From IMG/VR virus record IMGVR_UViG_3300037585_002406: a stretch of DNA of 64,000 bases, one strand, 5' to 3'. Position 1 is the stretch's first letter, and each line of letters opens with the position of its first letter. The notes below the pieces were generated by a model. It saw nothing but the letters and a program-made list of their open reading frames with translations, was not told where the DNA came from and searched no databases. The translations under genes and the position numbers were made by a program. The stretch is from an uncultured virus (IMG/VR IMGVR_UViG_3300037585_002406) (lineage: Duplodnaviria; Heunggongvirae; Uroviricota; Caudoviricetes; Crassvirales). Below, piece by piece: positions 1 through 64,000 of this stretch.

Positions 1-2
1 GC

Positions 3-338
3 GGAGGCTTAGGTATTGTAAAGAACCTGATTGCTACTGATGATAGTGTTGACTCGGAAGAGGCTCAACGTGTGATCGACGCAGAGGTTAGATTCCAAGA
101 GAACGTCACAGAGCGATGGAAAGCCGATATGGGTAGCGACGTTAAGCTGGCTAAGTTAATACGTCCAGTGACGCTTATATGCCTTATGGCTATGTTTATG
201 CTTACTATGTTTATAGACAGCATGGATAACGTAGCATTCAATGTAAAGGATTCATATGTATCCCTACTTGAGCTGCTAATGTTGACCGCCTTCGGTGCGT
301 ACTTTGCAGGGCGTACTATTGAGAAGAAAAGTAAGTAA
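3..338 (+). CDS. Holin-like membrane protein (3TM holin-like), 5' truncated by the window
   Basis: Frame is open from position 3. ERWKADM..IRP motif, two hydrophobic helices, then AYFAGRTIEK at the C-terminus. Confidence 0.65.
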   Translation, partial: GGLGIVKNLIATDDSVDSEEAQRVIDAEVRFQENVTERWKADMGSDVKLAKLIRPVTLICLMAMFMLTMFIDSMDNVAFNVKDSYVSLLELLMLTAFGAYFAGRTIEKKSK

Positions 339-697
339 TGTATACATATAATATAGATGTTGTCAGGGTAATAGATGGCGATACCATTGACGCTAAAATA
401 GATTTAGGATTTGATGTGTCTGTTAAGAAGCGTGTGCGCTTTATGGGTATCAACACCCCTGAGTCAAGGACTCGTGATCTTGAAGAAAAGAAACGAGGCT
501 TGGCAGCTAAGGCTAGAGTCCAGGAATTGCTTGATGAAGCTAGCGAGATACAGCTTACTTCACACGGAGTAGGAAAGTTTGGTAGGTGTTTAGGGGAGCT
601 TAATCTTTGTAATAGCGATGGATTAACAATGGTTAACCTCAATAACAAGCTTATCGAGGAGGGACACGCTGTGGAGTATCACGGAGGTAAGCGGTAG
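338..697 (+). CDS. Thermonuclease (SNase-like)
   Basis: VRVIDGDTI, RVRFMGINTPE and GKFGRCLG motifs. Confidence 0.85.
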   Translation: MYTYNIDVVRVIDGDTIDAKIDLGFDVSVKKRVRFMGINTPESRTRDLEEKKRGLAAKARVQELLDEASEIQLTSHGVGKFGRCLGELNLCNSDGLTMVNLNNKLIEEGHAVEYHGGKR

Positions 698-709
698 GCA
701 CGATATTTG

Positions 710-717
710 TATCTTTG
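710..717 (+). promoter_or_regulatory. Bacteroidetes -7 promoter element (TATCTTTG) upstream of hsp20
   Basis: Exact TAnnTTTG in intergenic DNA. Confidence 0.7.
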
Positions 718-781
718 CTGGTGACTTTAGGGCACCAACCTTATTTTTAACCGCCACCTTAGGGGGCACAAACATAACAAT

Positions 782-1207
782 ATGACACATTTATTATTCA
801 AGGACATGCAGCGCAGTCCATTAGACATTCTTGTAAAGAATTTCTTTGACAAGGATTCTGTTTTTGACAGACCGACAAGACAAGTTGTCACACATCCAAT
901 AGACGTTTACGAAACAACAGACGGGTTAACCTTTGAGGTAGCCTGCACAGGTCTCGATAGAGACGATGTAGAAGTAAAGATAGAGGGGGATACGTTAAGG
1001 GTATCTCACGAAGCTGAAATAAAAGAATCCGACGGATTCCATCACACCTACCATTCAGGCATAAGGCGTAGTAGCTTTAATCTAGGGTGGAAGATATCAC
1101 GTAGATTTGATCTCACTGATATAAAAGCGGAAATGAAAAACGGACTGCTTACGCTGTCCGTCCCATATTCCGAAGAATCAAAACCTAAATCAATTAAAAT
1201 AAAATAA
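782..1207 (+). CDS. hsp20: Small heat-shock protein (Hsp20/alpha-crystallin)
   Basis: HPIDVYE, GIRRSSF and AEMKNGLLTLSVP..KPKSIKI motifs. Confidence 0.92.
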   Translation: MTHLLFKDMQRSPLDILVKNFFDKDSVFDRPTRQVVTHPIDVYETTDGLTFEVACTGLDRDDVEVKIEGDTLRVSHEAEIKESDGFHHTYHSGIRRSSFNLGWKISRRFDLTDIKAEMKNGLLTLSVPYSEESKPKSIKIK

Positions 1208-1235
1208 TTTTTCTTTAGGTTGGTGTCCTTAAAGT

Positions 1236-1622
1236 CTATACTAAACTTAGCTTTTCTAGCTCTAGCTCATTAATCCTACTCTTATACTCGATTATACGAG
1301 CATCTATTAGCATAACCTTATACTTTATTGTAGCCTCATGCATAGATACTTTAGCTACATCTTTGGCTACATCGTATCTCTCAGCATAACCCTTCCATGT
1401 CTTTAGATTACCGTCATGTTGTTTATTATAATGAATAACCGTGGTTCTATCTTTGTTCATAGCTTTAGCTATATGAGTTGGCTTCATGTATTCAGATAAT
1501 GCTGCACCTATAGCAGCTCTAGTCTGAACTTGTTCATCATGCCTTCTGTCTGTCTTTTCTAAATTCAAGACTCTGTACGTAAGGTCTACAACCTCACTCG
1601 CTTTTTCGATTAAATGTTTCAT
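1236..1622 (-). CDS. DnaA C-terminal-like HTH DNA-binding protein
   Basis: IAKAMNKDRTTVIHY resembles the DnaA domain IV RDHTTV motif. Confidence 0.6.
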   Translation of the reverse strand: MKHLIEKASEVVDLTYRVLNLEKTDRRHDEQVQTRAAIGAALSEYMKPTHIAKAMNKDRTTVIHYNKQHDGNLKTWKGYAERYDVAKDVAKVSMHEATIKYKVMLIDARIIEYKSRINELELEKLSLV

Positions 1623-1674
1623 TTTATTTTATTTAAGTAGTATAGCTGTGTAACCCAGCACTGATCAAACCTTT

Positions 1675-3567
1675 TCATCGCACTGGACAAGCACCGCCTG
1701 CACAATCATCTATTTCTATGTCCTCCATCTTTATATCCTGTATGGATGTAATAGGAGTACATTCCTTCTTCATCTTGTTATATGTTTTCTTATCAATTTC
1801 CTCCAATGGAGCTTGATCGAATCCATGATCATTATGTAATAGAAAGGATACAGATTTTACGTTTGTGTAATTCTCGCGTAACCACGCCTTAATTACATCC
1901 AATTCATCCTTCCTATAGTAAACGGTCACCGACACCGAGTTATCGCTCCATTCGGCCTGTAAACGCTTTATAACCTCTAATTGATCTACTGCTGACATGT
2001 CCCCCGCAAACATAGTTCCTTTCGGGAACTTGCATGGGAAGCTCACAACCACTGTTGAGTGATCATCTGTACCGTCAAAATTTCTTACATATTCTACGCC
2101 GAACCCATTGTTTCTGCACACGCCGACCAACTCGCTATCAGCAGACATTCGTATTCGTCTGATATAGTGTTCCGAGTATCCAGGGTGTGCTCCTGGTGTA
2201 ACGCCAGCAAGTAGACTAAGCGTTCCAGATGGCTTAACTGTTGTAAGTTTAATAGATGCTGGGTATCCTGCGTCTCTAGAGTAAGTTCTATCATATTCAC
2301 GTAGGTAAATATAGCAAATTTCAAGCCAGCTGCGTTGCTCCTCTGTTGCCTGTAGATAACCTGTCACACCTATCCCCATCCTCATATTTTTATGGACGAT
2401 ATCTTCTGTCTCTTTGACAGAACATTTAATAGCGAGGCTGTGTTTATTGATGCGGTACAGGTATCGAGCTACCTTTTTAAGTTCTGTTAATGATTCTATA
2501 TTGGGTAGGTATATCTCCGCAAGACAGCATGTCTCGTATGGGGCTAACGATTGCTCGGCACACGGATTATACCCCATGACATCTGGGTCAGGGTATTGTT
2601 CCTCACCTGTCCTGCCCATACGTCTAGACGAATCAAGATTAATCAATCCATATGGCTCACCATTACCTTTATAACCCTCCCAAAATTCATCTGGCAACTG
2701 ATCTATATCATCACACACAACAGAGTTGTTAGACATTGCTCTCCAGTTAGGGATACCGCCTAGGTCCCAACGCTTAGCACGTAAGTATTCTAAATCATCA
2801 TGATCCCCTAGTGCAATCTGGGCTGAACGCCTAACATTACCAGCAACTACAATCTTTCCTATGATGTTCATAACATCCAGACAATCAATAGGTTGTAGCC
2901 TTTTGTTAGAGCGATTGTTTAAGATAGAATTAATCTCCTGCATACCCCATATAAGATCCTTACTGCCTGATGCGGTACCTCCAAAGCCTTGGATCTTAGA
3001 TCCAGCTGGCCTGATCAGGTGGGTTGCATATGTGAACCCCTCACCAGTTACAAAGCTAGCCTCAAGCACACGCTTAAGTAGTTCAGTCCATCCTTCACGT
3101 GAGTCTGGCACAATGAAGTCAGCGCCGTTGTCATTTACATTTTCTATCTTAACCTTACGTTTAACCTTAGGTAGCTGATACACATGTTCTCTCTGTATGT
3201 TATACCCGACACCGCTTCCAAGCATAAGCATTTCAAACGCCCAAGTAAATGGACGGATAGGTTCATCAACTACAGTAAATGCACAGTTCTGCAGAGAAGG
3301 TAAGCCTAATCTGTCTACAGTTTTTGTGCCAAGCTGCCATAAAAATCTACCAGCAACTGTTCCCTTCAGAGACATCATCATCTTCTTTATCTCCCTCTGA
3401 TCGTATGTATTGAAGTCGCAACCAAGCTGTTTATTACAGGCCTCAACAACCCTATCAACAGTCTGCTCCCACTCCTCTGATCCGTCTTTTGTTGGACGAG
3501 CATACGTTCTTTTATAGGTAGCGTATCCTACCTCCCCCCAAGGGATGTCTTCTGATTTGTGCTTCAT
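1675..3567 (-). CDS. nrdJ: Class II (adenosylcobalamin-dependent) ribonucleotide reductase
   Basis: YKRTYAR, NCAF, GNVRRSA, NPCAE, TTVKPSGT and C-terminal CAGGACP. No small-subunit gene nearby. Confidence 0.92.
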   Translation of the reverse strand: MKHKSEDIPWGEVGYATYKRTYARPTKDGSEEWEQTVDRVVEACNKQLGCDFNTYDQREIKKMMMSLKGTVAGRFLWQLGTKTVDRLGLPSLQNCAFTVVDEPIRPFTWAFEMLMLGSGVGYNIQREHVYQLPKVKRKVKIENVNDNGADFIVPDSREGWTELLKRVLEASFVTGEGFTYATHLIRPAGSKIQGFGGTASGSKDLIWGMQEINSILNNRSNKRLQPIDCLDVMNIIGKIVVAGNVRRSAQIALGDHDDLEYLRAKRWDLGGIPNWRAMSNNSVVCDDIDQLPDEFWEGYKGNGEPYGLINLDSSRRMGRTGEEQYPDPDVMGYNPCAEQSLAPYETCCLAEIYLPNIESLTELKKVARYLYRINKHSLAIKCSVKETEDIVHKNMRMGIGVTGYLQATEEQRSWLEICYIYLREYDRTYSRDAGYPASIKLTTVKPSGTLSLLAGVTPGAHPGYSEHYIRRIRMSADSELVGVCRNNGFGVEYVRNFDGTDDHSTVVVSFPCKFPKGTMFAGDMSAVDQLEVIKRLQAEWSDNSVSVTVYYRKDELDVIKAWLRENYTNVKSVSFLLHNDHGFDQAPLEEIDKKTYNKMKKECTPITSIQDIKMEDIEIDDCAGGACPVR

Positions 3568-3609
3568 TTTTAGTTATTTTTTTAGATGAAAAGGACGGCT
3601 AATATAGCG

Positions 3610-4113
3610 CTAAATATCCTTCTTGTCAAGTGATTGAGGGTCAATGTACCAATCTCTATAAGGTACTATCTCATAGCTACTTAGCTCCCTAAGATCATGC
3701 AAAGCAAGTAATGTTATCTGATCCTGTCTGTCTTTTCTCTGATATATTTTACGGTATGCATCCTTCTTCCATACCTTCTTGCTAAAGTCTACATTCTTTT
3801 TGCACCACTCAAGCAGATCCTCACGCTCGACTCGTACATAACCTCCAACCTCAACCATTTCGAATGCTATCCATTTTGCTTTACCGAGAAGCCACCCAGC
3901 GTCTCCTCGTACATTTTTAAACTCTACCCAGATCTCATCAGGTAAGTTATTACCCTTGACATCAACACCGTCTTCACCGTGCCAATAATCAACGTGCATT
4001 TTTATATCCTCATCTCTCGATGATTTAACAGCATCTGGACAAGCCCTTTCATAACGGGTCGCAGAAACGCCGCCGTCCCTCCAGGACCGCCTAAGTCTAC
4101 CTTTACTTACCAT
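3610..4113 (-). CDS. Putative PD-(D/E)xK restriction-like nuclease
   Basis: D..HVDY..VDVKG..WVEFKNVRG.GWL pattern. Confidence 0.5.
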   Translation of the reverse strand: MVSKGRLRRSWRDGGVSATRYERACPDAVKSSRDEDIKMHVDYWHGEDGVDVKGNNLPDEIWVEFKNVRGDAGWLLGKAKWIAFEMVEVGGYVRVEREDLLEWCKKNVDFSKKVWKKDAYRKIYQRKDRQDQITLLALHDLRELSSYEIVPYRDWYIDPQSLDKKDI

Positions 4114-4117
4114 AGTA

Positions 4118-4333
4118 TTACAGGTTGTTTATTTCTTTTGCAGCTTCCCTAATAAGATCAAGCTCGATATTCATTGCTTGTCTCAGTTCCAGTATTGCCC
4201 TGTTTATTTTATCCTTATCTGTAATTGGCTCACCTTGTTCGTCATGCATGAAATCATCATAATAGGCGGTCACATGCTCACGCATACGTACACATGCTTT
4301 ACAGTACTGCCAACTAAGTTCTTCCTTCGTCAT
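4118..4333 (-). CDS. Hypothetical protein
   Basis: ORF tightly packed in the operon. Confidence 0.6.
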   Translation of the reverse strand: MTKEELSWQYCKACVRMREHVTAYYDDFMHDEQGEPITDKDKINRAILELRQAMNIELDLIREAAKEINNL

Positions 4334-4769
4334 TTTGAATAGATTTTAGTATTTCATCAACCGCTTGGTCGACCTGTTGTTTATTTCTTGCAAGGTACAC
4401 ATCGTACCCTAAATCATTGTTCATTATATACCCTAAAAATATCTTCCACCGCATCGGAAAATCATGATGAGACGGTAGATATCCTTTGGTCTCTATAATC
4501 CACTTATGATCCTTCCCTACAAAATCAGGAGTGTACCGAATCGGTTGCTGTATTGAGTTGCTACGATCAGACATGAGTTTCTTCTTTGCGGTCATCTTAA
4601 AATACTTATTAGTGAATCTAAAAGAATCCATAAGAGTAAACTGTGTTTCCTCATAGGTAAAACTTATGCCTGATTCACGAAGCTTGTCTGAACAATACTT
4701 CTCAATCGCGGACTTGAATTTTCCTAATGATTTTTTTTTGGGTGCGCGTTTGCGCTTATTTCTTTTCAT
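4314..4769 (-). CDS. Endonuclease I-like / Holliday junction resolvase-like nuclease
   Basis: FKSAIE..YE..YTPDF..IIETKG. Likely start is MKRNK at 4769. Confidence 0.75.
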   Translation of the reverse strand: MKRNKRKRAPKKKSLGKFKSAIEKYCSDKLRESGISFTYEETQFTLMDSFRFTNKYFKMTAKKKLMSDRSNSIQQPIRYTPDFVGKDHKWIIETKGYLPSHHDFPMRWKIFLGYIMNNDLGYDVYLARNKQQVDQAVDEILKSIQNDEGRT

Positions 4770-4809
4770 TGGAGGACAAGTTACAGTCATTCATACTCCC
4801 CTTCCAAAT

Positions 4810-6612
4810 TTATTTTAATAAAATTTCAGAGAAATTTATTGCAGATTGCTTATCTCCCTCAAAATGAATAGGTTCGAATAATCGGTTCCTGGTTTCCCAT
4901 GATGTAAATCCAGTGTGAGATAGGTTCATTAGTAGATTATATGGCTGATCAAATGGTGTAGGCTGACCGCCTGTCTCTACTTCACGCACTTTACGCACGT
5001 GGAACTCACTGAGTTTACGTATGTTATGGTCTGGTGCTTGAACCTTTCGGTGAATAGTAATAAAGCAATCAGCACGGTTAACAAATTTACCGCCTCCCTC
5101 TGTATCCTCAGCAAATGGTGCAATTGGAAGGCCGTCTGGACCTTTACGCCTTTGAGCTTCTGTTACAGCGTGCATGTTTAACCACACAGCTACGTTGTTT
5201 GCTGTTGAATACGTAAGGAACTCACTAGCAGCCTCATAGTGGTAGTCATGTACACCAATACTTGAGTTCTTCATATCTAACTTCAATGAGTTATAAGGAT
5301 CTACGAAGATGGCATCTATTTGTTGTTGCGCCCTAACCTTCTCCATGAAGACTATAATGTCGCTATAACTATACACCTGGTTATTATTGATGATAGTGAA
5401 GTGAGATTGTACCCATTTGTACGCCTGCTTGCGCTGAGCGTATGTCATGTCACCGACCTTACGGTCTGCTGCAAATTGCATAAGTTGCATCTTTACTGAT
5501 GCGGTTCTGTTCTCTGATGAGTATATTAACCACTTCCAATCATGACGAATAGCTGAGTTGGCTATAAGGTACAGCGCTGTAGTTGTCTTACCTACGTTGC
5601 TATGCCCGTTCATGATCACGAACTCTTTCTTGTATCTGAAGTATTCGTCTAATTGTGGATCTCCAGTATCTAAACCTACCTCAATATTACCTTGTGAGAA
5701 GTCATCAATCCATCTGAAGTCCTCATCGTCTGATGATATAAATGACATATCGCCATCGTTAATGAGCATCTGACGCTTAGCTTGTTTCTCTTCGTCAATG
5801 ATCTCACGTATGGGTGCGTTCTTACCGTTCTCGATCATATCTATAATAGTAGCCATAGCATGATCGTCAGACTCTATATCTCTTTTAGATATCTCACGGA
5901 ATAAAACGCGAACCGCCTCTTCTTGTTCCATACGTCCAGCAGCTATGTATCCACCACACAAACGTGCAGCCTTTACAAGAGCTCTATGCTTGTCTCCATC
6001 CTCAGCAGCCCGTATGATACGTGCAGCCAAGTTTAGCTTCATATAGTCTGTATACTTGTATGCCTCGTTTGTAGGTGTCTGAGCCTCAGCAAATTCCGTA
6101 GAGAATGCCCCAAACTTCTTCCATTCATCTTTTATAATAATGTCTGGATCGTGAGATTCGAAACACGCACGAGATTCGTTTATACCAGATTCATCTACCT
6201 CTAAGGTGTATTGCTTATTGAAGTATGTGCACAAGGCACGGAAATGATCTCTATGCCTCTCTGGGTTTGTTATTTGAACAAGCGCCTTAACGCCGTCACC
6301 AGACGGTGATACCCAGCATGAATGGACATAGTTGTCCGTAGCCAGAGCCGTCTTCGTTGCGTCAACATTAACGTGATCAAAGTCCAGAACAATGAATCCG
6401 CTATGTTCGAATAGTGCATCATCATTTCTTGTCGAAAACTCTCCACTAAAACATACAATCGGAAGCTTACGCTTCTTTTCTTTTTCACCATCACGTACTT
6501 GTGCTATGAGAGAACCAGACTTCCCCGACTGTATCCTCTTCAGTGCTGTCTCCAGCTGTATGTGGTGTGGTGCTTCCTTCTCGAAGACGTTCTTGAATAT
6601 TGTTACTTTCAT
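4810..6612 (-). CDS. Primase-helicase (VirE-N/BT4734-like N-terminus plus SF4-like helicase)
   Basis: K.KLP..FSGEF..HSG...LDFDH and SPSGDGVK in the N-terminus. Walker A GHSNVGKT, then VDPYN and KVRE.ETGG. Confidence 0.85.
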   Translation of the reverse strand: MKVTIFKNVFEKEAPHHIQLETALKRIQSGKSGSLIAQVRDGEKEKKRKLPIVCFSGEFSTRNDDALFEHSGFIVLDFDHVNVDATKTALATDNYVHSCWVSPSGDGVKALVQITNPERHRDHFRALCTYFNKQYTLEVDESGINESRACFESHDPDIIIKDEWKKFGAFSTEFAEAQTPTNEAYKYTDYMKLNLAARIIRAAEDGDKHRALVKAARLCGGYIAAGRMEQEEAVRVLFREISKRDIESDDHAMATIIDMIENGKNAPIREIIDEEKQAKRQMLINDGDMSFISSDDEDFRWIDDFSQGNIEVGLDTGDPQLDEYFRYKKEFVIMNGHSNVGKTTTALYLIANSAIRHDWKWLIYSSENRTASVKMQLMQFAADRKVGDMTYAQRKQAYKWVQSHFTIINNNQVYSYSDIIVFMEKVRAQQQIDAIFVDPYNSLKLDMKNSSIGVHDYHYEAASEFLTYSTANNVAVWLNMHAVTEAQRRKGPDGLPIAPFAEDTEGGGKFVNRADCFITIHRKVQAPDHNIRKLSEFHVRKVREVETGGQPTPFDQPYNLLMNLSHTGFTSWETRNRLFEPIHFEGDKQSAINFSEILLK

Positions 6613-6865
6613 TTTCGTTTGCAATCATTAATAGGATCATGTATCCTGCACAATCCATAAGTGTATCTTCTGTCTCATCATTGAGACCTACATTGGCTAT
6701 TCTTTTTAGCTTATCATCAAGTCTTATTCTTATTGCTTCGGACGCTTTAAGAGAAGAAAAAATGCCTACAGGATTCAAAGCTGAATCGCCATAAGCATTG
6801 TTCTTCTTTATAAGCAAGTCCTCAAGCTCAGCGCACTTGAATTGTATTTTCTCTTTTGTGTTCAT
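6491..6865 (-). CDS. Nucleotide-modification-associated domain protein (DUF1599/Nmad1-like)
   Basis: KKNNAYGDS..RLDDKLKRI..DTLMDCAGY. Confidence 0.75.
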   Translation of the reverse strand: MNTKEKIQFKCAELEDLLIKKNNAYGDSALNPVGIFSSLKASEAIRIRLDDKLKRIANVGLNDETEDTLMDCAGYMILLMIANENESNNIQERLREGSTTPHTAGDSTEEDTVGEVWFSHSTST

Positions 6866-7097
6866 CTAGTGTTATTTGTGAGCGTGATAACTCCACACAA
6901 TCCAATATCTCACGTATGATAATTTCTTTATTCTTTGCCTTTGCCGTGAAGTATTTCTGACGAAGGCGGTGCATAGCTCTACTATCGTAACGCATGATAT
7001 CAGATGGCGTGTCGAATACTGTGACTATATACTCAACACGCTCATGTACGACCTTCCGTTTCTTGAAGGCGACACGAGCGTGCAAGTATTTAATCAT
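6828..7097 (-). CDS. Hypothetical protein
   Basis: ORF in the operon; start is uncertain. Confidence 0.5.
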   Translation of the reverse strand: MIKYLHARVAFKKRKVVHERVEYIVTVFDTPSDIMRYDSRAMHRLRQKYFTAKAKNKEIIIREILDCVELSRSQITLDEHKRENTIQVR

Positions 7098-7101
7098 AGG
7101 T

Positions 7102-7410
7102 TTAGAATGGCATGTCACTTGTTACAGCTTCTGCTTCAGCTTTTGCCTGCTTCTCAGCACGCTTAGCCTTAGCTGCCTCACTATTCGGATCGAATACCGA
7201 ACAACATGGCTTACCATTTTTAGACATGAAAAGCTTTACGTATACGTTACCGCCTTGCCCTTCAGCATTGCGCGTAGTCGCAAATTTTTCAATCATTTCT
7301 TTCAACTCGCTGTCCTTAAACTTAACAGACCAACTTGAAAGGTTCCCCTCGTACATACGAGGCTCTTCGCAGTACCCAACGAGTACTGAATCATAACTTT
7401 GATCACTCAT
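7102..7410 (-). CDS. Putative single-stranded DNA-binding protein
   Basis: Small beta-rich protein ending in the acidic-aromatic tail DMPF, next to recombination genes. Confidence 0.6.
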   Translation of the reverse strand: MSDQSYDSVLVGYCEEPRMYEGNLSSWSVKFKDSELKEMIEKFATTRNAEGQGGNVYVKLFMSKNGKPCCSVFDPNSEAAKAKRAEKQAKAEAEAVTSDMPF

Positions 7411-7482
7411 GATACAAATGTATTAATTATTAAAAAGTGTATTGCGTAGATTATTAATAGGTTCCACGCGACCTTACATGTT

Positions 7483-8244
7483 TTATACAATAAATTCTGC
7501 ATAACTGTTCTGTGTTGGTGAGCCTTCGGTTAACCATTCTTTGATGTTACCGACCGCTTCATTAAATTTCATTTCTCCTTTGAATAGTGTTTCGTCTGAA
7601 CACTTAACTAAGGCTGGGTAGAATGGGTAGGCTTTCTCCTGGACGACCCAGTAGTAATCCTTAATTCCAAATACCTCTGTGTATATGTAGGCTTGGATGT
7701 CATAACTCCAGCTGTTTACATCGTAACGGAATTTACTTACGCTACGTGAAGACTTACTGTCTGTTATGAAACCATCCCCCAAGCAATCAAGGAAGCCCCT
7801 GACAGGTACACCGTCAATCTCTTCATTGAATTCTACTTGGTATTGTCCACTGAGATAGCTACTGAGTAGACCACAGGCTTCAAGCCTCTCGATCATCTCA
7901 CTCGCTTTCTTCCAGTCTTCTTGCGTGACGAGCGTTTTCCCCTCATTCTTTTCAGCAATCTCTGCCTTCCATTCTCGATAGCGCTTAGTATTTCTAGGAT
8001 ACTTACCACCAATATCGGCGACAATATCGCCATCATCCAAACGATAAAATTGACCATCTAATTTCTCTGGTTCGAACAGCATCATGTCGTATAGACTACC
8101 AAATGTCAATGCATCTGATTCTTTTCTAAGTTGACCCCTCATGTACATCTCCCAGAGACGCATGTCTCCGAGGGCGTGCTTGATCGAGGAATAAGAAAGG
8201 TGTCCCTTACCTACACTGTCTGTTAATTGTTGTCTTAAATCCAT
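7483..8244 (-). CDS. RecE/exonuclease VIII-like PD-(D/E)xK exonuclease (DUF3799-like)
   Basis: LSYSSIK, FGSLY, RGFLD, DSKS, YDIQAYIY and VQEK.PF motifs. Confidence 0.8.
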   Translation of the reverse strand: MDLRQQLTDSVGKGHLSYSSIKHALGDMRLWEMYMRGQLRKESDALTFGSLYDMMLFEPEKLDGQFYRLDDGDIVADIGGKYPRNTKRYREWKAEIAEKNEGKTLVTQEDWKKASEMIERLEACGLLSSYLSGQYQVEFNEEIDGVPVRGFLDCLGDGFITDSKSSRSVSKFRYDVNSWSYDIQAYIYTEVFGIKDYYWVVQEKAYPFYPALVKCSDETLFKGEMKFNEAVGNIKEWLTEGSPTQNSYAEFIV

Positions 8245-8392
8245 ATCTTAAAATCTCTTATTATATCATCATCAAAATATCCTGCATCGACTTCACCACA
8301 GCTACGACACTTAAAAGCACAGCTATCTGATGTATCTATATACTGTATGTATAAGCATCTGCTACATTGTGCTTCTTCAGTTGAGCCAAACT

Positions 8393-8941
8393 TCATCGTA
8401 CAAACTTCTTAAGTCCAGCTACTTGCTTCTCAGTGAGTTGCTCGCCATATTTAGTTACCACAGAATCAAACGCTTTACGCTTATCTACTGATGCCTTAAT
8501 ATACCCGACCGCTTTATCCATAATATTTTCTAGTGGCTTAGGTGTTTCCTTAACCGCAGATGATGATAGTGATGAATCACTTGATTGCTTAGCAATAGCG
8601 TCCGTCACTTCATTTGCTGATGCGATAGATGTATCAATACCTATACCCATCATAGCAAGAGCTCTACCTATAGCTGATGTTTCGCAGTTCTCTACGTAGC
8701 TTGTCTTGTTAATATGACTAGATGACCTCTCCTCATGTGCATGTCCAGAAGCTATAACGCGCTGATTAGGGTCAGCTATAACACACTTACATACACACAT
8801 CTCTGAATCCAACGCTGTGAATTCTGTTGAGATTGTCCAGTTTTTGTACTCATCTTCCTGACGGAAGAACTTAATACGCTCGTTTACTTCGACGTACTGC
8901 TTGCCACGTATGTTCGTGGTCTTAAATTTATACTTACTCAT
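8393..8941 (-). CDS. Single-strand annealing protein (Sak/Rad52-like)
   Basis: IRGKQYVEVNERI and ENCETSAIGRALA; adjacent to the exonuclease and SSB. Confidence 0.7.
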   Translation of the reverse strand: MSKYKFKTTNIRGKQYVEVNERIKFFRQEDEYKNWTISTEFTALDSEMCVCKCVIADPNQRVIASGHAHEERSSSHINKTSYVENCETSAIGRALAMMGIGIDTSIASANEVTDAIAKQSSDSSLSSSAVKETPKPLENIMDKAVGYIKASVDKRKAFDSVVTKYGEQLTEKQVAGLKKFVR

Positions 8942-8963
8942 TATACATTAAATTATATTGTTG

Positions 8964-8994
8964 CAAATTTACTTATTAAAAATGTTCTAAACAA
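8964..8994 (-). promoter_or_regulatory. Bacteroidetes promoter TTG-N20-TAAATTTG
   Basis: Both -33 and -7 elements lie upstream of the recombination operon. Confidence 0.7.
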
Positions 8995-9371
8995 GATATT
9001 TCTCGTTTAATTTTCAAATACATGCCAAGACTTTGCATCATCTTGACCGCACCTGATTTTATTCCATGCGTTGCTCGCTCGTAGTCTACCTTAAAGGTTT
9101 GCTCTGATCCGAGTAGCTCCTCGATAAGCTCCTCACCCGCATGATTAGATGCGAGCTCATCAAGTAAATCATCCATAGTGGAGGCGGTTACTTCTATGAA
9201 TATATTGACTATATCCTCTGGTGTCCATGTCTTCCACTCGTCATACCCAAACTTCTCGATGTCTATCCTGCACAGATTACCTGCACAATCTACTATCTCA
9301 AAGTCATCATCATCTTCACAATCATGGATGAAGATATCTATGTATCGTAGTGCGTCCTCATCTGTAATCAA
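8976..9371 (-). CDS. Hypothetical acidic protein
   Basis: ORF track; start overlaps the upstream stop. Confidence 0.55.
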   Translation of the reverse strand: MITDEDALRYIDIFIHDCEDDDDFEIVDCAGNLCRIDIEKFGYDEWKTWTPEDIVNIFIEVTASTMDDLLDELASNHAGEELIEELLGSEQTFKVDYERATHGIKSGAVKMMQSLGMYLKIKREISCLEHF

Positions 9372-9547
9372 AATCCGAAGTTTTTACATGTTTCATAAAA
9401 GTTATCTGTTGCAATAACTCTGCTTTGTGTGTCGAGATTCCTATCCTCATATTCTTTTATGAACAGCTTGATAAGATGCATAGCGTCCACATGCTTGGGT
9501 GTTAGTTGCATACTTGGGGGTATTAAAAATTCTGTTGTGTTACTCAT
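9368..9547 (-). CDS. Hypothetical protein (59 aa, MSNTTEF...)
   Basis: Translated manually; coupled to neighbouring ORFs. Confidence 0.5.
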   Translation of the reverse strand: MSNTTEFLIPPSMQLTPKHVDAMHLIKLFIKEYEDRNLDTQSRVIATDNFYETCKNFGF

Positions 9548-9620
9548 CTTTATTTGCTTGATAGGTTAAATAAATAGCACCGACTATATAGAATAGTGCT
9601 ACAGGTATTAGTGTTGTCAT
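9540..9620 (-). CDS. 26-aa hydrophobic peptide (MTTLIPVALFYIVGAIYLTYQANKDE)
   Basis: Translated manually; one transmembrane-like stretch. Confidence 0.45.
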   Translation of the reverse strand: MTTLIPVALFYIVGAIYLTYQANKDE

Positions 9621-9631
9621 GTTAATTAAAT

Positions 9632-9732
9632 TAGTATGAACGAGGGGAATCGAACCCCTCTGCATAACCAAATAAAATGCAGTCAGATCGGGTAGGTACA
9701 TCACTCCCTAGCGGATCTTGCCAGACGCTCAC
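9632..9732 (-). ncRNA. tRNA-like structured RNA 1 (non-canonical)
   Basis: 7-bp acceptor stem GUGAGCG/CGUUCAU, perfect T-arm AGGGG-UUCGAUU-CCCCU, 3' A-CUA. No D-stem or canonical anticodon arm; two internal hairpins. Confidence 0.75.
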
Positions 9733-9743
9733 TAGATATGTCG

Positions 9744-9920
9744 TTACATATCCATTGCATTTAGTATTTCCATTGCCTTATCCATAGCGTAGGTTCGCTG
9801 TTGTGTCATTGTACCGCATACTTGTGGTGTCGGCAGGAATTTACCTCTGTATGATTTATCTCCTCGTTGGATAGCATTAGCCATCTCTCTTTGGTGGTAT
9901 AGTTTCTGTTGTAGTGTCAT
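9744..9920 (-). CDS. Hypothetical protein (58 aa)
   Basis: Translated manually (MTLQQKLYHQ...). Confidence 0.5.
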   Translation of the reverse strand: MTLQQKLYHQREMANAIQRGDKSYRGKFLPTPQVCGTMTQQRTYAMDKAMEILNAMDM

Positions 9921-9952
9921 AATGTGTTATTTTACTTTCATATATCCAACGT

Positions 9953-10189
9953 CTAGTCCTCGACTGACGTACCTGTTTCTGCATCATCGTAAGCATCCTC
10001 TTGAGGATCTTGACTATGCTCTGCTTTATGTAATTCATTTAATTGTTTTGCATATGATTCAGCTATGAATTTCCATTGTACGCATAGCTTTAGCAAGTCA
10101 GACTTACTGTTTGCTTTAAGGGCAGACTTAATCTGCTCCTTAGTCCACCCTTCTAGTGGGTTAAATTCTTGTTCGTTACTCATATTCAT
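9953..10189 (-). CDS. Hypothetical protein
   Basis: ORF track. Confidence 0.55.
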   Translation of the reverse strand: MNMSNEQEFNPLEGWTKEQIKSALKANSKSDLLKLCVQWKFIAESYAKQLNELHKAEHSQDPQEDAYDDAETGTSVED

Positions 10190-10364
10190 CTGCTTTTATA
10201 CCCCATAACATATCACGTGGCATCTCATCGAATACCACCATGCTGTTTCTTTCATCGGGTGCGTTTTGTACTAAGGTCATTGCTTGTTCTCTTGTTAGTG
10301 AGTGGAATAGAATATCCTTATCGAAGTTATCTCTATACACTCGGTATACTGCGTAATTTTTCAT
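10176..10364 (-). CDS. Hypothetical protein
   Basis: Likely start MKNY, preceded by the AAACCAA motif. Confidence 0.55.
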   Translation of the reverse strand: MKNYAVYRVYRDNFDKDILFHSLTREQAMTLVQNAPDERNSMVVFDEMPRDMLWGIKADEYE

Positions 10365-10523
10365 TGTGTTTTGGTTTTTATTTCCCTCCATGTGTCGGGG
10401 TATTCGTCTATTAGTATGCGCTTGAGTGCTTGTAGTTCACTCCAGTTATCTTTGATAACCTTAGCTTGATTCTCAATGGTTGCCTTACAACTGCATGGAT
10501 TACCATCGTCATTAAAAGGACAT

Positions 10524-10874
10524 TCATTCTCCATCATAATAAGTTACTTTATTGTAATCGGTGGTACGATTATGTTCTTTAATAAATTCTACTACTGCTT
10601 TGTATGTAGACGATAGCTTATCCTCTGCTATGAAACATTGAGTTTTACTTATCATCTCTCCGTACTCAGCCTTACCGCCTTGTATGGTGAACACATATCC
10701 TAAGCTCTCTATCTTCTGTACTACGGGCATTAACCAATCCCATGATGTATGGTATTGTAACTCCACCAATTCTCCTTGACCAAACCCCTCTTTAGATTGT
10801 TCAGTCCAATACTTGTTAGGGATGGAACTTTCTAATAAATCCATAAATTCTGCTATTAATATATTGTCTTTCAT
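10524..10874 (-). CDS. Conserved phage early protein (YHTSWDWLMPVV family)
   Basis: NILIAEFM..YHTSWDWLMPVVQKIE..YKAVVEFIK. Likely start at 10874. Confidence 0.6.
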   Translation of the reverse strand: MKDNILIAEFMDLLESSIPNKYWTEQSKEGFGQGELVELQYHTSWDWLMPVVQKIESLGYVFTIQGGKAEYGEMISKTQCFIAEDKLSSTYKAVVEFIKEHNRTTDYNKVTYYDGE

Positions 10875-10875
10875 T

Positions 10876-11109
10876 TTACTTTTCTTTTGTATGTGAATGT
10901 CCTGCGCACACCTCGTCAATGAAGGTGAATATCTCTTGTGTAACCCACTCGGATTGCATTGTCTTATCGAGTATCTCTTGTGCATCTTCATCACTACACT
11001 CGTAGTTCTGCTTCACATCATCAACGTGCCATAGGTTATTGGTGTAAAATCCTCTTGATGCTAACTCATCACGAAGGTCGTTTGAGTCTATGTCTTTTAA
11101 CTTAATCAT
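10876..11109 (-). CDS. Hypothetical protein (W..DDV..DAQEIL family)
   Basis: Similar to 12227-12430 (WSTEDV..EAESIL). Confidence 0.6.
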   Translation of the reverse strand: MIKLKDIDSNDLRDELASRGFYTNNLWHVDDVKQNYECSDEDAQEILDKTMQSEWVTQEIFTFIDEVCAGHSHTKEK

Positions 11110-11125
11110 TGTTATTTGGTTTGAA

Positions 11126-11193
11126 AAGATACCACCACCAAACCTCGCTGGTTAACGGATGGAGGTTTTGCCGTAAACACGTGGCAGTATCTT
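11126..11193 (-). other. Intergenic multi-stem RNA hairpin
   Basis: Nested pairings AAGATAC/GTATCTT, CCAC/GTGG and AAACCTC/GAGGTTT. Confidence 0.6.
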
Positions 11194-11199
11194 AAATTA

Positions 11200-11534
11200 T
11201 TACTTCGTATGTGATTTAATTGCGTGAATAAGGTTCTCTCTTGCTTGTACAGGATCTGATATGACTATACGTACTAGCCATTCAAACTCACCTACTAGCG
11301 ATTCGGTGTCGCACTCATAGAAGTCGTCTATGTACCTTTCCATTTGTTCTTGTATTGTGTAACTCATTTTGATTTGGTTTTTTCTAGTCCTAACTCGTGG
11401 TAAAAATCATACCCACATTCTTGTATTATCTCGTCATCTTTATCGAAGATGTCGTACACTACGCCTTCATCATCAAACTTTATCTGTATGTATGTTCCGT
11501 ATGTGTTTGGTACGTGTATCTTTTTGTATATCAT
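11200..11534 (-). CDS. Two small hypothetical ORFs (11200-11367; 11364-11534)
   Basis: Translated manually; each start is preceded by AAACCAA. Confidence 0.5.
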
Positions 11535-11618
11535 TTTGAATTGGTTTAGTAATTAGTTCTGCTAGTTCGTGCATACTGAATGATGCGAACCCTGATTGTG
11601 TTTCTGGTTTACGTTTAC

Positions 11619-11807
11619 TCATATCATGCAAATGTTTCCGTCTGTATCTATGTAACCCGCATCGATAAGGGCTGATGCAGTTCGTCCGTAGCTACCCTGT
11701 AGCGTCCATGCCATACCATTACTGATTAGTTCAGAGAATAGTTGTAGTATTCCCGTGTCGTCTATATCCCCACATTCGTAGGCAATTATTTTGTCTGTTA
11801 TATCCAT
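11619..11807 (-). CDS. Conserved small phage protein (AYE.G..AWTLQGSYGR family)
   Basis: Recognisable motif IIAYECG..LI.NG.AW.LQG.YGRTA. Confidence 0.65.
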   Translation of the reverse strand: MDITDKIIAYECGDIDDTGILQLFSELISNGMAWTLQGSYGRTASALIDAGYIDTDGNICMI

Positions 11808-11815
11808 GATGTATA

Positions 11816-11965
11816 TTATTTAATTGGTTTATATCTATTGAAATTGTTTACGATTATATCGCACATGCCGTCCATAGCTTGCTCATGAAACTCATAAAGC
11901 AGTACGCCATCAAAGTATGTAAGCAAGTCCTCTTGTATTTGTTCTTGTAATTCTAGTAGTGTCAT
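11816..11965 (-). CDS. Hypothetical protein (49 aa)
   Basis: Translated manually (MTLLELQEQIQEDL...). Confidence 0.45.
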   Translation of the reverse strand: MTLLELQEQIQEDLLTYFDGVLLYEFHEQAMDGMCDIIVNNFNRYKPIK

Positions 11966-12240
11966 CATCTCATATTTTCTGTGTTAAAATCCCATTCGTC
12001 TAGTATGTCAAGCACCTCATCATCTATGCAAGGTGTACCATCGTAGTCTACAAGTTTTCTATCGTCAAACCATAGTCCACCTTCCTCGTGGTGATTCTCA
12101 CCGCCTGTGTCTGTGTCGTATAGTTCGAACCAACCTTGTTGGTCTGCTCCGTCTGTATCTACTGATACCTGTAGGTCGTACTTACGTCTAGTACCTGATG
12201 GATACTCTCTGATAAATTCTATTCTTCTATCGTATTTCAT
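11965..12240 (-). CDS. Hypothetical protein (GGLWF..LVDYDG family)
   Basis: ORF track. Confidence 0.6.
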   Translation of the reverse strand: MKYDRRIEFIREYPSGTRRKYDLQVSVDTDGADQQGWFELYDTDTGGENHHEEGGLWFDDRKLVDYDGTPCIDDEVLDILDEWDFNTENMR

Positions 12241-12430
12241 ATTGTATTTTTTCTCTTATTGTGTCAGCTATTTCTTCGTTAATGAAGTGCATTATAGCTT
12301 CGTTATCCTCAAACGTAGCTATGAGTATGCTCTCGGCTTCCTCTTCGGTTAGCTTCACGTCTAGATGTTCAGCATTAAGCATTACATCCTCAGTACTCCA
12401 CTTGAGTTCGTTTCCGTTATAGTATTTCAT
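12227..12430 (-). CDS. Hypothetical protein
   Basis: AAACCAA upstream; similar to 10876-11109. Confidence 0.6.
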   Translation of the reverse strand: MKYYNGNELKWSTEDVMLNAEHLDVKLTEEEAESILIATFEDNEAIMHFINEEIADTIREKIQYEIR

Positions 12431-12527
12431 TTTGTTTTGGTTTATATTCGTGGTACAAAGTGTTCGTCTTTATTAAGCAGTCCCAATATGTCATGGGTTA
12501 TGTCAGCCATGAACAGGATGTATTGGT

Positions 12528-12752
12528 TTATTCCCATTCTAATTCTAGGTTACTTAACTCACCTTCGCAGTAGCGCACCGCCTCATCTAACGTGAGTGTA
12601 GCAGTATGCCACCCACAGCTGAAACTATGCACCTCGAACTCATTGTCCGACTCTTTGTATAGTTCTTTTGTTGAGCGTAGTATTCCGTTAGAGAATACCA
12701 CATCTCTCATTTCGCCTACTTCCATAGACGTTAGTTGTTCTCGTGTGTTCAT
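12528..12752 (-). CDS. Hypothetical protein
   Basis: ORF track. Confidence 0.55.
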   Translation of the reverse strand: MNTREQLTSMEVGEMRDVVFSNGILRSTKELYKESDNEFEVHSFSCGWHTATLTLDEAVRYCEGELSNLELEWE

Positions 12753-12754
12753 GA

Positions 12755-13027
12755 TTATCCTTTTTCTGATGTGAATCCAAGTTCATCGAATAGTTGCTTA
12801 CCTGACTTGATTTCTTTTGCTTTTACGGATAGCAAGTCAGTATCCATTTGTTGTAGTTCTTGCTCGCCTATCTGCTCCCATATCTCATCGTGTAAGTCTG
12901 AGTGAGGGCTTGTGGTTCGACTGTCGGTTGTTATTACCTCAGCATCAAATGGGCTTATAAAATCGGATACTTCTACCTCGATTGTTGTGGTGTATGTACG
13001 CACCACTTCTATTTCAAATGTTTTCAT
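12755..13027 (-). CDS. Hypothetical protein
   Basis: ORF track; has its own promoter. Confidence 0.6.
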   Translation of the reverse strand: MKTFEIEVVRTYTTTIEVEVSDFISPFDAEVITTDSRTTSPHSDLHDEIWEQIGEQELQQMDTDLLSVKAKEIKSGKQLFDELGFTSEKG

Positions 13028-13069
13028 GATTGATGTATTAATTGGTTTTCGATTGGTTGAATCGGACTG

Positions 13070-13100
13070 CTAAGATAAGGCAAACTATCCACAAATCCAA
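13070..13100 (-). promoter_or_regulatory. Promoter TTG-N20-TATCTTAG (variant -7)
   Basis: Same spacing as the other early promoters; followed by a short 5' hairpin. Confidence 0.6.
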
Positions 13101-13125
13101 ATTTATTTTTCTAATAACGTAGTTA

Positions 13126-13461
13126 TTACTTGTATCTATTGACCTTCTTAGCGTTGTCATCGTAGCAATTCTTTACCACCATATCCAACTGCTCAGCCAC
13201 ATAGCTGATATGCTTTGATGTGGTAGGTGAGTGGTACTCGGTTACGACTAGCGTACCCATATGCTCCCAACCCCAAGCAACGTCGGTATCGTAGCTTTTC
13301 ACTACAATTCTCCAACCATCACTTCCGTTATACTCTTTACGTACTGACAGATTCTGCTTGTACTTAGGTATGCGGATCCGCTTGGTGTGCGGTACGCCCC
13401 ACATATGTCCGTCATCACGATACATTTCGTAGTCGTGGTCTGCTTTTTCTAGTAATCCCAT
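13126..13461 (-). CDS. Hypothetical protein (SY.T.VA..S.TTSKHI family)
   Basis: ORF track; motif seen in phage early genes. Confidence 0.6.
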   Translation of the reverse strand: MGLLEKADHDYEMYRDDGHMWGVPHTKRIRIPKYKQNLSVRKEYNGSDGWRIVVKSYDTDVAWGWEHMGTLVVTEYHSPTTSKHISYVAEQLDMVVKNCYDDNAKKVNRYK

Positions 13462-13472
13462 GTTAATATGCT

Positions 13473-13736
13473 TTATTGATTGTTTTCTAAATTGTCATGG
13501 TATGCGTTAATTGCGTCCATGTCTTTTTGAAAGCTGATGAACTTGAATAGCATCTCGCTCGTCTGCTTCATAGCATCACGCATCCCCTTGCTATCGTGTT
13601 GCATAGCTACGGGACACCAAGACTTAAATTCTAAATCTCTAGCCTTGCGCTCTATTGCGTCAAGTGAATTGTTTTCGAGGAATGATTTTGCCTCAGGAGA
13701 TAGTTTTTCCCCTATGTATAATTCAAAATTTCTCAT
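13473..13736 (-). CDS. Hypothetical protein
   Basis: AAACCAA upstream. Confidence 0.6.
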   Translation of the reverse strand: MRNFELYIGEKLSPEAKSFLENNSLDAIERKARDLEFKSWCPVAMQHDSKGMRDAMKQTSEMLFKFISFQKDMDAINAYHDNLENNQ

Positions 13737-13748
13737 GTTTATTGGTTT

Positions 13749-13898
13749 TTATAGGTTAATATCTAGTTTTGCGCTTTCGCAGAACGCTTCTGCTACCATG
13801 TCCACCGCATCTGCATCTTCACAGCACGAGTAGTAGGCATAGGCTAGTTCGAGTTCCTCAAAGCATAGCCCTCTGAATGGATTGAATATCCTGTTCAT
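13749..13898 (-). CDS. Hypothetical protein (49 aa)
   Basis: Translated manually; AAACCAA upstream. Confidence 0.5.
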   Translation of the reverse strand: MNRIFNPFRGLCFEELELAYAYYSCCEDADAVDMVAEAFCESAKLDINL

Positions 13899-13901
13899 GT
13901 T

Positions 13902-14090
13902 TTATTGGTTTAATTCGTTAATATCTGATTGAATGATGTCATACTGCTCTGCTAAGTAGTGTATTTCTTCATCGTGTATGGCTACACATAGGCTTTCCGA
14001 TACGTTGATGTGTAGTCTACCGTCTATCTCTTCGCTAGGTGTGTCGTGTTGTGCATTTAGGTAGAATGATGCTTTCTGTAAATCTGTCAT
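13902..14090 (-). CDS. Hypothetical protein
   Basis: AAACCAA upstream. Confidence 0.55.
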   Translation of the reverse strand: MTDLQKASFYLNAQHDTPSEEIDGRLHINVSESLCVAIHDEEIHYLAEQYDIIQSDINELNQ

Positions 14091-14527
14091 AGTAATAAAT
14101 CTTTTTGGTTTTTACAATCGTAGATTGCTATCTCTCCACGTTGCTTGGCCTCCCTCGTAGCTATTTCAAGGTTGTACAAGTGTTGCACAAGGTCGAAGTA
14201 TATCTGACCATCGTGTATCCATGTACCTATACCTAGACCAGCAACGAACTTATGCATACGATATGTGTCTTTGTGTTCGTCAAGTAATACGTCATACTTT
14301 TCCCATAGTTCTTTGAACTTAGCGTAGTGGTTGATTGCCCTGCTTGTCCTTTCGTATCTACTTCTGAAGTCAGGGTGATACTCATCTTCGGGCATAGTGG
14401 TTGGTTCAGTTACACCGCCTACGATGTAACCTTCGGTTGGATTGGTAGTTCCGTCCAAAAGGCGTGTAAATCCGCCATCAAGTAGCGTGTCAATATACGC
14501 ACCTCTGATTGTGTGTTCTAGTGTCAT
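14087..14527 (-). CDS. Conserved phage early protein (GGFT..GY.V..G.W..YFD..AIYD)
   Basis: ORF track; motif pattern. Confidence 0.6.
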   Translation of the reverse strand: MTLEHTIRGAYIDTLLDGGFTRLLDGTTNPTEGYIVGGVTEPTTMPEDEYHPDFRSRYERTSRAINHYAKFKELWEKYDVLLDEHKDTYRMHKFVAGLGIGTWIHDGQIYFDLVQHLYNLEIATREAKQRGEIAIYDCKNQKDLLL

Positions 14528-14679
14528 GATTCCGAGTTGATTAAGTCCTCAAGGCGCATCTGCTCATCACATGAGAGCGCATCCCAGTCGGCTGTGTTAG
14601 TAGCTTGGTTGAATGTTAAGCCATCGAATAGGCTACGTACTGCCTGCATACGCAGGTCTTGGATTAATTGATTATCCAT
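14524..14679 (-). CDS. Hypothetical protein (51 aa)
   Basis: Translated manually; AAACCAA upstream. Confidence 0.5.
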   Translation of the reverse strand: MDNQLIQDLRMQAVRSLFDGLTFNQATNTADWDALSCDEQMRLEDLINSES

Positions 14680-14703
14680 GATGTATAGATTTTTGGTTTG
14701 TTA

Positions 14704-14756
14704 AGAGGGTTTATATACACTCTTCATAAATGAAGAGAGTGTATATTAAACCTTCT
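14704..14756. repeat. Long imperfect inverted repeat (~24-bp hairpin)
   Basis: AGAGGGTTTATATACACTCTTCAT-AA-ATGAAGAGAGTGTATATTAAACCTTCT. Confidence 0.8.
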
Positions 14757-14763
14757 AATAGAT

Positions 14764-14866
14764 TAGAGCCTAGAGGAGGAATCGAACCTCCACGCTTTGC
14801 CCCGTTGCGGTGTCGTTACTACGTTTCCTGTGTGCGCTTATCACACTCACACAACTGGCACTAGGC
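14764..14866 (-). ncRNA. tRNA-like structured RNA 2 (non-canonical)
   Basis: Acceptor GCCUAG/CUAGGC, T-arm GGAGG-UUCGAUU-CCUCC, 3' U-CUA. Three internal hairpins replace the D and anticodon arms. Confidence 0.7.
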
Positions 14867-14875
14867 TTGTGGGTG

Positions 14876-15253
14876 TTACGCTGGCTGTGGCGCACCCTCT
14901 CTGAGGGCTTTGCAGTATCTCACTGCATCCTCAACTGACATACCCATCGAACGTAGTTCGCTGAATTCGGGTAACGTGTTCACCTCTGCAACTTCCTTCG
15001 GAATAAAGTTCTCAGCTACGCTGTCCTTAGCTTGTGACTCTTCGAGTCTTTGATTCTTCGGCTTACGCTTAGCCTTCGGCTTGCTTGCCTTACGCTTAGC
15101 CTTTGGCTTTGCCTTAACCTCTTCGAGGTTAGTGACCGCTTCCATTAACTCCTTTAGGAGTTTGATTGCGTTGGCTTTGCGTGCCTTCGTTGGGTTGAAC
15201 TTCGCTTGGTTCACTGCCTTACGGCAGTCTTTGATGTTGATGTCTTTAGACAT
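14876..15253 (-). CDS. Lys/Ala-rich first early protein (histone-like middle region)
   Basis: KAKPKAKRKASKPKAKRKPK. Likely start MSKD, after AAACCAA. Confidence 0.65.
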   Translation of the reverse strand: MSKDINIKDCRKAVNQAKFNPTKARKANAIKLLKELMEAVTNLEEVKAKPKAKRKASKPKAKRKPKNQRLEESQAKDSVAENFIPKEVAEVNTLPEFSELRSMGMSVEDAVRYCKALREGAPQPA

Positions 15254-15297
15254 GATGATTGGTTTTGTGGTTGGCAACATTGCCGAACCGATGACCA

Positions 15298-15328
15298 CAA
15301 AGATAGGGGATTAAAACAGTGATGTCAA
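15298..15328 (-). promoter_or_regulatory. Leftward early promoter TTG-N20-TATCTTTG
   Basis: Full Bacteroidetes consensus; 5' hairpin at ~15270-15290. Confidence 0.75.
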
Positions 15329-15386
15329 GTTTTATGGCAACTAATTACATGCGCCTTTTACCGAAGGTAAAACACCCGCGATAATT

Positions 15387-15477
15387 CGCGTGTGTGTGAT
15401 CGTGTGTGTGCGTGCATGCATGCGTGTGTTGTGCGTGTGTGTGTGCGTGCGTATCCCGTGCGTACACGCGTGGTGTG
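15387..15477. repeat. Alternating purine-pyrimidine (GT/GC) low-complexity tract
   Basis: cgcgtgtgtgtgatcgtgtgtgtgcgtgcatgcatgcgtgtgttgtgcgtgtgtgtgtgcgtgcgt... Confidence 0.9.
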
Positions 15478-15887
15478 AGCCTGATGCGAGAGCGTAATGC
15501 GGATGCGGATTAGAGTATATGTTTAAGTCTTCTAGGTTAGGGGTGTGATTGTCATGCACTTGCGTAGAACTGCGCTCCATCGTGCGTAATCCCAAGGCGG
15601 TTAAACAATGGCTTTAACTTCGTTGCCTTAAGACTTTCGGTATCAGCAAGTTAGCGTCGGGGATATGGGTGGCACCCGTACCCCCATGCGAAGGGGGGGA
15701 TGTCAAATTCTGCGTTTTCCTCACGTATGTATGCGCCCACAGATACATATAATCCCCTCCCTAAACATTTCTAACCGATTTTTCCAGGGGGATCCGTATT
15801 TTTTTTACGATGGTTATACCCCCTTCCTACCCTAAAGCATTGAGAGGCGGTTAATTAGAGCATTTTGCTTAAATAATAGCTTTACTA

Positions 15888-15918
15888 TTGACTTTTAAAA
15901 AAATATGTTATACCTTTG
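15888..15918 (+). promoter_or_regulatory. Rightward promoter TTG-N20-TACCTTTG
   Basis: Full -33/-7 consensus. Confidence 0.7.
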
Positions 15919-16146
15919 CTATATCTATAGGATGCATATCAAAGCTAGTCTAGATGATTTTAGTGTGTATACACAATAAAGCATTTAGAATGTTAAATAC
16001 GGTATAGCTGTATCATGATTGTAAAGAAGAAAGAAGGGTATTATGTTATATCTAGGGAGAGAAAGAGTTTAGGCGGTCCTTATGGATCTCGTCTTGCTGC
16101 TCTGAGGAGATTAAAACAGGTAGAATTTTACAAACAAAAGAAGTAG

Positions 16147-16154
16147 TATATTTG
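16147..16154 (+). promoter_or_regulatory. -7 element TATATTTG, 4 nt before ATG (further copies at 24072, 26651, 33950, 39394, 41150, 43507, 54375, 57148)
   Basis: Exact TAnnTTTG at gene starts throughout the late region. Confidence 0.75.
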
Positions 16155-16158
16155 CCTT

Positions 16159-16635
16159 ATGGCGACATTAACATCTACAATCACCGAAAGCATCTCCTTA
16201 AACGGAGCTGACAGAGGGTCTACCAATACACTAAGCGTAGCGTCTGTAACGCAAGTATTCCACCGCATTGTAACGTGTCCAACAGGGCAAGACACAACGG
16301 TGGTGACTTTTGATGAGCACGCAGACGACCAAGCTGGTGTAGTTGGAGCTTTAGACGTAGAGGATGTAAAGTATATCAGGGTAACAAACCTTGATAACAC
16401 CAACCCAATAAATTTATCATTACAGATCGATGCAGGTGAAGATAATTCAGCTGCCGACGAATCGGCTACTATATTGGTAGCTGCAGGCAGAAGCTTTATT
16501 ATGGGGGCCGCATCTGATGGGGTTGCCGTAAGTGATGCAAACGCAACACTAATAGATGCCCTACACAATTTACAAGCATTATTAATCGACCCTATAAGTA
16601 ACAATGTTACTGTAGAGGTCTTTATAGCAAGTTAA
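16159..16635 (+). CDS. Putative structural/decoration protein
   Basis: MATLT.TITE.I.LNG..YIRVTNLD..EVFIAS; beta-rich. Confidence 0.6.
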   Translation: MATLTSTITESISLNGADRGSTNTLSVASVTQVFHRIVTCPTGQDTTVVTFDEHADDQAGVVGALDVEDVKYIRVTNLDNTNPINLSLQIDAGEDNSAADESATILVAAGRSFIMGAASDGVAVSDANATLIDALHNLQALLIDPISNNVTVEVFIAS

Positions 16636-16637
16636 AC

Positions 16638-18983
16638 ATGAGAACACGCAAAAGAAAACCAACACCTAAAAAGGTACCGCTTAAAAAGGGATATAAACTA
16701 AGACAGGGCCGCCAACAAGGTATAGGCGGTGCACTATTAACCTTAGGTAAAAACTTAGCATCGGGTAAAAAACTCGGTGGTGGAGCTCTAAAGGGTGTTC
16801 TTAGAGCTGGTGTAACACCAGGTAGTGGTATAAGTGCAGGAGCTGGACTTGCTGGAGAGTTACTTAAAAAGTCTAAGAAACCAGGTTTACAGAAGCTTGG
16901 TAAAGGAGTAAGCGCTGCTGGAAACATAGCTGGTATGTTAACTGGCTCTGGTGGCGGCGGAGGATTAGGAAAACTAGCTAAAGGAGCTTTAGGCGCTATT
17001 ACAGGCGGAGGCGGAGGAGCTGGTGGAGGATTAGGAGCTTTGGCTAAAGGAGCTATGGGTGCTCTTGGTGGAGGCGGCGGAGCTGCAGGTGGCGGTGGCG
17101 GTGGCGGCGGCTTAGCAGGCTTAGCTAAAGGAGCATTAGGAGCATTAACAGGAGAAGAAGGTATGCGTGTACCTATGCAGAATGGTGGAGTAGTTAGTTA
17201 TCCTATGGCTGACGGCGGTATAGTTAGCTATAATGTAGGAGGAGCTATTCCTCCAAACCCAGCTGCAGGCGGAGCCAGCGCACCTTTTGCGGCAGAACCA
17301 CCAGCAGGAGGAGCCCCAGGACTGAAGACCCAACCACCAGCAGGAGGTGGAGCACCAGGAGGTGGAGCACCACCAGCAGGAGGAGCCCCAGCGCCAGGTG
17401 GCGGAGGACTTTTTGGAGGGAAATTTAAAGGAGCATTTAAGCCAGGAGGCATAGGTAGAAAGCTAGTTGGAGGTGCATTAGCAGGACCTGCAGGATTCTT
17501 ATTAGGTGGATTAGGTGGTAAGAAGCAGGCACACGGCGGTTTAGTTAGCTATAATGTAGGAGGAGCCGTACCAGTTGATCCAGCAGCAGCAGCTGCAGGA
17601 GCAGTACCAGATCCAGCTGCAGGAGCAGTACCAGATCCAGCAGCAGCAGCTGCAGCAGGAGCAGGAGCGGCACCAGCCGCAGGAGCAGGAGCGGCACCAC
17701 AAGCAGGTGGCGGAGGAGGTTTATTTGGGGGTAAAGGAGGCGGTGGTTTCGGTAAAAGATTACTAAAAGGAGTTTTAACTGGGGGGATGTCTGAGGTCGC
17801 TGGAGCTTTAAAGAAGCAAGAAGAAGGAGGATTAGTTAGCTATAATGTAGGAGGAGCTACACCAGTGGATCCAGGAGCAGGAGCTTCTGCACCTGTACAA
17901 CCAGCACCTCAAGGAGGAGCAACAGCAGGAGCAACACCAGCAGAGGCAGCAGCCGATGCAGCAGCAGCTGCACCTCAACCTGATCCAACACAAGCAGCCG
18001 CAGGAGCTGCACCAGGAGCTGCACCAGGAGGTGGAGCGGCACCAGGAGGAAAGTTAGGGGGCTTCTTAAAGAAAGGCGGTCTAGGTAGGAAATTAATTGG
18101 GGGTGCATTAGGAGGGCCTTTAGGATTCATGTTAGGCGGTCTCGGTGGCAAAAAGCAGGAACATGGAGGTAGGGTAGCCAATGAAGAGCTTATGATGGCG
18201 CTCGAAAACGACATATTAAGGTTAAGAGGCTTAAAAAAAAAAGTACTTACTAGATTCGACGAGGGAGGTGTAGTAAACGGAGAGGGTGATCCCACAAAGG
18301 AGGGGTCAGACGATGAGCCTAGAATGATGGGGGGTACCGAGATTCTCGGTGGAGACCCTATTGAAGGGGATTTATTAAGTGTGAGAATGCCGTCAGAAAC
18401 TACACAGCGAATGGCTGGGTTACCTGACATTGGATATGGTGAAAGATACACTGAAGAAGGTGAAGAAGAAGAGGCATTAGAAGCACCAGAAGGAATGAGA
18501 GAGATCGGTAAGAGAGGTCCATCTTTAATTAAGCAAAGTATAAAAAAGAAACTTAAAGGTGATCTTCAAGATATAGAAGATGAGGAGTCGGATTCTTCGC
18601 CTATACTACACAATCCAAAAACAAGCAATACAAGGGTATTTAAAGGAGGAGAAGATGGGCCGTCTCTGTATGGAGGTGAAGAAGACGCATTTGCTAAAGG
18701 GTTTAGACGAGGAGAGCAGGCTTTTTATGCGTCACCAAAGGTATATGATCTTATGAAGAAAGAGGGGATCAATCCTAAAGATCCAATGGCTATGGAGTTC
18801 ATGAAGGATTTGCAAAAGACGAAACCACAATTATTCTCGAATAAGAACGAGTTTAGTGGTGCTATCAACCATATGGTAATGAAAGAGGCTAATACAGACC
18901 CTCAATCAGGTAGAGGTTTCTTTATACCTAGACAAAAGATTAGAGCTTCGTTTGATTACGGAGGTAAAGTATATGTAAGGTAA
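16638..18983 (+). CDS. Gly/Ala/Pro-rich repetitive protein with repeated xxxGGxV motifs
   Basis: GG(I/L)VSYNVGGA x3, LAKGA(L/M)GA x3, Pro/Ala spacers and an acidic C-terminal third. Confidence 0.75.
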   Translation: MRTRKRKPTPKKVPLKKGYKLRQGRQQGIGGALLTLGKNLASGKKLGGGALKGVLRAGVTPGSGISAGAGLAGELLKKSKKPGLQKLGKGVSAAGNIAGMLTGSGGGGGLGKLAKGALGAITGGGGGAGGGLGALAKGAMGALGGGGGAAGGGGGGGGLAGLAKGALGALTGEEGMRVPMQNGGVVSYPMADGGIVSYNVGGAIPPNPAAGGASAPFAAEPPAGGAPGLKTQPPAGGGAPGGGAPPAGGAPAPGGGGLFGGKFKGAFKPGGIGRKLVGGALAGPAGFLLGGLGGKKQAHGGLVSYNVGGAVPVDPAAAAAGAVPDPAAGAVPDPAAAAAAGAGAAPAAGAGAAPQAGGGGGLFGGKGGGGFGKRLLKGVLTGGMSEVAGALKKQEEGGLVSYNVGGATPVDPGAGASAPVQPAPQGGATAGATPAEAAADAAAAAPQPDPTQAAAGAAPGAAPGGGAAPGGKLGGFLKKGGLGRKLIGGALGGPLGFMLGGLGGKKQEHGGRVANEELMMALENDILRLRGLKKKVLTRFDEGGVVNGEGDPTKEGSDDEPRMMGGTEILGGDPIEGDLLSVRMPSETTQRMAGLPDIGYGERYTEEGEEEEALEAPEGMREIGKRGPSLIKQSIKKKLKGDLQDIEDEESDSSPILHNPKTSNTRVFKGGEDGPSLYGGEEDAFAKGFRRGEQAFYASPKVYDLMKKEGINPKDPMAMEFMKDLQKTKPQLFSNKNEFSGAINHMVMKEANTDPQSGRGFFIPRQKIRASFDYGGKVYVR

Positions 18984-19012
18984 AAAAAGAGGGGCTTGCG
19001 CCCCTTTTTTAT
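18984..19012. terminator. Bidirectional rho-independent terminator
   Basis: A-tract-AGGGGC-TTGC-GCCCCT-T-tract between convergent genes. Confidence 0.9.
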
Positions 19013-19206
19013 TTCTCTATAAGTTTAATACCCGTCTCCCACGGTAGAGGAGATTGTAGGTTTCTGTACGTAATCGCCAGATCTTGTGTTCTTTCGTTGT
19101 AGCAGTTGTTACGAATAATAAGTCTATTCGCCTTTCTGCTCTGTGTCTCCATAAACGGTAATAAGATTGCAACTAATGCTAATGTTTTTAAAATGTACTT
19201 TATCAT
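19009..19206 (-). CDS. Small protein with signal peptide/TM anchor, oriented against the late region
   Basis: MIKYILKTLALVAILLPF; ends at the bidirectional terminator. Confidence 0.5.
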   Translation of the reverse strand: MIKYILKTLALVAILLPFMETQSRKANRLIIRNNCYNERTQDLAITYRNLQSPLPWETGIKLIEK

Positions 19207-19380
19207 AACGTGTAAATTAAGGGTTAGTAAATCAGTTGTATATTTGAACTGCTGATCTCAGTATACGGCAAAGTTTTCGTAAAAACAAATTTTGATTGAA
19301 GAAAAGATATTTCAACACAAAGAAAAAACGTAAAGATCCAGCCGTAGAGGCAGAGAAAATAAGACTCAATAAAATTAAAA

Positions 19381-19899
19381 ATGAAACTAGAGGTAATAAG
19401 ATTCAACAAAGGGGTAGATTCGACTAACGGGATACTATTCGATATAACAGATGGAGCAAGAAAATTTTTATGTTACACTCTCGAAGATGAAGACAGAGAT
19501 GAAAAGGTACAAGGAGAAACTTGTATACCTGAAGGAGAGTACCGCCTCGGTATTCGAAATGTGGGTGGATTCCATAAAAAGTACTCTAAAAGATTTGCCG
19601 ACATACATAAAGGGATGCTTCATGTCCTTAATGTACCTGGTTTTTCTTATATTCTTATTCATTGTGGTAATACCGATGAGCATACTGCGGGATGCCTTCT
19701 CGTGGGCGACACGCAAGAAAACAACAACATCAAGAAAGACGGATTTATAGGCAAGAGCACAGCAGCATATATGAGAATATATCCAGATATAGTAGATGCG
19801 GTCCTCTCTGGTGAGGAATGCACTATTGTATACAGGGACTTTGCAGAATCATTGATACTAACACAAATGGACGTTAGTGAATTTTTTGGAGAATGTTAG
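19381..19899 (+). CDS. DUF5675-like protein (L,D-transpeptidase-like; candidate cell-wall enzyme)
   Basis: CYTLED..TCIPEGEY..ILIHCGNT..TAGCLLVG. Confidence 0.8.
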   Translation: MKLEVIRFNKGVDSTNGILFDITDGARKFLCYTLEDEDRDEKVQGETCIPEGEYRLGIRNVGGFHKKYSKRFADIHKGMLHVLNVPGFSYILIHCGNTDEHTAGCLLVGDTQENNNIKKDGFIGKSTAAYMRIYPDIVDAVLSGEECTIVYRDFAESLILTQMDVSEFFGEC

Positions 19900-20762
19900 G
19901 ATTAGGAGCAAATATGACTCATGTTTCCGCTCCAAGTGGTGGTGGCCAAAGAGTTCTTATAGCGTCTTGGGATTTTAATGACGATACAGGTTCCAGTAGT
20001 GCAAGCTCTCCTTCATCAGCAACAGTACCTACTGGGTGGGCTAAGGCGGATAGCGAGAATTTTACGCTTTTTGGTAGTACAACAGATTATGACTTACAAA
20101 GCTTATATCAAAACACTAAAGGTTGGGTGTTTGGTTACAGTAATTCGGCAACTGGGGCAACAGGTGCAATTGGCGGTCATGCAGGAGGTCCTGATTCTTT
20201 AGATACCGTAATTACAAGCGGTGTTTCTGATGAAACTAGCGATGCTAGATACCTATTTAGTGAGACTTCTACTCCTATGAACCCAGGTTCAGGGCAAGAA
20301 GCAAGGGCTAGTATAATAAGAACAGAGGAACTTGACTTTAGTGCATATGCATCAGTAGAAATAACTTTTTGGTTTCACTGCTACGGTGCGTCTTTCGGAT
20401 CTGGAGGAGGCTTTGGACTAGCTGCAACGACAAGCGCTACATCTGCAAGTAGTGCCGATGAAGCTGGTAGCGGTTTAGGATTTACAAGTTACACAGCAGG
20501 AGGCGCAACTATGGAGTTTACAGATCTTAGTGACACCGCAAAATCTTTAGTAAGAATAGGTAGTGAAGGCCAAGTCCAAACTGGCGGTCATGGATCTTCA
20601 GATCTACCAGCCAATAGGTGGATAAAGGCAACAGCGGATCTCAGTGCAGCGGCTGGTGAAAGTTCAGTATATATACATCTTGCTGGAATCTCTAACCCTG
20701 TTATAAATTCATATACTCAAGACTTTGGGGTAGACAGTATAGCAATAATAGGTACAACATAA
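19893..20762 (+). CDS. Putative fibre/appendage protein with MLGLG N-terminus and a MAM-like domain
   Basis: MLGLGA; Y.FSETS, LDFS, ITFWFH.YG and DFGVDSI motifs. Confidence 0.55.
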   Translation: MLGLGANMTHVSAPSGGGQRVLIASWDFNDDTGSSSASSPSSATVPTGWAKADSENFTLFGSTTDYDLQSLYQNTKGWVFGYSNSATGATGAIGGHAGGPDSLDTVITSGVSDETSDARYLFSETSTPMNPGSGQEARASIIRTEELDFSAYASVEITFWFHCYGASFGSGGGFGLAATTSATSASSADEAGSGLGFTSYTAGGATMEFTDLSDTAKSLVRIGSEGQVQTGGHGSSDLPANRWIKATADLSAAAGESSVYIHLAGISNPVINSYTQDFGVDSIAIIGTT

Positions 20763-20959
20763 TGGAAGAGTGTAACAAATGTTCTGATGGTACAATGCAA
20801 GACGCAAAATATCTGTGCCACACAAGTGATTATAGGATTGTAGATCTAAGCAACAGCTTACTACTGAAGGTGGTTGATCACGATCTACCTTCTGATGATA
20901 ACGAAATAGGTGCCAGTAGTAACTGTAAATATTGCAGCTGTGGTAATTTTTGGAGTTAG
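20762..20959 (+). CDS. Small Cys-rich protein
   Basis: CxxC at both ends; translationally coupled. Confidence 0.45.
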   Translation: MEECNKCSDGTMQDAKYLCHTSDYRIVDLSNSLLLKVVDHDLPSDDNEIGASSNCKYCSCGNFWS

Positions 20960-21471
20960 TGTTAGGATTAGGAGCAAACATAGTATATCAGTCGCCACAA
21001 AGCGCTATTAAATTAGTTGTAGCTGCCTTAACAACCACAGACACAGATGATGAAAACGTGATGGTTGCTTTTACTGTAACTGATTCTGACACTCAAGCAG
21101 CTTTGGTAGATGGTATAACTCAAGCAACTGGGGCTAAAGTAAACGGAACCTTTGAGCTTACCGTAACAAATGTAACGGCAAATCCAGATCTAGCAGGCAC
21201 AGATACATTCAACGTGTTTCAATACAATTCTGCTTCTACGTCTATATACTTTTTATCTTTAGCAACAAGCAATATAACTATAAGTAGCGGTGATGACTAT
21301 CAGGCCGTAGATTTAACCGCAGCCACATTTTTAAATACTGGAGGGTCGGATGCTGGTTTAGACGCAAGTGGTTCTGGCGAGATTTACAATTTTCAAGGCG
21401 TTTTATCTATACCAGGTTTTGAATCATCAGTATCGGTAGCTACTAATAACATATCAATAGACGCAGCATAA
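20959..21471 (+). CDS. Putative fibre/appendage protein with MLGLG N-terminus
   Basis: GTG start gives MLGLGAN, as in 19893. Confidence 0.55.
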   Translation: MLGLGANIVYQSPQSAIKLVVAALTTTDTDDENVMVAFTVTDSDTQAALVDGITQATGAKVNGTFELTVTNVTANPDLAGTDTFNVFQYNSASTSIYFLSLATSNITISSGDDYQAVDLTAATFLNTGGSDAGLDASGSGEIYNFQGVLSIPGFESSVSVATNNISIDAA

Positions 21472-22199
21472 TGGGGAAAGCAAAAGTAAGATTCGATTCA
21501 TTTGATCCAACAGCTGCTGCTGATGCAGCAATAAATGGTAGAGCATCAAAGGGTAGTGTAGGTAGTAGAACGTGGGGTCAATCAACAAGCTCTGAACGCC
21601 CTACACATAAAACTCACGGAACAAATTCTAAACTCAAGGGTCCAATCACAACTTCACAGTTTGACGGGAGTGATGACCACTTAGATCTAAGCACTGCTCA
21701 CTCTCTAAGCACTTCAGATGCTTGGATGTTTGTTATTGCCTTTGTAGATCTTGATACTTCATCAGATAACACTTTGTTAGGATTTACAGGAACGGGCGGA
21801 AATCCTGACGGATACTTACAAATAGGATCTGGAGGCACTAGCGTAAAATGGAAACCTGCTACAGGTAAAAGACCAGAGGTATCAACAGCTATTAATAATA
21901 CTGATAACTCTAGTACAAACTATACTTTTGGAAGTGATGTAGAAGTTTTAATACTTTACCAGACGGGTGGTCAACAGTTTTATTATAACATAGATGGAGA
22001 TTTAATAGGTCAAACTTCTGTAGATGGAGGGTTTTCTCAGTTTTGTGATTTGACAGAGATAGGTGGACACAGCGGAGAAACAGAGTTTCTAAACGCTGAA
22101 CTAATTGATGTTAGAATTTATACTGGATCTGATGTACCTCCTACAACAACAGCTTCTCTACAAGCTATAGGGAATAGATATAAGCAGTATAAAGACTAA
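21471..22199 (+). CDS. LamG/concanavalin-like domain structural protein
   Basis: FDGSDDHL..IGG..DVRIY. Confidence 0.55.
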   Translation: MGKAKVRFDSFDPTAAADAAINGRASKGSVGSRTWGQSTSSERPTHKTHGTNSKLKGPITTSQFDGSDDHLDLSTAHSLSTSDAWMFVIAFVDLDTSSDNTLLGFTGTGGNPDGYLQIGSGGTSVKWKPATGKRPEVSTAINNTDNSSTNYTFGSDVEVLILYQTGGQQFYYNIDGDLIGQTSVDGGFSQFCDLTEIGGHSGETEFLNAELIDVRIYTGSDVPPTTTASLQAIGNRYKQYKD

Positions 22200-22618
22200 T
22201 CATCTAATTCTCTGTAAACCCTCTGTACAAGTAATCTAGCTTTCTGAGTCAGCGCATATCTCACTCTGTAATTGTATTTAGTTTCATCTCTAAATAAATG
22301 ATCTTCATATGTATTAGAGGGTGTTAGTTTGTCAAAGTGTTTATATAGATACCCTTTATTGACCATAGGGTATATGAAGCGGTTTTGTGTATTGTTCTTA
22401 TTCATCCCCATATCCTTAGATGCATAATCTATCGTAAAAAACTGTAGATCATAACCCCACAATAGGAACTCTACCTCGCTAAATGAGAGATCGGTATTTT
22501 TGTTTATATTACGCTTAACCTCTTTAAGTCTTTTAAGGTAGTTTCTTAGAATATATTTCTTATCTTGCAGTGCGAAATCTCTAAAAAGGCGCTTCTTTGG
22601 AACTCTACTTTTAGGCAT
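22196..22618 (-). CDS. MarR-like winged-helix protein
   Basis: LSFSEVEFLL..M.NKGY..YALTQKAR. Confidence 0.55.
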   Translation of the reverse strand: MPKSRVPKKRLFRDFALQDKKYILRNYLKRLKEVKRNINKNTDLSFSEVEFLLWGYDLQFFTIDYASKDMGMNKNNTQNRFIYPMVNKGYLYKHFDKLTPSNTYEDHLFRDETKYNYRVRYALTQKARLLVQRVYRELDD

Positions 22619-22622
22619 TAAA

Positions 22623-22952
22623 ATGAATTTATTACGTAAAGATATGGAAGAACAGGCTTTTTTCTTAGAGATTCAGCGATTATCTATAGAGATAGATAAA
22701 GTTATTGATGAATACGGAATGCGTGATAGGGCCCTATCTGTTATGGTTACGGGGCTTATTGATGAAAATATATTTGGAGATAGAAGAATTAAAGCTATAT
22801 ATAGTTATAGTTTAGACTCACAAGAGGAATTAGACAATGTAATGAATTTTATAGATAATACTTGGGACGACCCTGATAAAAAAGAAGAAGACAACTATTA
22901 CAAAGACATAGATGATTTATTAGACGGAACAGGCATAGAATTAGAAGATTAA
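22623..22952 (+). CDS. Hypothetical acidic protein
   Basis: ORF track. Confidence 0.6.
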   Translation: MNLLRKDMEEQAFFLEIQRLSIEIDKVIDEYGMRDRALSVMVTGLIDENIFGDRRIKAIYSYSLDSQEELDNVMNFIDNTWDDPDKKEEDNYYKDIDDLLDGTGIELED

Positions 22953-22957
22953 ATAAA

Positions 22958-23197
22958 ATGGAAGGACTTATTAGAAAAATTGTGGTCGGAAGAGACCCTA
23001 AAGATGCTATGGCTTATTATGTAGGCATGAGAGCAGGAGCTGGCAAAGTCAGCACAATAGTACAGGATGATCGCTATTTGCATAAATACGGTAAGAATAG
23101 ATACTTAGTCTATATGGAGGATGAAGACAGTATCCAAACATTATGGAAAGCTATCGAAGGCATGCCATGTATGCTTGAGTTTGATTGTAATTTTTAA
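22958..23197 (+). CDS. Conserved phage protein (IRKI..G.D.KDAM.Y.VG)
   Basis: Motif recalled from the gene preceding GroES-like genes in Bacteroidetes phages. Confidence 0.6.
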   Translation: MEGLIRKIVVGRDPKDAMAYYVGMRAGAGKVSTIVQDDRYLHKYGKNRYLVYMEDEDSIQTLWKAIEGMPCMLEFDCNF

Positions 23198-23200
23198 ATC

Positions 23201-23797
23201 ATGAAGACGTTTAATTTATTTGTTGTTAAGCTTGAAAAAAGGTTTGACGATAAGGTTGTTACAGACAGTGGTCTTGAACTATACATGGATACAAAGTTTA
23301 ATGAATTTGAGAACCGCATCACAGAAGGGCCTGTCGTATGTGTGCCTTTTAAATATGACACTGGTGTTGAAGAGGGTGACACCTTATATTTTCATCATTT
23401 AGTGGTTATGGGTGGAGATAATAATGGTCAGATATTTACAGAAGAGGACAATACCTATATTGTAAACTACGATCCTGTTCACGCTATAGGGAATCAAGCC
23501 ATAGCCTATAAGAGCCAAAAAGATGGGAAAATTCGTTGTCTTACTGGTTGGTGCTTGTTAGAGCCTATAGAACAAGAAGAGCTCTCACTTAAATCAGATT
23601 TAATAGAAATAGTAGACCATAGTGAAAAGCTTCCAACCAAAGGTGAGGTAGCCCACCTATGCAAAGAAGGCGAGGAGCTAGGCTTAAAAACTGGTGATGT
23701 TGTAGGCTTTAAGCAAAATAGAGATTATCGTTTAACTATAGACGGGCAGGAATACTATCGTACCCGTGCAGAAGATTTAATGTATGTCGAAGTCTAA
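23201..23797 (+). CDS. GroES-like co-chaperonin (duplicated domain)
   Basis: DSGL..G.V...GDTLYFHH, then G.V..GDVVGF..Y...IDG.EYYR. Confidence 0.7.
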   Translation: MKTFNLFVVKLEKRFDDKVVTDSGLELYMDTKFNEFENRITEGPVVCVPFKYDTGVEEGDTLYFHHLVVMGGDNNGQIFTEEDNTYIVNYDPVHAIGNQAIAYKSQKDGKIRCLTGWCLLEPIEQEELSLKSDLIEIVDHSEKLPTKGEVAHLCKEGEELGLKTGDVVGFKQNRDYRLTIDGQEYYRTRAEDLMYVEV

Positions 23798-24074
23798 ATT
23801 CACCACAGCAGAGGCTGCTCAGAGATTAATGAATAGCATGGAAGTAGCTATTAATAACATGATTGACGAGATTAAAAAGCCTGTTGATCCTGAGATCAAC
23901 GGTAGCGCTAGAAAAGCTGAACTACAATCTATTAAGCAAACCGCTACAGATTGTAAAGAATTACTTGTTGAGAGACAAAGATTAGAACAGATGATTAAGG
24001 ACCTTAAAGAAAGCGGTAAAATAGAGCAAGCGAAGGATTATACGGGTGGATTTGCGGAAAGGTTTTCTAAGTAA
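23784..24074 (+). CDS. Putative terminase small subunit
   Basis: Helical protein ending GFAERFSK, just upstream of terL. Confidence 0.5.
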   Translation: MSKSKFTTAEAAQRLMNSMEVAINNMIDEIKKPVDPEINGSARKAELQSIKQTATDCKELLVERQRLEQMIKDLKESGKIEQAKDYTGGFAERFSK

Positions 24075-24083
24075 ATTTGTATT

Positions 24084-24320
24084 ATGCGCCTAAAAAGAAA
24101 CTATAGAAAGGAATATGATAAGTTTCAGTCCTCTAGAGAGCAAAAGAGAAGAAGGGCTGGTAGAAACAAACGCAGAAGAAGGTTCCTTAAACTTGGATTA
24201 GTTAAAAAAGGTGATGGAAACGATATACACCATAAAGGAAGTAGCGTAAAAATAATGAAAGCCTCAAAGAATAGAGGTATATTTGAAAAGTCTAGACTCA
24301 AAGGATCTAAACGAAAATAA
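24084..24320 (+). CDS. Small basic HNH-like protein
   Basis: RNYRKEY..KGDGNDIHH..SKNRG. Confidence 0.55.
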   Translation: MRLKRNYRKEYDKFQSSREQKRRRAGRNKRRRRFLKLGLVKKGDGNDIHHKGSSVKIMKASKNRGIFEKSRLKGSKRK

Positions 24321-24330
24321 ATTGAATAAA

Positions 24331-24531
24331 ATGGCTAATTATAAGTGCGAGTGCGGTGATCACGAAGTAGAGTGTTCCAGCGTTGTTATTAAGGTTGTCG
24401 ACGGCAAGGCTATACACGATGTTAGGTGTCCGTGTGGTAAATACATGACAACTCCTAAAAAGAAAAGAAACTACACAAAAGATGGGGTTGCTTCTCTTGG
24501 AAGAATGAATAAGAGTGGTAGTAGCTACTAA
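24331..24531 (+). CDS. Small zinc-ribbon protein
   Basis: YKCECG..CPCGKYM. Confidence 0.55.
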   Translation: MANYKCECGDHEVECSSVVIKVVDGKAIHDVRCPCGKYMTTPKKKRNYTKDGVASLGRMNKSGSSY

Positions 24532-26645
24532 TGTCCGTATTGCTAAACTTAAAGGAGTATGATGAACCTGCTGTCAAGATTTGTCCCAACGGTACGGAGG
24601 GTGAAATTATCGAACTCGGTGGGTTACTCATTTGCCTTCCAAAAAGGCCACCTAAGAAAGAAATTCTCGGACATAAAGAATCAAACTCTATGCAGGTGTG
24701 GAGAAGAACATCTATGCCCCAGGAATTGTCTCGTATTAAATCTATGGATGAGTGGGCGGAAATGCCAAGGGAATTCAGAGAGAGGTTTCGTCCATATGTC
24801 GAGGAAGAGTTTAGGCGTAGGCGTGAGGGTTTTTGGTTTTATAACAACGGTGCAGCTACATATATTACGGGGCGGCATTATATGATGTTGCAGTGGACCA
24901 AGTTAGATATTGGTTACCCATATTTCCTTAACTTTCAGCGTGAAATATTCTTACACATGGCTGCGTGCGAGTCTGATCCTCGTTGTATCGGTCAGTTATA
25001 TACTAAGTGTCGTCGTTCTGGCTATACTAATATCTGTAGTGCTGTTCTTGTGGACGAAGCTACACAGGTTAAAGACAAGCTTATGGGGATCCAGTCGAAG
25101 ACTGGTAAAGACGCACAGGAAAACATCTTTATGAAGAAGGTGGTTTATATGTTTAGAAACTACCCATTCTTCTTTAAACCAATACAAGACGGTACAACTA
25201 ACCCGCGTATGGAGTTAGCCTTTAGAGAGCCGTCAAAACGAATAACCAAAAAGAACAAAACCTCACAGATGGGGGAGGCCCTTAATACGGTTATAAATTG
25301 GAAAAACACAACTAATAATGCATATGACGGTGAAAAACTACACTTGTTATATTTAGACGAAGCAGGAAAATGGGAAAGACCTACAGACATAAGAGACGCA
25401 TGGAGGATTCAGAGGACGTGTTTGATCGTCGGGCGAAAAATCGTGGGAAAGGCGCTGGTCGGAAGCACGGTAAATCCGATGGACAAAGGAGGAAAGGAGT
25501 ACAAAGACCTATGGGCGGACTCAGACCCTTTGATGAGGAACGCGAATGGTAGAACCGTAAGCGGTCTCTATAGATTATTTATACCAGCTCAAGATTCTCT
25601 TGAGGGTTTTTTTGATATATATGGGTATCCAGTTATAGATAATCCCGAATCTCCTGTAGAAGGTATAGATGGGGAAAACATAATTATAGGGTCTAAAAGA
25701 TATTTAAAGAACGAAAGAGACTCATTAAAACATGATCCGTCTGAGCTTAATGAGGTAACAAGGCAGTTCCCGTTTACAGAGGATGAAGCTTTTAGAGATA
25801 GTATTGAGGGTAGTTTATTTAATATTGGTAAGATATACCAGCAAATAGAGTATAACGACGAACTATTTCCAAACCCTGTAGTGAAGGGTAATTTTGTGTG
25901 GAAGGAGAAAGATAAGGAAGCTGTATTTAGCCCAGACGTTAATGGTAGGTTTAAAATAGCGTGGTTGCCGCCAGAGGATCAAAGAAATATAACAAAATCA
26001 GACAGAGGTAAAAAAGTACCGCCTTTTAGCGACAGAGGATGTGGTGGTGTCGACTCATATGATCTTGACGCTACTGTAGACGGCAGGGGCTCTAAGGGTG
26101 CACTACACATATATAATAAGTTTCATATGGAAAACCCATCCAATATGTTTGTTGTAGAGTATGCATCCCGTCCAGATCTTGCAAGAATCTTCTATGAGGA
26201 TGTTCTCATGTGTGCTTTCTTTTATGGGTACCCGATCTTAATAGAGAACAATAAATACGGTATAGCAAGGTACTTTGAATCAAGAGGTTATGATGGTTAC
26301 TTAATGAACCGTCCAGAACACCTCAAAACGTCCACGGCTAAGGTTCAGGTAAAAACAAAAGGCATACCGTCTAATTCTCAGGACGTTATTCAGGCTCACG
26401 CCCATGCAATAGAGTCATATATACACGAGCACGTTGGGATAAATTACGACACAGGAGACATGGGGAAAATGTATTTTAACTCAACTATGGAGGATTGGAT
26501 AGGATTTAAAATAGATAAAAGAACAAAATTTGACTTGACTATTAGCTCAGGATTAGCGTTGCTAGCCGCACAAAAATCTAAAGCTAAACCTAAGACAGAC
26601 TTCACTGAGCGTAAGTTTTTTAGGAAATATCAAGTAATCGGTTGA
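24531..26645 (+). CDS. terL: Terminase large subunit
   Basis: KCRRSGYT Walker A, YLDEAGKW Walker B, GST, QFP.TEDEAF, GVDSYD and IENNK motifs; lies before the portal. Confidence 0.92.
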   Translation: MSVLLNLKEYDEPAVKICPNGTEGEIIELGGLLICLPKRPPKKEILGHKESNSMQVWRRTSMPQELSRIKSMDEWAEMPREFRERFRPYVEEEFRRRREGFWFYNNGAATYITGRHYMMLQWTKLDIGYPYFLNFQREIFLHMAACESDPRCIGQLYTKCRRSGYTNICSAVLVDEATQVKDKLMGIQSKTGKDAQENIFMKKVVYMFRNYPFFFKPIQDGTTNPRMELAFREPSKRITKKNKTSQMGEALNTVINWKNTTNNAYDGEKLHLLYLDEAGKWERPTDIRDAWRIQRTCLIVGRKIVGKALVGSTVNPMDKGGKEYKDLWADSDPLMRNANGRTVSGLYRLFIPAQDSLEGFFDIYGYPVIDNPESPVEGIDGENIIIGSKRYLKNERDSLKHDPSELNEVTRQFPFTEDEAFRDSIEGSLFNIGKIYQQIEYNDELFPNPVVKGNFVWKEKDKEAVFSPDVNGRFKIAWLPPEDQRNITKSDRGKKVPPFSDRGCGGVDSYDLDATVDGRGSKGALHIYNKFHMENPSNMFVVEYASRPDLARIFYEDVLMCAFFYGYPILIENNKYGIARYFESRGYDGYLMNRPEHLKTSTAKVQVKTKGIPSNSQDVIQAHAHAIESYIHEHVGINYDTGDMGKMYFNSTMEDWIGFKIDKRTKFDLTISSGLALLAAQKSKAKPKTDFTERKFFRKYQVIG

Positions 26646-26664
26646 TTCACTATATTTGCATAAT

Positions 26665-29073
26665 ATGTACGGACACGACAAAGTAAATAAAAAAAATGGG
26701 TTCCCTGATCCCTTAGCAGACCAAAAAACAAAAGAGTCCAATGCATATGGACTAAGCTACGCAAAAGCCATCCATTCCCAGTGGGGAAAGATGAATGAAG
26801 CGTCTTCTTTGTTTGCAAAAAGAAATAAGATCTTTGAAAGAAACAGGGACTACGCAAATGGAACGCAGGATACGAGCATCTATAAACAACTGCTTAATTC
26901 CCTCTCCCCAAATAAAGGTGATGGAAGTTTGCTTAATCTAGATTACACACCAGTACCTATTCTTCCAAAATTTGTAAAGGTTGTAGTAAATAAAACACTA
27001 TCTAGAGACCCATACCCTAATTTAGAGTCTATAGACCCTCTTTCTTCTTCTGAAAAGAACAGAAAAAAGGATAGGATGAAGATGCAGGTTGAGGCCAAGG
27101 AGCTGCTTATGTCTTTAAAAGAAAAGACAGGTGTTGTTTTAGATATGGATCCAGAATCTATCCCAGACACATTAGAGGAGGCTGAAATCTTTATGGATAC
27201 AAACATAAAGACAGATGCGGAGATAGCCGCACAGATCGGCACTAATATGACTTTAGGGTGGAGTAACTTCTCAGACACAACATATAGAAGGTCTGTCAAT
27301 GACATTGTAGCCCTAGGCATGGGTGTTGTAAAAAGAAGAAACGACCCAAATAAGGGTATTTCTCTTGAGTATGTAGACCCTATATCTTTCGTGCATAGCC
27401 ACACTGAAGACCCAAATTTTGAGGATTTAGTATATGCTGGTAGCGTAAAGAGAGTTCCTATACAAGAACTTAAGAGGATGGCTGGGGGTAGCTTTACAGA
27501 GGAGGAATATAAAAAGATAGCGGAGAAGGTAAAAAACAAACAAGGTAATGATACAGGCAAATTAAGCCAAACACACTATGATGACCGTCTACAACGTACA
27601 ATGTATGGGTACGACGAATATATGGTTGATGTACTTGATTTTGAGTTTATATCCGTCGATTGCATGCACTTTGAAGAAAAAGACAGTAGGCACGGAAATA
27701 AAGGGTTTTACTATAAAGGATTCGAATATAAAGAAAAAGCTGGTAGCGTATTTGAAAGGAAGCCTCATAAGATGGAAATGGCCGTTGTTTATGGGGGTAG
27801 CTACATTTTAGGTGCCGACAAGCTATTCAACTACGGTAGACAAAAGAATGTACCTAAGAATATTCACGATATATCTAAGGCTAGGCTGTCTTACTCTGTG
27901 AGTGCAATCAACATGCGACGCATGATGCCTAAGTCAATGGTAGAGAGCTGTACTGGTTTTGCAGACATGCTACAGCTTACTCACTTAAAGATTCAGCAAG
28001 CTATTGCAAAAGCAAAGCCAGATGGCTTGATTATAGATATTGAGGGGTTAGAAAACGTACAGCTCGGTAAGGGCGGCGAATTACAACCGCTTGAATTGCA
28101 CGATATCTACGAACAAACAGGTGTGTTCTACTACAGGAGTAAGAATGCAGAAGGAGGTTTTCAAAACCCACCTATACGTGAAATAGGTAATACAATAAGA
28201 AACATTAACGAGCTTATATCTCTGTATAATCACTATATGCAGCTTATCAGAGACACAACGGGAATCAATGACGCTATGGATGCTTCGTCACCTAAAGGAG
28301 AGGCACTTGTAGGTGTTCAAAAGCAGGCGATAGCTGCGGGAAATAACGCTATATATGATATAACAAATGCATCTATGATGCTATTTAAGAAGGTTTGTCA
28401 GGATGTGGTTAAGTGCCTTCAGATATTGCCGTCTGATTCTGTGTTGTATAAAATATATACTAACGCAATAGGCGAAGAAAATATGAATGTTTTATCTTCA
28501 TTCAAGGATCTATCTATGTATAACTTCGGTGTACATGTCGTTAAGGAGATGGAGGATAAAGACAAGGATTATCTTGAGCAGAATATTCAGATGGCGATAC
28601 AGCAACAGCAGATAGATTTAGAAGACGCTATGGCTGTTAGGTCTTTAAAGGACGTTAATCAGGCTGAAAGGCTTCTGCTTTTACGCAGAAAGAAAAAGAT
28701 GACGCAGGAGCAAGAGGCTGCTCAGCAGAATTCACAGCAACAAGCTGAACAAGCAGCTCAGGCGGCCCAACAAGCTTCACAGGCTCGTGTCCAGGAAATA
28801 CAACAGCAGGCTAAGATGGATCAAGACGAGATAAAGCTTAAAGCACAACTTGAAATGCAGTTAGCTAAAATGAAACATGAGTTTAATAAAGAGATAGAGA
28901 CTATACGTGCTGAGGCTACGTTAGGATTCAAAGAGGACGACCAAAACTTCAAGGAGAAGTTGGATGTACTTAAAGAAGACAGAAAAGACGAGCGCCAGGA
29001 AGCAAATGCTGAGTCTCAGATGAAAATTACAGAAGCTGCGCGTCAAGATTCACCAACAGAAGAAACAGTATAA
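26665..29073 (+). CDS. Portal protein
   Basis: LDYTPVPILPKFV..YEQTG..IRDTTGIN.A.D; Q-rich tail; follows terL. Start placed at ATG 26665. Confidence 0.88.
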   Translation: MYGHDKVNKKNGFPDPLADQKTKESNAYGLSYAKAIHSQWGKMNEASSLFAKRNKIFERNRDYANGTQDTSIYKQLLNSLSPNKGDGSLLNLDYTPVPILPKFVKVVVNKTLSRDPYPNLESIDPLSSSEKNRKKDRMKMQVEAKELLMSLKEKTGVVLDMDPESIPDTLEEAEIFMDTNIKTDAEIAAQIGTNMTLGWSNFSDTTYRRSVNDIVALGMGVVKRRNDPNKGISLEYVDPISFVHSHTEDPNFEDLVYAGSVKRVPIQELKRMAGGSFTEEEYKKIAEKVKNKQGNDTGKLSQTHYDDRLQRTMYGYDEYMVDVLDFEFISVDCMHFEEKDSRHGNKGFYYKGFEYKEKAGSVFERKPHKMEMAVVYGGSYILGADKLFNYGRQKNVPKNIHDISKARLSYSVSAINMRRMMPKSMVESCTGFADMLQLTHLKIQQAIAKAKPDGLIIDIEGLENVQLGKGGELQPLELHDIYEQTGVFYYRSKNAEGGFQNPPIREIGNTIRNINELISLYNHYMQLIRDTTGINDAMDASSPKGEALVGVQKQAIAAGNNAIYDITNASMMLFKKVCQDVVKCLQILPSDSVLYKIYTNAIGEENMNVLSSFKDLSMYNFGVHVVKEMEDKDKDYLEQNIQMAIQQQQIDLEDAMAVRSLKDVNQAERLLLLRRKKKMTQEQEAAQQNSQQQAEQAAQAAQQASQARVQEIQQQAKMDQDEIKLKAQLEMQLAKMKHEFNKEIETIRAEATLGFKEDDQNFKEKLDVLKEDRKDERQEANAESQMKITEAARQDSPTEETV

Positions 29074-29074
29074 C

Positions 29075-29536
29075 ATGGCAAAGATAAATTTCGACATATC
29101 AAAAAGACTTGACATCACTGTTAAACGTGGTGATTCTTTTAAACTAGAGCTTACACTAAAAGATTCTAGTGATAATGCTTTAAATCTTTATGGAGATACA
29201 TTTCATTTTGCTGTTTCTACGCCAAACGGTATTATGATGGGAACTGACACAGTTTTACCTCCTCCTGTTATTACTGCAAATCAACAAATAACAGATGATG
29301 AAAATACTACTACTTCTGATACAAGCGACTCAAGCTATGTAGAAGAAACGGCAGCTACAGGTAAAGTAAAATTTGAAGCTACAGCTACTGAATTAAAATA
29401 TAATTTGGAGGCAGGCACATATAGATATGATATACAATACGTAGATGCCACTGATTTAGTCGATGAAGAGGGTAATGCACGTACAATACTTTTTGGAAAC
29501 TTTATAGTTAAAGACGACTTTAGTATTCTAGCTTAA
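29075..29536 (+). CDS. BppU-like/Ig-fold structural protein
   Basis: LDITVKRGDSF..GTYRYDIQ..LFGNF.V. Confidence 0.55.
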   Translation: MAKINFDISKRLDITVKRGDSFKLELTLKDSSDNALNLYGDTFHFAVSTPNGIMMGTDTVLPPPVITANQQITDDENTTTSDTSDSSYVEETAATGKVKFEATATELKYNLEAGTYRYDIQYVDATDLVDEEGNARTILFGNFIVKDDFSILA

Positions 29537-29694
29537 TGAGCATTACGATAAATACATCTACAGGTAGTATCAGCGCAACAGATCCTGTTGTGATAACTGC
29601 AAAAGCCACTGAGTCGTCTGTCATAACAGCTACGGCTACACAGCCCACAAAACTTAATATAGAAGTTACACTTAATTCAAGATCATTAAGATGA
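29536..29694 (+). CDS. Small Thr-rich protein (52 aa)
   Basis: Translated manually; coupled on both sides. Confidence 0.45.
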   Translation: MSITINTSTGSISATDPVVITAKATESSVITATATQPTKLNIEVTLNSRSLR

Positions 29695-31895
29695 GACACA
29701 TACTATTAGCTTTATTCTTTATACCGTCTGTAATACTGGCTCAAGGTAGCTGGCTCGACGTAACTGTTCAAACAGATCAGTATGCTGGGGAGAGCTCTTG
29801 GCAAATACTTGAAGACAACAATGTTGTAGCAGTTAATCCTCCACTACAAAACAACACCCTGCAGAGCCATACGGTATTTTTGCCAGCTGGTGATTATGAG
29901 TTCGTAATGATGGATGCTTTTGGTGATGGTATATGCTGTTCTTTTGGTGAGGGGTGGTATCGAATAAACAATACATGTGGATTAGATACAGCGGTATATG
30001 ATTTTGACGCAGCTTTAGATACTATACCATTTACGCTCAATCCGTGTATACCGCCTCTTCCTGGATGTACAGATCCTGTTGCAAATAACTACAACCCGTG
30101 GGCTAATATTGACAATGGTAGCTGTAATGTATTTGAGTGTGATTCTACCGAGACTCTCGTTTCTATGGATCTTACATTGGATACATGGCCTGGCGAGACT
30201 GGTTTTACTTTAGTTAATATAGCAAACGGTCAGCCATATGCACAGGTCATACCTGGCGAGTTTGACTTTGGCGATCAGTTAGTTACATACAGTTATGACT
30301 TTTGTGTTAGCTTAGGTTTTGAGCTGGTTTTAGTTGATGAGTTTGGTGATGGATTAAATGGCTATGCATCAGGAGGTGAAGATGGGGCTTGTGTTATTAC
30401 GGCATGCGATAGTGTATTATGGGAGCTAGAGGATCTTGCATTTACGACATTTGATGACGGGAATACAATGTATTCTGGAGCTATATTTCCTGACCCTTGC
30501 CCCCCAGCACCGCCTATTTACGGATGTATGGATAATGATTATATAGATTATAATCCAGAAGCCGAGTTGCCAGACACCTGTGAGACGCTGCATACTTGGG
30601 GCTGTATGGATTCTGAAGCGCTCAATTATGATAGTGATGCAACCGCATCGGATTTAGTCGGTCCTTGTACGCTGCAGATTGTATTAGAGGATGATGCTGC
30701 AGACGGATGGGGTAATTCCAAGATAGGTATGGTACAGGGTGATCAGCAGTGGTTATTTACTGTAGGACCTGGGGAATTTTCTCAGTCGTGGGATGTTGTA
30801 TTAGACTCTGATGAGGAGGTTGATATATACTACTTCCAGGCTGGTAATCAACAGCAATCCCCTCAAGAGCTTGCCTTCCAAACACTACATAACTCTGTAT
30901 ACGTTCTTAACGAAGCTGGAGACACCCTATTATCTGAGGGTAGCAACCCATTTATAAATAACGGCCAGGGAGCACTTCAGCCTTTCACGGGGCCTAACTG
31001 GACGGTATATCACTTTACTCCTTTTTGTGGTGACAGCTGTATACCTTATATATACGGATGTACAGATGAGGCGGCATGTAATTTTGCTCCAGAAGCAAAT
31101 ACAAACTCTGAGTGCAATTACCCAGTTCAATATTACGATTGCGAAAACTCTTGCATTAATGATTATGATGGAGACGGTGTTTGTGATGAGCTTGAAGTAG
31201 AGGGTTGTCAGGACCCAACAGCGTTCAATTACAATGCAGCGGCTACAGATCCTGCGGATTGCATCCCAGTAATATTTGGTTGTACCGACCCTACACAGTT
31301 CAACTACGATCCTCAAGCAAATACAGAGAATGGTGGTTGTATTCCTTTTGTGTACGGATGTATGAATCCAGATGCCTTCAACTACAATCCAGACGCAAAT
31401 ACAGAGCTTGAAGACTCTTGTGTTGAAGTAGTAGTTGACTGTATGGACCCTAGTGCATTCAATTACAATGAGTTAGCTAACACATCTAATGAAGATGCAT
31501 GTTTATACGATGCTGGATGTGTAGGTGAGCCTGGTGTACCATATTGGTACAACGACTCGTGCTATGCCTGGATCATAGATATTGACCCATATTGCTGTGA
31601 GGTAGCATGGGATGGTGCTTGTATTGAACTATATAACTATTGTGAAGCTGGTTGGCCTACTGGTGTATACGATATACATGATTTATACAATGTATACCCT
31701 AATCCAGCAACGGACGTTTTAAACATACAGACATCTCTAGATGTAACTACAGAAATATATAATGCGCTCGGACAGCTTGTTGTGGCGGGCACTAGAGAAA
31801 AAAGAATTGATCTTACGCACCTCCCTAAGGGATTTTATGAGGTTGTGATTAGACATAACGAAAGAACTATTAACAAAAAAATAATAAAATTATGA
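29691..31895 (+). CDS. Secreted Cys/Asp-rich repeat protein with T9SS type-A C-terminal sorting domain
   Basis: Sec signal peptide; 8 GCxDxxAxNY-type repeats; C-terminal YPNPA..IYNALGQ.V..IDL..LPKG.Y..KIIK. Confidence 0.88.
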   Translation: MRHILLALFFIPSVILAQGSWLDVTVQTDQYAGESSWQILEDNNVVAVNPPLQNNTLQSHTVFLPAGDYEFVMMDAFGDGICCSFGEGWYRINNTCGLDTAVYDFDAALDTIPFTLNPCIPPLPGCTDPVANNYNPWANIDNGSCNVFECDSTETLVSMDLTLDTWPGETGFTLVNIANGQPYAQVIPGEFDFGDQLVTYSYDFCVSLGFELVLVDEFGDGLNGYASGGEDGACVITACDSVLWELEDLAFTTFDDGNTMYSGAIFPDPCPPAPPIYGCMDNDYIDYNPEAELPDTCETLHTWGCMDSEALNYDSDATASDLVGPCTLQIVLEDDAADGWGNSKIGMVQGDQQWLFTVGPGEFSQSWDVVLDSDEEVDIYYFQAGNQQQSPQELAFQTLHNSVYVLNEAGDTLLSEGSNPFINNGQGALQPFTGPNWTVYHFTPFCGDSCIPYIYGCTDEAACNFAPEANTNSECNYPVQYYDCENSCINDYDGDGVCDELEVEGCQDPTAFNYNAAATDPADCIPVIFGCTDPTQFNYDPQANTENGGCIPFVYGCMNPDAFNYNPDANTELEDSCVEVVVDCMDPSAFNYNELANTSNEDACLYDAGCVGEPGVPYWYNDSCYAWIIDIDPYCCEVAWDGACIELYNYCEAGWPTGVYDIHDLYNVYPNPATDVLNIQTSLDVTTEIYNALGQLVVAGTREKRIDLTHLPKGFYEVVIRHNERTINKKIIKL

Positions 31896-32068
31896 AAATT
31901 GATTGGATAAACAGCTGGAACGCTGGCAACAAAAAAGAGAAGTACGAGATCTCATTTAGACTTGGGACTATAACTGTATTTCAGATGAGAGTGTGCTTAT
32001 TCTGTAAGACAGAAAAAGAATGTAAGCGCTTTAGACTTATGGTGTTAAACTTCGGATTCGAGGTGTAA
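31892..32068 (+). CDS. Small protein (58 aa, WINSW..FR.MVLNFGFEV)
   Basis: Translated manually; coupled on both sides. Confidence 0.55.
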   Translation: MKIDWINSWNAGNKKEKYEISFRLGTITVFQMRVCLFCKTEKECKRFRLMVLNFGFEV

Positions 32069-33138
32069 TGGTAGAGAGAAAGGATTTATCTTCAGTTATA
32101 TATGCTCTAATAATGCTAGGGGTGTTTCTCCTCGCGTCATTTAGTGCCAGTGGACAGACTCTAAAGAAAACATTAAAGTTTGCTACATTTTATACTGCTT
32201 TTAGTGGTGGTAATTCTGTAGCTGATGATAATATCTATTCTGTAACAAATGGGTTGCAGACAGATGTATTGGAAACTCCTTTCGATTATTCATTTACAGC
32301 TGGTGTACGTAAAATTGCTAGATTCGGATACGAGAATAGAGCTAACGTGTTTTATGACGGTACAGAAAAGTCGTATAGCGATGCAGCTACTATCGGTAAG
32401 GTAAAAGGATTTGAGTTCTTGTTTGAAGCTGATTGGCGCAGACAGCAGGGTAGAAACTTTTTAGATCAAGATTACTTCCTGCGTTATGTGGCAAAAAATT
32501 GGATAGCTAAGGCTGAGTATTTACAAGACGGATTTGCTGACGTACAATACTTTGAGGGATCTCAGAGGTTAAGGTTGAATGTAAATGACCGCCTCAGTTT
32601 CAATGTTGGGGTTGCTCAGCGTATCTCTGAACCTTATGGGTATAATCCTTTAGAGGAGTGGGTGCTGTCAAATAACAACATACACTATACAAGCCTTGCT
32701 ATACAAGAGGGATATACTGTAGATGTGCAGGCTGGTGAATATTTTTCTCCAGATGGGGAGCTTGTGGCCAACAGCGTTGATGTGTGGGAACAGGTTGTTA
32801 TACCTCAAGTTATTAACGATTATGTAGCAAAGAAAAGAAATGAATTGCCTAATGTATGGAACTATTCTGTAGTTGTTGGGTACGATTACTATAAGTATTC
32901 TAAAGAATTTTGGATGCATAATTGGGTGAGTGTAATGCCTTATCATCTTAAGACTGACGACGAGTATTCTTACTTCGAAACCACCGAAGGGGGGCAGTGG
33001 TTAGATTACGGTGCAGGCCTTATCTTTGGGTGGAGATTAAACAAGAGTCTTGGTGTGTTTTTAGAGGGTAAATACAATAAGTATTGGAATCGAGAATGGC
33101 ACGACTTCTCTGTCGGGTTAAATTACGTAATATTATAA
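32068..33138 (+). CDS. Putative outer-membrane beta-barrel protein
   Basis: Signal peptide; aromatic alternating strands; C-terminal FSVGLNYVIL. Confidence 0.65.
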   Translation: MVERKDLSSVIYALIMLGVFLLASFSASGQTLKKTLKFATFYTAFSGGNSVADDNIYSVTNGLQTDVLETPFDYSFTAGVRKIARFGYENRANVFYDGTEKSYSDAATIGKVKGFEFLFEADWRRQQGRNFLDQDYFLRYVAKNWIAKAEYLQDGFADVQYFEGSQRLRLNVNDRLSFNVGVAQRISEPYGYNPLEEWVLSNNNIHYTSLAIQEGYTVDVQAGEYFSPDGELVANSVDVWEQVVIPQVINDYVAKKRNELPNVWNYSVVVGYDYYKYSKEFWMHNWVSVMPYHLKTDDEYSYFETTEGGQWLDYGAGLIFGWRLNKSLGVFLEGKYNKYWNREWHDFSVGLNYVIL

Positions 33139-33140
33139 AA

Positions 33141-33425
33141 ATGGCTAAACAAATTGGAGAGGATACTAAAGTAACATTTGACCTAAAGACAATAGGGTTG
33201 GGGGTGGCTGGACTTGCAGCGTTAATTGGGATGTGGTTTACACTACAGGCAGATATAGCGCTAGCTAAAGAATTACCAGAGCCTTCTGATCCAGAGATTA
33301 CACGTATGGAGTTTGACATGAAGGATCAACTAGTAAGGCAGACTATTATGACTACTCAAGAAGATGTGTCAGAGCTTAAAACCGATTTAGATCGTATTGA
33401 AGAAAAAATAGATAAACTGAAATAA
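33141..33425 (+). CDS. Single-TM coiled-coil protein
   Basis: TM segment IGLGVAGLAALIGMWFTL followed by a coiled coil. Confidence 0.65.
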   Translation: MAKQIGEDTKVTFDLKTIGLGVAGLAALIGMWFTLQADIALAKELPEPSDPEITRMEFDMKDQLVRQTIMTTQEDVSELKTDLDRIEEKIDKLK

Positions 33426-33763
33426 TGAAATCATTACTCTATATATCCTTACTTGCAATGACATCTCTTGGTATGACTATACCAGATTCAGGAGTTTGCG
33501 TAGTTGAATTTAATGCTAGTTTTAATGCGGGGAATAGCGTAGACTGGCTAGACGAACTAAGTGATTGCAAAGGTAAAAGAGTTGACATAGCTGTTAATCC
33601 TGAACTACAAAAGGAACACAAGATTGTAGTAGTGCCTACTATAATTGTATTTAACGACGGAGATGAGGTAGAGAGATTTCAAGCCAACATTATGATGCAG
33701 CTTGAGGCAACTCAAGATGAGGTCCAGGAGGCGGTTGATGGGATCATTATGAGTGCGTTCTAG
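33425..33763 (+). CDS. Exported thioredoxin-fold protein lacking CxxC
   Basis: Signal-like N-terminus; VVEFNASFN..I.VVPTIIVFNDG.EVERF. Confidence 0.7.
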   Translation: MKSLLYISLLAMTSLGMTIPDSGVCVVEFNASFNAGNSVDWLDELSDCKGKRVDIAVNPELQKEHKIVVVPTIIVFNDGDEVERFQANIMMQLEATQDEVQEAVDGIIMSAF

Positions 33764-33948
33764 TGAACACCGTTAAGAAGAATAAAGGGGGAAAGCTAAA
33801 TGTATCCAGCAAGAAAATGGAGGTAGATCCACCTAAGGGATTCCACTGGATGGAGGATCGTGGAAGATACTTTTTAATGAAGGGTGAATATACTCCACAC
33901 GATGGGGCTGTGAAGAAGGCTAGCTTTAAATTGGTAACTCATAAATAA
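33763..33948 (+). CDS. Small conserved protein (PPKGFHWM)
   Basis: ORF track. Confidence 0.55.
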   Translation: MNTVKKNKGGKLNVSSKKMEVDPPKGFHWMEDRGRYFLMKGEYTPHDGAVKKASFKLVTHK

Positions 33949-33975
33949 CTATATTTGCATAAATAACTATTAACT

Positions 33976-34713
33976 ATGGCAACAACAACCGCAACATTAT
34001 CATTATCAAGTTCTGACTTAACTAATCAGAGCTTGGCGTTGTCTACAACAGCAACGCTAACAAAAGCTGGCACGCTCACTGGTTTAGACCAGACAACAGG
34101 CGTAGCTAGAAAAACTCTTTCTTACGCTAGTTCTGGCGTTATTGATACGACAGTTCTTTTTAGAGCTGACGATTTCACAACAGACGGAGCTAACAAAGTA
34201 TATCTTAAAAACACCTCAACAACCGCTTCTGAATACATGACTATATATCTTACTGGTGATAGAGCTCCAAATACAAGTGCAGAAGGACTTGTAGAGATTG
34301 GAAGACTTTACGCAGGAGACTGGATGTTCTTCCCTTGGAATGCAACGTCTGGAGTTAAAGAAACATTTACATGTGTAGTTGGTAATACATGGGCTGCAGG
34401 CGACACCCTCGTATTTGATGGGGTTGAAATCGTAGCAGCTAACAGTACTGTAGCCGACATTGCAGCTCAGATCGATGCAGCACAATTCCCTAACTGGGTG
34501 ACTTCTGTATCTTCAGCGACTGTGACGTTTGTAGCTAGATACTCTAATGCTGGTATTGAGATTGATACTAGTGAGATTGTAGCAACTACAGCTGGTAACG
34601 GTGATGTAACTATTGCTACTACTGTAGAGGGTACAAAATCTGGATCTGACATTTACGTCAAGCCAAGCGTTCACACATCAATGGTTTTAGAATACTTAGC
34701 GATTAGCGAATAA
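33976..34713 (+). CDS. Putative structural protein
   Basis: Thr/Ala-rich; paralogous to 34713. Confidence 0.6.
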   Translation: MATTTATLSLSSSDLTNQSLALSTTATLTKAGTLTGLDQTTGVARKTLSYASSGVIDTTVLFRADDFTTDGANKVYLKNTSTTASEYMTIYLTGDRAPNTSAEGLVEIGRLYAGDWMFFPWNATSGVKETFTCVVGNTWAAGDTLVFDGVEIVAANSTVADIAAQIDAAQFPNWVTSVSSATVTFVARYSNAGIEIDTSEIVATTAGNGDVTIATTVEGTKSGSDIYVKPSVHTSMVLEYLAISE

Positions 34714-35120
34714 TGGGAGTACTCAGAGGCGCACTAACACTATCTAGCACGGATGTATTAAGCATCCCTGTTAACTTATCTGTAGACGCAGCATTTATTG
34801 CGGATGCGGGTTATATAATGCGTGCTAAGGTGGCACACACTGGAGGTGCAGGCTCTGCAGCCCTTGTCGTTCATAAAGCTGATGACAAGCTAGAAAGCTC
34901 TTATCTATATGTAAAAAACATGCAACCTGAAAAAGAGCAGTATATTTATTTATATCAAGATACAGATAATAATGACGTATTTGCTAAGCTCGCTGGTGGC
35001 GAGTTTTGTTTTATGCCTGTTGCGGTGAATAAAACAATAAAAGCATACGCCACAAAAGTGGATTCAATGATTGAGTTTGCTGTATTTGGATTAGATAGCT
35101 CAGCAACAACATTAGCATAA
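34713..35120 (+). CDS. Putative structural protein (paralog of 33976)
   Basis: Shared L.LSS.D, Y.KN and L..G(D/E)..F.P motifs. Confidence 0.6.
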   Translation: MGVLRGALTLSSTDVLSIPVNLSVDAAFIADAGYIMRAKVAHTGGAGSAALVVHKADDKLESSYLYVKNMQPEKEQYIYLYQDTDNNDVFAKLAGGEFCFMPVAVNKTIKAYATKVDSMIEFAVFGLDSSATTLA

Positions 35121-35132
35121 TAAAATAAAAAC

Positions 35133-35492
35133 ATGGCAACATTAGCAAATCAAGGGATGGCATCACAGATGTCTTTTGGACAACACGGTAGTATGCATGT
35201 TGATGCAACAGACACAGACTGTACGCCTCCATCAGGAATGGTGTTTGTGGCAATTACTAGTCTTGATGATGCAACAGAATTTAACGATCTTATTGCTGAA
35301 GATAATACTAAGTATTACGGTACTACTGGTACAGATAACGGACATAGTGGAGGTATTGGAGACTTGGTAACAGCTTCTCATACTTGGCCTAAAGGTATAA
35401 CTATATACGGAAGGTGGACAACTATAGATATTGATGCTGGACGTATCGTAGCTTATTTTGGCCCATCAAAATCGCCAATACAGACAGCTTAA
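35133..35492 (+). CDS. Putative structural protein (P.G.TIYGRWT family)
   Basis: FVAIT.L and PKGITIYGRWT motifs. Confidence 0.6.
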   Translation: MATLANQGMASQMSFGQHGSMHVDATDTDCTPPSGMVFVAITSLDDATEFNDLIAEDNTKYYGTTGTDNGHSGGIGDLVTASHTWPKGITIYGRWTTIDIDAGRIVAYFGPSKSPIQTA

Positions 35493-35514
35493 TAGAAACT
35501 AACAATTTAATATA

Positions 35515-36609
35515 ATGGAAGAACAATTTGAGAAAGTGGAGATCTTTGATACTCCCCAAGAACTTGCTGCCTCTATGCAGGCAGACACACAACCTACAAC
35601 TACAGAGGAGGCTCCACAACAGGAGTCTCAACCTGTTTCTGAGCCCATGTCAGAGGGACCGCCTCTTGACACTCAGTCAGATGTAGCACAAGAAGAAACT
35701 ACTGTTCAGCAGGAAGAACCCGTTGAGCAGCCACAATATTCAGAAAGCGATATAGAGGGCGCTGTATTCGATTATATGAGCGAAAGGCTCGGAAAGAATA
35801 TTAGCTCTTTAGATGACTTTGTGAACACCCCGCAGGAGCAGAGTCCTGTTGATGAAAGAGTTGCAGCGATAGCAGAGTTTGTCGAAACGACAGGCAGGTC
35901 GCCGCAAGATTGGTTTAAATATCAGTCACTAAATCCGTCCGAAATGAACGACGTGACTGCAGTGAAGGTTGCTATGGCAGCTGAATACCCAAATCTATCT
36001 AGCGATGAAATTAACTTACTCATCAATAATACTTACAGAACTGACGTTGAAACTCATGGAGAGGAGGCGGTTCAGTTTTCGCAACTGCAACTTAAGATAG
36101 ACGCTGATACTGCACGTCAAAATATAATGGAGGTCCGTGAAAGATATGCGGCTCCAGAGGTGCAGCCTCAGCAAGAAGAATCCGTGATTACTGAAGATTG
36201 GATTAATCAGATGTCTAACGAAGTGGATCAGTTGACTGGGTTGGAATTTAACCTAGGTAACGATAAAAGCTTTGTATTCGGACTTGATGATAATTACAAG
36301 AATCAGTTGAAGGATAAAAATGCGAGATTGGATGAATTTTTCGATCCTTTTGTTCGTGAAGATGGAAGTTGGGACTTTGATGAGCTCTCGTCTCATAGGG
36401 CCGTTGTTGACAACATTGACAGTATTGTAAGCGCAGCTTATAAACAAGGAGTCGGTGATGGACAGAAAGGTCTGGTGAATAAAGCAGCTAATGTATCAAC
36501 CGCCTCTCCAGAACAGGGTACGAACTCTACTCAAACTAATAGCCCACTTGCAGAGCAGGTTAAGGATATTATGAGTAACAATTCATCCAAGATGACTTTT
36601 AATTTTTAA
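35515..36609 (+). CDS. Putative scaffolding protein
   Basis: Acidic helical protein directly upstream of the MCP; YKQG near the C-terminus. Confidence 0.65.
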   Translation: MEEQFEKVEIFDTPQELAASMQADTQPTTTEEAPQQESQPVSEPMSEGPPLDTQSDVAQEETTVQQEEPVEQPQYSESDIEGAVFDYMSERLGKNISSLDDFVNTPQEQSPVDERVAAIAEFVETTGRSPQDWFKYQSLNPSEMNDVTAVKVAMAAEYPNLSSDEINLLINNTYRTDVETHGEEAVQFSQLQLKIDADTARQNIMEVRERYAAPEVQPQQEESVITEDWINQMSNEVDQLTGLEFNLGNDKSFVFGLDDNYKNQLKDKNARLDEFFDPFVREDGSWDFDELSSHRAVVDNIDSIVSAAYKQGVGDGQKGLVNKAANVSTASPEQGTNSTQTNSPLAEQVKDIMSNNSSKMTFNF

Positions 36610-36627
36610 CACAAAAACTAAGAAATA

Positions 36628-38037
36628 ATGGCAACATTAGGAAGTACAAGAGGTACAAATCTGCCTAATATTGATGGTGCAGCTGGTTCATTTAGAATCA
36701 CTCCTGAATCATATACAACAGTAGATTCTCTTATAAAAACAACTAAAGACGAGGTAATGCCTAAACTCGTCGAGACTTACGGTGATCAAGGCATCACTGG
36801 ATTTCTTAAACTAACAGGGGCAATTAACAGCGGCGGATCTTCAGACCAGATTGACTGGTGGGAGGCAGGTCGTCGCCACAAGTCGTTTACATACGTTGTA
36901 GGCAATATTACAAACAATACAACTTCTCTTACTGTAACTGGCGGTGACGATAACTTTACGTCTAACGTGCAGGCAAATGACGTTGTTATGGATAGCTCAA
37001 CAGGTACTCGTTATATTGTAAGTTCTGGTGGATATGGAACAGGTTCAGCTGCAAACGCAGTTATGGTTCTTCTTTCAGGAGACGCTGCAATTACATCAGG
37101 CACTCACTATGACGCAGTAGGCGGAGAGTGGATTAAGCTTGGTAACATGTACGCTCAGGGAACTAACCAGCCTACAGCATTCGACGATTTCAACGCAGTG
37201 AGAAAGTCTAACCCATTCATGATCGTTAAAGATCGTTATGAGGTTAACGGATCACAGGCTACGAATATCGGTTGGGTGAACATCGGAGGCGGTGAGTACC
37301 GTTGGTTTATGAAGGGTGAGCAAGAGGCTCGCGCTCGTTTTGAGGATCGTCGTGAAATGATGATGCTTTTAGGTGAGCTTCACGATGGCACTGCTGGTGC
37401 TTCTCTAACTAACGATATTGCTGGTTCTGAAGGTTACTTCGCAGCTATCGAGGATCGTGGAATCCAAGTGTCTAACGCAAACGCTAACCCACTTGACTCA
37501 TTCTCTGAGTTCGATGATATTATCATGGAGCTTGATAAGCAGGGTGCGCCATCTGAGTACGCTATGTACGTTAATAGAAAGCAAGACCTAGCTATCGACG
37601 ATATGTTAGCATCAGGTATCGCTACATCAGTAAGCGCTGGTTTACCAGGACAGTTTGGAGCATTCAACAACGACTCAGACATGGCTGTAAAGCTTGGATT
37701 TAAGTCGTTTACTCGTGGTGGATACACTTTCCACAAGCACGATTGGAAGCTTCTTAACGATCCTACTCTTCTAGGTGCATCTAACTACATTCAGGGAGCT
37801 ATGATTCCTTTGTCACAAGTTACTGACGCACGTAGCGGAATGAAGGCTCCAGCTTTAGCTATGTACTACAAGGAAGCTAACGGATATAAGCGTGAGATGG
37901 AGCACTGGGTAAGTGGTAGCATTTTGGGTCACACTAACAACGGAGATACTGGTACAGATAACGCTGTATTCCACTACCGTTCAGAGATCGCTCTTTGTAC
38001 TCGTGCAGCTAACCAGCACGTAATGATTAAGGGCTAA
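36628..38037 (+). CDS. Major capsid protein
   Basis: E.YG.Q..GFL, W.E.GR, GSEG.F.AI.DRG, LGF.SF.RGGY.FHK and Y.SE motifs; strongly biased codons; position. Confidence 0.85.
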   Translation: MATLGSTRGTNLPNIDGAAGSFRITPESYTTVDSLIKTTKDEVMPKLVETYGDQGITGFLKLTGAINSGGSSDQIDWWEAGRRHKSFTYVVGNITNNTTSLTVTGGDDNFTSNVQANDVVMDSSTGTRYIVSSGGYGTGSAANAVMVLLSGDAAITSGTHYDAVGGEWIKLGNMYAQGTNQPTAFDDFNAVRKSNPFMIVKDRYEVNGSQATNIGWVNIGGGEYRWFMKGEQEARARFEDRREMMMLLGELHDGTAGASLTNDIAGSEGYFAAIEDRGIQVSNANANPLDSFSEFDDIIMELDKQGAPSEYAMYVNRKQDLAIDDMLASGIATSVSAGLPGQFGAFNNDSDMAVKLGFKSFTRGGYTFHKHDWKLLNDPTLLGASNYIQGAMIPLSQVTDARSGMKAPALAMYYKEANGYKREMEHWVSGSILGHTNNGDTGTDNAVFHYRSEIALCTRAANQHVMIKG

Positions 38038-38065
38038 TTTTTTAACATAATAAAAACTAAAAATT

Positions 38066-38416
38066 ATGAAATACTTATATTTTTCAAACGCAGGTGGCGA
38101 GGATGCAGTAGATGACATTCTATGTATGCCTGTTTCAAAATTCAGAGGATTTGCAATCTCTGCTACTGATACTACATCTTTAGGTTTATATTTTGACAGA
38201 ATTGTAGAGGCTCTTCATGCTGACGCTGACAACGAAGCGTATGAGCTTGTAGACTTAGTAATTACTGCAGGTAAGGCTAAGGATGTTTGCTCTACTATTA
38301 TTAGAGCAATCAATAGTGGCGCTCAGGACGACATGGTAGTAGTTGCGGATGATACAAACTCTGTTTACTTATCAGACTTCATTACTAGCGTTAATGCGAT
38401 TACTATTGCATCTTAA
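38066..38416 (+). CDS. Putative capsid-decoration protein, paralog family member 1
   Basis: YLYF..P...RG..IN...VVVAD. Confidence 0.55.
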   Translation: MKYLYFSNAGGEDAVDDILCMPVSKFRGFAISATDTTSLGLYFDRIVEALHADADNEAYELVDLVITAGKAKDVCSTIIRAINSGAQDDMVVVADDTNSVYLSDFITSVNAITIAS

Positions 38417-38445
38417 TAATTACTAACTAAAAACGATTAGAAAAT

Positions 38446-39339
38446 ATGAATGATTTAATTCTTCAAAACCTAACGGTGGGGAATTTGACAAGAACTACTC
38501 CAGAAACCCTTGTGGACTGGAACTATATTGATTGTCCAGGACCTATCGTAACAAACATCGCTGGCGCTGGAGGCGCTCACGGTGTTATGGCAGACGGCGA
38601 AAAGTTTACCATGATTTTTCCTGGTAAAAACAATCAAATGACTGCATGCGCTTGTATGAACATTGGTGTTTATACAGTTGCCGCTTCAGGGTATATAATT
38701 GAAGGTGCTGTCGCAGCTACAGATGCAAGTGGCACTGCTGCTGGTCTAAACCTTCAAGGAGATGCAGCTTCTGCTGATAATACTGGACTAGAGATAATTG
38801 TAGGGGGTACGCCTTTTGGTGGCGGTTCTGCTTGCACTATCGGAGAACATGCAATGACTTTTGATGTAACCTTCCACAGTGTAGACTGGACTGACTATGA
38901 CGCTTGCGCGATTGGATTCAGAAAAATCGAAGAGTTTGAAGTTGCTCACGGGGATATCCTTGCTGCTGCTTCTGGCGATCCTGAATATACTGACTTTGTA
39001 GCTTTTGGATGTCAGTCAGCTGACGATGTTCAGATTGCAACGAGGCTTAATGATGGCACTGCAGTGTTTACAGATTCAACTGATGCAACAGCTGCTGACG
39101 GTAATCACAGATTTAAAGTGACCGTATCTGAAGCTGGTGTTGTAACATACGAGCACATTGGAGCTGCGGTAATGGAAGGCGGTACACTAGCTGCACCAAG
39201 CACTACTGCTGAATTTACTTTTGATACAGGAGACGTTGTTGTGCCTTACATGATTGTTCAGGGCGCTAACGCAAACTCTGCTGTTCACCTTAAGAGCATG
39301 AAAATAACTCGCTCACCAGGTGTTCAATATCAAGACTAA
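38446..39339 (+). CDS. Putative head decoration/fibre protein
   Basis: Beta-rich; FTFDTGDVVVP; last gene before the terminator. Confidence 0.55.
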   Translation: MNDLILQNLTVGNLTRTTPETLVDWNYIDCPGPIVTNIAGAGGAHGVMADGEKFTMIFPGKNNQMTACACMNIGVYTVAASGYIIEGAVAATDASGTAAGLNLQGDAASADNTGLEIIVGGTPFGGGSACTIGEHAMTFDVTFHSVDWTDYDACAIGFRKIEEFEVAHGDILAAASGDPEYTDFVAFGCQSADDVQIATRLNDGTAVFTDSTDATAADGNHRFKVTVSEAGVVTYEHIGAAVMEGGTLAAPSTTAEFTFDTGDVVVPYMIVQGANANSAVHLKSMKITRSPGVQYQD

Positions 39340-39362
39340 TATCTAGATTTAGACTACTACAA

Positions 39363-39390
39363 GAAAGGGGCTTCGGCCCCTTTTTTATTT
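39363..39390 (+). terminator. Rho-independent terminator
   Basis: AAGGGGC-TTCG-GCCCCTT followed by a T-tract. Confidence 0.92.
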
Positions 39391-39405
39391 TCGTATATTT
39401 GTGAT

Positions 39406-39720
39406 ATGAAGAAATTCTTATTTTTTGCCAATAGCACAGGAGATGCTGGTCTACTCCTTGCAGAGGATTTAGTAGAAATGAATGTAGATGATGATGGAGA
39501 CTCCCTTACGTTATCATTCAAAGATAAACATGGCTATTTAGGAGCTGCAACAAGGATCCCTTTAACAATAACAACACATGCTGGTAAAGAAATAATAAAT
39601 GCATTAAGTGAAGAAATTACATTTGGGGAGGATGCTATGATCGTAGTAGCTGATGAAATAAACTCTATATTCTTTCACGATGACATTACAGCTGTAGCAA
39701 CCTCAATCTCCAATTTATAA
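39406..39720 (+). CDS. Paralog family member 2
   Basis: KFLFF..EEITFG..IVVAD. Confidence 0.55.
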   Translation: MKKFLFFANSTGDAGLLLAEDLVEMNVDDDGDSLTLSFKDKHGYLGAATRIPLTITTHAGKEIINALSEEITFGEDAMIVVADEINSIFFHDDITAVATSISNL

Positions 39721-39721
39721 G

Positions 39722-40585
39722 ATGGCTCTATCACCAGACGAAAAATTTATATATGTAAATCCAGATACAAATCCTGGAGAATATAATTCAGCTCATTTAT
39801 TCCCCGTTAAGTATTTACGTGGATTAAATAACTTTATTACAAACGATGCCGCGATATACCTTTATTTTAGGGGGCCAGCGGATGGAGTGAGTACACGAAT
39901 CCTGATTTCTATAACGAGTGGAAAAGTAAAGGAGTTTTTTACGCAGTTTATAGATGAAATTAATTTTGGAGAAAAGTCAGTAATAACTTTAGCAGACAGA
40001 AATATATCTGTAGATGCTACAACGGGCGGAACCGACTTTCAGCACGTAAATGCATATATACCAGCCGCTATACTTAACGATAGTGCGGGCTTAGGTTATG
40101 AAGATGTGAATGTGGGAGAGGATTTAGATGTCGGGGGAGATTTAACTGTAAATTCTGGTGTCTCTAATATAGAGACTAGAAAGTTTTCTATTACTGGCAA
40201 TACAGACGGGACATACATAGGAGATGTGGTCTTTTTTGGTAGTACAACATCAATGACTACGGGTGCTTTATACCATTATAAATCTGATGGAACGTGGGAG
40301 CTTGCAGATGCAGACGCTGTTGCCACTTGTGACGGAATGTTAGCTATAGCATTAGGAGCAGCTTCTGACGATGATGGGATGCTGTTAAGAGGTATGGTGA
40401 CGTTAGATCATGATCCAGGTGCAGTGGGGGACGTGTTATTTGCATCAACAACAGCGGGTGATATTACCGCTACAGCGCCATCAGGCAATAACGATATTGT
40501 AAGGATTGTGGGTTATTGTTTAAACGCTAGTAATGGTCAAATATGGTTTAACCCAGACAATACGTTTGTAGAAGTAACTGCATAA
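39722..40585 (+). CDS. Paralog family member 3 with a fibre-like C-terminal domain
   Basis: DEINFG..ITLAD, then W.LADAD..TAPSG.NDIVR.VGY..FNPD. Confidence 0.6.
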   Translation: MALSPDEKFIYVNPDTNPGEYNSAHLFPVKYLRGLNNFITNDAAIYLYFRGPADGVSTRILISITSGKVKEFFTQFIDEINFGEKSVITLADRNISVDATTGGTDFQHVNAYIPAAILNDSAGLGYEDVNVGEDLDVGGDLTVNSGVSNIETRKFSITGNTDGTYIGDVVFFGSTTSMTTGALYHYKSDGTWELADADAVATCDGMLAIALGAASDDDGMLLRGMVTLDHDPGAVGDVLFASTTAGDITATAPSGNNDIVRIVGYCLNASNGQIWFNPDNTFVEVTA

Positions 40586-41145
40586 TGGCTACTACAACAT
40601 CTTTTCCAACAGCAGTAAATGACCCTAGTAGTACAAACGCAGCAAATGCTTTTGCGGACGATGGAACAGCTACTGATTTAATATTTTCTACTGATAGTGA
40701 TATTACGTGGTCTAGTTTTAGTAGTTTATCAATACCTGGTGGAGCGACTATTAATGGTATAGAAATAATTGTTGAAGCTCGAGGAAAAGCGACCCCAAAC
40801 CTTCCAGAGTTTTCAGTTTATAATGGTACCTCTTGGAGTAGTACACTTGCTTTCAGCGGGACTCTTACTAGATTTCTCACTGTTTATGACCCAGGTTGGG
40901 GATCAAGCTCTAACTTATGGGGATTGTCTTGGGATGCTACAACAGCCGCTGGAATTCAAATTAAGGTAGACAATAGCACTTTAGGAAGTGGTAGAAGTTG
41001 GGCGTGTGATTTTTTAAAAGTTAAAGTTACATATACAGAAGCAAGCGGTTATGGACATGATGTAAATAGCGTAGGATCCTCTAGCATAGGCAAAGTCAAC
41101 AGCGTTGCTACAGCGAACATAGGCAAAGTCAACAGCGTTGATTAA
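40585..41145 (+). CDS. Fibre-tip-like protein with IGKVNSV repeats
   Basis: IPGGATINGIEI..GSSSNLWG; 23-nt exact direct repeat at the 3' end. Confidence 0.55.
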   Translation: MATTTSFPTAVNDPSSTNAANAFADDGTATDLIFSTDSDITWSSFSSLSIPGGATINGIEIIVEARGKATPNLPEFSVYNGTSWSSTLAFSGTLTRFLTVYDPGWGSSSNLWGLSWDATTAAGIQIKVDNSTLGSGRSWACDFLKVKVTYTEASGYGHDVNSVGSSSIGKVNSVATANIGKVNSVD

Positions 41146-41161
41146 TTAGTATATTTGCAGT

Positions 41162-42559
41162 ATGTCCGTAAGAAAGTATTTTTTATTCCGTAGATTCGAT
41201 CCAATAGGTCCTGTAAAGAGGATATCCGAGAACGGAAAAGATATACCTATAATTGGTATACCTGCGGATAAGATATCGTTTATATCTGCGGGTAAGGGTG
41301 AAATAAACATCACGTTTAACGATGCTGGAGTTTATGAGGATAGTCAAATGTTTGTTGGAGATTCTATAGAAAAAACCAACATTACCATAGCTTGTATAGA
41401 GGGCGAGGAGATGTCTATGATGGAGAAGATTATGCTTTTCTCAAGCAGCGATACAGGTAAGGCTATTATGAAGTTTGATGTCCTAGATGGAAACTCACCG
41501 CTTAAGGAGGCTAGACTCGTAAATGTATCGGACATGGCTACTAAGATCAAATCTCAACCTACGGAGAGGGTTTCTCAAAAAATAAGTACAGGAGATCCAG
41601 CGTCTAGATTCAGAAACATTATAGCGGATATAAACTTCGGTAGTAGAGACAATAAACCTTTCTTGGATTATAATCATGAGCTACTTGGGGGTAGTGATGA
41701 AAGCAGTATAACAATTTGGAGAAATTCAGGTACAGGCTTATCTACATATAACCTTGCAAACCTAAGTAATGGCGATACGGGATCAGATGGCACAACGGGA
41801 ACGCATGTAACGGTTGAGACCGACACCACGGCGGCTACTACGGGGTTGAGCAAGACGTGTGCTCAATTTGCTATAGATTCATATTTAAACATTCCAGATG
41901 TTAGAATAGAAAATGATTACACTATATATTTTGCCATAGGCGATCCGTCAGGAGGTACTGGATCTTTTGGGGTTTTATTTGGTGATGATGCTGGAGAGAC
42001 GTTAGGGTTTTCTAAAGATGGATTTAATGGTGTCTTTACAATGAGACACGAAGGGCTAGAAGGTAATCCATTTGAAATGAGGACAAATACCAACGAGAGC
42101 GGGTCTGTGCGTTATGAATTCCCAGATACATCAAGGAGTACAGACATAGGGGCAAGGCAGTTCTGTTATACATTTGTCATCAGGAGAGATAAGGATTTTA
42201 ATATATATTTGCACAACCACGAAGGTGAAATTGTTGCTTTTGTTCCAGCATTTACGGAGAGGAGCACAAGTAAAACTATAACTAAACTTAAATCAGAGAA
42301 AACACCATCATCTGTACGTATAGTTGATAAAAAATATGATAAAGAAAAAATTCCTTTTAGATCCAAAGTAACCACTGGCACTGCAGGTAGAACTGATGGA
42401 AACCTATTACTGCAAAGGCTTGGAACTTCTGGAACAAATAACGAAACTAGCTTTGCTGGAACTTTAGCAAGGTTTGGTGTCATCAAAAGAGATATAGGAG
42501 ACGGAAACGCATCGCAATTAGCGCAAGACTTGTACGAACTGTACAAACCTACAACATAA
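41162..42559 (+). CDS. Paralog family member 4 with a LamG-like C-terminal domain
   Basis: KYFLF..IPADKI N-terminus and a beta-sandwich C-terminus. Confidence 0.5.
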   Translation: MSVRKYFLFRRFDPIGPVKRISENGKDIPIIGIPADKISFISAGKGEINITFNDAGVYEDSQMFVGDSIEKTNITIACIEGEEMSMMEKIMLFSSSDTGKAIMKFDVLDGNSPLKEARLVNVSDMATKIKSQPTERVSQKISTGDPASRFRNIIADINFGSRDNKPFLDYNHELLGGSDESSITIWRNSGTGLSTYNLANLSNGDTGSDGTTGTHVTVETDTTAATTGLSKTCAQFAIDSYLNIPDVRIENDYTIYFAIGDPSGGTGSFGVLFGDDAGETLGFSKDGFNGVFTMRHEGLEGNPFEMRTNTNESGSVRYEFPDTSRSTDIGARQFCYTFVIRRDKDFNIYLHNHEGEIVAFVPAFTERSTSKTITKLKSEKTPSSVRIVDKKYDKEKIPFRSKVTTGTAGRTDGNLLLQRLGTSGTNNETSFAGTLARFGVIKRDIGDGNASQLAQDLYELYKPTT

Positions 42560-42576
42560 ATTAAATTAAATACATA

Positions 42577-43449
42577 ATGACAAAAGCAAAAGTGGCTACT
42601 GAGGGCCCTAAAACTCAGACGAAAGAGGTTGTTTCTAGGGAAGCAGTAATGGAAGAACTGGATAAACAACAACCCAAGGTGGTAACACAGGCACCGCCTA
42701 AAAAGAAAAGAAATATTAAGCGTAAAGAGCAGGTTTTGCACCATGCGGAATACGAGATACCAAAAAGTGCAGGTATAGTGTATATGCTACCACAGAAGGG
42801 TATTACCGTATATGATTCCGATAAGGACACCGTGCGTGAGATGCGCTACTGTCCAAACGAACCATCTATATGGGCTGACGAACAGGGCGATAATGCGCGT
42901 AAAGAAACTGTAGCATTTAGAGAGGGTAAATTATTTGTACCTAAAGACAAGCCAAATTTACGTAAGTTTATGGATCTACACCCTATGAATATGGCAAATG
43001 GCGGTAAGGTTTTTAAAAACGTAGACAAGAAGAAAGATGCCGAGAATGAGCTTAAGAAGGAGTTTAAGCTAACTGAGGCGGTCGCTATGGTGAGGGATAA
43101 GGACATTAATGAACTGCTCCCTATAGCCCTGTATTTCGGTATAAACGTCAACACACCAGTATCTGAGATAAGATACAATCTATTAAACATTGCAAAGAAG
43201 AAGACGGAGGAATTTATCCAATCGTTTGATTCACCGCAGGTTCAGGTTAGATCAAGTATTCAGCAAGCTAAGGACTATCAGATTATAAATCTTAAGTCTG
43301 ACGGTTGTTACTGGTTTGATACCAATAAACTAATAGTATCTGTTCCTGTTGGACAGGAATCTATAGATGTTATGGTGAGATTTTGTCTTACCGAGAAGGG
43401 ATCCCCTGTACTATCTACTATAGAAGAAAGGTTAGATAGGCTGGGATAA
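42577..43449 (+). CDS. Conserved structural protein (crAss-like portal-vertex/auxiliary protein)
   Basis: REMRYC.NE.SI..DEQ..F..G.LFV..L.KF...HP.N. Confidence 0.6.
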   Translation: MTKAKVATEGPKTQTKEVVSREAVMEELDKQQPKVVTQAPPKKKRNIKRKEQVLHHAEYEIPKSAGIVYMLPQKGITVYDSDKDTVREMRYCPNEPSIWADEQGDNARKETVAFREGKLFVPKDKPNLRKFMDLHPMNMANGGKVFKNVDKKKDAENELKKEFKLTEAVAMVRDKDINELLPIALYFGINVNTPVSEIRYNLLNIAKKKTEEFIQSFDSPQVQVRSSIQQAKDYQIINLKSDGCYWFDTNKLIVSVPVGQESIDVMVRFCLTEKGSPVLSTIEERLDRLG

Positions 43450-43476
43450 GCTCATGATACGATACTGCAAAGACGA

Positions 43477-43504
43477 GCCGCCTATTATGGCGGCTTTTCT
43501 TTTT
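43477..43504 (+). terminator. Rho-independent terminator
   Basis: AGCCGCC-TATTAT-GGCGGCT followed by a T-tract. Confidence 0.85.
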
Positions 43505-43518
43505 CGTATATTTGTGAT

Positions 43519-44256
43519 ATGGCTAGCGTACAAGCAGTATATAACTCATTAAAAGATCTGACCAACAAGGAGCAGAAGGGGTTCATCACTCCTCAGATAT
43601 TCAATTCATTAGCTTCTTTGGCTCAGATGAACGTATTTAATGAGTTTTTTACAGAGCTTGTAGATATTCAAAAACTGTCTAGGCAGAACTTCGAGTTAGG
43701 TGGAGACAAGTCTAGGAGGAAACAAAAGCTTGAGGATCTTTCCTTTATGGTAAGAGACGCTGAGATTTCGTCAACAGACAATGTATTTCTAAAGCCTAAC
43801 GATTTGTCTAGAATTATATCAATAAGGGTAAACGACACATTTGTTTTCAATAGCACAGACTCTCGCACTCTATGTGAAATACTGTATGATGTACAAAAAA
43901 TGAATGCTATATTAGGTAGCAATCTGTCTACGCCTACGGAGTCATTTCCTGTTGCCTTAATTTCTGGTGAAATTGAAGTATTCCCAAGCACTATAAATTC
44001 TATAATAGTAACGTATTACAAGAGACCTACAGCGTTTGTTGTCGCAACAAGAGATGAGGTTCCTGTCCAGCCAGCCTGGAACGGGTTTGAGCAACCAGAT
44101 GGAACTCTTCAATTTAACCCCATGGCTAGTTTTGATTTTATGCTACCCGAACACTGTGTACCTGAATTGGTAAACGAAATGGCTAAGCTACTGGGTGTAC
44201 GCCTAAGAGATAACGCCGTGCAACCTTTTGCAACAAGAGAAGAAGCCGCTGAATAA
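43519..44256 (+). CDS. Tail ring/adaptor protein
   Basis: VY......NKEQ.GFITP..FN..A..AQ..Y.KRP..DF.LP. Confidence 0.7.
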   Translation: MASVQAVYNSLKDLTNKEQKGFITPQIFNSLASLAQMNVFNEFFTELVDIQKLSRQNFELGGDKSRRKQKLEDLSFMVRDAEISSTDNVFLKPNDLSRIISIRVNDTFVFNSTDSRTLCEILYDVQKMNAILGSNLSTPTESFPVALISGEIEVFPSTINSIIVTYYKRPTAFVVATRDEVPVQPAWNGFEQPDGTLQFNPMASFDFMLPEHCVPELVNEMAKLLGVRLRDNAVQPFATREEAAE

Positions 44257-45098
44257 TGAGTATGAACAAAGTAAAACTGAGCCAAATAATCCGTGATTGG
44301 GTGATCACTATGGATACAGATGATTACGTTAGTAACGTATCGGATGTAGCTATACGTAACTTTGCATTAAGGGGTATCCGCGAGATAGGATTTGATCTGG
44401 GTAAAAAGATAAAGTCTATAAAATTATCTGTAGAGTCTAATGATACGATAACCCTACCTGACGACTTTGTAGATGTTAGCAAAATAGGCGTTGTGGGCGG
44501 TGATGGTATTATAAGGGCCCTTACTATGAATGGTAACCTAAACTATTCTAGAAAATACGAGGTCGATTCATCAGACACGGCTACAAACGAAACACATGAT
44601 AGTGAAGAGGGACCGCTTAATATTGAGGCAAACCTCGTAAAGGACAGGCAGGATGATAAAACAACTACAGGTTCTAATTCAGATTCCGACGGCTTTAATG
44701 CGTTCATTTTTGAAAACTATATATTCCAGGGCGGTACAGGTAGATTGTACGGCGTTGGAGGCGGTTCTTCTCCTGGTGAGTTCAGGATAAATCTAGATCA
44801 GAATAGAATAGAGGTATCTGTCAATACGGATTTTACCAACCTTGTTATGGAATACGTTGCAGATGAGGCAAGATCTACGGATCCTGAAGTTCACATATAT
44901 GCAGAAGAAGCTCTTAGATGTTATTTATACTATAAGCTAGTTGAGCGTAAAGCAAGCGTGCCAGCTAACGAAAAAGCAAGAGCGCGTACCGAATGGTACA
45001 ACGAAAGAAGAAAAGCAAACGCTAGATTAAGTCACTTTACCAAGGATGAGGCTCTTAAGGTTATACGTAAGAATTTCATGCAGGCACCTAAGTTCTAA
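44256..45098 (+). CDS. Tail ring/tubular protein
   Basis: A.RG..E.GFD..LPDDFV..V.EYVAD..VH..AEEAL..KANARL. Confidence 0.7.
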   Translation: MSMNKVKLSQIIRDWVITMDTDDYVSNVSDVAIRNFALRGIREIGFDLGKKIKSIKLSVESNDTITLPDDFVDVSKIGVVGGDGIIRALTMNGNLNYSRKYEVDSSDTATNETHDSEEGPLNIEANLVKDRQDDKTTTGSNSDSDGFNAFIFENYIFQGGTGRLYGVGGGSSPGEFRINLDQNRIEVSVNTDFTNLVMEYVADEARSTDPEVHIYAEEALRCYLYYKLVERKASVPANEKARARTEWYNERRKANARLSHFTKDEALKVIRKNFMQAPKF

Positions 45099-48000
45099 TG
45101 ATAGATAAGTTAACACCTCGGTCTCTGGATAAAAGTTCAGATTATAGGCTTGTACCTAAAACAAGCATGATCGACGCGCTTAATGTTTATATTACAGATG
45201 ACGTAGACGGGGATACAGGTAACGTAGGTGGGTTAAAGAACCTTAGGGGTAATACAGACGTTATGTATGCAAGTGATTCTGACTACCCCTCAAATTCTCA
45301 AGATGTAGTTCTAAAGGTTATAGGTAGTGTAACAGACATTAAAACTAAGATATGCTATTTCTTTGTGTGGAGTCAGGTTGCTGCGGATCATGGTGTATGG
45401 GCTTACGATAAGTACGGTAAATTACCTTTATCAAAAACAGAAGCTCAAGGTGTACCAAACTCTTTAAGAAGAATATTTACATCGACTCAATTTAATTTTC
45501 CAGAACATGGATTTGTAAAAGGCGATGTGGTATACACAAATACCAACGAATTTGAAAAGCATGATCGTATTGTAGACTTTTTAGACTACGATGGAAACGA
45601 AGGATTAAAGGTGGATTTCGAAAAGGATGCCATCCTTTATTTTACAGATAATGTAAACGAGCCCAGAAAGATAAATATATACAGAGCCTTACTTGAAAAG
45701 GACGATCTCTTTACTACGGATGAATATACAGGCGACAATGCTCTTGAGCTCACAGATTTTATATGTGCGTGTCCTAAGGTGCCACTAGATAGAATAAGTT
45801 TTGAATTTGATGCAGACCTGTCTAGATCGACAAACAACTTCGCAGCCGCTCCAGGATTCCAGTTTGCATATCAGAACATATATATAGATAAATTAGAGAC
45901 TGCTATATCTGCATATTCACCTGCAGCATTTCCACCGTCTATTGTAAATAGAGGTGCTGCACAGACTACGGATTTATTGTCTCATAATGTGTGTTTATTG
46001 AAGATACCAGAGGTGGGCCCAGAGGTTGAGCGAATAAGGATATTGGCTAGGTATGAGAATTCTGCAAACTTTTTTGAAATAGATGAAGTAAGCAATATAG
46101 AGTCTGAGACAGCTAACTGGGATTTAGAAACAAGAACTTATAAATTCTACAACGATAGGGTTGCTTCGGGTGTATCTCCACAAGAAGTTAAGAAGACTTT
46201 TGATAATGTGCCGAGAAAGGCGCAAGCCCAGACGGCAATATCGAACCGCCTCATGTATGGAAACTACTTGGAGCAATTTGACAATGTTGATACCAAATGT
46301 GATGCAAAGGTTGTATATAAACCTAGGCCTCAAGATTATTTAGATCTTGTCATCAGAGCAACACCCAGTATCGAGCCTGGAAGTTTCGGTCAAAATAAAG
46401 GTGTAGGTTTTGAGATAGACACCAAGGAAATACCTAGAAAAATATACGCAGGCACCGTTATAAATATAGTTATAGAGTACGAACCAGATAGAAACTTTCA
46501 TCTATACCAAGCGCATAATGTAAGGAGGTGGCGTGAAAATGGCATTAGCGATTATACGTACCATCAGAATAGACATATGGGGCCGAATATAGCTAACGCT
46601 ACTGGGTGGCCTAGGTATCCCCTTATAGAAAATAACAACAGATATAGACCTCAGGGTGAGTCCTGGGATGGGGAGGCAGAACAGGGTGAGTACAGTCAAC
46701 CTTGGGGCTCTTCGGCTAATAACGGAACTCATGATGAATCTCAGGCGCACTATATGACAAGAGGTGATAATGACGGTACTGATAGATGGGTAAATAGCAG
46801 ATATTCAGGGGCTAACTTTTTAGAGGAATATGGGTATAGATATTTTGGGTGGAATTTTGGTGTAGGTGCTGAGGGTACTGAAGAGGGTGCAGACTGGATT
46901 GAGAGTAGCAGCTCAAATGGAAATAACAATAATCCGAGGTGGTCCGACACATCCTTCACTGCCCTAACAGCTGGAAGTAGTGTCGAGGCAGATGCACCTG
47001 AATTCAGTGCTCGATACGGAACAAGTGCGGGTAACCCTCTAATTCTACAGGGCTGTAAGCTTCAATTTGAGGTTAAGTTTACTGTTGTACAGGACGAATT
47101 ATGGAATGGTGACGATCTGGTTGCGGCTACTATAGTCGAGGCTCTTGCTGGTGCTAATGGAGAAGCGGTTGGTGTAGTTGCTAGTGAACTTATTGAAGCT
47201 ACAGGCCTTCAGCCTGGGACAATGGGTACTGGTATATTTAGTTTTCAATCTAAAATACAAATAGACGTAGAAAACGATGTTACAAAAGTCTATAGACATG
47301 AGTACGATCTGGGGTTGAATTACGAGGCTGAGGAGGGACACTTAACAAGCCATAGCTTTGAATTTCCAACCATAATCCCAGGAGACACCTATAGCAATCT
47401 GATAGTAGGTGTGGCAAATGACGGTGGAGCTACAGGATTATCAGACTATATCAATGGGGTTTTAGTTACTGCTGAAGATGTGGGTAACACGCTTCGTCGA
47501 GGTTACGCTGAAGCACTTAGACACCAAAGGACAGCTCCTCCTGCTGGCGCATTTATAATAAATAAGGCTAGTATTGACTTTTACATAGAGACTATAGAGG
47601 ACGATGATATGGATCCTATTTATGAGGGTTATGGAGGGTTTAGAAAGAAGGCTCGTATTGCTATATCTAAAATAGAGGTTGAAGAAGAAGATGTCCTTAC
47701 CTGTGTAAGGCGTGCGGAGGGTAACTCTCCGTGGTGGCTTTTAAATAAAGATAGCATAATAGCTATGCAGAGTTACTTTGCAGACCTCGACAGTACTTCA
47801 ACAATGTCTGGCTTAGATACGCCTGGCGATGTTGCTAATAAGTTTTATGTATCAAATTCTGTCTGGGGTGGCCCTACCAATCATACTTGGTACAAGGCTT
47901 TTAAGCCTAAACACGACATCAATGAAATGGTGGAATCGGCTGGGGATACGTCAGGCAATTTTTATGAATACATTCAAGTTATGAGAAACTGCTTTGGGAG

Positions 48001-51000
48001 ATTAATGTTCGCGGATGGTCAGCGGAGTCTATATAAACCTCACAGCCAGATATTTAATACTCCCGAAGAAACTGTAGATGGGTACGAGAATATGTATAGG
48101 CCCGTGCTTGGTAAATCAAGGTTTAGGTTTTCCTTAATGGATGGGGAGGGTGGCCCTGGGGCCGCATTTGCTGGAGGTAACTCCGCTTATGATAAATATG
48201 ATTTAGGTAAGTATGGATCTCTTGCTGGGAGGCTTGACTTTAATTTTAAGATTAGTGACGTTAAAGCAAATATCTACGATTTTGGGGCTCAGAGCTGGAC
48301 GCAAGGCCATCATACCGTTCACGCGGTAATGGGGGGCACCGTGATTGATCCATATGGCGGCCCTGGAGCGTCTGTAGGTGATAGCACCAACTTAGCTAAT
48401 TTCATAGATTATTCTTATGGGGGATACACTTCAACAACAAACTGGGATGCGGTAGCACAGTACAGTCTTGTTACAGACGAAGCATGGGAAGATGAATTAG
48501 GCGAGCCTGGCGAAAACTGGAGCACTGTTATGGACGGTGCTTGGGCTCGTACCCCTTATGTTTTGAGCGGGCCGCTATACACAGGTTCCATAGCTATGCT
48601 CCCTATTTATGGTGAAGATACAGACAATCTAGGCAGGAGGAGGCCTTATCCAGAGGTAAGACCTTATACAACAACGCTACCGCTTATATGGGTTGGAGGC
48701 ACTAGGAGCGCTCATATAAAGCGTCTTAACGACTGGGGAACCGCTAAGTTAAATTGGTTAAAAACATCATTTCCATGGCCTCAGACAGATGTACCGACAG
48801 GACCTCATCAGTGGAATGACGGAATGGGCGGATGGAATAGCTATGGGTTAGACAATAAGCCTTTTCGTCAGCCTAAATGGTATGCAGACGGATGGACTTG
48901 GGATGGGACTACTAATACACCTCAGGGAAGTCTAAGTGATTTAGGCGGTGACTCCGAAGGTGGCACTGTTGCTAGTACGCATAGCAGGTTTGGAAGTGTT
49001 GACTATGCGATGACTCACTCACATTTAGAGGGTCATGCAAGATCTATGTATACTCCAGCGGGGGGTAACTCACAGAATTATTCTTTTAAGTCGTCCGCAA
49101 CTCACGAATTTGGCGTTGTATATTACGATCAAAGAGGTAGACACGGATATGTTAATCATTTAGATTCTGTGTTTGTTGATGGATATGCACCGTCGCAGAG
49201 GACTGCAGATGAAAGTACAGACAATGTACAGGGTCCTGCACATATTCAGCTGACGTTAAGACACGAGCCACCAGAATGGGCTCATAATTATAAAATCGTA
49301 TATTCTAAAAATACGAGTGTCTCAGATTTTCTACAATACTCTGCGGGCGGGGCATTTACCGCACAGGGGGAGTCTGTAGGTGGAGATCCGTCTAGAATAT
49401 ATGTATCTCTAAATTACCTGCAGGGACACACTATATCATATTCCGACGCTTGGGGCGCTAGGTCCGAAGAAGGAAGCCCTATTCTGTATACACACAGAGA
49501 GGGTGATAGGTTAAGGGTTATATCGTATATGCTCCCGTCATCGAGCAGTGACTCTCAAGTTCCTACGCGTGTATACCCATACAATTACGATTTTGAGATA
49601 TCGGGTATGGTAAATTTAGATGAGTCAGAAAGTAACCCGCTTGGAGGCTATGAGGATGTTGACAACAACCCTGGAGAATATTTTGTAGATGAAAACAAAA
49701 AGGGTTTATTCCTGCTTCTTAAAAATAATGGGGGTGCCAATGGGTTTAGATACCAGGACGTTAGAGATGAAGCCCACCACTGGGGAGACAACTGCATCAT
49801 AGAAATATATTCACCTGTAAAGGAATTGGATTCAGATGACCGCCTTTATTATGAAATAGGTAAGACATATTCTATATTTAGGCAATCAAATGGGAGTAGA
49901 TGGCATGAGGGTGATTCCTATGACTTCTCACAATTTGGACAACAAGAGATGCTGGAGGTTATAGGACATGCTGTTATTACACTTACAGAGGGTGATGTGT
50001 GGTTTAGGTCGCACGCTGTGAACCTAAGAGATCACGGTAATGCTGAGGTTACTAACGCTTATCCAGATATTATAGTAAATACAGAAACGGAAGGATCTTC
50101 TTCAGATTGGGAAATTACCCAAGCTTCTGAAGCTAACTTCAAGAGTTATTACCTAGAGGCTCAGATGGCGACAGATTTATTTAAATCCCACGCTATACAC
50201 ATAGGTAGGCCTAATATGATAAAGCAGGATGCTCAAGAGACGTATAAAGAAGCCAGCGTTATACACTCGGATAGAGATATATTAGATCACGGAAAGGTTT
50301 CTTACTCTTCGTTTAATAGGTCAGTACCTATAGATAAAGATCTAGACTTAAAGAGCGGTGAAATAAATTATCTAGGCAACTGGGATGACCAATGTGTATT
50401 TGTGCAGAAGGATAAATGTGGGTATTTTGGTATAGACAGAACCATGATATCCGATCTACAGGGTGAGAAGAGTCTTATAGCGTCTAGTAAGTTTATAAAT
50501 GAACCTCAATATTATCTAGGTAGAGCGGGTGCAGACGGTAATCCAGAATCTGTGTATGTTCTCGATAACTCTATATATTTTGCGCACAAGTCTTTAGGCA
50601 AGGTATTTAAAGCCAGCGGAGGGGGTGCAGGTGTACAAACGATATCTGACACAAATATGCGCTCGTGGTTTAGGGACACATTCCAAAATGCTATGAATCT
50701 GTCTATGATAAACGGTGAAGATGTTCGTGTTGTAGGTGGGTATGACCCTATGAAACAAGAATATTTGTTAAGTATATTAAACCCTGAAACGCGCGGTTTA
50801 CTTACAGATCCGTTTATTCCAGATGTAGAAGTAGTAGATCCAGAAGGAGGTGTGGTGCCAGGTACAGGAGGGCCAGGCGGACCGCCTCCAACATCGGATG
50901 TTGTGCCTTACTTTAATATCACTTGGGGTAATGGCGACAACTTTAAAAGCGATCCACCTACGTGGTTTGTTATGTATAATGAGCCAGGATATTTGACGAA

Positions 51001-52075
51001 TACAACAGGCTTAATCTACTACTTAAATATAGAGTTGAATAACTTCTTCGGAAGTATGGGGCTTTGGACTCTATCTCCTGGTCAGGAGCTTAAATTAACT
51101 ATAGAGCTAAACGGTATAGATACTGTTAGCTACCAGAATCATGATTTTGCTTATGCGGGTACGGACACAGATACTAGATATGCTCTTGGTAGCTCAACAT
51201 TTGCAGACAACTACGCATTTGTAGAAGAAGAAATTCCAGGCAGAAAGTTTGTGTTTACGTTTAATTCAGGCACTAACCAACCAGGTGATGATATACCTGA
51301 TAATATTCTACTACCTGTAAAGCTTCCAGTAAATTACGATTTAACGCTTCTAGAGGGTGTAGAACAAGGTAATCTATATCCAAAACCTAATTTCTTAGAG
51401 CCTCCTGTTAATGAAGATGTATTTAGAAATACAGTTATATCGTATCAAATAGATTACAGCGGTATGGATGTTTCTCCCGCATCTTATGGACAGGGTGCTC
51501 CTCTTGCTGGGCTTATACAGTGGAGACTTTTAAATGAGGATGGAGGAGGTGATGGGGGTAATGGTAATGGAGGCAACGGTAATGGAGGAAATGGTAATGG
51601 GGGTAATGGTGTTGCTCATGAATTTTGTAACTACCCTATGCTTGTTGACGAGAATGGTCATATAACTCACTCTTCAATCCTAGCGGCTTACATTCAGGTA
51701 ACCGATATGTTAGACAGCGGAGAAATAATGCAGGCAGATGCATTAACTATGGTTCCAAATCTAGCTCAATCTGTGCCTCCAATGATAACCATGACCGATC
51801 AGATTTTTGCGCTGGCACAATGGAGCGAAGAAGGTTATGGTCCTGACAACCCTCTAGTGTGTTCAGTTAATGGAGGTAATGGAGGTGCTAGATTAGGCTG
51901 TACTGATCCTACTGCAATAAACTACGACCCTACTGCAACGGTTGATGACGGCAGCTGTATATATGACAATGGTTCAGAAGATGATGCGGGCGGTGAGTCA
52001 GATACACCACCACCACCACCACCAACAACAAGAAAACGTAGATCAGGATCAGGACCACAAATACAATCATATTAA
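45098..52075 (+). CDS. Muzzle/tail stabilisation protein, N-terminal part with large insertions
   Basis: D.RLVP..DALN, YFTDN.NEPRKIN, DNVP.KA.AQ..NRLMYGNY, FGVVYYD.RGR and GGYDP..EY motifs. Confidence 0.75.
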   Translation: MIDKLTPRSLDKSSDYRLVPKTSMIDALNVYITDDVDGDTGNVGGLKNLRGNTDVMYASDSDYPSNSQDVVLKVIGSVTDIKTKICYFFVWSQVAADHGVWAYDKYGKLPLSKTEAQGVPNSLRRIFTSTQFNFPEHGFVKGDVVYTNTNEFEKHDRIVDFLDYDGNEGLKVDFEKDAILYFTDNVNEPRKINIYRALLEKDDLFTTDEYTGDNALELTDFICACPKVPLDRISFEFDADLSRSTNNFAAAPGFQFAYQNIYIDKLETAISAYSPAAFPPSIVNRGAAQTTDLLSHNVCLLKIPEVGPEVERIRILARYENSANFFEIDEVSNIESETANWDLETRTYKFYNDRVASGVSPQEVKKTFDNVPRKAQAQTAISNRLMYGNYLEQFDNVDTKCDAKVVYKPRPQDYLDLVIRATPSIEPGSFGQNKGVGFEIDTKEIPRKIYAGTVINIVIEYEPDRNFHLYQAHNVRRWRENGISDYTYHQNRHMGPNIANATGWPRYPLIENNNRYRPQGESWDGEAEQGEYSQPWGSSANNGTHDESQAHYMTRGDNDGTDRWVNSRYSGANFLEEYGYRYFGWNFGVGAEGTEEGADWIESSSSNGNNNNPRWSDTSFTALTAGSSVEADAPEFSARYGTSAGNPLILQGCKLQFEVKFTVVQDELWNGDDLVAATIVEALAGANGEAVGVVASELIEATGLQPGTMGTGIFSFQSKIQIDVENDVTKVYRHEYDLGLNYEAEEGHLTSHSFEFPTIIPGDTYSNLIVGVANDGGATGLSDYINGVLVTAEDVGNTLRRGYAEALRHQRTAPPAGAFIINKASIDFYIETIEDDDMDPIYEGYGGFRKKARIAISKIEVEEEDVLTCVRRAEGNSPWWLLNKDSIIAMQSYFADLDSTSTMSGLDTPGDVANKFYVSNSVWGGPTNHTWYKAFKPKHDINEMVESAGDTSGNFYEYIQVMRNCFGRLMFADGQRSLYKPHSQIFNTPEETVDGYENMYRPVLGKSRFRFSLMDGEGGPGAAFAGGNSAYDKYDLGKYGSLAGRLDFNFKISDVKANIYDFGAQSWTQGHHTVHAVMGGTVIDPYGGPGASVGDSTNLANFIDYSYGGYTSTTNWDAVAQYSLVTDEAWEDELGEPGENWSTVMDGAWARTPYVLSGPLYTGSIAMLPIYGEDTDNLGRRRPYPEVRPYTTTLPLIWVGGTRSAHIKRLNDWGTAKLNWLKTSFPWPQTDVPTGPHQWNDGMGGWNSYGLDNKPFRQPKWYADGWTWDGTTNTPQGSLSDLGGDSEGGTVASTHSRFGSVDYAMTHSHLEGHARSMYTPAGGNSQNYSFKSSATHEFGVVYYDQRGRHGYVNHLDSVFVDGYAPSQRTADESTDNVQGPAHIQLTLRHEPPEWAHNYKIVYSKNTSVSDFLQYSAGGAFTAQGESVGGDPSRIYVSLNYLQGHTISYSDAWGARSEEGSPILYTHREGDRLRVISYMLPSSSSDSQVPTRVYPYNYDFEISGMVNLDESESNPLGGYEDVDNNPGEYFVDENKKGLFLLLKNNGGANGFRYQDVRDEAHHWGDNCIIEIYSPVKELDSDDRLYYEIGKTYSIFRQSNGSRWHEGDSYDFSQFGQQEMLEVIGHAVITLTEGDVWFRSHAVNLRDHGNAEVTNAYPDIIVNTETEGSSSDWEITQASEANFKSYYLEAQMATDLFKSHAIHIGRPNMIKQDAQETYKEASVIHSDRDILDHGKVSYSSFNRSVPIDKDLDLKSGEINYLGNWDDQCVFVQKDKCGYFGIDRTMISDLQGEKSLIASSKFINEPQYYLGRAGADGNPESVYVLDNSIYFAHKSLGKVFKASGGGAGVQTISDTNMRSWFRDTFQNAMNLSMINGEDVRVVGGYDPMKQEYLLSILNPETRGLLTDPFIPDVEVVDPEGGVVPGTGGPGGPPPTSDVVPYFNITWGNGDNFKSDPPTWFVMYNEPGYLTNTTGLIYYLNIELNNFFGSMGLWTLSPGQELKLTIELNGIDTVSYQNHDFAYAGTDTDTRYALGSSTFADNYAFVEEEIPGRKFVFTFNSGTNQPGDDIPDNILLPVKLPVNYDLTLLEGVEQGNLYPKPNFLEPPVNEDVFRNTVISYQIDYSGMDVSPASYGQGAPLAGLIQWRLLNEDGGGDGGNGNGGNGNGGNGNGGNGVAHEFCNYPMLVDENGHITHSSILAAYIQVTDMLDSGEIMQADALTMVPNLAQSVPPMITMTDQIFALAQWSEEGYGPDNPLVCSVNGGNGGARLGCTDPTAINYDPTATVDDGSCIYDNGSEDDAGGESDTPPPPPPTTRKRRSGSGPQIQSY

Positions 52076-52077
52076 TT

Positions 52078-53310
52078 ATGCCGTTTCAACCATTTACAGG
52101 AAATATATGCGACTATCCAACGATAAACGGATACGATGCTGCTACGGACACCTATACTGGATTTTTTGATATACAGGGCGGCGGTGGTCCAGCCTTGATG
52201 TATCTATATAGCGCGTGGTTTCAAAGCTCTATGTCAATTATGCAGGGCGCTACTCTTGAAGAAATTTCATACCAGTACCCAATATGGGCTAACAGCACTT
52301 TTGCTCAAACATCTCCTGGGAGTGGATGGGGTCCAGTAGGCGGTACGGGTCAGTTTGAGGATGACGGAAGGATCGTTGTTCAGGATTTGGTTATTTGGCT
52401 TATACAGCAGAGCGGAGGATCTGTCTCTTTTGAGGATAGCAGCTATTCGACATGGACGGTTACTGGAGGTTCTATTCAACTTCCGCCAGATTGTATAAAT
52501 TTTTATGAGCATGGTGGTGCACACTTTGGTTCTTTTCAATCCCCTAAAGATTATCACCCTACTGTAGCGTGGCTCGGATATATGAATGTAATGGGTCAGC
52601 CTATGACATGCGATCCAAACATAATCAATCCACCGCCTCCGCCACCTGACGAGCCACAGGGATGGACAGGCAACTTGTGTGACTATCCAGGTATTATAGA
52701 TGAATTTGGAAACATAACTCAAGAAAGTGTTGTTGCTGGATGGGCTGCATGGAATTATAATACTGGGGTTGATCAAATTTTAGCTACTCATAATTTTCCA
52801 GACATGGATGGAGACGAAATTATAAGTATGGAAGACTTCACCGCTTTACTGACTGAGTTTGGTGTGACGTGGCCAATGAATTGCACGGTAGGACCACCTA
52901 TAGGTCCAGGAGACCCTACAGGGCCTTCAGACCCTACAGGACCTACAACGGGGCTGGGTGGGGGTAGATTGCCTGCAGGTTCTACAAAGAGTAAAAAGGG
53001 TAGAGTTGCTAAGGAAAGCACACCACCACCAAGAGAAAGGTATGAGGGTGTGAGGGAGAACCTAAGAACAACAGGAGGGGAGTATATTCTACCAAACGGT
53101 CAGATTTATGTAGGTAATTACCATATACACCCTACTATGGGGGCTATGGTTGGTGCAAAGCATACATCTGCACCTCACGAGAAGCTGCTTCCATACACCC
53201 CTGCAAAGGCTGTAATACCGCCAAAATCAAAGAAAACAGAAGACTCGCCACAATCAAGATCAAAGAGGCGGGGAATGAGTGGCGGTGGATCAACATCAAA
53301 TACCTATTAA
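52078..53310 (+). CDS. Accessory protein with CDYP repeats, a dockerin/EF-hand-like motif and a YxGxYHxH domain
   Basis: CDYP x2; DMDGDEIISMEDF; YVGNYHIH..M.GA.H. Confidence 0.6.
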   Translation: MPFQPFTGNICDYPTINGYDAATDTYTGFFDIQGGGGPALMYLYSAWFQSSMSIMQGATLEEISYQYPIWANSTFAQTSPGSGWGPVGGTGQFEDDGRIVVQDLVIWLIQQSGGSVSFEDSSYSTWTVTGGSIQLPPDCINFYEHGGAHFGSFQSPKDYHPTVAWLGYMNVMGQPMTCDPNIINPPPPPPDEPQGWTGNLCDYPGIIDEFGNITQESVVAGWAAWNYNTGVDQILATHNFPDMDGDEIISMEDFTALLTEFGVTWPMNCTVGPPIGPGDPTGPSDPTGPTTGLGGGRLPAGSTKSKKGRVAKESTPPPRERYEGVRENLRTTGGEYILPNGQIYVGNYHIHPTMGAMVGAKHTSAPHEKLLPYTPAKAVIPPKSKKTEDSPQSRSKRRGMSGGGSTSNTY

Positions 53311-53312
53311 TC

Positions 53313-54368
53313 ATGATATATCAAGGAGAAACAGTAGCATTTTCTACGAAATCAAATGTATGGAAGACGAGATATTCGTTTAACCCTACGTGCTATATGG
53401 ATATGGATGATGATTTTTTATCCAGCGCACCTGTTGATGAGGAAGATACGAGACTTGCATGGAGGCATGATATATCTGGGGTGTATAATCGCTTTTACGA
53501 AAGTTCTTATCCGTCGACTATGCGTGTTGCATCCAATCAAAACCCATCATCTACAAAGGCCTTTAAAGCTATATCTCTAGAGACGAACACACAGGGCTGG
53601 ACAGCTAGGGTGCGGACGAATATAGATAGGGGCGGTGATTTTTCACTTCAGCAGGATGGCATGATTAGATCTTTCGAAAGTAAAGAGGGTAATCAGTATT
53701 CAGCCATGCCTAGGAATTCACAAGGTGCTGGTAACTCAACATCAAATATTGTTTATGTCGGGTTGGTTAGATTGGGGGATCTACTATTTGGTGTAGAAGA
53801 GGGTGATGAGTTGGTAGACGTTATTGACGCAACTGAAGCATTAACGCAGCCATATGTAGAGTATGAGGTACCGCTTCAGAATGTACCCGCAGTGTCTATT
53901 ACCCCAGCTCAGGAATCAAAGCTTTACTTTTCAAGTCCTGGTCAGGGCAATTTTTTAACAAGTGTTGCGGCCACAGCCGTACCCCAATATAATATTTACT
54001 CTGTATTTAGTTCTCAGGGCTATAATGAAAATGCCATGTCTATGGTGGGTTATAACGGAGCCAACAACAGTTTAATTTTTAGAAGTCCATATGTTGAACT
54101 TGGATTAGCAAACCAGATTCTACACATGGCTACTATTTGGATGCTCGTCACAAGTAACATATATGGTGCTGCAGTATCTGAAGGTGATGTAGATTATGAT
54201 TTACAATTACCTATATATATGATGACGAATCCTCGTATAAACGGGGATCTTATGAGGGGTCCATACGCAACCATCGACCTTACATTACCATCTGCTGGTA
54301 TGGCTTTTGAGCTCCATTCTATCAACATAGACTACGAAAACACCAAGCTTGATGGTAGTTTGGGATAA
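53313..54368 (+). CDS. Muzzle/tail stabilisation protein, C-terminal part
   Basis: TVAFS...N.W...YSF.P, N..PS..K.F..I.LE, KEG..Y and G..MRG.Y motifs. Confidence 0.65.
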   Translation: MIYQGETVAFSTKSNVWKTRYSFNPTCYMDMDDDFLSSAPVDEEDTRLAWRHDISGVYNRFYESSYPSTMRVASNQNPSSTKAFKAISLETNTQGWTARVRTNIDRGGDFSLQQDGMIRSFESKEGNQYSAMPRNSQGAGNSTSNIVYVGLVRLGDLLFGVEEGDELVDVIDATEALTQPYVEYEVPLQNVPAVSITPAQESKLYFSSPGQGNFLTSVAATAVPQYNIYSVFSSQGYNENAMSMVGYNGANNSLIFRSPYVELGLANQILHMATIWMLVTSNIYGAAVSEGDVDYDLQLPIYMMTNPRINGDLMRGPYATIDLTLPSAGMAFELHSINIDYENTKLDGSLG

Positions 54369-54389
54369 AATCACTAAATTTGCAATAAT

Positions 54390-55547
54390 ATGAGTAACGG
54401 ATTAACTTCAGGACAAAAAACTACGGAGGCTTTAGCAATTGCTAATATGAATCCAGATCAGCGAGAAGCTTATCAAGATCAATTAACTAAGCAGGGTCGT
54501 CAAAGTGCTCTACTATCTGGTGGAGCTGGATTGTACGACGTTATCTCTGGTAAAAAGAAACAAAAAGATGCAGAGGGCGAAATAGAGACTCTGGGTGCAG
54601 AAGCGGATAAGATAAGAGAGCAGATGAAGAAGTCCAAGGTTCCAGGGGCTACAGACCCTGAGACCGTAGCTGCTGCTGTACGTAACGCAGCTATACTGGG
54701 TAGCGGAAAGCAAAGAGACGATTCATCTGAGCTCGCAGCCGCTAAGATGGCTATGGAGTCTGGTGCAGACCCCAGTCAGATACAGTCTGCTCTAAGTAAA
54801 GCTACGCAGGAAAAGGACGAAGCTGAGGAGGCTGAAAAGTCTGGGTTAATGAGAGAGGGGTTAGGTTCTGCCAGAGAGCAGGCAATGCAGCAATATCAGA
54901 AAGATATGGCTGATATGGGTATGGATTATGATGAGAGTCAGGCGGCCCTACAACAAGCTCAGCAAGAAAGCCTACTTGGCCAACAACAGGCACAGGCGGG
55001 TACAAGGAATTTAATAAGCGGTGCATCGCAACTGCTTGCAAACCCTAGATCTGAGGAACAGCAGGCTGAGGCTAAAGAAAAGAGACAGGACTTCTTTGAT
55101 AAGGCTAAGGACTTTTTTCAAACTGACAGAGGGGAACTTCGTGAGGATAAAAAGTTTGCTGAAGAACAAGGTCTAGACCCAACAGAATTTGTAGAGGAGG
55201 AGGGTTTTGAGTTTCCTGACGAGGATCCCCCTGTGGAGGATTTGTCCGAAGGTTTTGCTAAAGGAGGTAGAGTTGTGCAGAAAACACCAGGTGCGTTTAA
55301 GCACGATGACGGAGACGGAGTGTATGAAAAGGGTGAGAATGAGCTTATATTGATGGCACAGAAGTCGGGCGGACTAGTGGATACAGGGATACGCCAGACT
55401 GGCGGTGAGTTTGTTATAAACCCTAAGCAGGCCAGGGGAATGGAGAAGGCATACGAGAAGGTAAAGAAAAAGAAAAACCCAAGTAAAGCAGACCTTATGT
55501 CTCTATTCAATGCTGTGCGTTTTCTTGACGAGCCTCAATTTGATTAA
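54390..55547 (+). CDS. Putative internal virion/ejection protein
   Basis: Q/A-rich helical protein; FAKGGRV..TPG.F.H..TGGE..INP.Q. Confidence 0.6.
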   Translation: MSNGLTSGQKTTEALAIANMNPDQREAYQDQLTKQGRQSALLSGGAGLYDVISGKKKQKDAEGEIETLGAEADKIREQMKKSKVPGATDPETVAAAVRNAAILGSGKQRDDSSELAAAKMAMESGADPSQIQSALSKATQEKDEAEEAEKSGLMREGLGSAREQAMQQYQKDMADMGMDYDESQAALQQAQQESLLGQQQAQAGTRNLISGASQLLANPRSEEQQAEAKEKRQDFFDKAKDFFQTDRGELREDKKFAEEQGLDPTEFVEEEGFEFPDEDPPVEDLSEGFAKGGRVVQKTPGAFKHDDGDGVYEKGENELILMAQKSGGLVDTGIRQTGGEFVINPKQARGMEKAYEKVKKKKNPSKADLMSLFNAVRFLDEPQFD

Positions 55548-55549
55548 AT

Positions 55550-57142
55550 ATGGAAAATAAATATTACGACCACTTAAAGCCTCAACTGCCTCAACAGAAT
55601 TTTTCTGATGTTGTAAATCAACAATTACAGATTGTACAGCAGCAGCAACAACAGAGGCTTGCTCAGCAGATGCTTGTAGAGAAGGAGCAGCGTAAAATGC
55701 AGGACGCTCAGCAACAAGAACTGTTAGGATTTGATGTGTCTAAGTTCTCAGACGTTGATAAACAGGTGTTTGGAGCTAAAAGAGACTGGTTGGCAGATAG
55801 AATAAATAACTTCCACTATACGGGTAGAAATAGATCTGATTTCGTAACCGACGTAACCGCCTTAAAAACATCATTTGAGACGCTAGAACAGCACCATAAG
55901 AATACAAACAAAGAAAGAGACACTTTAGAAGGGTATGTATCTGGTACACAGCCTTGGACAGATAAGGTGATGCAGTTAGGAGATAACAAAGAATCTCTAG
56001 ATTACAAAGTTCAGCAGTGGAATAACTCAGGCGTAGAACCCGATTCTATAGAGATAGATCCAAACACTGGTGATGCATATGCATACTATGTAGATATTAA
56101 CGGAACGAGGATGCAGGGAGAGGACGGAAAGGATATGTACGGTTTGGTGTCTCAATCGCCTACCAGAGGATCTAAAGAGCATTTTGCCCCTACGGTATCA
56201 CCTTACGCAAACCTATTGCCTGGTGAATTCTCTAAAGATTATGCGTCAGCAGCCACTAGACTGAAGAAAAATGAGAACCTTACATACGAAGAAAAGCTAG
56301 ACACGCTTAGATCTTGGGTTACAGCGGATGCTATGAAGAACCAAGCTGTTGGTGCAACAGCCAGATCTCAATTCGTACAAAATTACGGTGAGTCGGTTCA
56401 TGAGTCAGTATTACAAGACGATCAAACTAAAAATGGACAAGAACCTGGATACGTATCTATGGATGTACGTGAGTATGTTGATGAGACAATGAGATTTTTA
56501 GAGGGTAACCTTATGGATGCGCCTGACGATGATGATGATTCAGCACCGTCTATATTCCCATCGTCTGTAGAGTTTAAGGTTGATCAATTCCAAAAACCAG
56601 GACAAGGTTTTGTAGGACCGATTATGCCAGGATCTGAAGGGGATGACGAAAAATTTGGTAGCGGAATAAGCAGTCTTATGGTTCCTAAATCTGGAGTAGG
56701 TAAGTCTAGCATTACGGTAGAGAAGTCGTATATACCTCAGAATAATACAGATCCAAGGGCTAATGAAGTAAGCGATCAATACAGAGTGTTAGGCGTTGCT
56801 ATGGATAACAGCGATGTTCCTAAATTATTTGTACGTGCTGAAATGTATTTACAGAAAAACATTAATGATTTAGATCCGACGTATGCGGCTACTCTGCAGG
56901 GTTATGATATAAATATTGATGGAAAAACTGTCGACAAGAAAGAAGCGGTTAATATCGTAGTTGATGCATACACTCCAGATGGAGAGACAAATCAAGAATA
57001 TATCAGTATTTTAGCGCAGTTAGGGTATGCTTCTGGTGTAAAGGATGGCGAAAGGAATGAAGCAATAAAGAAGGGTGTAGAGGTTCTAAGAACCTTTAAT
57101 GATAGTGAAGCGCAGATATTTGCATCCCAACCAAGGCCATAA
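55550..57142 (+). CDS. Putative internal virion/ejection protein
   Basis: Q-rich N-terminus; lies between ejection-type genes. Confidence 0.55.
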   Translation: MENKYYDHLKPQLPQQNFSDVVNQQLQIVQQQQQQRLAQQMLVEKEQRKMQDAQQQELLGFDVSKFSDVDKQVFGAKRDWLADRINNFHYTGRNRSDFVTDVTALKTSFETLEQHHKNTNKERDTLEGYVSGTQPWTDKVMQLGDNKESLDYKVQQWNNSGVEPDSIEIDPNTGDAYAYYVDINGTRMQGEDGKDMYGLVSQSPTRGSKEHFAPTVSPYANLLPGEFSKDYASAATRLKKNENLTYEEKLDTLRSWVTADAMKNQAVGATARSQFVQNYGESVHESVLQDDQTKNGQEPGYVSMDVREYVDETMRFLEGNLMDAPDDDDDSAPSIFPSSVEFKVDQFQKPGQGFVGPIMPGSEGDDEKFGSGISSLMVPKSGVGKSSITVEKSYIPQNNTDPRANEVSDQYRVLGVAMDNSDVPKLFVRAEMYLQKNINDLDPTYAATLQGYDINIDGKTVDKKEAVNIVVDAYTPDGETNQEYISILAQLGYASGVKDGERNEAIKKGVEVLRTFNDSEAQIFASQPRP

Positions 57143-57170
57143 TTCACTATATTTGTAAAAAATAACGCAT

Positions 57171-57398
57171 ATGGCGAGTAAACTTTCACAAAACGATGGC
57201 CAGTTCATCGACGATCTGATTAGCGAGAAGCAAACTTTTTTTTTTAAAGGGAAACCCAAAGGGCGTTTCAATGCAAGAAGGAGGCGAAGTAGATCCGCCT
57301 CTTTTGGATTCTCAATCAGCTGGAACTTCGTCGGGGTTTACTTTACTACCTCAAACTCCGAATTTAGAATCGGATATACCAGAGCAAACAGATCCTGA
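57171..57398 (+). CDS. Short ORF, probably the true N-terminus of the giant protein (slippage at T10)
   Basis: Has a promoter and an A-rich start region. The T10 run lies where the +1 frame is already open. Confidence 0.5.
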   Translation: MASKLSQNDGQFIDDLISEKQTFFFKGKPKGRFNARRRRSRSASFGFSISWNFVGVYFTTSNSEFRIGYTRANRS

Positions 57399-60300
57399 AG
57401 GATTTGAATTTGAAACAACAAAGTATCTATGGGAAAACTTAGACCCATCATTCGGTTATGATAATTACATAACTGATCGCTATAGTTCAGACAACGACAT
57501 ATTAAATGAGGTACCGCCTCTGCTACCTACTGCTGAAGGTTTAGATGAATGGATGACGGAAAACGCTCCAGAAGAAATAGCTCCTCCAGATCAACTTTCT
57601 GAAGTGGAGCAGATGTCTCCGTTCTTGGTTAACATATACAACAGTAATGTTGAAGCGTATAAAAACAATTTAAACGCTCGTAATGAAGCGGTAAATAACT
57701 TTAATGAAAGCGTAGTAAACCCTTACAATGATTGGGTTGAGGATTATGACTCTGCAAGACAGAGAGTTATGAGGCAAGACCTTCAGGGTAGAAAAGCCTT
57801 AGAGGACATAAGGAGAAAGTCAACTCCAGAAAGCTATAATGAAATGATCAATAACCCTACTTTTGGGGTCTTAGATTTAGGGTTATTAAAGCTAAGAGAG
57901 AAGTCTGGGGTTTCTTTTAAAAACCCTGATGGAATTCTTATGACTAGAGGTGATGTTTTATTGTCTGATTTATATGAAGGTAGTGCTGATGAGTTAATTG
58001 CTATATTAGATGAAGAGGCAGCTTCTTTTAGAGAGCAGGGGCTTACTGAAATTGATGGTCAGATTGAACAACAAAGAGAGGAGGTTGAAAATAAAAAACC
58101 TAAAGGAGGGAAGCCTTACTTTGGTGCTCAAGCAAAATTAAAAGCTCTAGAAAAACAAAAAGAGGAATATTTAGCTGACGAGAGTCGCGGTAGAGATATA
58201 GCTGCACGTAAGTATTTTGAAAACCACGTTCTTGAAAACTTAGCTATGAGTGAGGATGAATGGATAAATGAAACGCTAGTATCTAAGGGTGTTGCCCCAG
58301 GATCAGGAGTAAGCACAGAGGAGCTTGGTTTTGGAACATACAAAGAGTACATACAGAATCTTGAAGCTAAGATATATGGCGATCTCCTGTATAATAAAGA
58401 AGCTTATGACTTTTCTGAAGATTTAGGCATGGATGGTTTCAAGCTGATACTTGACGATGATGTAGCTGTGGGTGATAGAAATAGTAGATGGACTGACGCA
58501 GCATTAAGTTGGAGACAGGGGGTTGTTCAGCTTGAAGGTATGATAGACGCTACAAACACTGCATTTCAAGAGGTGGAAGAACTCTCTCTTGTGGATCAGC
58601 AAGCTTTGCTTGATTCTGATGCCAGCTGGTGGAACAGATTAGCATCTAGCGCTTATGCTATAGCTTCACCATCCAGCCCATCATTAAAAGCTATTGATCA
58701 AGCTGTAGGGGCTGTTAGATATTTTACTGGTGAGGAAAGTGAAGAAACCGAATCTTTAAGAAACGCGTTGGCTGAAAGAGATGAGGAAAGAAATCAAAAG
58801 ATGTCCGAACTACAACAGCAATCTACTCAATATGCTGTTAATGCAAAGCAGTTAGATTTATTTGGATCTGATGCTATACTCAACGAAAATATACAGGTGG
58901 AAAATTTATCCGCTATGTACAATCAAGCTAAGAGGGATGTAGTGTTTAATGAAGAGATACAACCAGCAATAGCCTCATCACCTACATCTCTAGCTGTTAT
59001 GAGTGTTGCTGTAGCTACAGCACCTTTTACGGGGGGTAATAGTTTTGTTGCTGCAGGTGCCTCTGGTTTGACTATGGGCACTCTAGTTATGAATAGAACG
59101 TATTACGATAGTTTTACCAACCCTATATACTACGAAAAAAATGATGACGGAAGCACAAACTGGGATGCTCCTAAAATATCAGAGGTTGAGAGACACGGTA
59201 TGTCTTTCCTTCACGGAACGGCTGAAGGTCTTGGAGAGGGTGTAGGCACATATGTTACGTTTGGCATAGGTAAGTTTGCTCTCACTCCAGGTAGATTTAG
59301 CCCGTACAGCATGTTTAAGGGGGCTCCTAGCTTAACGGGTGCTACGCAATATTCTGCAGGTAGAAAAGCTTTAGACTACGGATTTGGAATGGCAACAAGT
59401 ATGGGTATAGGAGCTGGTGAAGAGTTTATAGCTGAAGGGGTTACTGGCGTTTCTCAGATGGCTATAGATTCTTATTTTTCTGGAGAGAAGTATACACGAG
59501 CTCAGTATGCTGAAAGGTTTATGAAGGATGGTAAAATAGGTGCGTGGGCTGGTCTGGGCATGGGTGGTGGAGCTTATACCATAGGATCTGGTAAAGCTTT
59601 GTACGAGAAGTATTACGCACCAGAGGTATTTAACTCAAGGGTTGTAGATGCTTATGACAATCAACTTACAAGTAGTGGATTCTTTTTCGACGGAGTAAGT
59701 AAGGTTAAATTAAAAAACCTTACAAAGCAGTTAGATATAATAAGAAGAGGCAACGCTGCTGGGACAAACTTAAAAGATCTTACAACAGAACAGAAGGAGG
59801 CTATAGATAAAGCAACAGAGTTGAGTGAGGAATTAAACACCGCTCAGGTTAGAGACCAGACGCTTTTAAAAGCATTAAGAGAGAACGGAAGAGGAGACTT
59901 AGTTGCGGAGCTTGTTGCTATGGATAATAGGCTTTTATTCTTAAAGTCTATGCTTGCTGAATATTCGCAAAATGAAGATGGTCAGTGGATGGATGCTGAT
60001 GGTAACCTTACAGACGATCCTACAAAGATGGAGCTGTACCAAATGAGCCTTGAACTTACAGATACGAAGAAGAAAGAGATGGGGGCTGAGATGACTTCCA
60101 TACTTTTAGAAGTGGAGAAGATAAGAGACGCTGCGGAAAACAATGCTGTACATTCACCAGACTATACCCCTAAAGACAGAGCTAAAGGTGTGGGTAATTG
60201 GAGAGATAATGCTGATCCTAATCAATACAATGAGGTTTCATTTAACGAGGAAACAAGTGAAGTAGTAGGCGACGTACCTAACGAGTTTTCAGACATTATA

Positions 60301-63300
60301 AATAGATATGCAGAAGCTGCAAAGGGGACCGCTAAAATCATAGTGCATAAAACAGAAAAATCATTTAGATTGGTGTCAGGATCGGATAGCTCAGATCTTG
60401 CTCAATACAGAGAAGCAAATCCAGAAGAGAGAAAAAACAAATATGTAGATGAGATACATGTTTACGCAGGAGAAAAGCAGACTAAACAAGGTTTAGAAAA
60501 AAACTTAATACATGAGTATGGTCACGTTGCACTTAGAGACATTGTAGCAGACACAGAGGCAAGAGAGAGACTTGTGTCTGAAATATTAAAAATAGATAAT
60601 GCAAAGGTACAGTCTATGGTAGAGGATGTAAGACAAACTTACCTAGACTATGAAAAAGATGCTCTTGAGACAGAGGTGATAGTAAACTTCATGGACCAAG
60701 TTGCTACCTTAGAGTTAAGTCAGTCTGATATAACCCAAGGATTTGAAGGGTGGGGTTTAGATATTATGCGTCAGGCTGGTAAGCTTGGACTAACAAGCAA
60801 TGAAGCGGTGCTTCGTGATAAGGACTCTGTTGTAAAACTTGCTTCTAAGTTTACAAACTTTGTAAGACAAAATGGAGGAATCACAGGTATAAGAACACCT
60901 AAGCAAGCTGAGGCTCTTAGGACGCAGAGACAGGCTGAAACTGCAATTGAGCAGGCAGATAGTTCTGATGCGGCTGGTATGGCGGCAAGAGAATTTAACT
61001 ACCTTAAAAACACAAAGATCTACTACAAAGAAGTTACATCTAGAGAAGGTAGAGATGGTATAACTAGAGTTACCTCTGTAAGAGAAAAGACTGCAGACCT
61101 TAGCGATTACAATCATTTTAGAAACCTATATGCTAAGATGACAGGTAACGGTGCTGCTCCTAGCAGAATGGAAGATATATACTTTGTGAAGGACGGTAGA
61201 AGATTTGATGTAAAGCCTCCAAGGCCTAAGACAGATAGACGGGGAAATATCTTACAGATGGAGGTTCCTAGGAGGATGACCTACAACGAAAGAAAACTTG
61301 CCAGAGCTCAAGAAACGCAGGAGTATACGGATATGCTGGCTCAAGAGAGGGCGGACCTTATGACGGAGGTTGGTGATCTTTGGAAAAATAATGATAAGAA
61401 CATTAGCTCTTATACCAACTTGTCTGACTTTAGCCCTACAGTAAGAGGGATGTTTGATGTAGGTCCTAGATCTAGAACTATAGAGCAAATAAATTCAGAC
61501 ATAGAAGATCAAGTTATTTCAAAGCAAAACATACAAGCTCTTATAGACTCCGAGATAACAGAAGATGATCTTAAGGCTCTAGCAGGTAGATTCACAAAAA
61601 TTGGCAGGAAGTCAAACCCTAGCATATTCAATATGAGTGGGTTGCGTAAAGAAGAAACACATGAGCAGAAAGCGGACCGCCTCACAAACGATATGGAAGG
61701 TAAAGGTTCTTTATGGCAACTACTACCAAAAGACTCACCATCTTATCAGAAACGTATACCTGATCTAAGATTAGCTACGCCTGCTGAACTGCAGTATGCA
61801 TCAGACAGATTTGATAGAATAGAGGATGAGCCTTTAGACGGTGACTTGCTTGATATCGACGCATCAGAACCTACAGGCTTAGCTGCAAGATCTATAAATT
61901 ATGACAAGAGAAAAGCTATATTTAAAGGTGTTACTGCTGAAAACTTTAATGATTTTGTAAACGGTAAAATAAAATCTGGTAGGATACAGAGCTTTGAAGA
62001 CCTTAAGAATTTAATGAGAGAGGCTAACATGCTTGACTCTACAGGAAAACTTCAAATGACTATTCACAATGTAGACAGAACAATGGTTGGTCCTGGATCA
62101 CTGCCCGTACATGGAGATGTTTTTAATTTCCATTTATCTGGTGGTCCTTTAGGAAACTCTGTTGGAGCTATGCAGGGCGCTAATGTTGGTCACAATACCA
62201 CAACAAGACAGTCTAGTATTAACATTACAACTTATGCAGATGTCGCAAAAAAAACCAACAAAACATATTTATTAGGACTTAGATTGCTTACAGAAAAAAA
62301 TAGTCTTGGTAATCCTCAAGTATTTAAGTTAGCTGTAAACTATACTTTAGAGTATTTAAAAAATGAAAAAACACCAGAGTCCACACAAGATTATCTAGTT
62401 GAAAGTTTAAATCGTTTCTTTAATAATAAATCTTACGTAGCTGGTTCAAGAAGCACTAAAAAAGGATCTGAACAAAAGGTAAGCTTACTAGGTAAAAAGT
62501 TTCAACCTTTCGGTGGGGTGGATGGCGTGACTATGCAAACTGGATCTATGCATATAAACTCTAGGCAAGGGTTATTTAATTTCTTAGAAGAAATATCAAA
62601 CGCATCTATAAATGAGATTACATCTAATGTCAGCTTTGAAGATAGAACTGCTCTATCAACAAGATTATTTAGGACTAAGGTGGGACTTGGAGCTCAACCT
62701 GGATTTGTAAATCAAGAGCAGTTTTTAGATGCGGTAAATCAAAGTGAGTATAAAGGTGTAGAAGCAGGAAGTGTTGTTAATGCAACACTAATGGACGTTA
62801 ACAATACAAACTTACATGGAATTAAAGGCGTATCAGGTCACTTACAGGGTGTTGGAGCTGATGCTCTTGCAGAGTCTACATCATACGATTTTGGGGTTAC
62901 TGGACATACAACAACATTTCATTTTGAAAAACCTCTGTCTAATGAAGCTACCAATAAGATGGCTGCTAGACAGCAAACTAGCGGTGAATACTTAGCTTCA
63001 CGTAGATTGCCAGGAAGGGTGTATGCAGAGGGTAACTCAACGTGGGAGAAGTCAACACCTACGGCTTACGGAGCTCAGATGCAGAGACTTGCTATAAAAT
63101 TACAGGATAGATTTAGCGATGTTTTATTGCTACAGCAGGACGTGGAGGAGTTTAGAGGTAGTAAAGTTCCTGAGTCTCAAGATTTTGAGATGGCTATGGA
63201 TCTGATGTATGGTAAAGTACGTACAGATTTAGAGGCTTTGGAGGGTAGATTAGAGCTTATAAACTTTGCTATGGAAGAGGCTGGATTGACGGCTGAGGAT

Positions 63301-64000
63301 GTATCAGATTATTTGTACGCTAAGCACGCAGAGGAGCGTAATAAAAAGATAGAGAAGACTAGGCCTGAAATGAAGAGCGGTTCTGGTATTACAACAGATG
63401 AAGCTGCCGAAATAATTGAAGAGTTGGAAAACCGTCAGATGGTAGCTATTTCTGAACTTATTTATGAGGTTATAGGTAATACGCGTAAGACGTTGGCTGA
63501 GTCTGGACTTGAAACTTCCGAGAGAGTAGAGGCTTGGGAGAACATGTACGAAAACTATGTACCTCTTAGTGGCTTGGCTGTAGATGAAGTGCAGGATGAT
63601 CATAATTCATACCCCACAGGCGGTGCTGGTATGGCGATCTACGGTAAAACTACAAAGGCAGCAAAGGGTAGAGCAAGCAAGACAGGTATAAATCTTATAG
63701 CAAATGTTATAATGCAGAACGCTATGGTTAACCAGAGGGCTCGTAAGAACCAGGCTATGATGTCTCTATACAATCAGGTTAAAAGCAATCCAAATGAAGA
63801 GGTTTGGAATATATTCTCTGTAAAAACCCCTATGAAGAAGACTGATGAGAAGGGTAATATAGTGGACATGAATGCATTTGAAATGAAGGCAGACAGGCGT
63901 ATGGTTCCTATTAGGGTTAACGGAGAACAACACTTTATCTTCTTTAAGAAGTCAGATTATGCCGATGCTTTAAACGGAATGACAGAGGAAAAATTAAACA
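57271..64000 (+). CDS. Giant polyvalent/ejection protein (>2240 aa, 3' truncated) with a zincin HExxH motif
   Basis: Frame opens at 57220. No stop was found in spot-check translations up to the window end, and the ORF is absent from the track as expected for an unterminated ORF. LIHEYGH at ~60505-60525. LQDRF, YLYAKHAEERN, YVPL and V..NGE motifs are typical of large polyvalent proteins. Confidence 0.8.
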   Translation, partial: MQEGGEVDPPLLDSQSAGTSSGFTLLPQTPNLESDIPEQTDPEGFEFETTKYLWENLDPSFGYDNYITDRYSSDNDILNEVPPLLPTAEGLDEWMTENAPEEIAPPDQLSEVEQMSPFLVNIYNSNVEAYKNNLNARNEAVNNFNESVVNPYNDWVEDYDSARQRVMRQDLQGRKALEDIRRKSTPESYNEMINNPTFGVLDLGLLKLREKSGVSFKNPDGILMTRGDVLLSDLYEGSADELIAILDEEAASFREQGLTEIDGQIEQQREEVENKKPKGGKPYFGAQAKLKALEKQKEEYLADESRGRDIAARKYFENHVLENLAMSEDEWINETLVSKGVAPGSGVSTEELGFGTYKEYIQNLEAKIYGDLLYNKEAYDFSEDLGMDGFKLILDDDVAVGDRNSRWTDAALSWRQGVVQLEGMIDATNTAFQEVEELSLVDQQALLDSDASWWNRLASSAYAIASPSSPSLKAIDQAVGAVRYFTGEESEETESLRNALAERDEERNQKMSELQQQSTQYAVNAKQLDLFGSDAILNENIQVENLSAMYNQAKRDVVFNEEIQPAIASSPTSLAVMSVAVATAPFTGGNSFVAAGASGLTMGTLVMNRTYYDSFTNPIYYEKNDDGSTNWDAPKISEVERHGMSFLHGTAEGLGEGVGTYVTFGIGKFALTPGRFSPYSMFKGAPSLTGATQYSAGRKALDYGFGMATSMGIGAGEEFIAEGVTGVSQMAIDSYFSGEKYTRAQYAERFMKDGKIGAWAGLGMGGGAYTIGSGKALYEKYYAPEVFNSRVVDAYDNQLTSSGFFFDGVSKVKLKNLTKQLDIIRRGNAAGTNLKDLTTEQKEAIDKATELSEELNTAQVRDQTLLKALRENGRGDLVAELVAMDNRLLFLKSMLAEYSQNEDGQWMDADGNLTDDPTKMELYQMSLELTDTKKKEMGAEMTSILLEVEKIRDAAENNAVHSPDYTPKDRAKGVGNWRDNADPNQYNEVSFNEETSEVVGDVPNEFSDIINRYAEAAKGTAKIIVHKTEKSFRLVSGSDSSDLAQYREANPEERKNKYVDEIHVYAGEKQTKQGLEKNLIHEYGHVALRDIVADTEARERLVSEILKIDNAKVQSMVEDVRQTYLDYEKDALETEVIVNFMDQVATLELSQSDITQGFEGWGLDIMRQAGKLGLTSNEAVLRDKDSVVKLASKFTNFVRQNGGITGIRTPKQAEALRTQRQAETAIEQADSSDAAGMAAREFNYLKNTKIYYKEVTSREGRDGITRVTSVREKTADLSDYNHFRNLYAKMTGNGAAPSRMEDIYFVKDGRRFDVKPPRPKTDRRGNILQMEVPRRMTYNERKLARAQETQEYTDMLAQERADLMTEVGDLWKNNDKNISSYTNLSDFSPTVRGMFDVGPRSRTIEQINSDIEDQVISKQNIQALIDSEITEDDLKALAGRFTKIGRKSNPSIFNMSGLRKEETHEQKADRLTNDMEGKGSLWQLLPKDSPSYQKRIPDLRLATPAELQYASDRFDRIEDEPLDGDLLDIDASEPTGLAARSINYDKRKAIFKGVTAENFNDFVNGKIKSGRIQSFEDLKNLMREANMLDSTGKLQMTIHNVDRTMVGPGSLPVHGDVFNFHLSGGPLGNSVGAMQGANVGHNTTTRQSSINITTYADVAKKTNKTYLLGLRLLTEKNSLGNPQVFKLAVNYTLEYLKNEKTPESTQDYLVESLNRFFNNKSYVAGSRSTKKGSEQKVSLLGKKFQPFGGVDGVTMQTGSMHINSRQGLFNFLEEISNASINEITSNVSFEDRTALSTRLFRTKVGLGAQPGFVNQEQFLDAVNQSEYKGVEAGSVVNATLMDVNNTNLHGIKGVSGHLQGVGADALAESTSYDFGVTGHTTTFHFEKPLSNEATNKMAARQQTSGEYLASRRLPGRVYAEGNSTWEKSTPTAYGAQMQRLAIKLQDRFSDVLLLQQDVEEFRGSKVPESQDFEMAMDLMYGKVRTDLEALEGRLELINFAMEEAGLTAEDVSDYLYAKHAEERNKKIEKTRPEMKSGSGITTDEAAEIIEELENRQMVAISELIYEVIGNTRKTLAESGLETSERVEAWENMYENYVPLSGLAVDEVQDDHNSYPTGGAGMAIYGKTTKAAKGRASKTGINLIANVIMQNAMVNQRARKNQAMMSLYNQVKSNPNEEVWNIFSVKTPMKKTDEKGNIVDMNAFEMKADRRMVPIRVNGEQHFIFFKKSDYADALNGMTEEKLN

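Follow-up and report, generated by a model that had tools for sequence, protein, structure and literature searches.

A conserved tRNA-shaped RNA at an early gene boundary in a group of marine phages and its possible relation to an early-gene start motif

The RNA element and its genomic setting

The locus lies in a 64-kb stretch of DNA (64,000 nucleotides) from an uncultured virus of the Crassvirales, and this whole stretch is called the window below. The following features were placed on its early (minus) strand.

9635–9732, minus strand: tRNA-like RNA gene, 98 nt including the discriminator base A9635 (93.5 bits with covariance model R1, E = 1e-21)
9726–9732, minus strand: 5′ strand of the acceptor stem, GUGAGCG, which pairs with CGUUCAU at 9636–9642 (7 bp including two G·U pairs)
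9719–9725, minus strand: linker J1, UCUGGCA, in the place of the D arm
9685–9718, minus strand: P2-P3 arm in the place of the anticodon arm (P2 AGAUC/GAUCU, P3 UAGG/CCUA, loop GAGUGAUGUA)
9660–9682, minus strand: P4 hairpin CUGCAU-UUUAUUUGGUU-AUGCAG, abutting the T arm, with a loop complementary to AACCAAAUAAA
9643–9659, minus strand: T arm AGGGG-UUCGAUU-CCCCU
9733–9754, minus strand: leader hairpin P0 with an AACG tetraloop, ending at the base that precedes the acceptor stem
9620–9634, minus strand: trailer CUAAUUUAAUUAAC plus the first base of the ATG, conserved in many variants
10371–15265, minus strand: early-gene block with the motif AAACCAA-N(5-16)-AUG and 13 AAACCAA sites
14767–14866, minus strand: type 2 tRNA-like element, distantly related (19.3 bits with R1, E = 0.064), at the upstream end of the motif block

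The element occupies the 123 nt that separate the stop at 9744 from the ATG at 9620. P0 includes the stop codon (9746–9744) of the upstream ORF 9920–9744, and the ATG at 9620–9618 opens a small hydrophobic ORF (MTTLIPVALF...). CCA is not encoded at the 3′ end of the element, where the sequence continues with CUAA. A sequence-only reading of this DNA had described a canonical acceptor stem and T arm without an anticodon arm, and a hairpin next to the T arm; both were borne out on the minus strand, with the hairpin at 9682–9660, and CAUUUUAUUUGGUU is indeed the reverse complement of AACCAAAUAAAAUG. The element contains neither a D arm nor a 7-nt anticodon loop. Its overall plan is a four-way junction of acceptor stem, P2-P3 arm, P4 hairpin and T arm, in which a GG linker (UCUGGNN) replaces the D arm. 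The P4 loop is U-rich and ends in UGGUU, and inspection by eye of the element sequences found no AACCA partner for UGGUU within the RNA itself. When the window element was folded alone, its energy did not stand out from that of shuffled sequences (z = -1.14; 25 of 200 shuffles folded equally well).

In a 13-sequence seed alignment U8, U10, G11 and G12 of J1 were invariant, and J1 reads UYUGG in nearly all of the 65 variants described below. Within the conserved GAC at 9682–9684, the GA may be a pairing partner of U8-C9 in J1; GUC/GAC pairs are predicted for J1, and compensatory GUU/AAC variants occur in two loci (L085 and L092). The G1·U and G5·U pairs of the acceptor stem are confined to the window variant and one homologue (L157). 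A box C/D or k-turn reading of GUGAUG together with CUGA was rejected, as CUGA is unconserved (UUGA, CCGA, ACGA and UAAC occur in its place).

The element is an accessory gene of marine phages that form a group and encode proteins similar to those of Flavobacteriia phages. On the early strand in every case, it marks the downstream end of a block of small early genes, ahead of the replication genes. Coding-strand AAACCA occurred 6–18 times upstream of the element versus 0–1 times downstream of it (L081, L086, L091, L092 and L099). A hairpin of at least 5 bp with an AACG loop was present in 29 of 64 distinct upstream flanks, and one more flank had an AACA loop; 27 of these 30 hairpins end 0–3 nt from the element. 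Their stems comprise 12 distinct strings and about six unrelated stem sequences, indicating that the hairpin covaries. On the other side, the start of the trailer (CUAA.. or CAAA..) is conserved. Four near-complete relatives (97–100% complete) are missing the element, and there the small downstream ORF directly follows another coding gene, so that punctuation at this boundary is dispensable.

The type 2 element has the acceptor GCCUAG/CUAGGC, the T arm GGAGG-UUCGAUU-CCUCC and a GUGAUA loop, and its hairpin loop AACGGGGCAAA is without complementarity to the motif. A second T-arm element was found 3–5.8 kb upstream in 8 of the 17 loci examined, the window included.

Parts of 9000–11000 were contained in 24 sequencing runs, all labelled as marine or viral metagenomes. 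The only RNA run among them (oligo-dT, 0.05 share of words) gave two small contigs, neither over the element, and allows no verdict on transcription. In the texts that they covered in part, full-text literature searches found no description of the RNA family or of the AAACCAA motif.

Homologues, covariation and class of the RNA

With covariance model R1 the element was recovered at scores of 69.6–111.1 bits, in 15 of 80 related loci as well as in the window; a pattern scan found it in 20 IMG/VR contigs and 96 metagenome stretches. Altogether 65 distinct variants were found, in marine viral and metagenome contigs. A blastn search of 9300–10100 against 50,697 phage records gave no match, and an exact 30-mer gave no hit in the IMG/VR collection searched, which does not include the window itself. 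The sole match in a scan of a genome collection, a Leuconostoc contig, scored 27.5 bits with R1; it was excluded from the family, as the conserved loops were missing and ARAGORN called nothing in it.

In a 64-row alignment (A5), 97.9% of the cells were paired, compared with 87.9% in shuffles, and none of 500 shuffles reached as high a value; slid-alignment controls gave 47–66%. Both sides were altered in 11 of the 19 pairs. All seven acceptor pairs were 100% paired, with UA in 38 rows, CG in 24 and UG in 2 at pair 6. Both-sided changes were found in all five modelled pairs of P3, in all three of the P4 stem and in two of the four T-arm pairs, the last being 100% paired as well. Clade-wise RNAalifold added P2, which covaries across clades (AGAUC/GAUCU, GCACG/CGUGC, UAUGCA/UGCAUA and UCGGUC/GACCGA). 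The core of the P4 loop, UGGUU, was invariant in the 65 variants while the P4 stem covaried. The hexamer GUGAUG of the P3 loop was kept in most variants, and some carried a second UUUGGU in the P2-P3 arm. Judged from its sequence conservation, 9635–9732 is therefore a real, conserved and structured RNA on a tRNA scaffold and no decayed tRNA; the covariance model and the covariation counts support what had been proposed from the single sequence.

The searches for known classes were largely silent. ARAGORN reported no tRNA and no tmRNA gene in the 64-kb window, and Rfam gave no match in the window at the gathering score. At E values up to 10, Rfam gave partial T-arm matches in 9500–9900, and the canonical tRNA model RF00005 was not matched even there. 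The tmRNA models matched the T arm alone (12.7 bits), and the sole Rfam alignment that spanned P4 was to the variable arm and T arm of tRNA-Sec (13.2 bits, E = 9.9). Among the features of a canonical tRNA, the 7-bp acceptor stem (100% paired in 64 rows) and the 5-bp T stem with its UUCRANY loop were present. A D arm was not, because the bases that a D stem would use belong to the covarying P2 helix. An anticodon arm was absent too, the P3 loop being 6–10 nt and the P4 loop 11–19 nt across the variants. A long extra arm immediately 5′ of the T arm is shared with class II tRNAs (Leu, Ser, Tyr and Sec) and with D-armless tRNAs; the present RNA differs from these in having no D stem, no anticodon arm of 5 bp and 7 nt, and a P4 loop of 11–19 nt.

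That the element is a functionless remnant, either a decayed tRNA gene or a tRNA-derived attachment-site fragment, is very improbable. The silence of ARAGORN and Rfam and the absence of the element from close relatives would suit such a remnant, as would the name 'tRNA-Gln' that ARAGORN gave to two homologues (96–97 nt). However, compensatory changes occur in every helix and the UGGUU core is unchanged across the 65 variants. The attachment-site idea was set aside because both acceptor strands are present and covary, and no integrase was found among the ORFs scanned (46 with Pfam and 17 with PHROGs).

Even less credible is the proposal that the hairpin motif serves a plus-strand ORF of 36 codons from ATG 9677, an account that the sequence-only reading had named among its own refutations. 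The ORF exists (9677–9787, plus strand), with AACCAAAUAAA at a natural distance ahead of its ATG. However, an antisense ATG within 11 nt past the antisense AACCA occurs in only 10 of 65 variants, the ORFs range from 9 to 64 codons, and most variants read ..AAAAGCA at the place of the plus-strand ATG. This alternative fails.

Another reading takes the RNA as a mimic of tRNA or of the tRNA-like domain (TLD) of tmRNA that binds a host protein which recognises the tRNA shape, with the loops as protein contacts. Candidate partners would be SmpB (a block of trans-translation), an aminoacyl-tRNA synthetase, a modification enzyme or a tRNA-directed defence nuclease. The architecture is TLD-like: it has an acceptor stem and a T arm, only a GG linker remains in the place of the D arm, and a long helix stands in for the anticodon arm. 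J1 (UCUGGNN) and P2-P3 would fit the tmRNA plan of a stemless D-loop analogue and a long helix. In the large clade J1 is UCUGGAUUCG; one real tmRNA used for comparison has the 5′ end GGGGUCG-UUUUUGGAAUUCGAC, with ..GGAC beside its T arm. This similarity is limited to that one clade. The invariance of the loops in a clade with a differing start motif, described below, also fits a protein or tertiary contact. Several features stand against the mimic: P4 is an extra arm without a tmRNA counterpart, the RNA (94–122 nt) has no tag reading frame and no pseudoknots, and neither ARAGORN nor Rfam calls it a tmRNA beyond the T-arm match given above. Charging with alanine requires G3·U70, whereas all 64 rows have GC at pair 3-70 (columns 3 and 138). 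No partner gene is linked, with no RNA-related gene among 46 ORFs (left arm and start of the right arm, Pfam). A precedent comes from mycobacteriophage DS6A, for which a TLD-only tmRNA-like gene has been reported; a similar molecule is reported there to inhibit tmRNA strongly, perhaps by titrating SmpB (PMC4131195). What the present RNA has in common with the TLD of tmRNA and with the DS6A gene is an acceptor stem and T arm, the lack of an anticodon stem-loop, a linker bearing GG where the D arm would be, and a GAC by the 3′ domain. On balance we consider such mimicry unlikely.

The early-gene start motif and candidate pairing with the loops

AAACCAA occurs 22 times in the window, compared with 10.8 expected, and 13 of these sites lie on the minus strand within 10371–15265 (first bases, 5′ A: 15265, 14699, 14111, 13911, 13748, 13048, 12529, 12443, 11830, 11547, 11380, 11122 and 10377). 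On the opposite strand of the early region none was found (4001–16200 scanned). Twelve of the 13 sites stand 5–16 nt ahead of an ATG that opens an ORF of at least 49 codons. The shared start motif that had been noticed from the sequence is thus real and marks a block of about 12 genes just upstream of the element, and the four start regions cited for it (ATG 11109, 11367, 12430 and 13736) read as they had been given. AAACCAA-N(5-16)-AUG is a clear strand-specific initiation signal, whether or not the RNA is involved. Likely hosts have been reported not to use Shine-Dalgarno pairing (PMC6847099, PMC9976891).

The sequence-only reading had proposed that the exposed loop pairs with about 12 early mRNAs. 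Refined by the family data, the proposal is that a C4-like RNA released by RNase P and RNase Z reads the two-part signal AAACCAW...ACAUCAUG at the starts of about 12 early genes and shuts off or tunes their translation. The P4 loop (..UUUGGUU..) would pair with AAACCAA(A/U) 5–16 nt upstream of start codons, for the P3 loop GUGAUGUA the possible partner is (U)ACAUCAU within the start context ACAUCAUG, and once the RNA accumulates both loops would mask the initiation regions together. Among roles in trans, pairing with early starts is the leading candidate; as a full account of the element we hold it to be possible and tentative.

Several observations point to such pairing. Besides the position of the 12 sites ahead of ORF starts and the invariance of UGGUU, the start regions at ATG 11109 and ATG 11367 each have a 14-nt match to the loop region with one bulge. 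The base after AAACCA follows the loop type: with U-type loops it was A in 114, T in 3, C in 6 and G in 1, and with A-type loops T in 9 and A in 5. The association between the loop base before UGGUU and the start-region base after AAACCA was strong by Fisher's test with phylogeny ignored (p = 1.7e-8), and it recurred within the one clade that has both loop types (9 T and 5 A versus 3 T, 19 A and 3 C; p = 0.003, again uncorrected for phylogeny). AUGGUU loops accordingly occur in genomes whose starts favour AAACCAU. Two orthologous start regions switch with the loop (L081 versus L144, and the window versus L081), whereas several others do not track the loop type.

The P3 loop gave a similar picture. 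GUGAUG complements the start context CAUCAUG, and CATCATG shows a strand bias of 55 to 7 and a higher density in genomes whose loop reads GUGAUG (0.74 versus 0.17–0.32 per kb). AACCA lies within 32 nt upstream of 25 of 68 CATCATG sites, against about 5% expected. The two loops come in the order that antiparallel pairing with the two motifs would need, and the second UUUGGU of some variants adds a further complement. The density of the motif per roughly 4 kb averaged 4.5 where the element is present (n = 8) and 1.45 where it is absent (n = 38). In one homologue (L096), a start region and the opened P4 gave -18.3 kcal/mol.

The controls were less favourable. In counts of sites by duplex energy in the early region, shuffled loops did as well in 32–68 of 100 cases for P4 and in 11–17 of 100 for P3. 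Contiguous matches of at least 7 nt were found at 5 of 19 early starts, compared with a shuffle mean of 2.07 (P = 0.09), and matches of at least 6 nt at 12 of 19 (P = 0.03), which is marginal; other start regions matched too (4 of 20 at 7 nt or more). In a loop-swap matrix of 20 genomes, the genome's own loop ranked first in 3 and tenth or worse in 9, a comparison that differences in loop length and in G-C closing pairs confound. At about -7 to -10 kcal/mol the predicted duplexes, rich in A/U, are weak, and near-complete relatives without the RNA retain the motif. Moreover, UUGGUU is retained in a clade of three (L096, L133 and L121) whose starts share a different recurrent context, ACUAAACACA-AUG, and in which only one listed start per genome has AAACCAA ahead of it. 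We take AUUGGUUA to resemble the tRNA D-loop consensus, so that the GG of P4 could be conserved for docking with the T loop instead.

Pairing with some 12 early mRNAs therefore keeps the motif block, the invariant UGGUU and the A/U association on its side, against shuffle controls that are marginal or null, a null swap test and the motif in relatives without the RNA. The co-variation of each loop with its own early motif, also expected from the sequence-only reading, is seen for AUGGUU with AAACCAU and breaks down in the L096, L133 and L121 clade, an outcome which that reading had itself named as refuting it.

Excision of the RNA, related systems and meaning

We lean towards the reading that 9732–9635 (minus strand) is a conserved, non-decoding, tRNA-shaped small RNA that would be excised from the early transcript by host RNase P and RNase Z, probably at the boundary between early and replication genes. 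The RNA would be transcribed within a polycistronic early transcript. Host RNase P would cut at G9732 and RNase Z after A9635, giving a stable RNA of about 98 nt; by the same cuts the upstream early mRNA would end in the P0 hairpin, and the downstream mRNA would gain a 14-nt leader. A hairpin 0–3 nt ahead of the cleavage site is atypical of RNase P leaders and could impede the cut. RNase P and RNase Z require only the acceptor stem, the T arm and the elbow, so that processing alone leaves the conservation of GUGAUG and UGGUU unexplained, and the two conserved loops imply a further role in trans. Substrates other than tRNA, among them mRNAs and phage regulatory RNAs, have been reported for bacterial RNase P (PMC4919922).

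The element shares with the tRNA punctuation of polycistronic transcripts and with RNase P cleavage of operons a tRNA-shaped element between coding regions and a candidate cut site; it differs in its conserved loops, which suggest more than a cut site. The punctuation model was developed for mitochondrial polycistronic transcripts. T4 RNAC and RNAD (species 1 and 2 RNAs) and the stable RNAs of T5 are alike by description, being phage-encoded, stable, small and non-decoding. Those RNAs have tRNA-like ends or character and are sited within tRNA gene clusters, whereas the 64-kb window has no tRNA gene, and the present family has an arm plan of its own (P2-P3 and P4, with the D arm absent) as well as a candidate target motif. 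Non-decoding phage RNAs of tRNA shape have been known since RNAC and RNAD and are described as still without an assigned function (PMC9697503).

The claim that no system of this kind had been described was too strong, since C4 RNA of phages P1 and P7, as reported in PMC5320573, uses the proposed logic. C4 is cut by host RNase P from a longer phage transcript, and its loops a′ and b′ pair with two short mRNA sites, one pairing partly occluding the ribosome-binding site and the other giving specificity; P1 and P7 C4 differ by 4 nt in loop and target (PMC5320573). The likeness lies in the two-loop, two-site logic proposed for P3 and P4 with AAACCAW...ACAUCAUG, the pairing here being putative. Complementarity of two loops to start regions is present and partly covarying here, but it did not hold up against shuffled loops, in the swap matrix or in the clade with the differing start motif. 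C4 is not known to contain a T arm, and it acts on a single operon as part of lysogenic immunity. In the present case the candidate targets number about 12 and lie upstream of the RNA, the scanned ORFs include no integrase, and the Rfam C4 model matched neither the window (gathering score) nor 9500–9900 (E up to 10). In T4, coordinated post-transcriptional shut-off of early genes through a shared motif in the initiation region is carried out by proteins, the nuclease RegB and the repressor RegA, whereas the proposed effector here is an RNA.

With 65 natural variants, a fixed boundary position, two conserved loops and a candidate AAACCAW partner motif in the neighbouring early genes, the family is unusually tractable. 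If true, pairing with the early starts would give one of the many anticodon-less tRNA-like RNAs of phages its first assigned function. The RNA would then be a multi-target relative, in logic, of P1/P7 C4 RNA, and an RNA switch for a whole early-gene class in a phage of Bacteroidota hosts that do without Shine-Dalgarno pairing.

The tRNA-like element and its setting

The window is a phage genome in which one arm runs leftward, from about 16 kb to position 1, and a structural arm runs rightward. In the leftward arm many small ORFs come first, followed by exonuclease, primase/helicase, endonuclease and ribonucleotide reductase genes. The primase/helicase was closest to its counterpart in Maribacter phage Panino (34% identity, covering 95% of the length) and more distantly similar to Cellulophaga and Flavobacterium phage proteins. 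All sequencing runs containing window DNA were labelled as marine or viral metagenomes.

The element (9732-9635, minus strand) occupies the 123 nt that separate the stop codon of ORF 9920-9744 from ATG 9620 of a small hydrophobic ORF, and its RNA reads GUGAGCG UCUGGCA AGAUC C G C UAGG GAGUGAUGUA CCUA C C C GAUCU GA CUGCAU UUUAUUUGGUU AUGCAG AGGGG UUCGAUU CCCCU CGUUCAU A. The minus-strand sequence bore out the structure described in the sequence-only reading, namely an acceptor stem, a T arm, a hairpin beside the T arm and no anticodon arm.

Parts of the element in the window (minus strand) and across its variants
Acceptor stem: two ends of 9732-9635 (-); 7 bp, including 2 G.U pairs; 7 bp across variants
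J1 linker, UCUGGNN: U8, U10, G11 and G12 invariant in the seed alignment
P2-P3: one long arm (-) in the place of the D and anticodon arms
P2: covarying between clades (AGAUC/GAUCU, GCACG/CGUGC, UAUGCA/UGCAUA, UCGGUC/GACCGA)
P3: cap hexamer GUGAUG in most variants
GAC: conserved trinucleotide
P4 hairpin: CUGCAU UUUAUUUGGUU AUGCAG (-), immediately adjoining the T arm
P4 stem across variants: 3-6 bp (CUGC/GCAG, CUAC/GUAG, CGC/GCG, CUACG/CGUAG)
P4 loop across variants: 11-19 nt; U run, then invariant UGGUU
T arm: AGGGG/CCCCU with loop UUCGAUU (-); textbook form
3' end across variants: T arm, acceptor 3' strand, discriminator A (sometimes U)

CCA was not encoded, and CUAA or CAAA came next. ARAGORN called no tRNA or tmRNA in the entire window, and no Rfam family matched at its gathering score. 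At E values up to 10, Rfam gave only partial matches in 9500-9900, to the tRNA-Sec variable arm plus T arm (13.2 bits) and to the permuted-tmRNA T arm (12.7 bits). The single-sequence fold was unremarkable (z -1.14; 25 of 200 shuffles equally good), and the case for a structured RNA therefore rests on comparison with relatives.

Conservation and covariation among relatives

Relatives of the neighbouring 182-aa gene were present at 595 of 600 candidate IMG/VR places, and the best 80 were used. A covariance model of the element (R1), built from a 13-sequence alignment after a T-loop search, matched the window and 15 of these 80 loci with 69.6-111.1 bits. Scanning with a degenerate pattern yielded 20 IMG/VR contigs, 96 metagenome stretches (80 loci of these listed) and, in the genomes of 185,579 species, a single contig, from Leuconostoc, whose sequence reached only 27.5 bits with R1 and was devoid of the conserved loops. 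The total was 65 distinct variants of 94-122 nt, one of which (locus L157) was identical to the window's element.

In a model-based alignment of 64 rows, the Leuconostoc row included, standard pairs filled 97.9% of cells versus 87.9% in shuffles, and 11 of 19 pairs had changes on both sides; the observed values were reached by none of 500 shuffles. When the 3' partners were slid as a control, 47-66% were paired. Consensus folds of one clade (26 sequences) and of another 26 sequences gave 32 and 25 pairs, respectively, each with 9 compensatory pairs and an added P2 helix. The RNA is real and conserved, and its family was described neither in Rfam nor in the literature searched. Larger variants carried an extra side hairpin or an internal loop with a second UUUGGU. 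U8-C9 may pair with G-A of the conserved GAC, as suspected because GUU/AAC was found in two loci (L085 and L092).

Identity as a tRNA was ruled out, the D arm and anticodon loop being absent, as was identity as a tmRNA, in which respect pair 3-70 was G-C in 64 of 64 rows and a tag frame was missing. The Leuconostoc sequence (L201, 3001-3101; 101 nt) had an acceptor-like stem GUGAGUG/CAUUCAU and a T arm GCAGG-UUCGAGU-CCUGC, with no ARAGORN call; possibly this is a further non-decoding tRNA-like gene, and a prophage may harbor it.

The element is accessory: R1 at E values up to 1 had no match in the whole records of five relatives, four of them 97-100% complete, and in two of these the small hydrophobic ORF sat directly after another coding gene. 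A third kind of tRNA-like gene was observed in such relatives (L103, 7475-7522 and 7572-7637; L104, 5340-5408, minus strand), with Rfam tRNA scores of 36.2 and 38.8 bits and an anticodon loop of just 3-6 nt. About 50 nt upstream of these genes lay a hammerhead-like core, CUGAUGAG..CGAAAC (Hammerhead_3, 24.4 bits, E 0.004, below the gathering score).

The start motif and its possible relation to the loops

The window contained 22 copies of AAACCAA (10.8 expected), a count reached by 2 of 100 shuffles. Thirteen sites were on the minus strand within 10371-15265, and 12 of these sat 5-16 nt ahead of an ATG opening a 49-125-codon ORF (gap of 6 nt in 6 of the 12). The shared early-gene start motif that had been proposed is thus real. 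In relatives, coding-strand copies of the motif were concentrated upstream of the element and nearly absent beyond it (AAACCA 18 vs 1 in L086 and 17 vs 1 in L099). ATG 15748 and ATG 4790 (-), unlike the AAACCAA genes, were preceded by Shine-Dalgarno-like purine runs, GGGAGGGGAUUAUAUG and GGAAGGGGAGUAUGAAUG. Within 10174-14712, metagenome contigs showed many joints skipping 78-1684 bases, that is, gene-cassette variation; at joint 13027/14712 the intervening letters contained the reverse complement of AAACCAA. The motif may also be a place where cassettes of early genes recombine.

A second tRNA-like element, distantly related to the first, was seen at the opposite end of the block of small genes:
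14866-14767 (-): type 2 tRNA-like element (R1 19.3 bits, E 0.064)

It had an acceptor GCCUAG/CUAGGC, a T arm GGAGG-UUCGAUU-CCUCC, a GUGAUA loop and a trailer CUAAUC. About 20 nt downstream was a near-perfect inverted repeat, UAUACACUCU..AGAGUGUAUA (about 14713-14746, minus strand), and then an AAACCAA site preceding ATG 14679; one further site lay upstream, at 15265. The two elements bracket most of the motif-bearing gene block. Of 17 loci inspected, the window among them, 8 had upstream T-arm elements comparable to type 2. Mini tRNA-like elements were observed in L086 (about 4.2 kb upstream of its element), L081, L099 and L144, with a covarying 7-bp acceptor stem (AGCCAAG/CUUGGCU vs AACAUAG/CUAUGUU), a 15-17-nt linker CACACAGGGUGCGA.., a T arm and then CUAAYC.

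The sequence-only reading noted that the P4 loop is antisense to the start motif and proposed a candidate early-gene shut-off, or else ribosome recruitment. The logic is that of the P1/P7 C4 RNA, which is matured by RNase P, acts through two loops on two sites at the ribosome-binding region and undergoes changes of loop/target specificity (PMC5320573); the element itself falls outside the C4 family (no Rfam match). Such pairing of the loops with early-gene start regions appears rather unlikely to us. In its favor, UGGUU was invariant, and 14-nt matches with one bulge covered the AUG at ATG 11109 and ATG 11367. Furthermore, where A preceded UGGUU in the loop, start-region AAACCA was followed by T (9 T, 5 A), and where U preceded it, by A (114 A, 3 T, 6 C, 1 G); Fisher's test gave p=1.7e-8 over all genomes and p=0.003 in the clade with both loop types, with shared ancestry uncorrected. 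A second complementarity joined the P3 loop GUGAUG(UA) to (UA)CAUCAU of the recurrent start context ACAUCAUG. CATCATG was strand-biased (55 to 7) and denser in genomes with a GUGAUG loop (0.74 per kb vs 0.17-0.32 elsewhere, one genome being mis-binned), and AACCA lay within 32 nt upstream of 25 of 68 CATCATG sites (about 5% expected). The order of the loops was compatible with antiparallel pairing to the order of the two motifs.

However, in RNAduplex runs over the early region the real loops had no more sites than shuffled ones (32-68 of 100 shuffles as good for P4, 11-17 of 100 for P3). P4-loop matches of at least 7 nt occurred in 5 of 19 early start regions (P=0.09) and of at least 6 nt in 12 of 19 (P=0.03), and 4 of 20 other start regions likewise matched at 7 nt or more. 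When loops were swapped among 20 genomes, the own loop ranked first in 3 and tenth or worse in 9. Relatives without the element retained the motif (within about 12 kb, plus/minus-strand counts of AAACCA were 12/3 and 10/3). The clade of L096, L133 and L121 kept UUGGUU although its recurrent start context was (A)ACUAAACACA-AUG (2/14, 4/20 and 2/13 listed starts, respectively) in place of AAACCAA, which preceded one listed start per genome; the one in L096 paired with opened P4 at -18.3 kcal/mol. Several orthologous start regions were also at odds with the loop type. The early shut-off is a possible role, favored by the invariant UGGUU and the base association and opposed by the null or marginal shuffles, the null swap, the motif without the element and this clade; co-variation of the loop with its own genome's motif was partial, seen in the A/U association and absent from this clade and from those orthologous regions.

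AUUGGUUA also resembles the tRNA D-loop consensus, and its GG could be fixed by docking on the T loop instead of by pairing with mRNA. A protein-binding mimic of tRNA or of the tmRNA TLD is less likely still than antisense pairing. The weight beyond these two models falls on processing with some further trans partner.

Proposed processing and kinship with phage RNAs

P0-type leader hairpins (at least 5 bp, AACG tetraloop) were found in 29 of 64 distinct upstream flanks, with an AACA loop in 1 more (L081-L184 range). They comprised 12 distinct stem strings from about six unrelated, covarying stem sequences, and 27 of the 30 ended 0-3 nt before the acceptor stem. The window's P0 hairpin (9754-9733, minus strand) contains the stop codon of the upstream ORF, as is often so in relatives, and the element's trailer CUAAUUUAAUUAAC runs directly into the next ATG. 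By eye, no Bacteroidota-type -7 box (consensus TAnnTTTG) was seen in the coding sequence just upstream.

The element would be co-transcribed with the early genes, and RNase P and RNase Z would excise it. Such excision would part the upstream mRNA, ending in the P0 hairpin, from the downstream mRNA with its 14-nt leader. Conservation of the loops implies that the RNA also acts in trans.

By type, the element belongs among the phage non-decoding tRNA-like stable RNAs, together with T4 RNAC and RNAD, described as 'of yet unknown functions' (PMC9697503), and, in phage DS6A, the TLD-only gene (PMC4131195). It is a conserved four-way-junction RNA with tRNA ends, and its position is constant, closing the early block that bears the motif.
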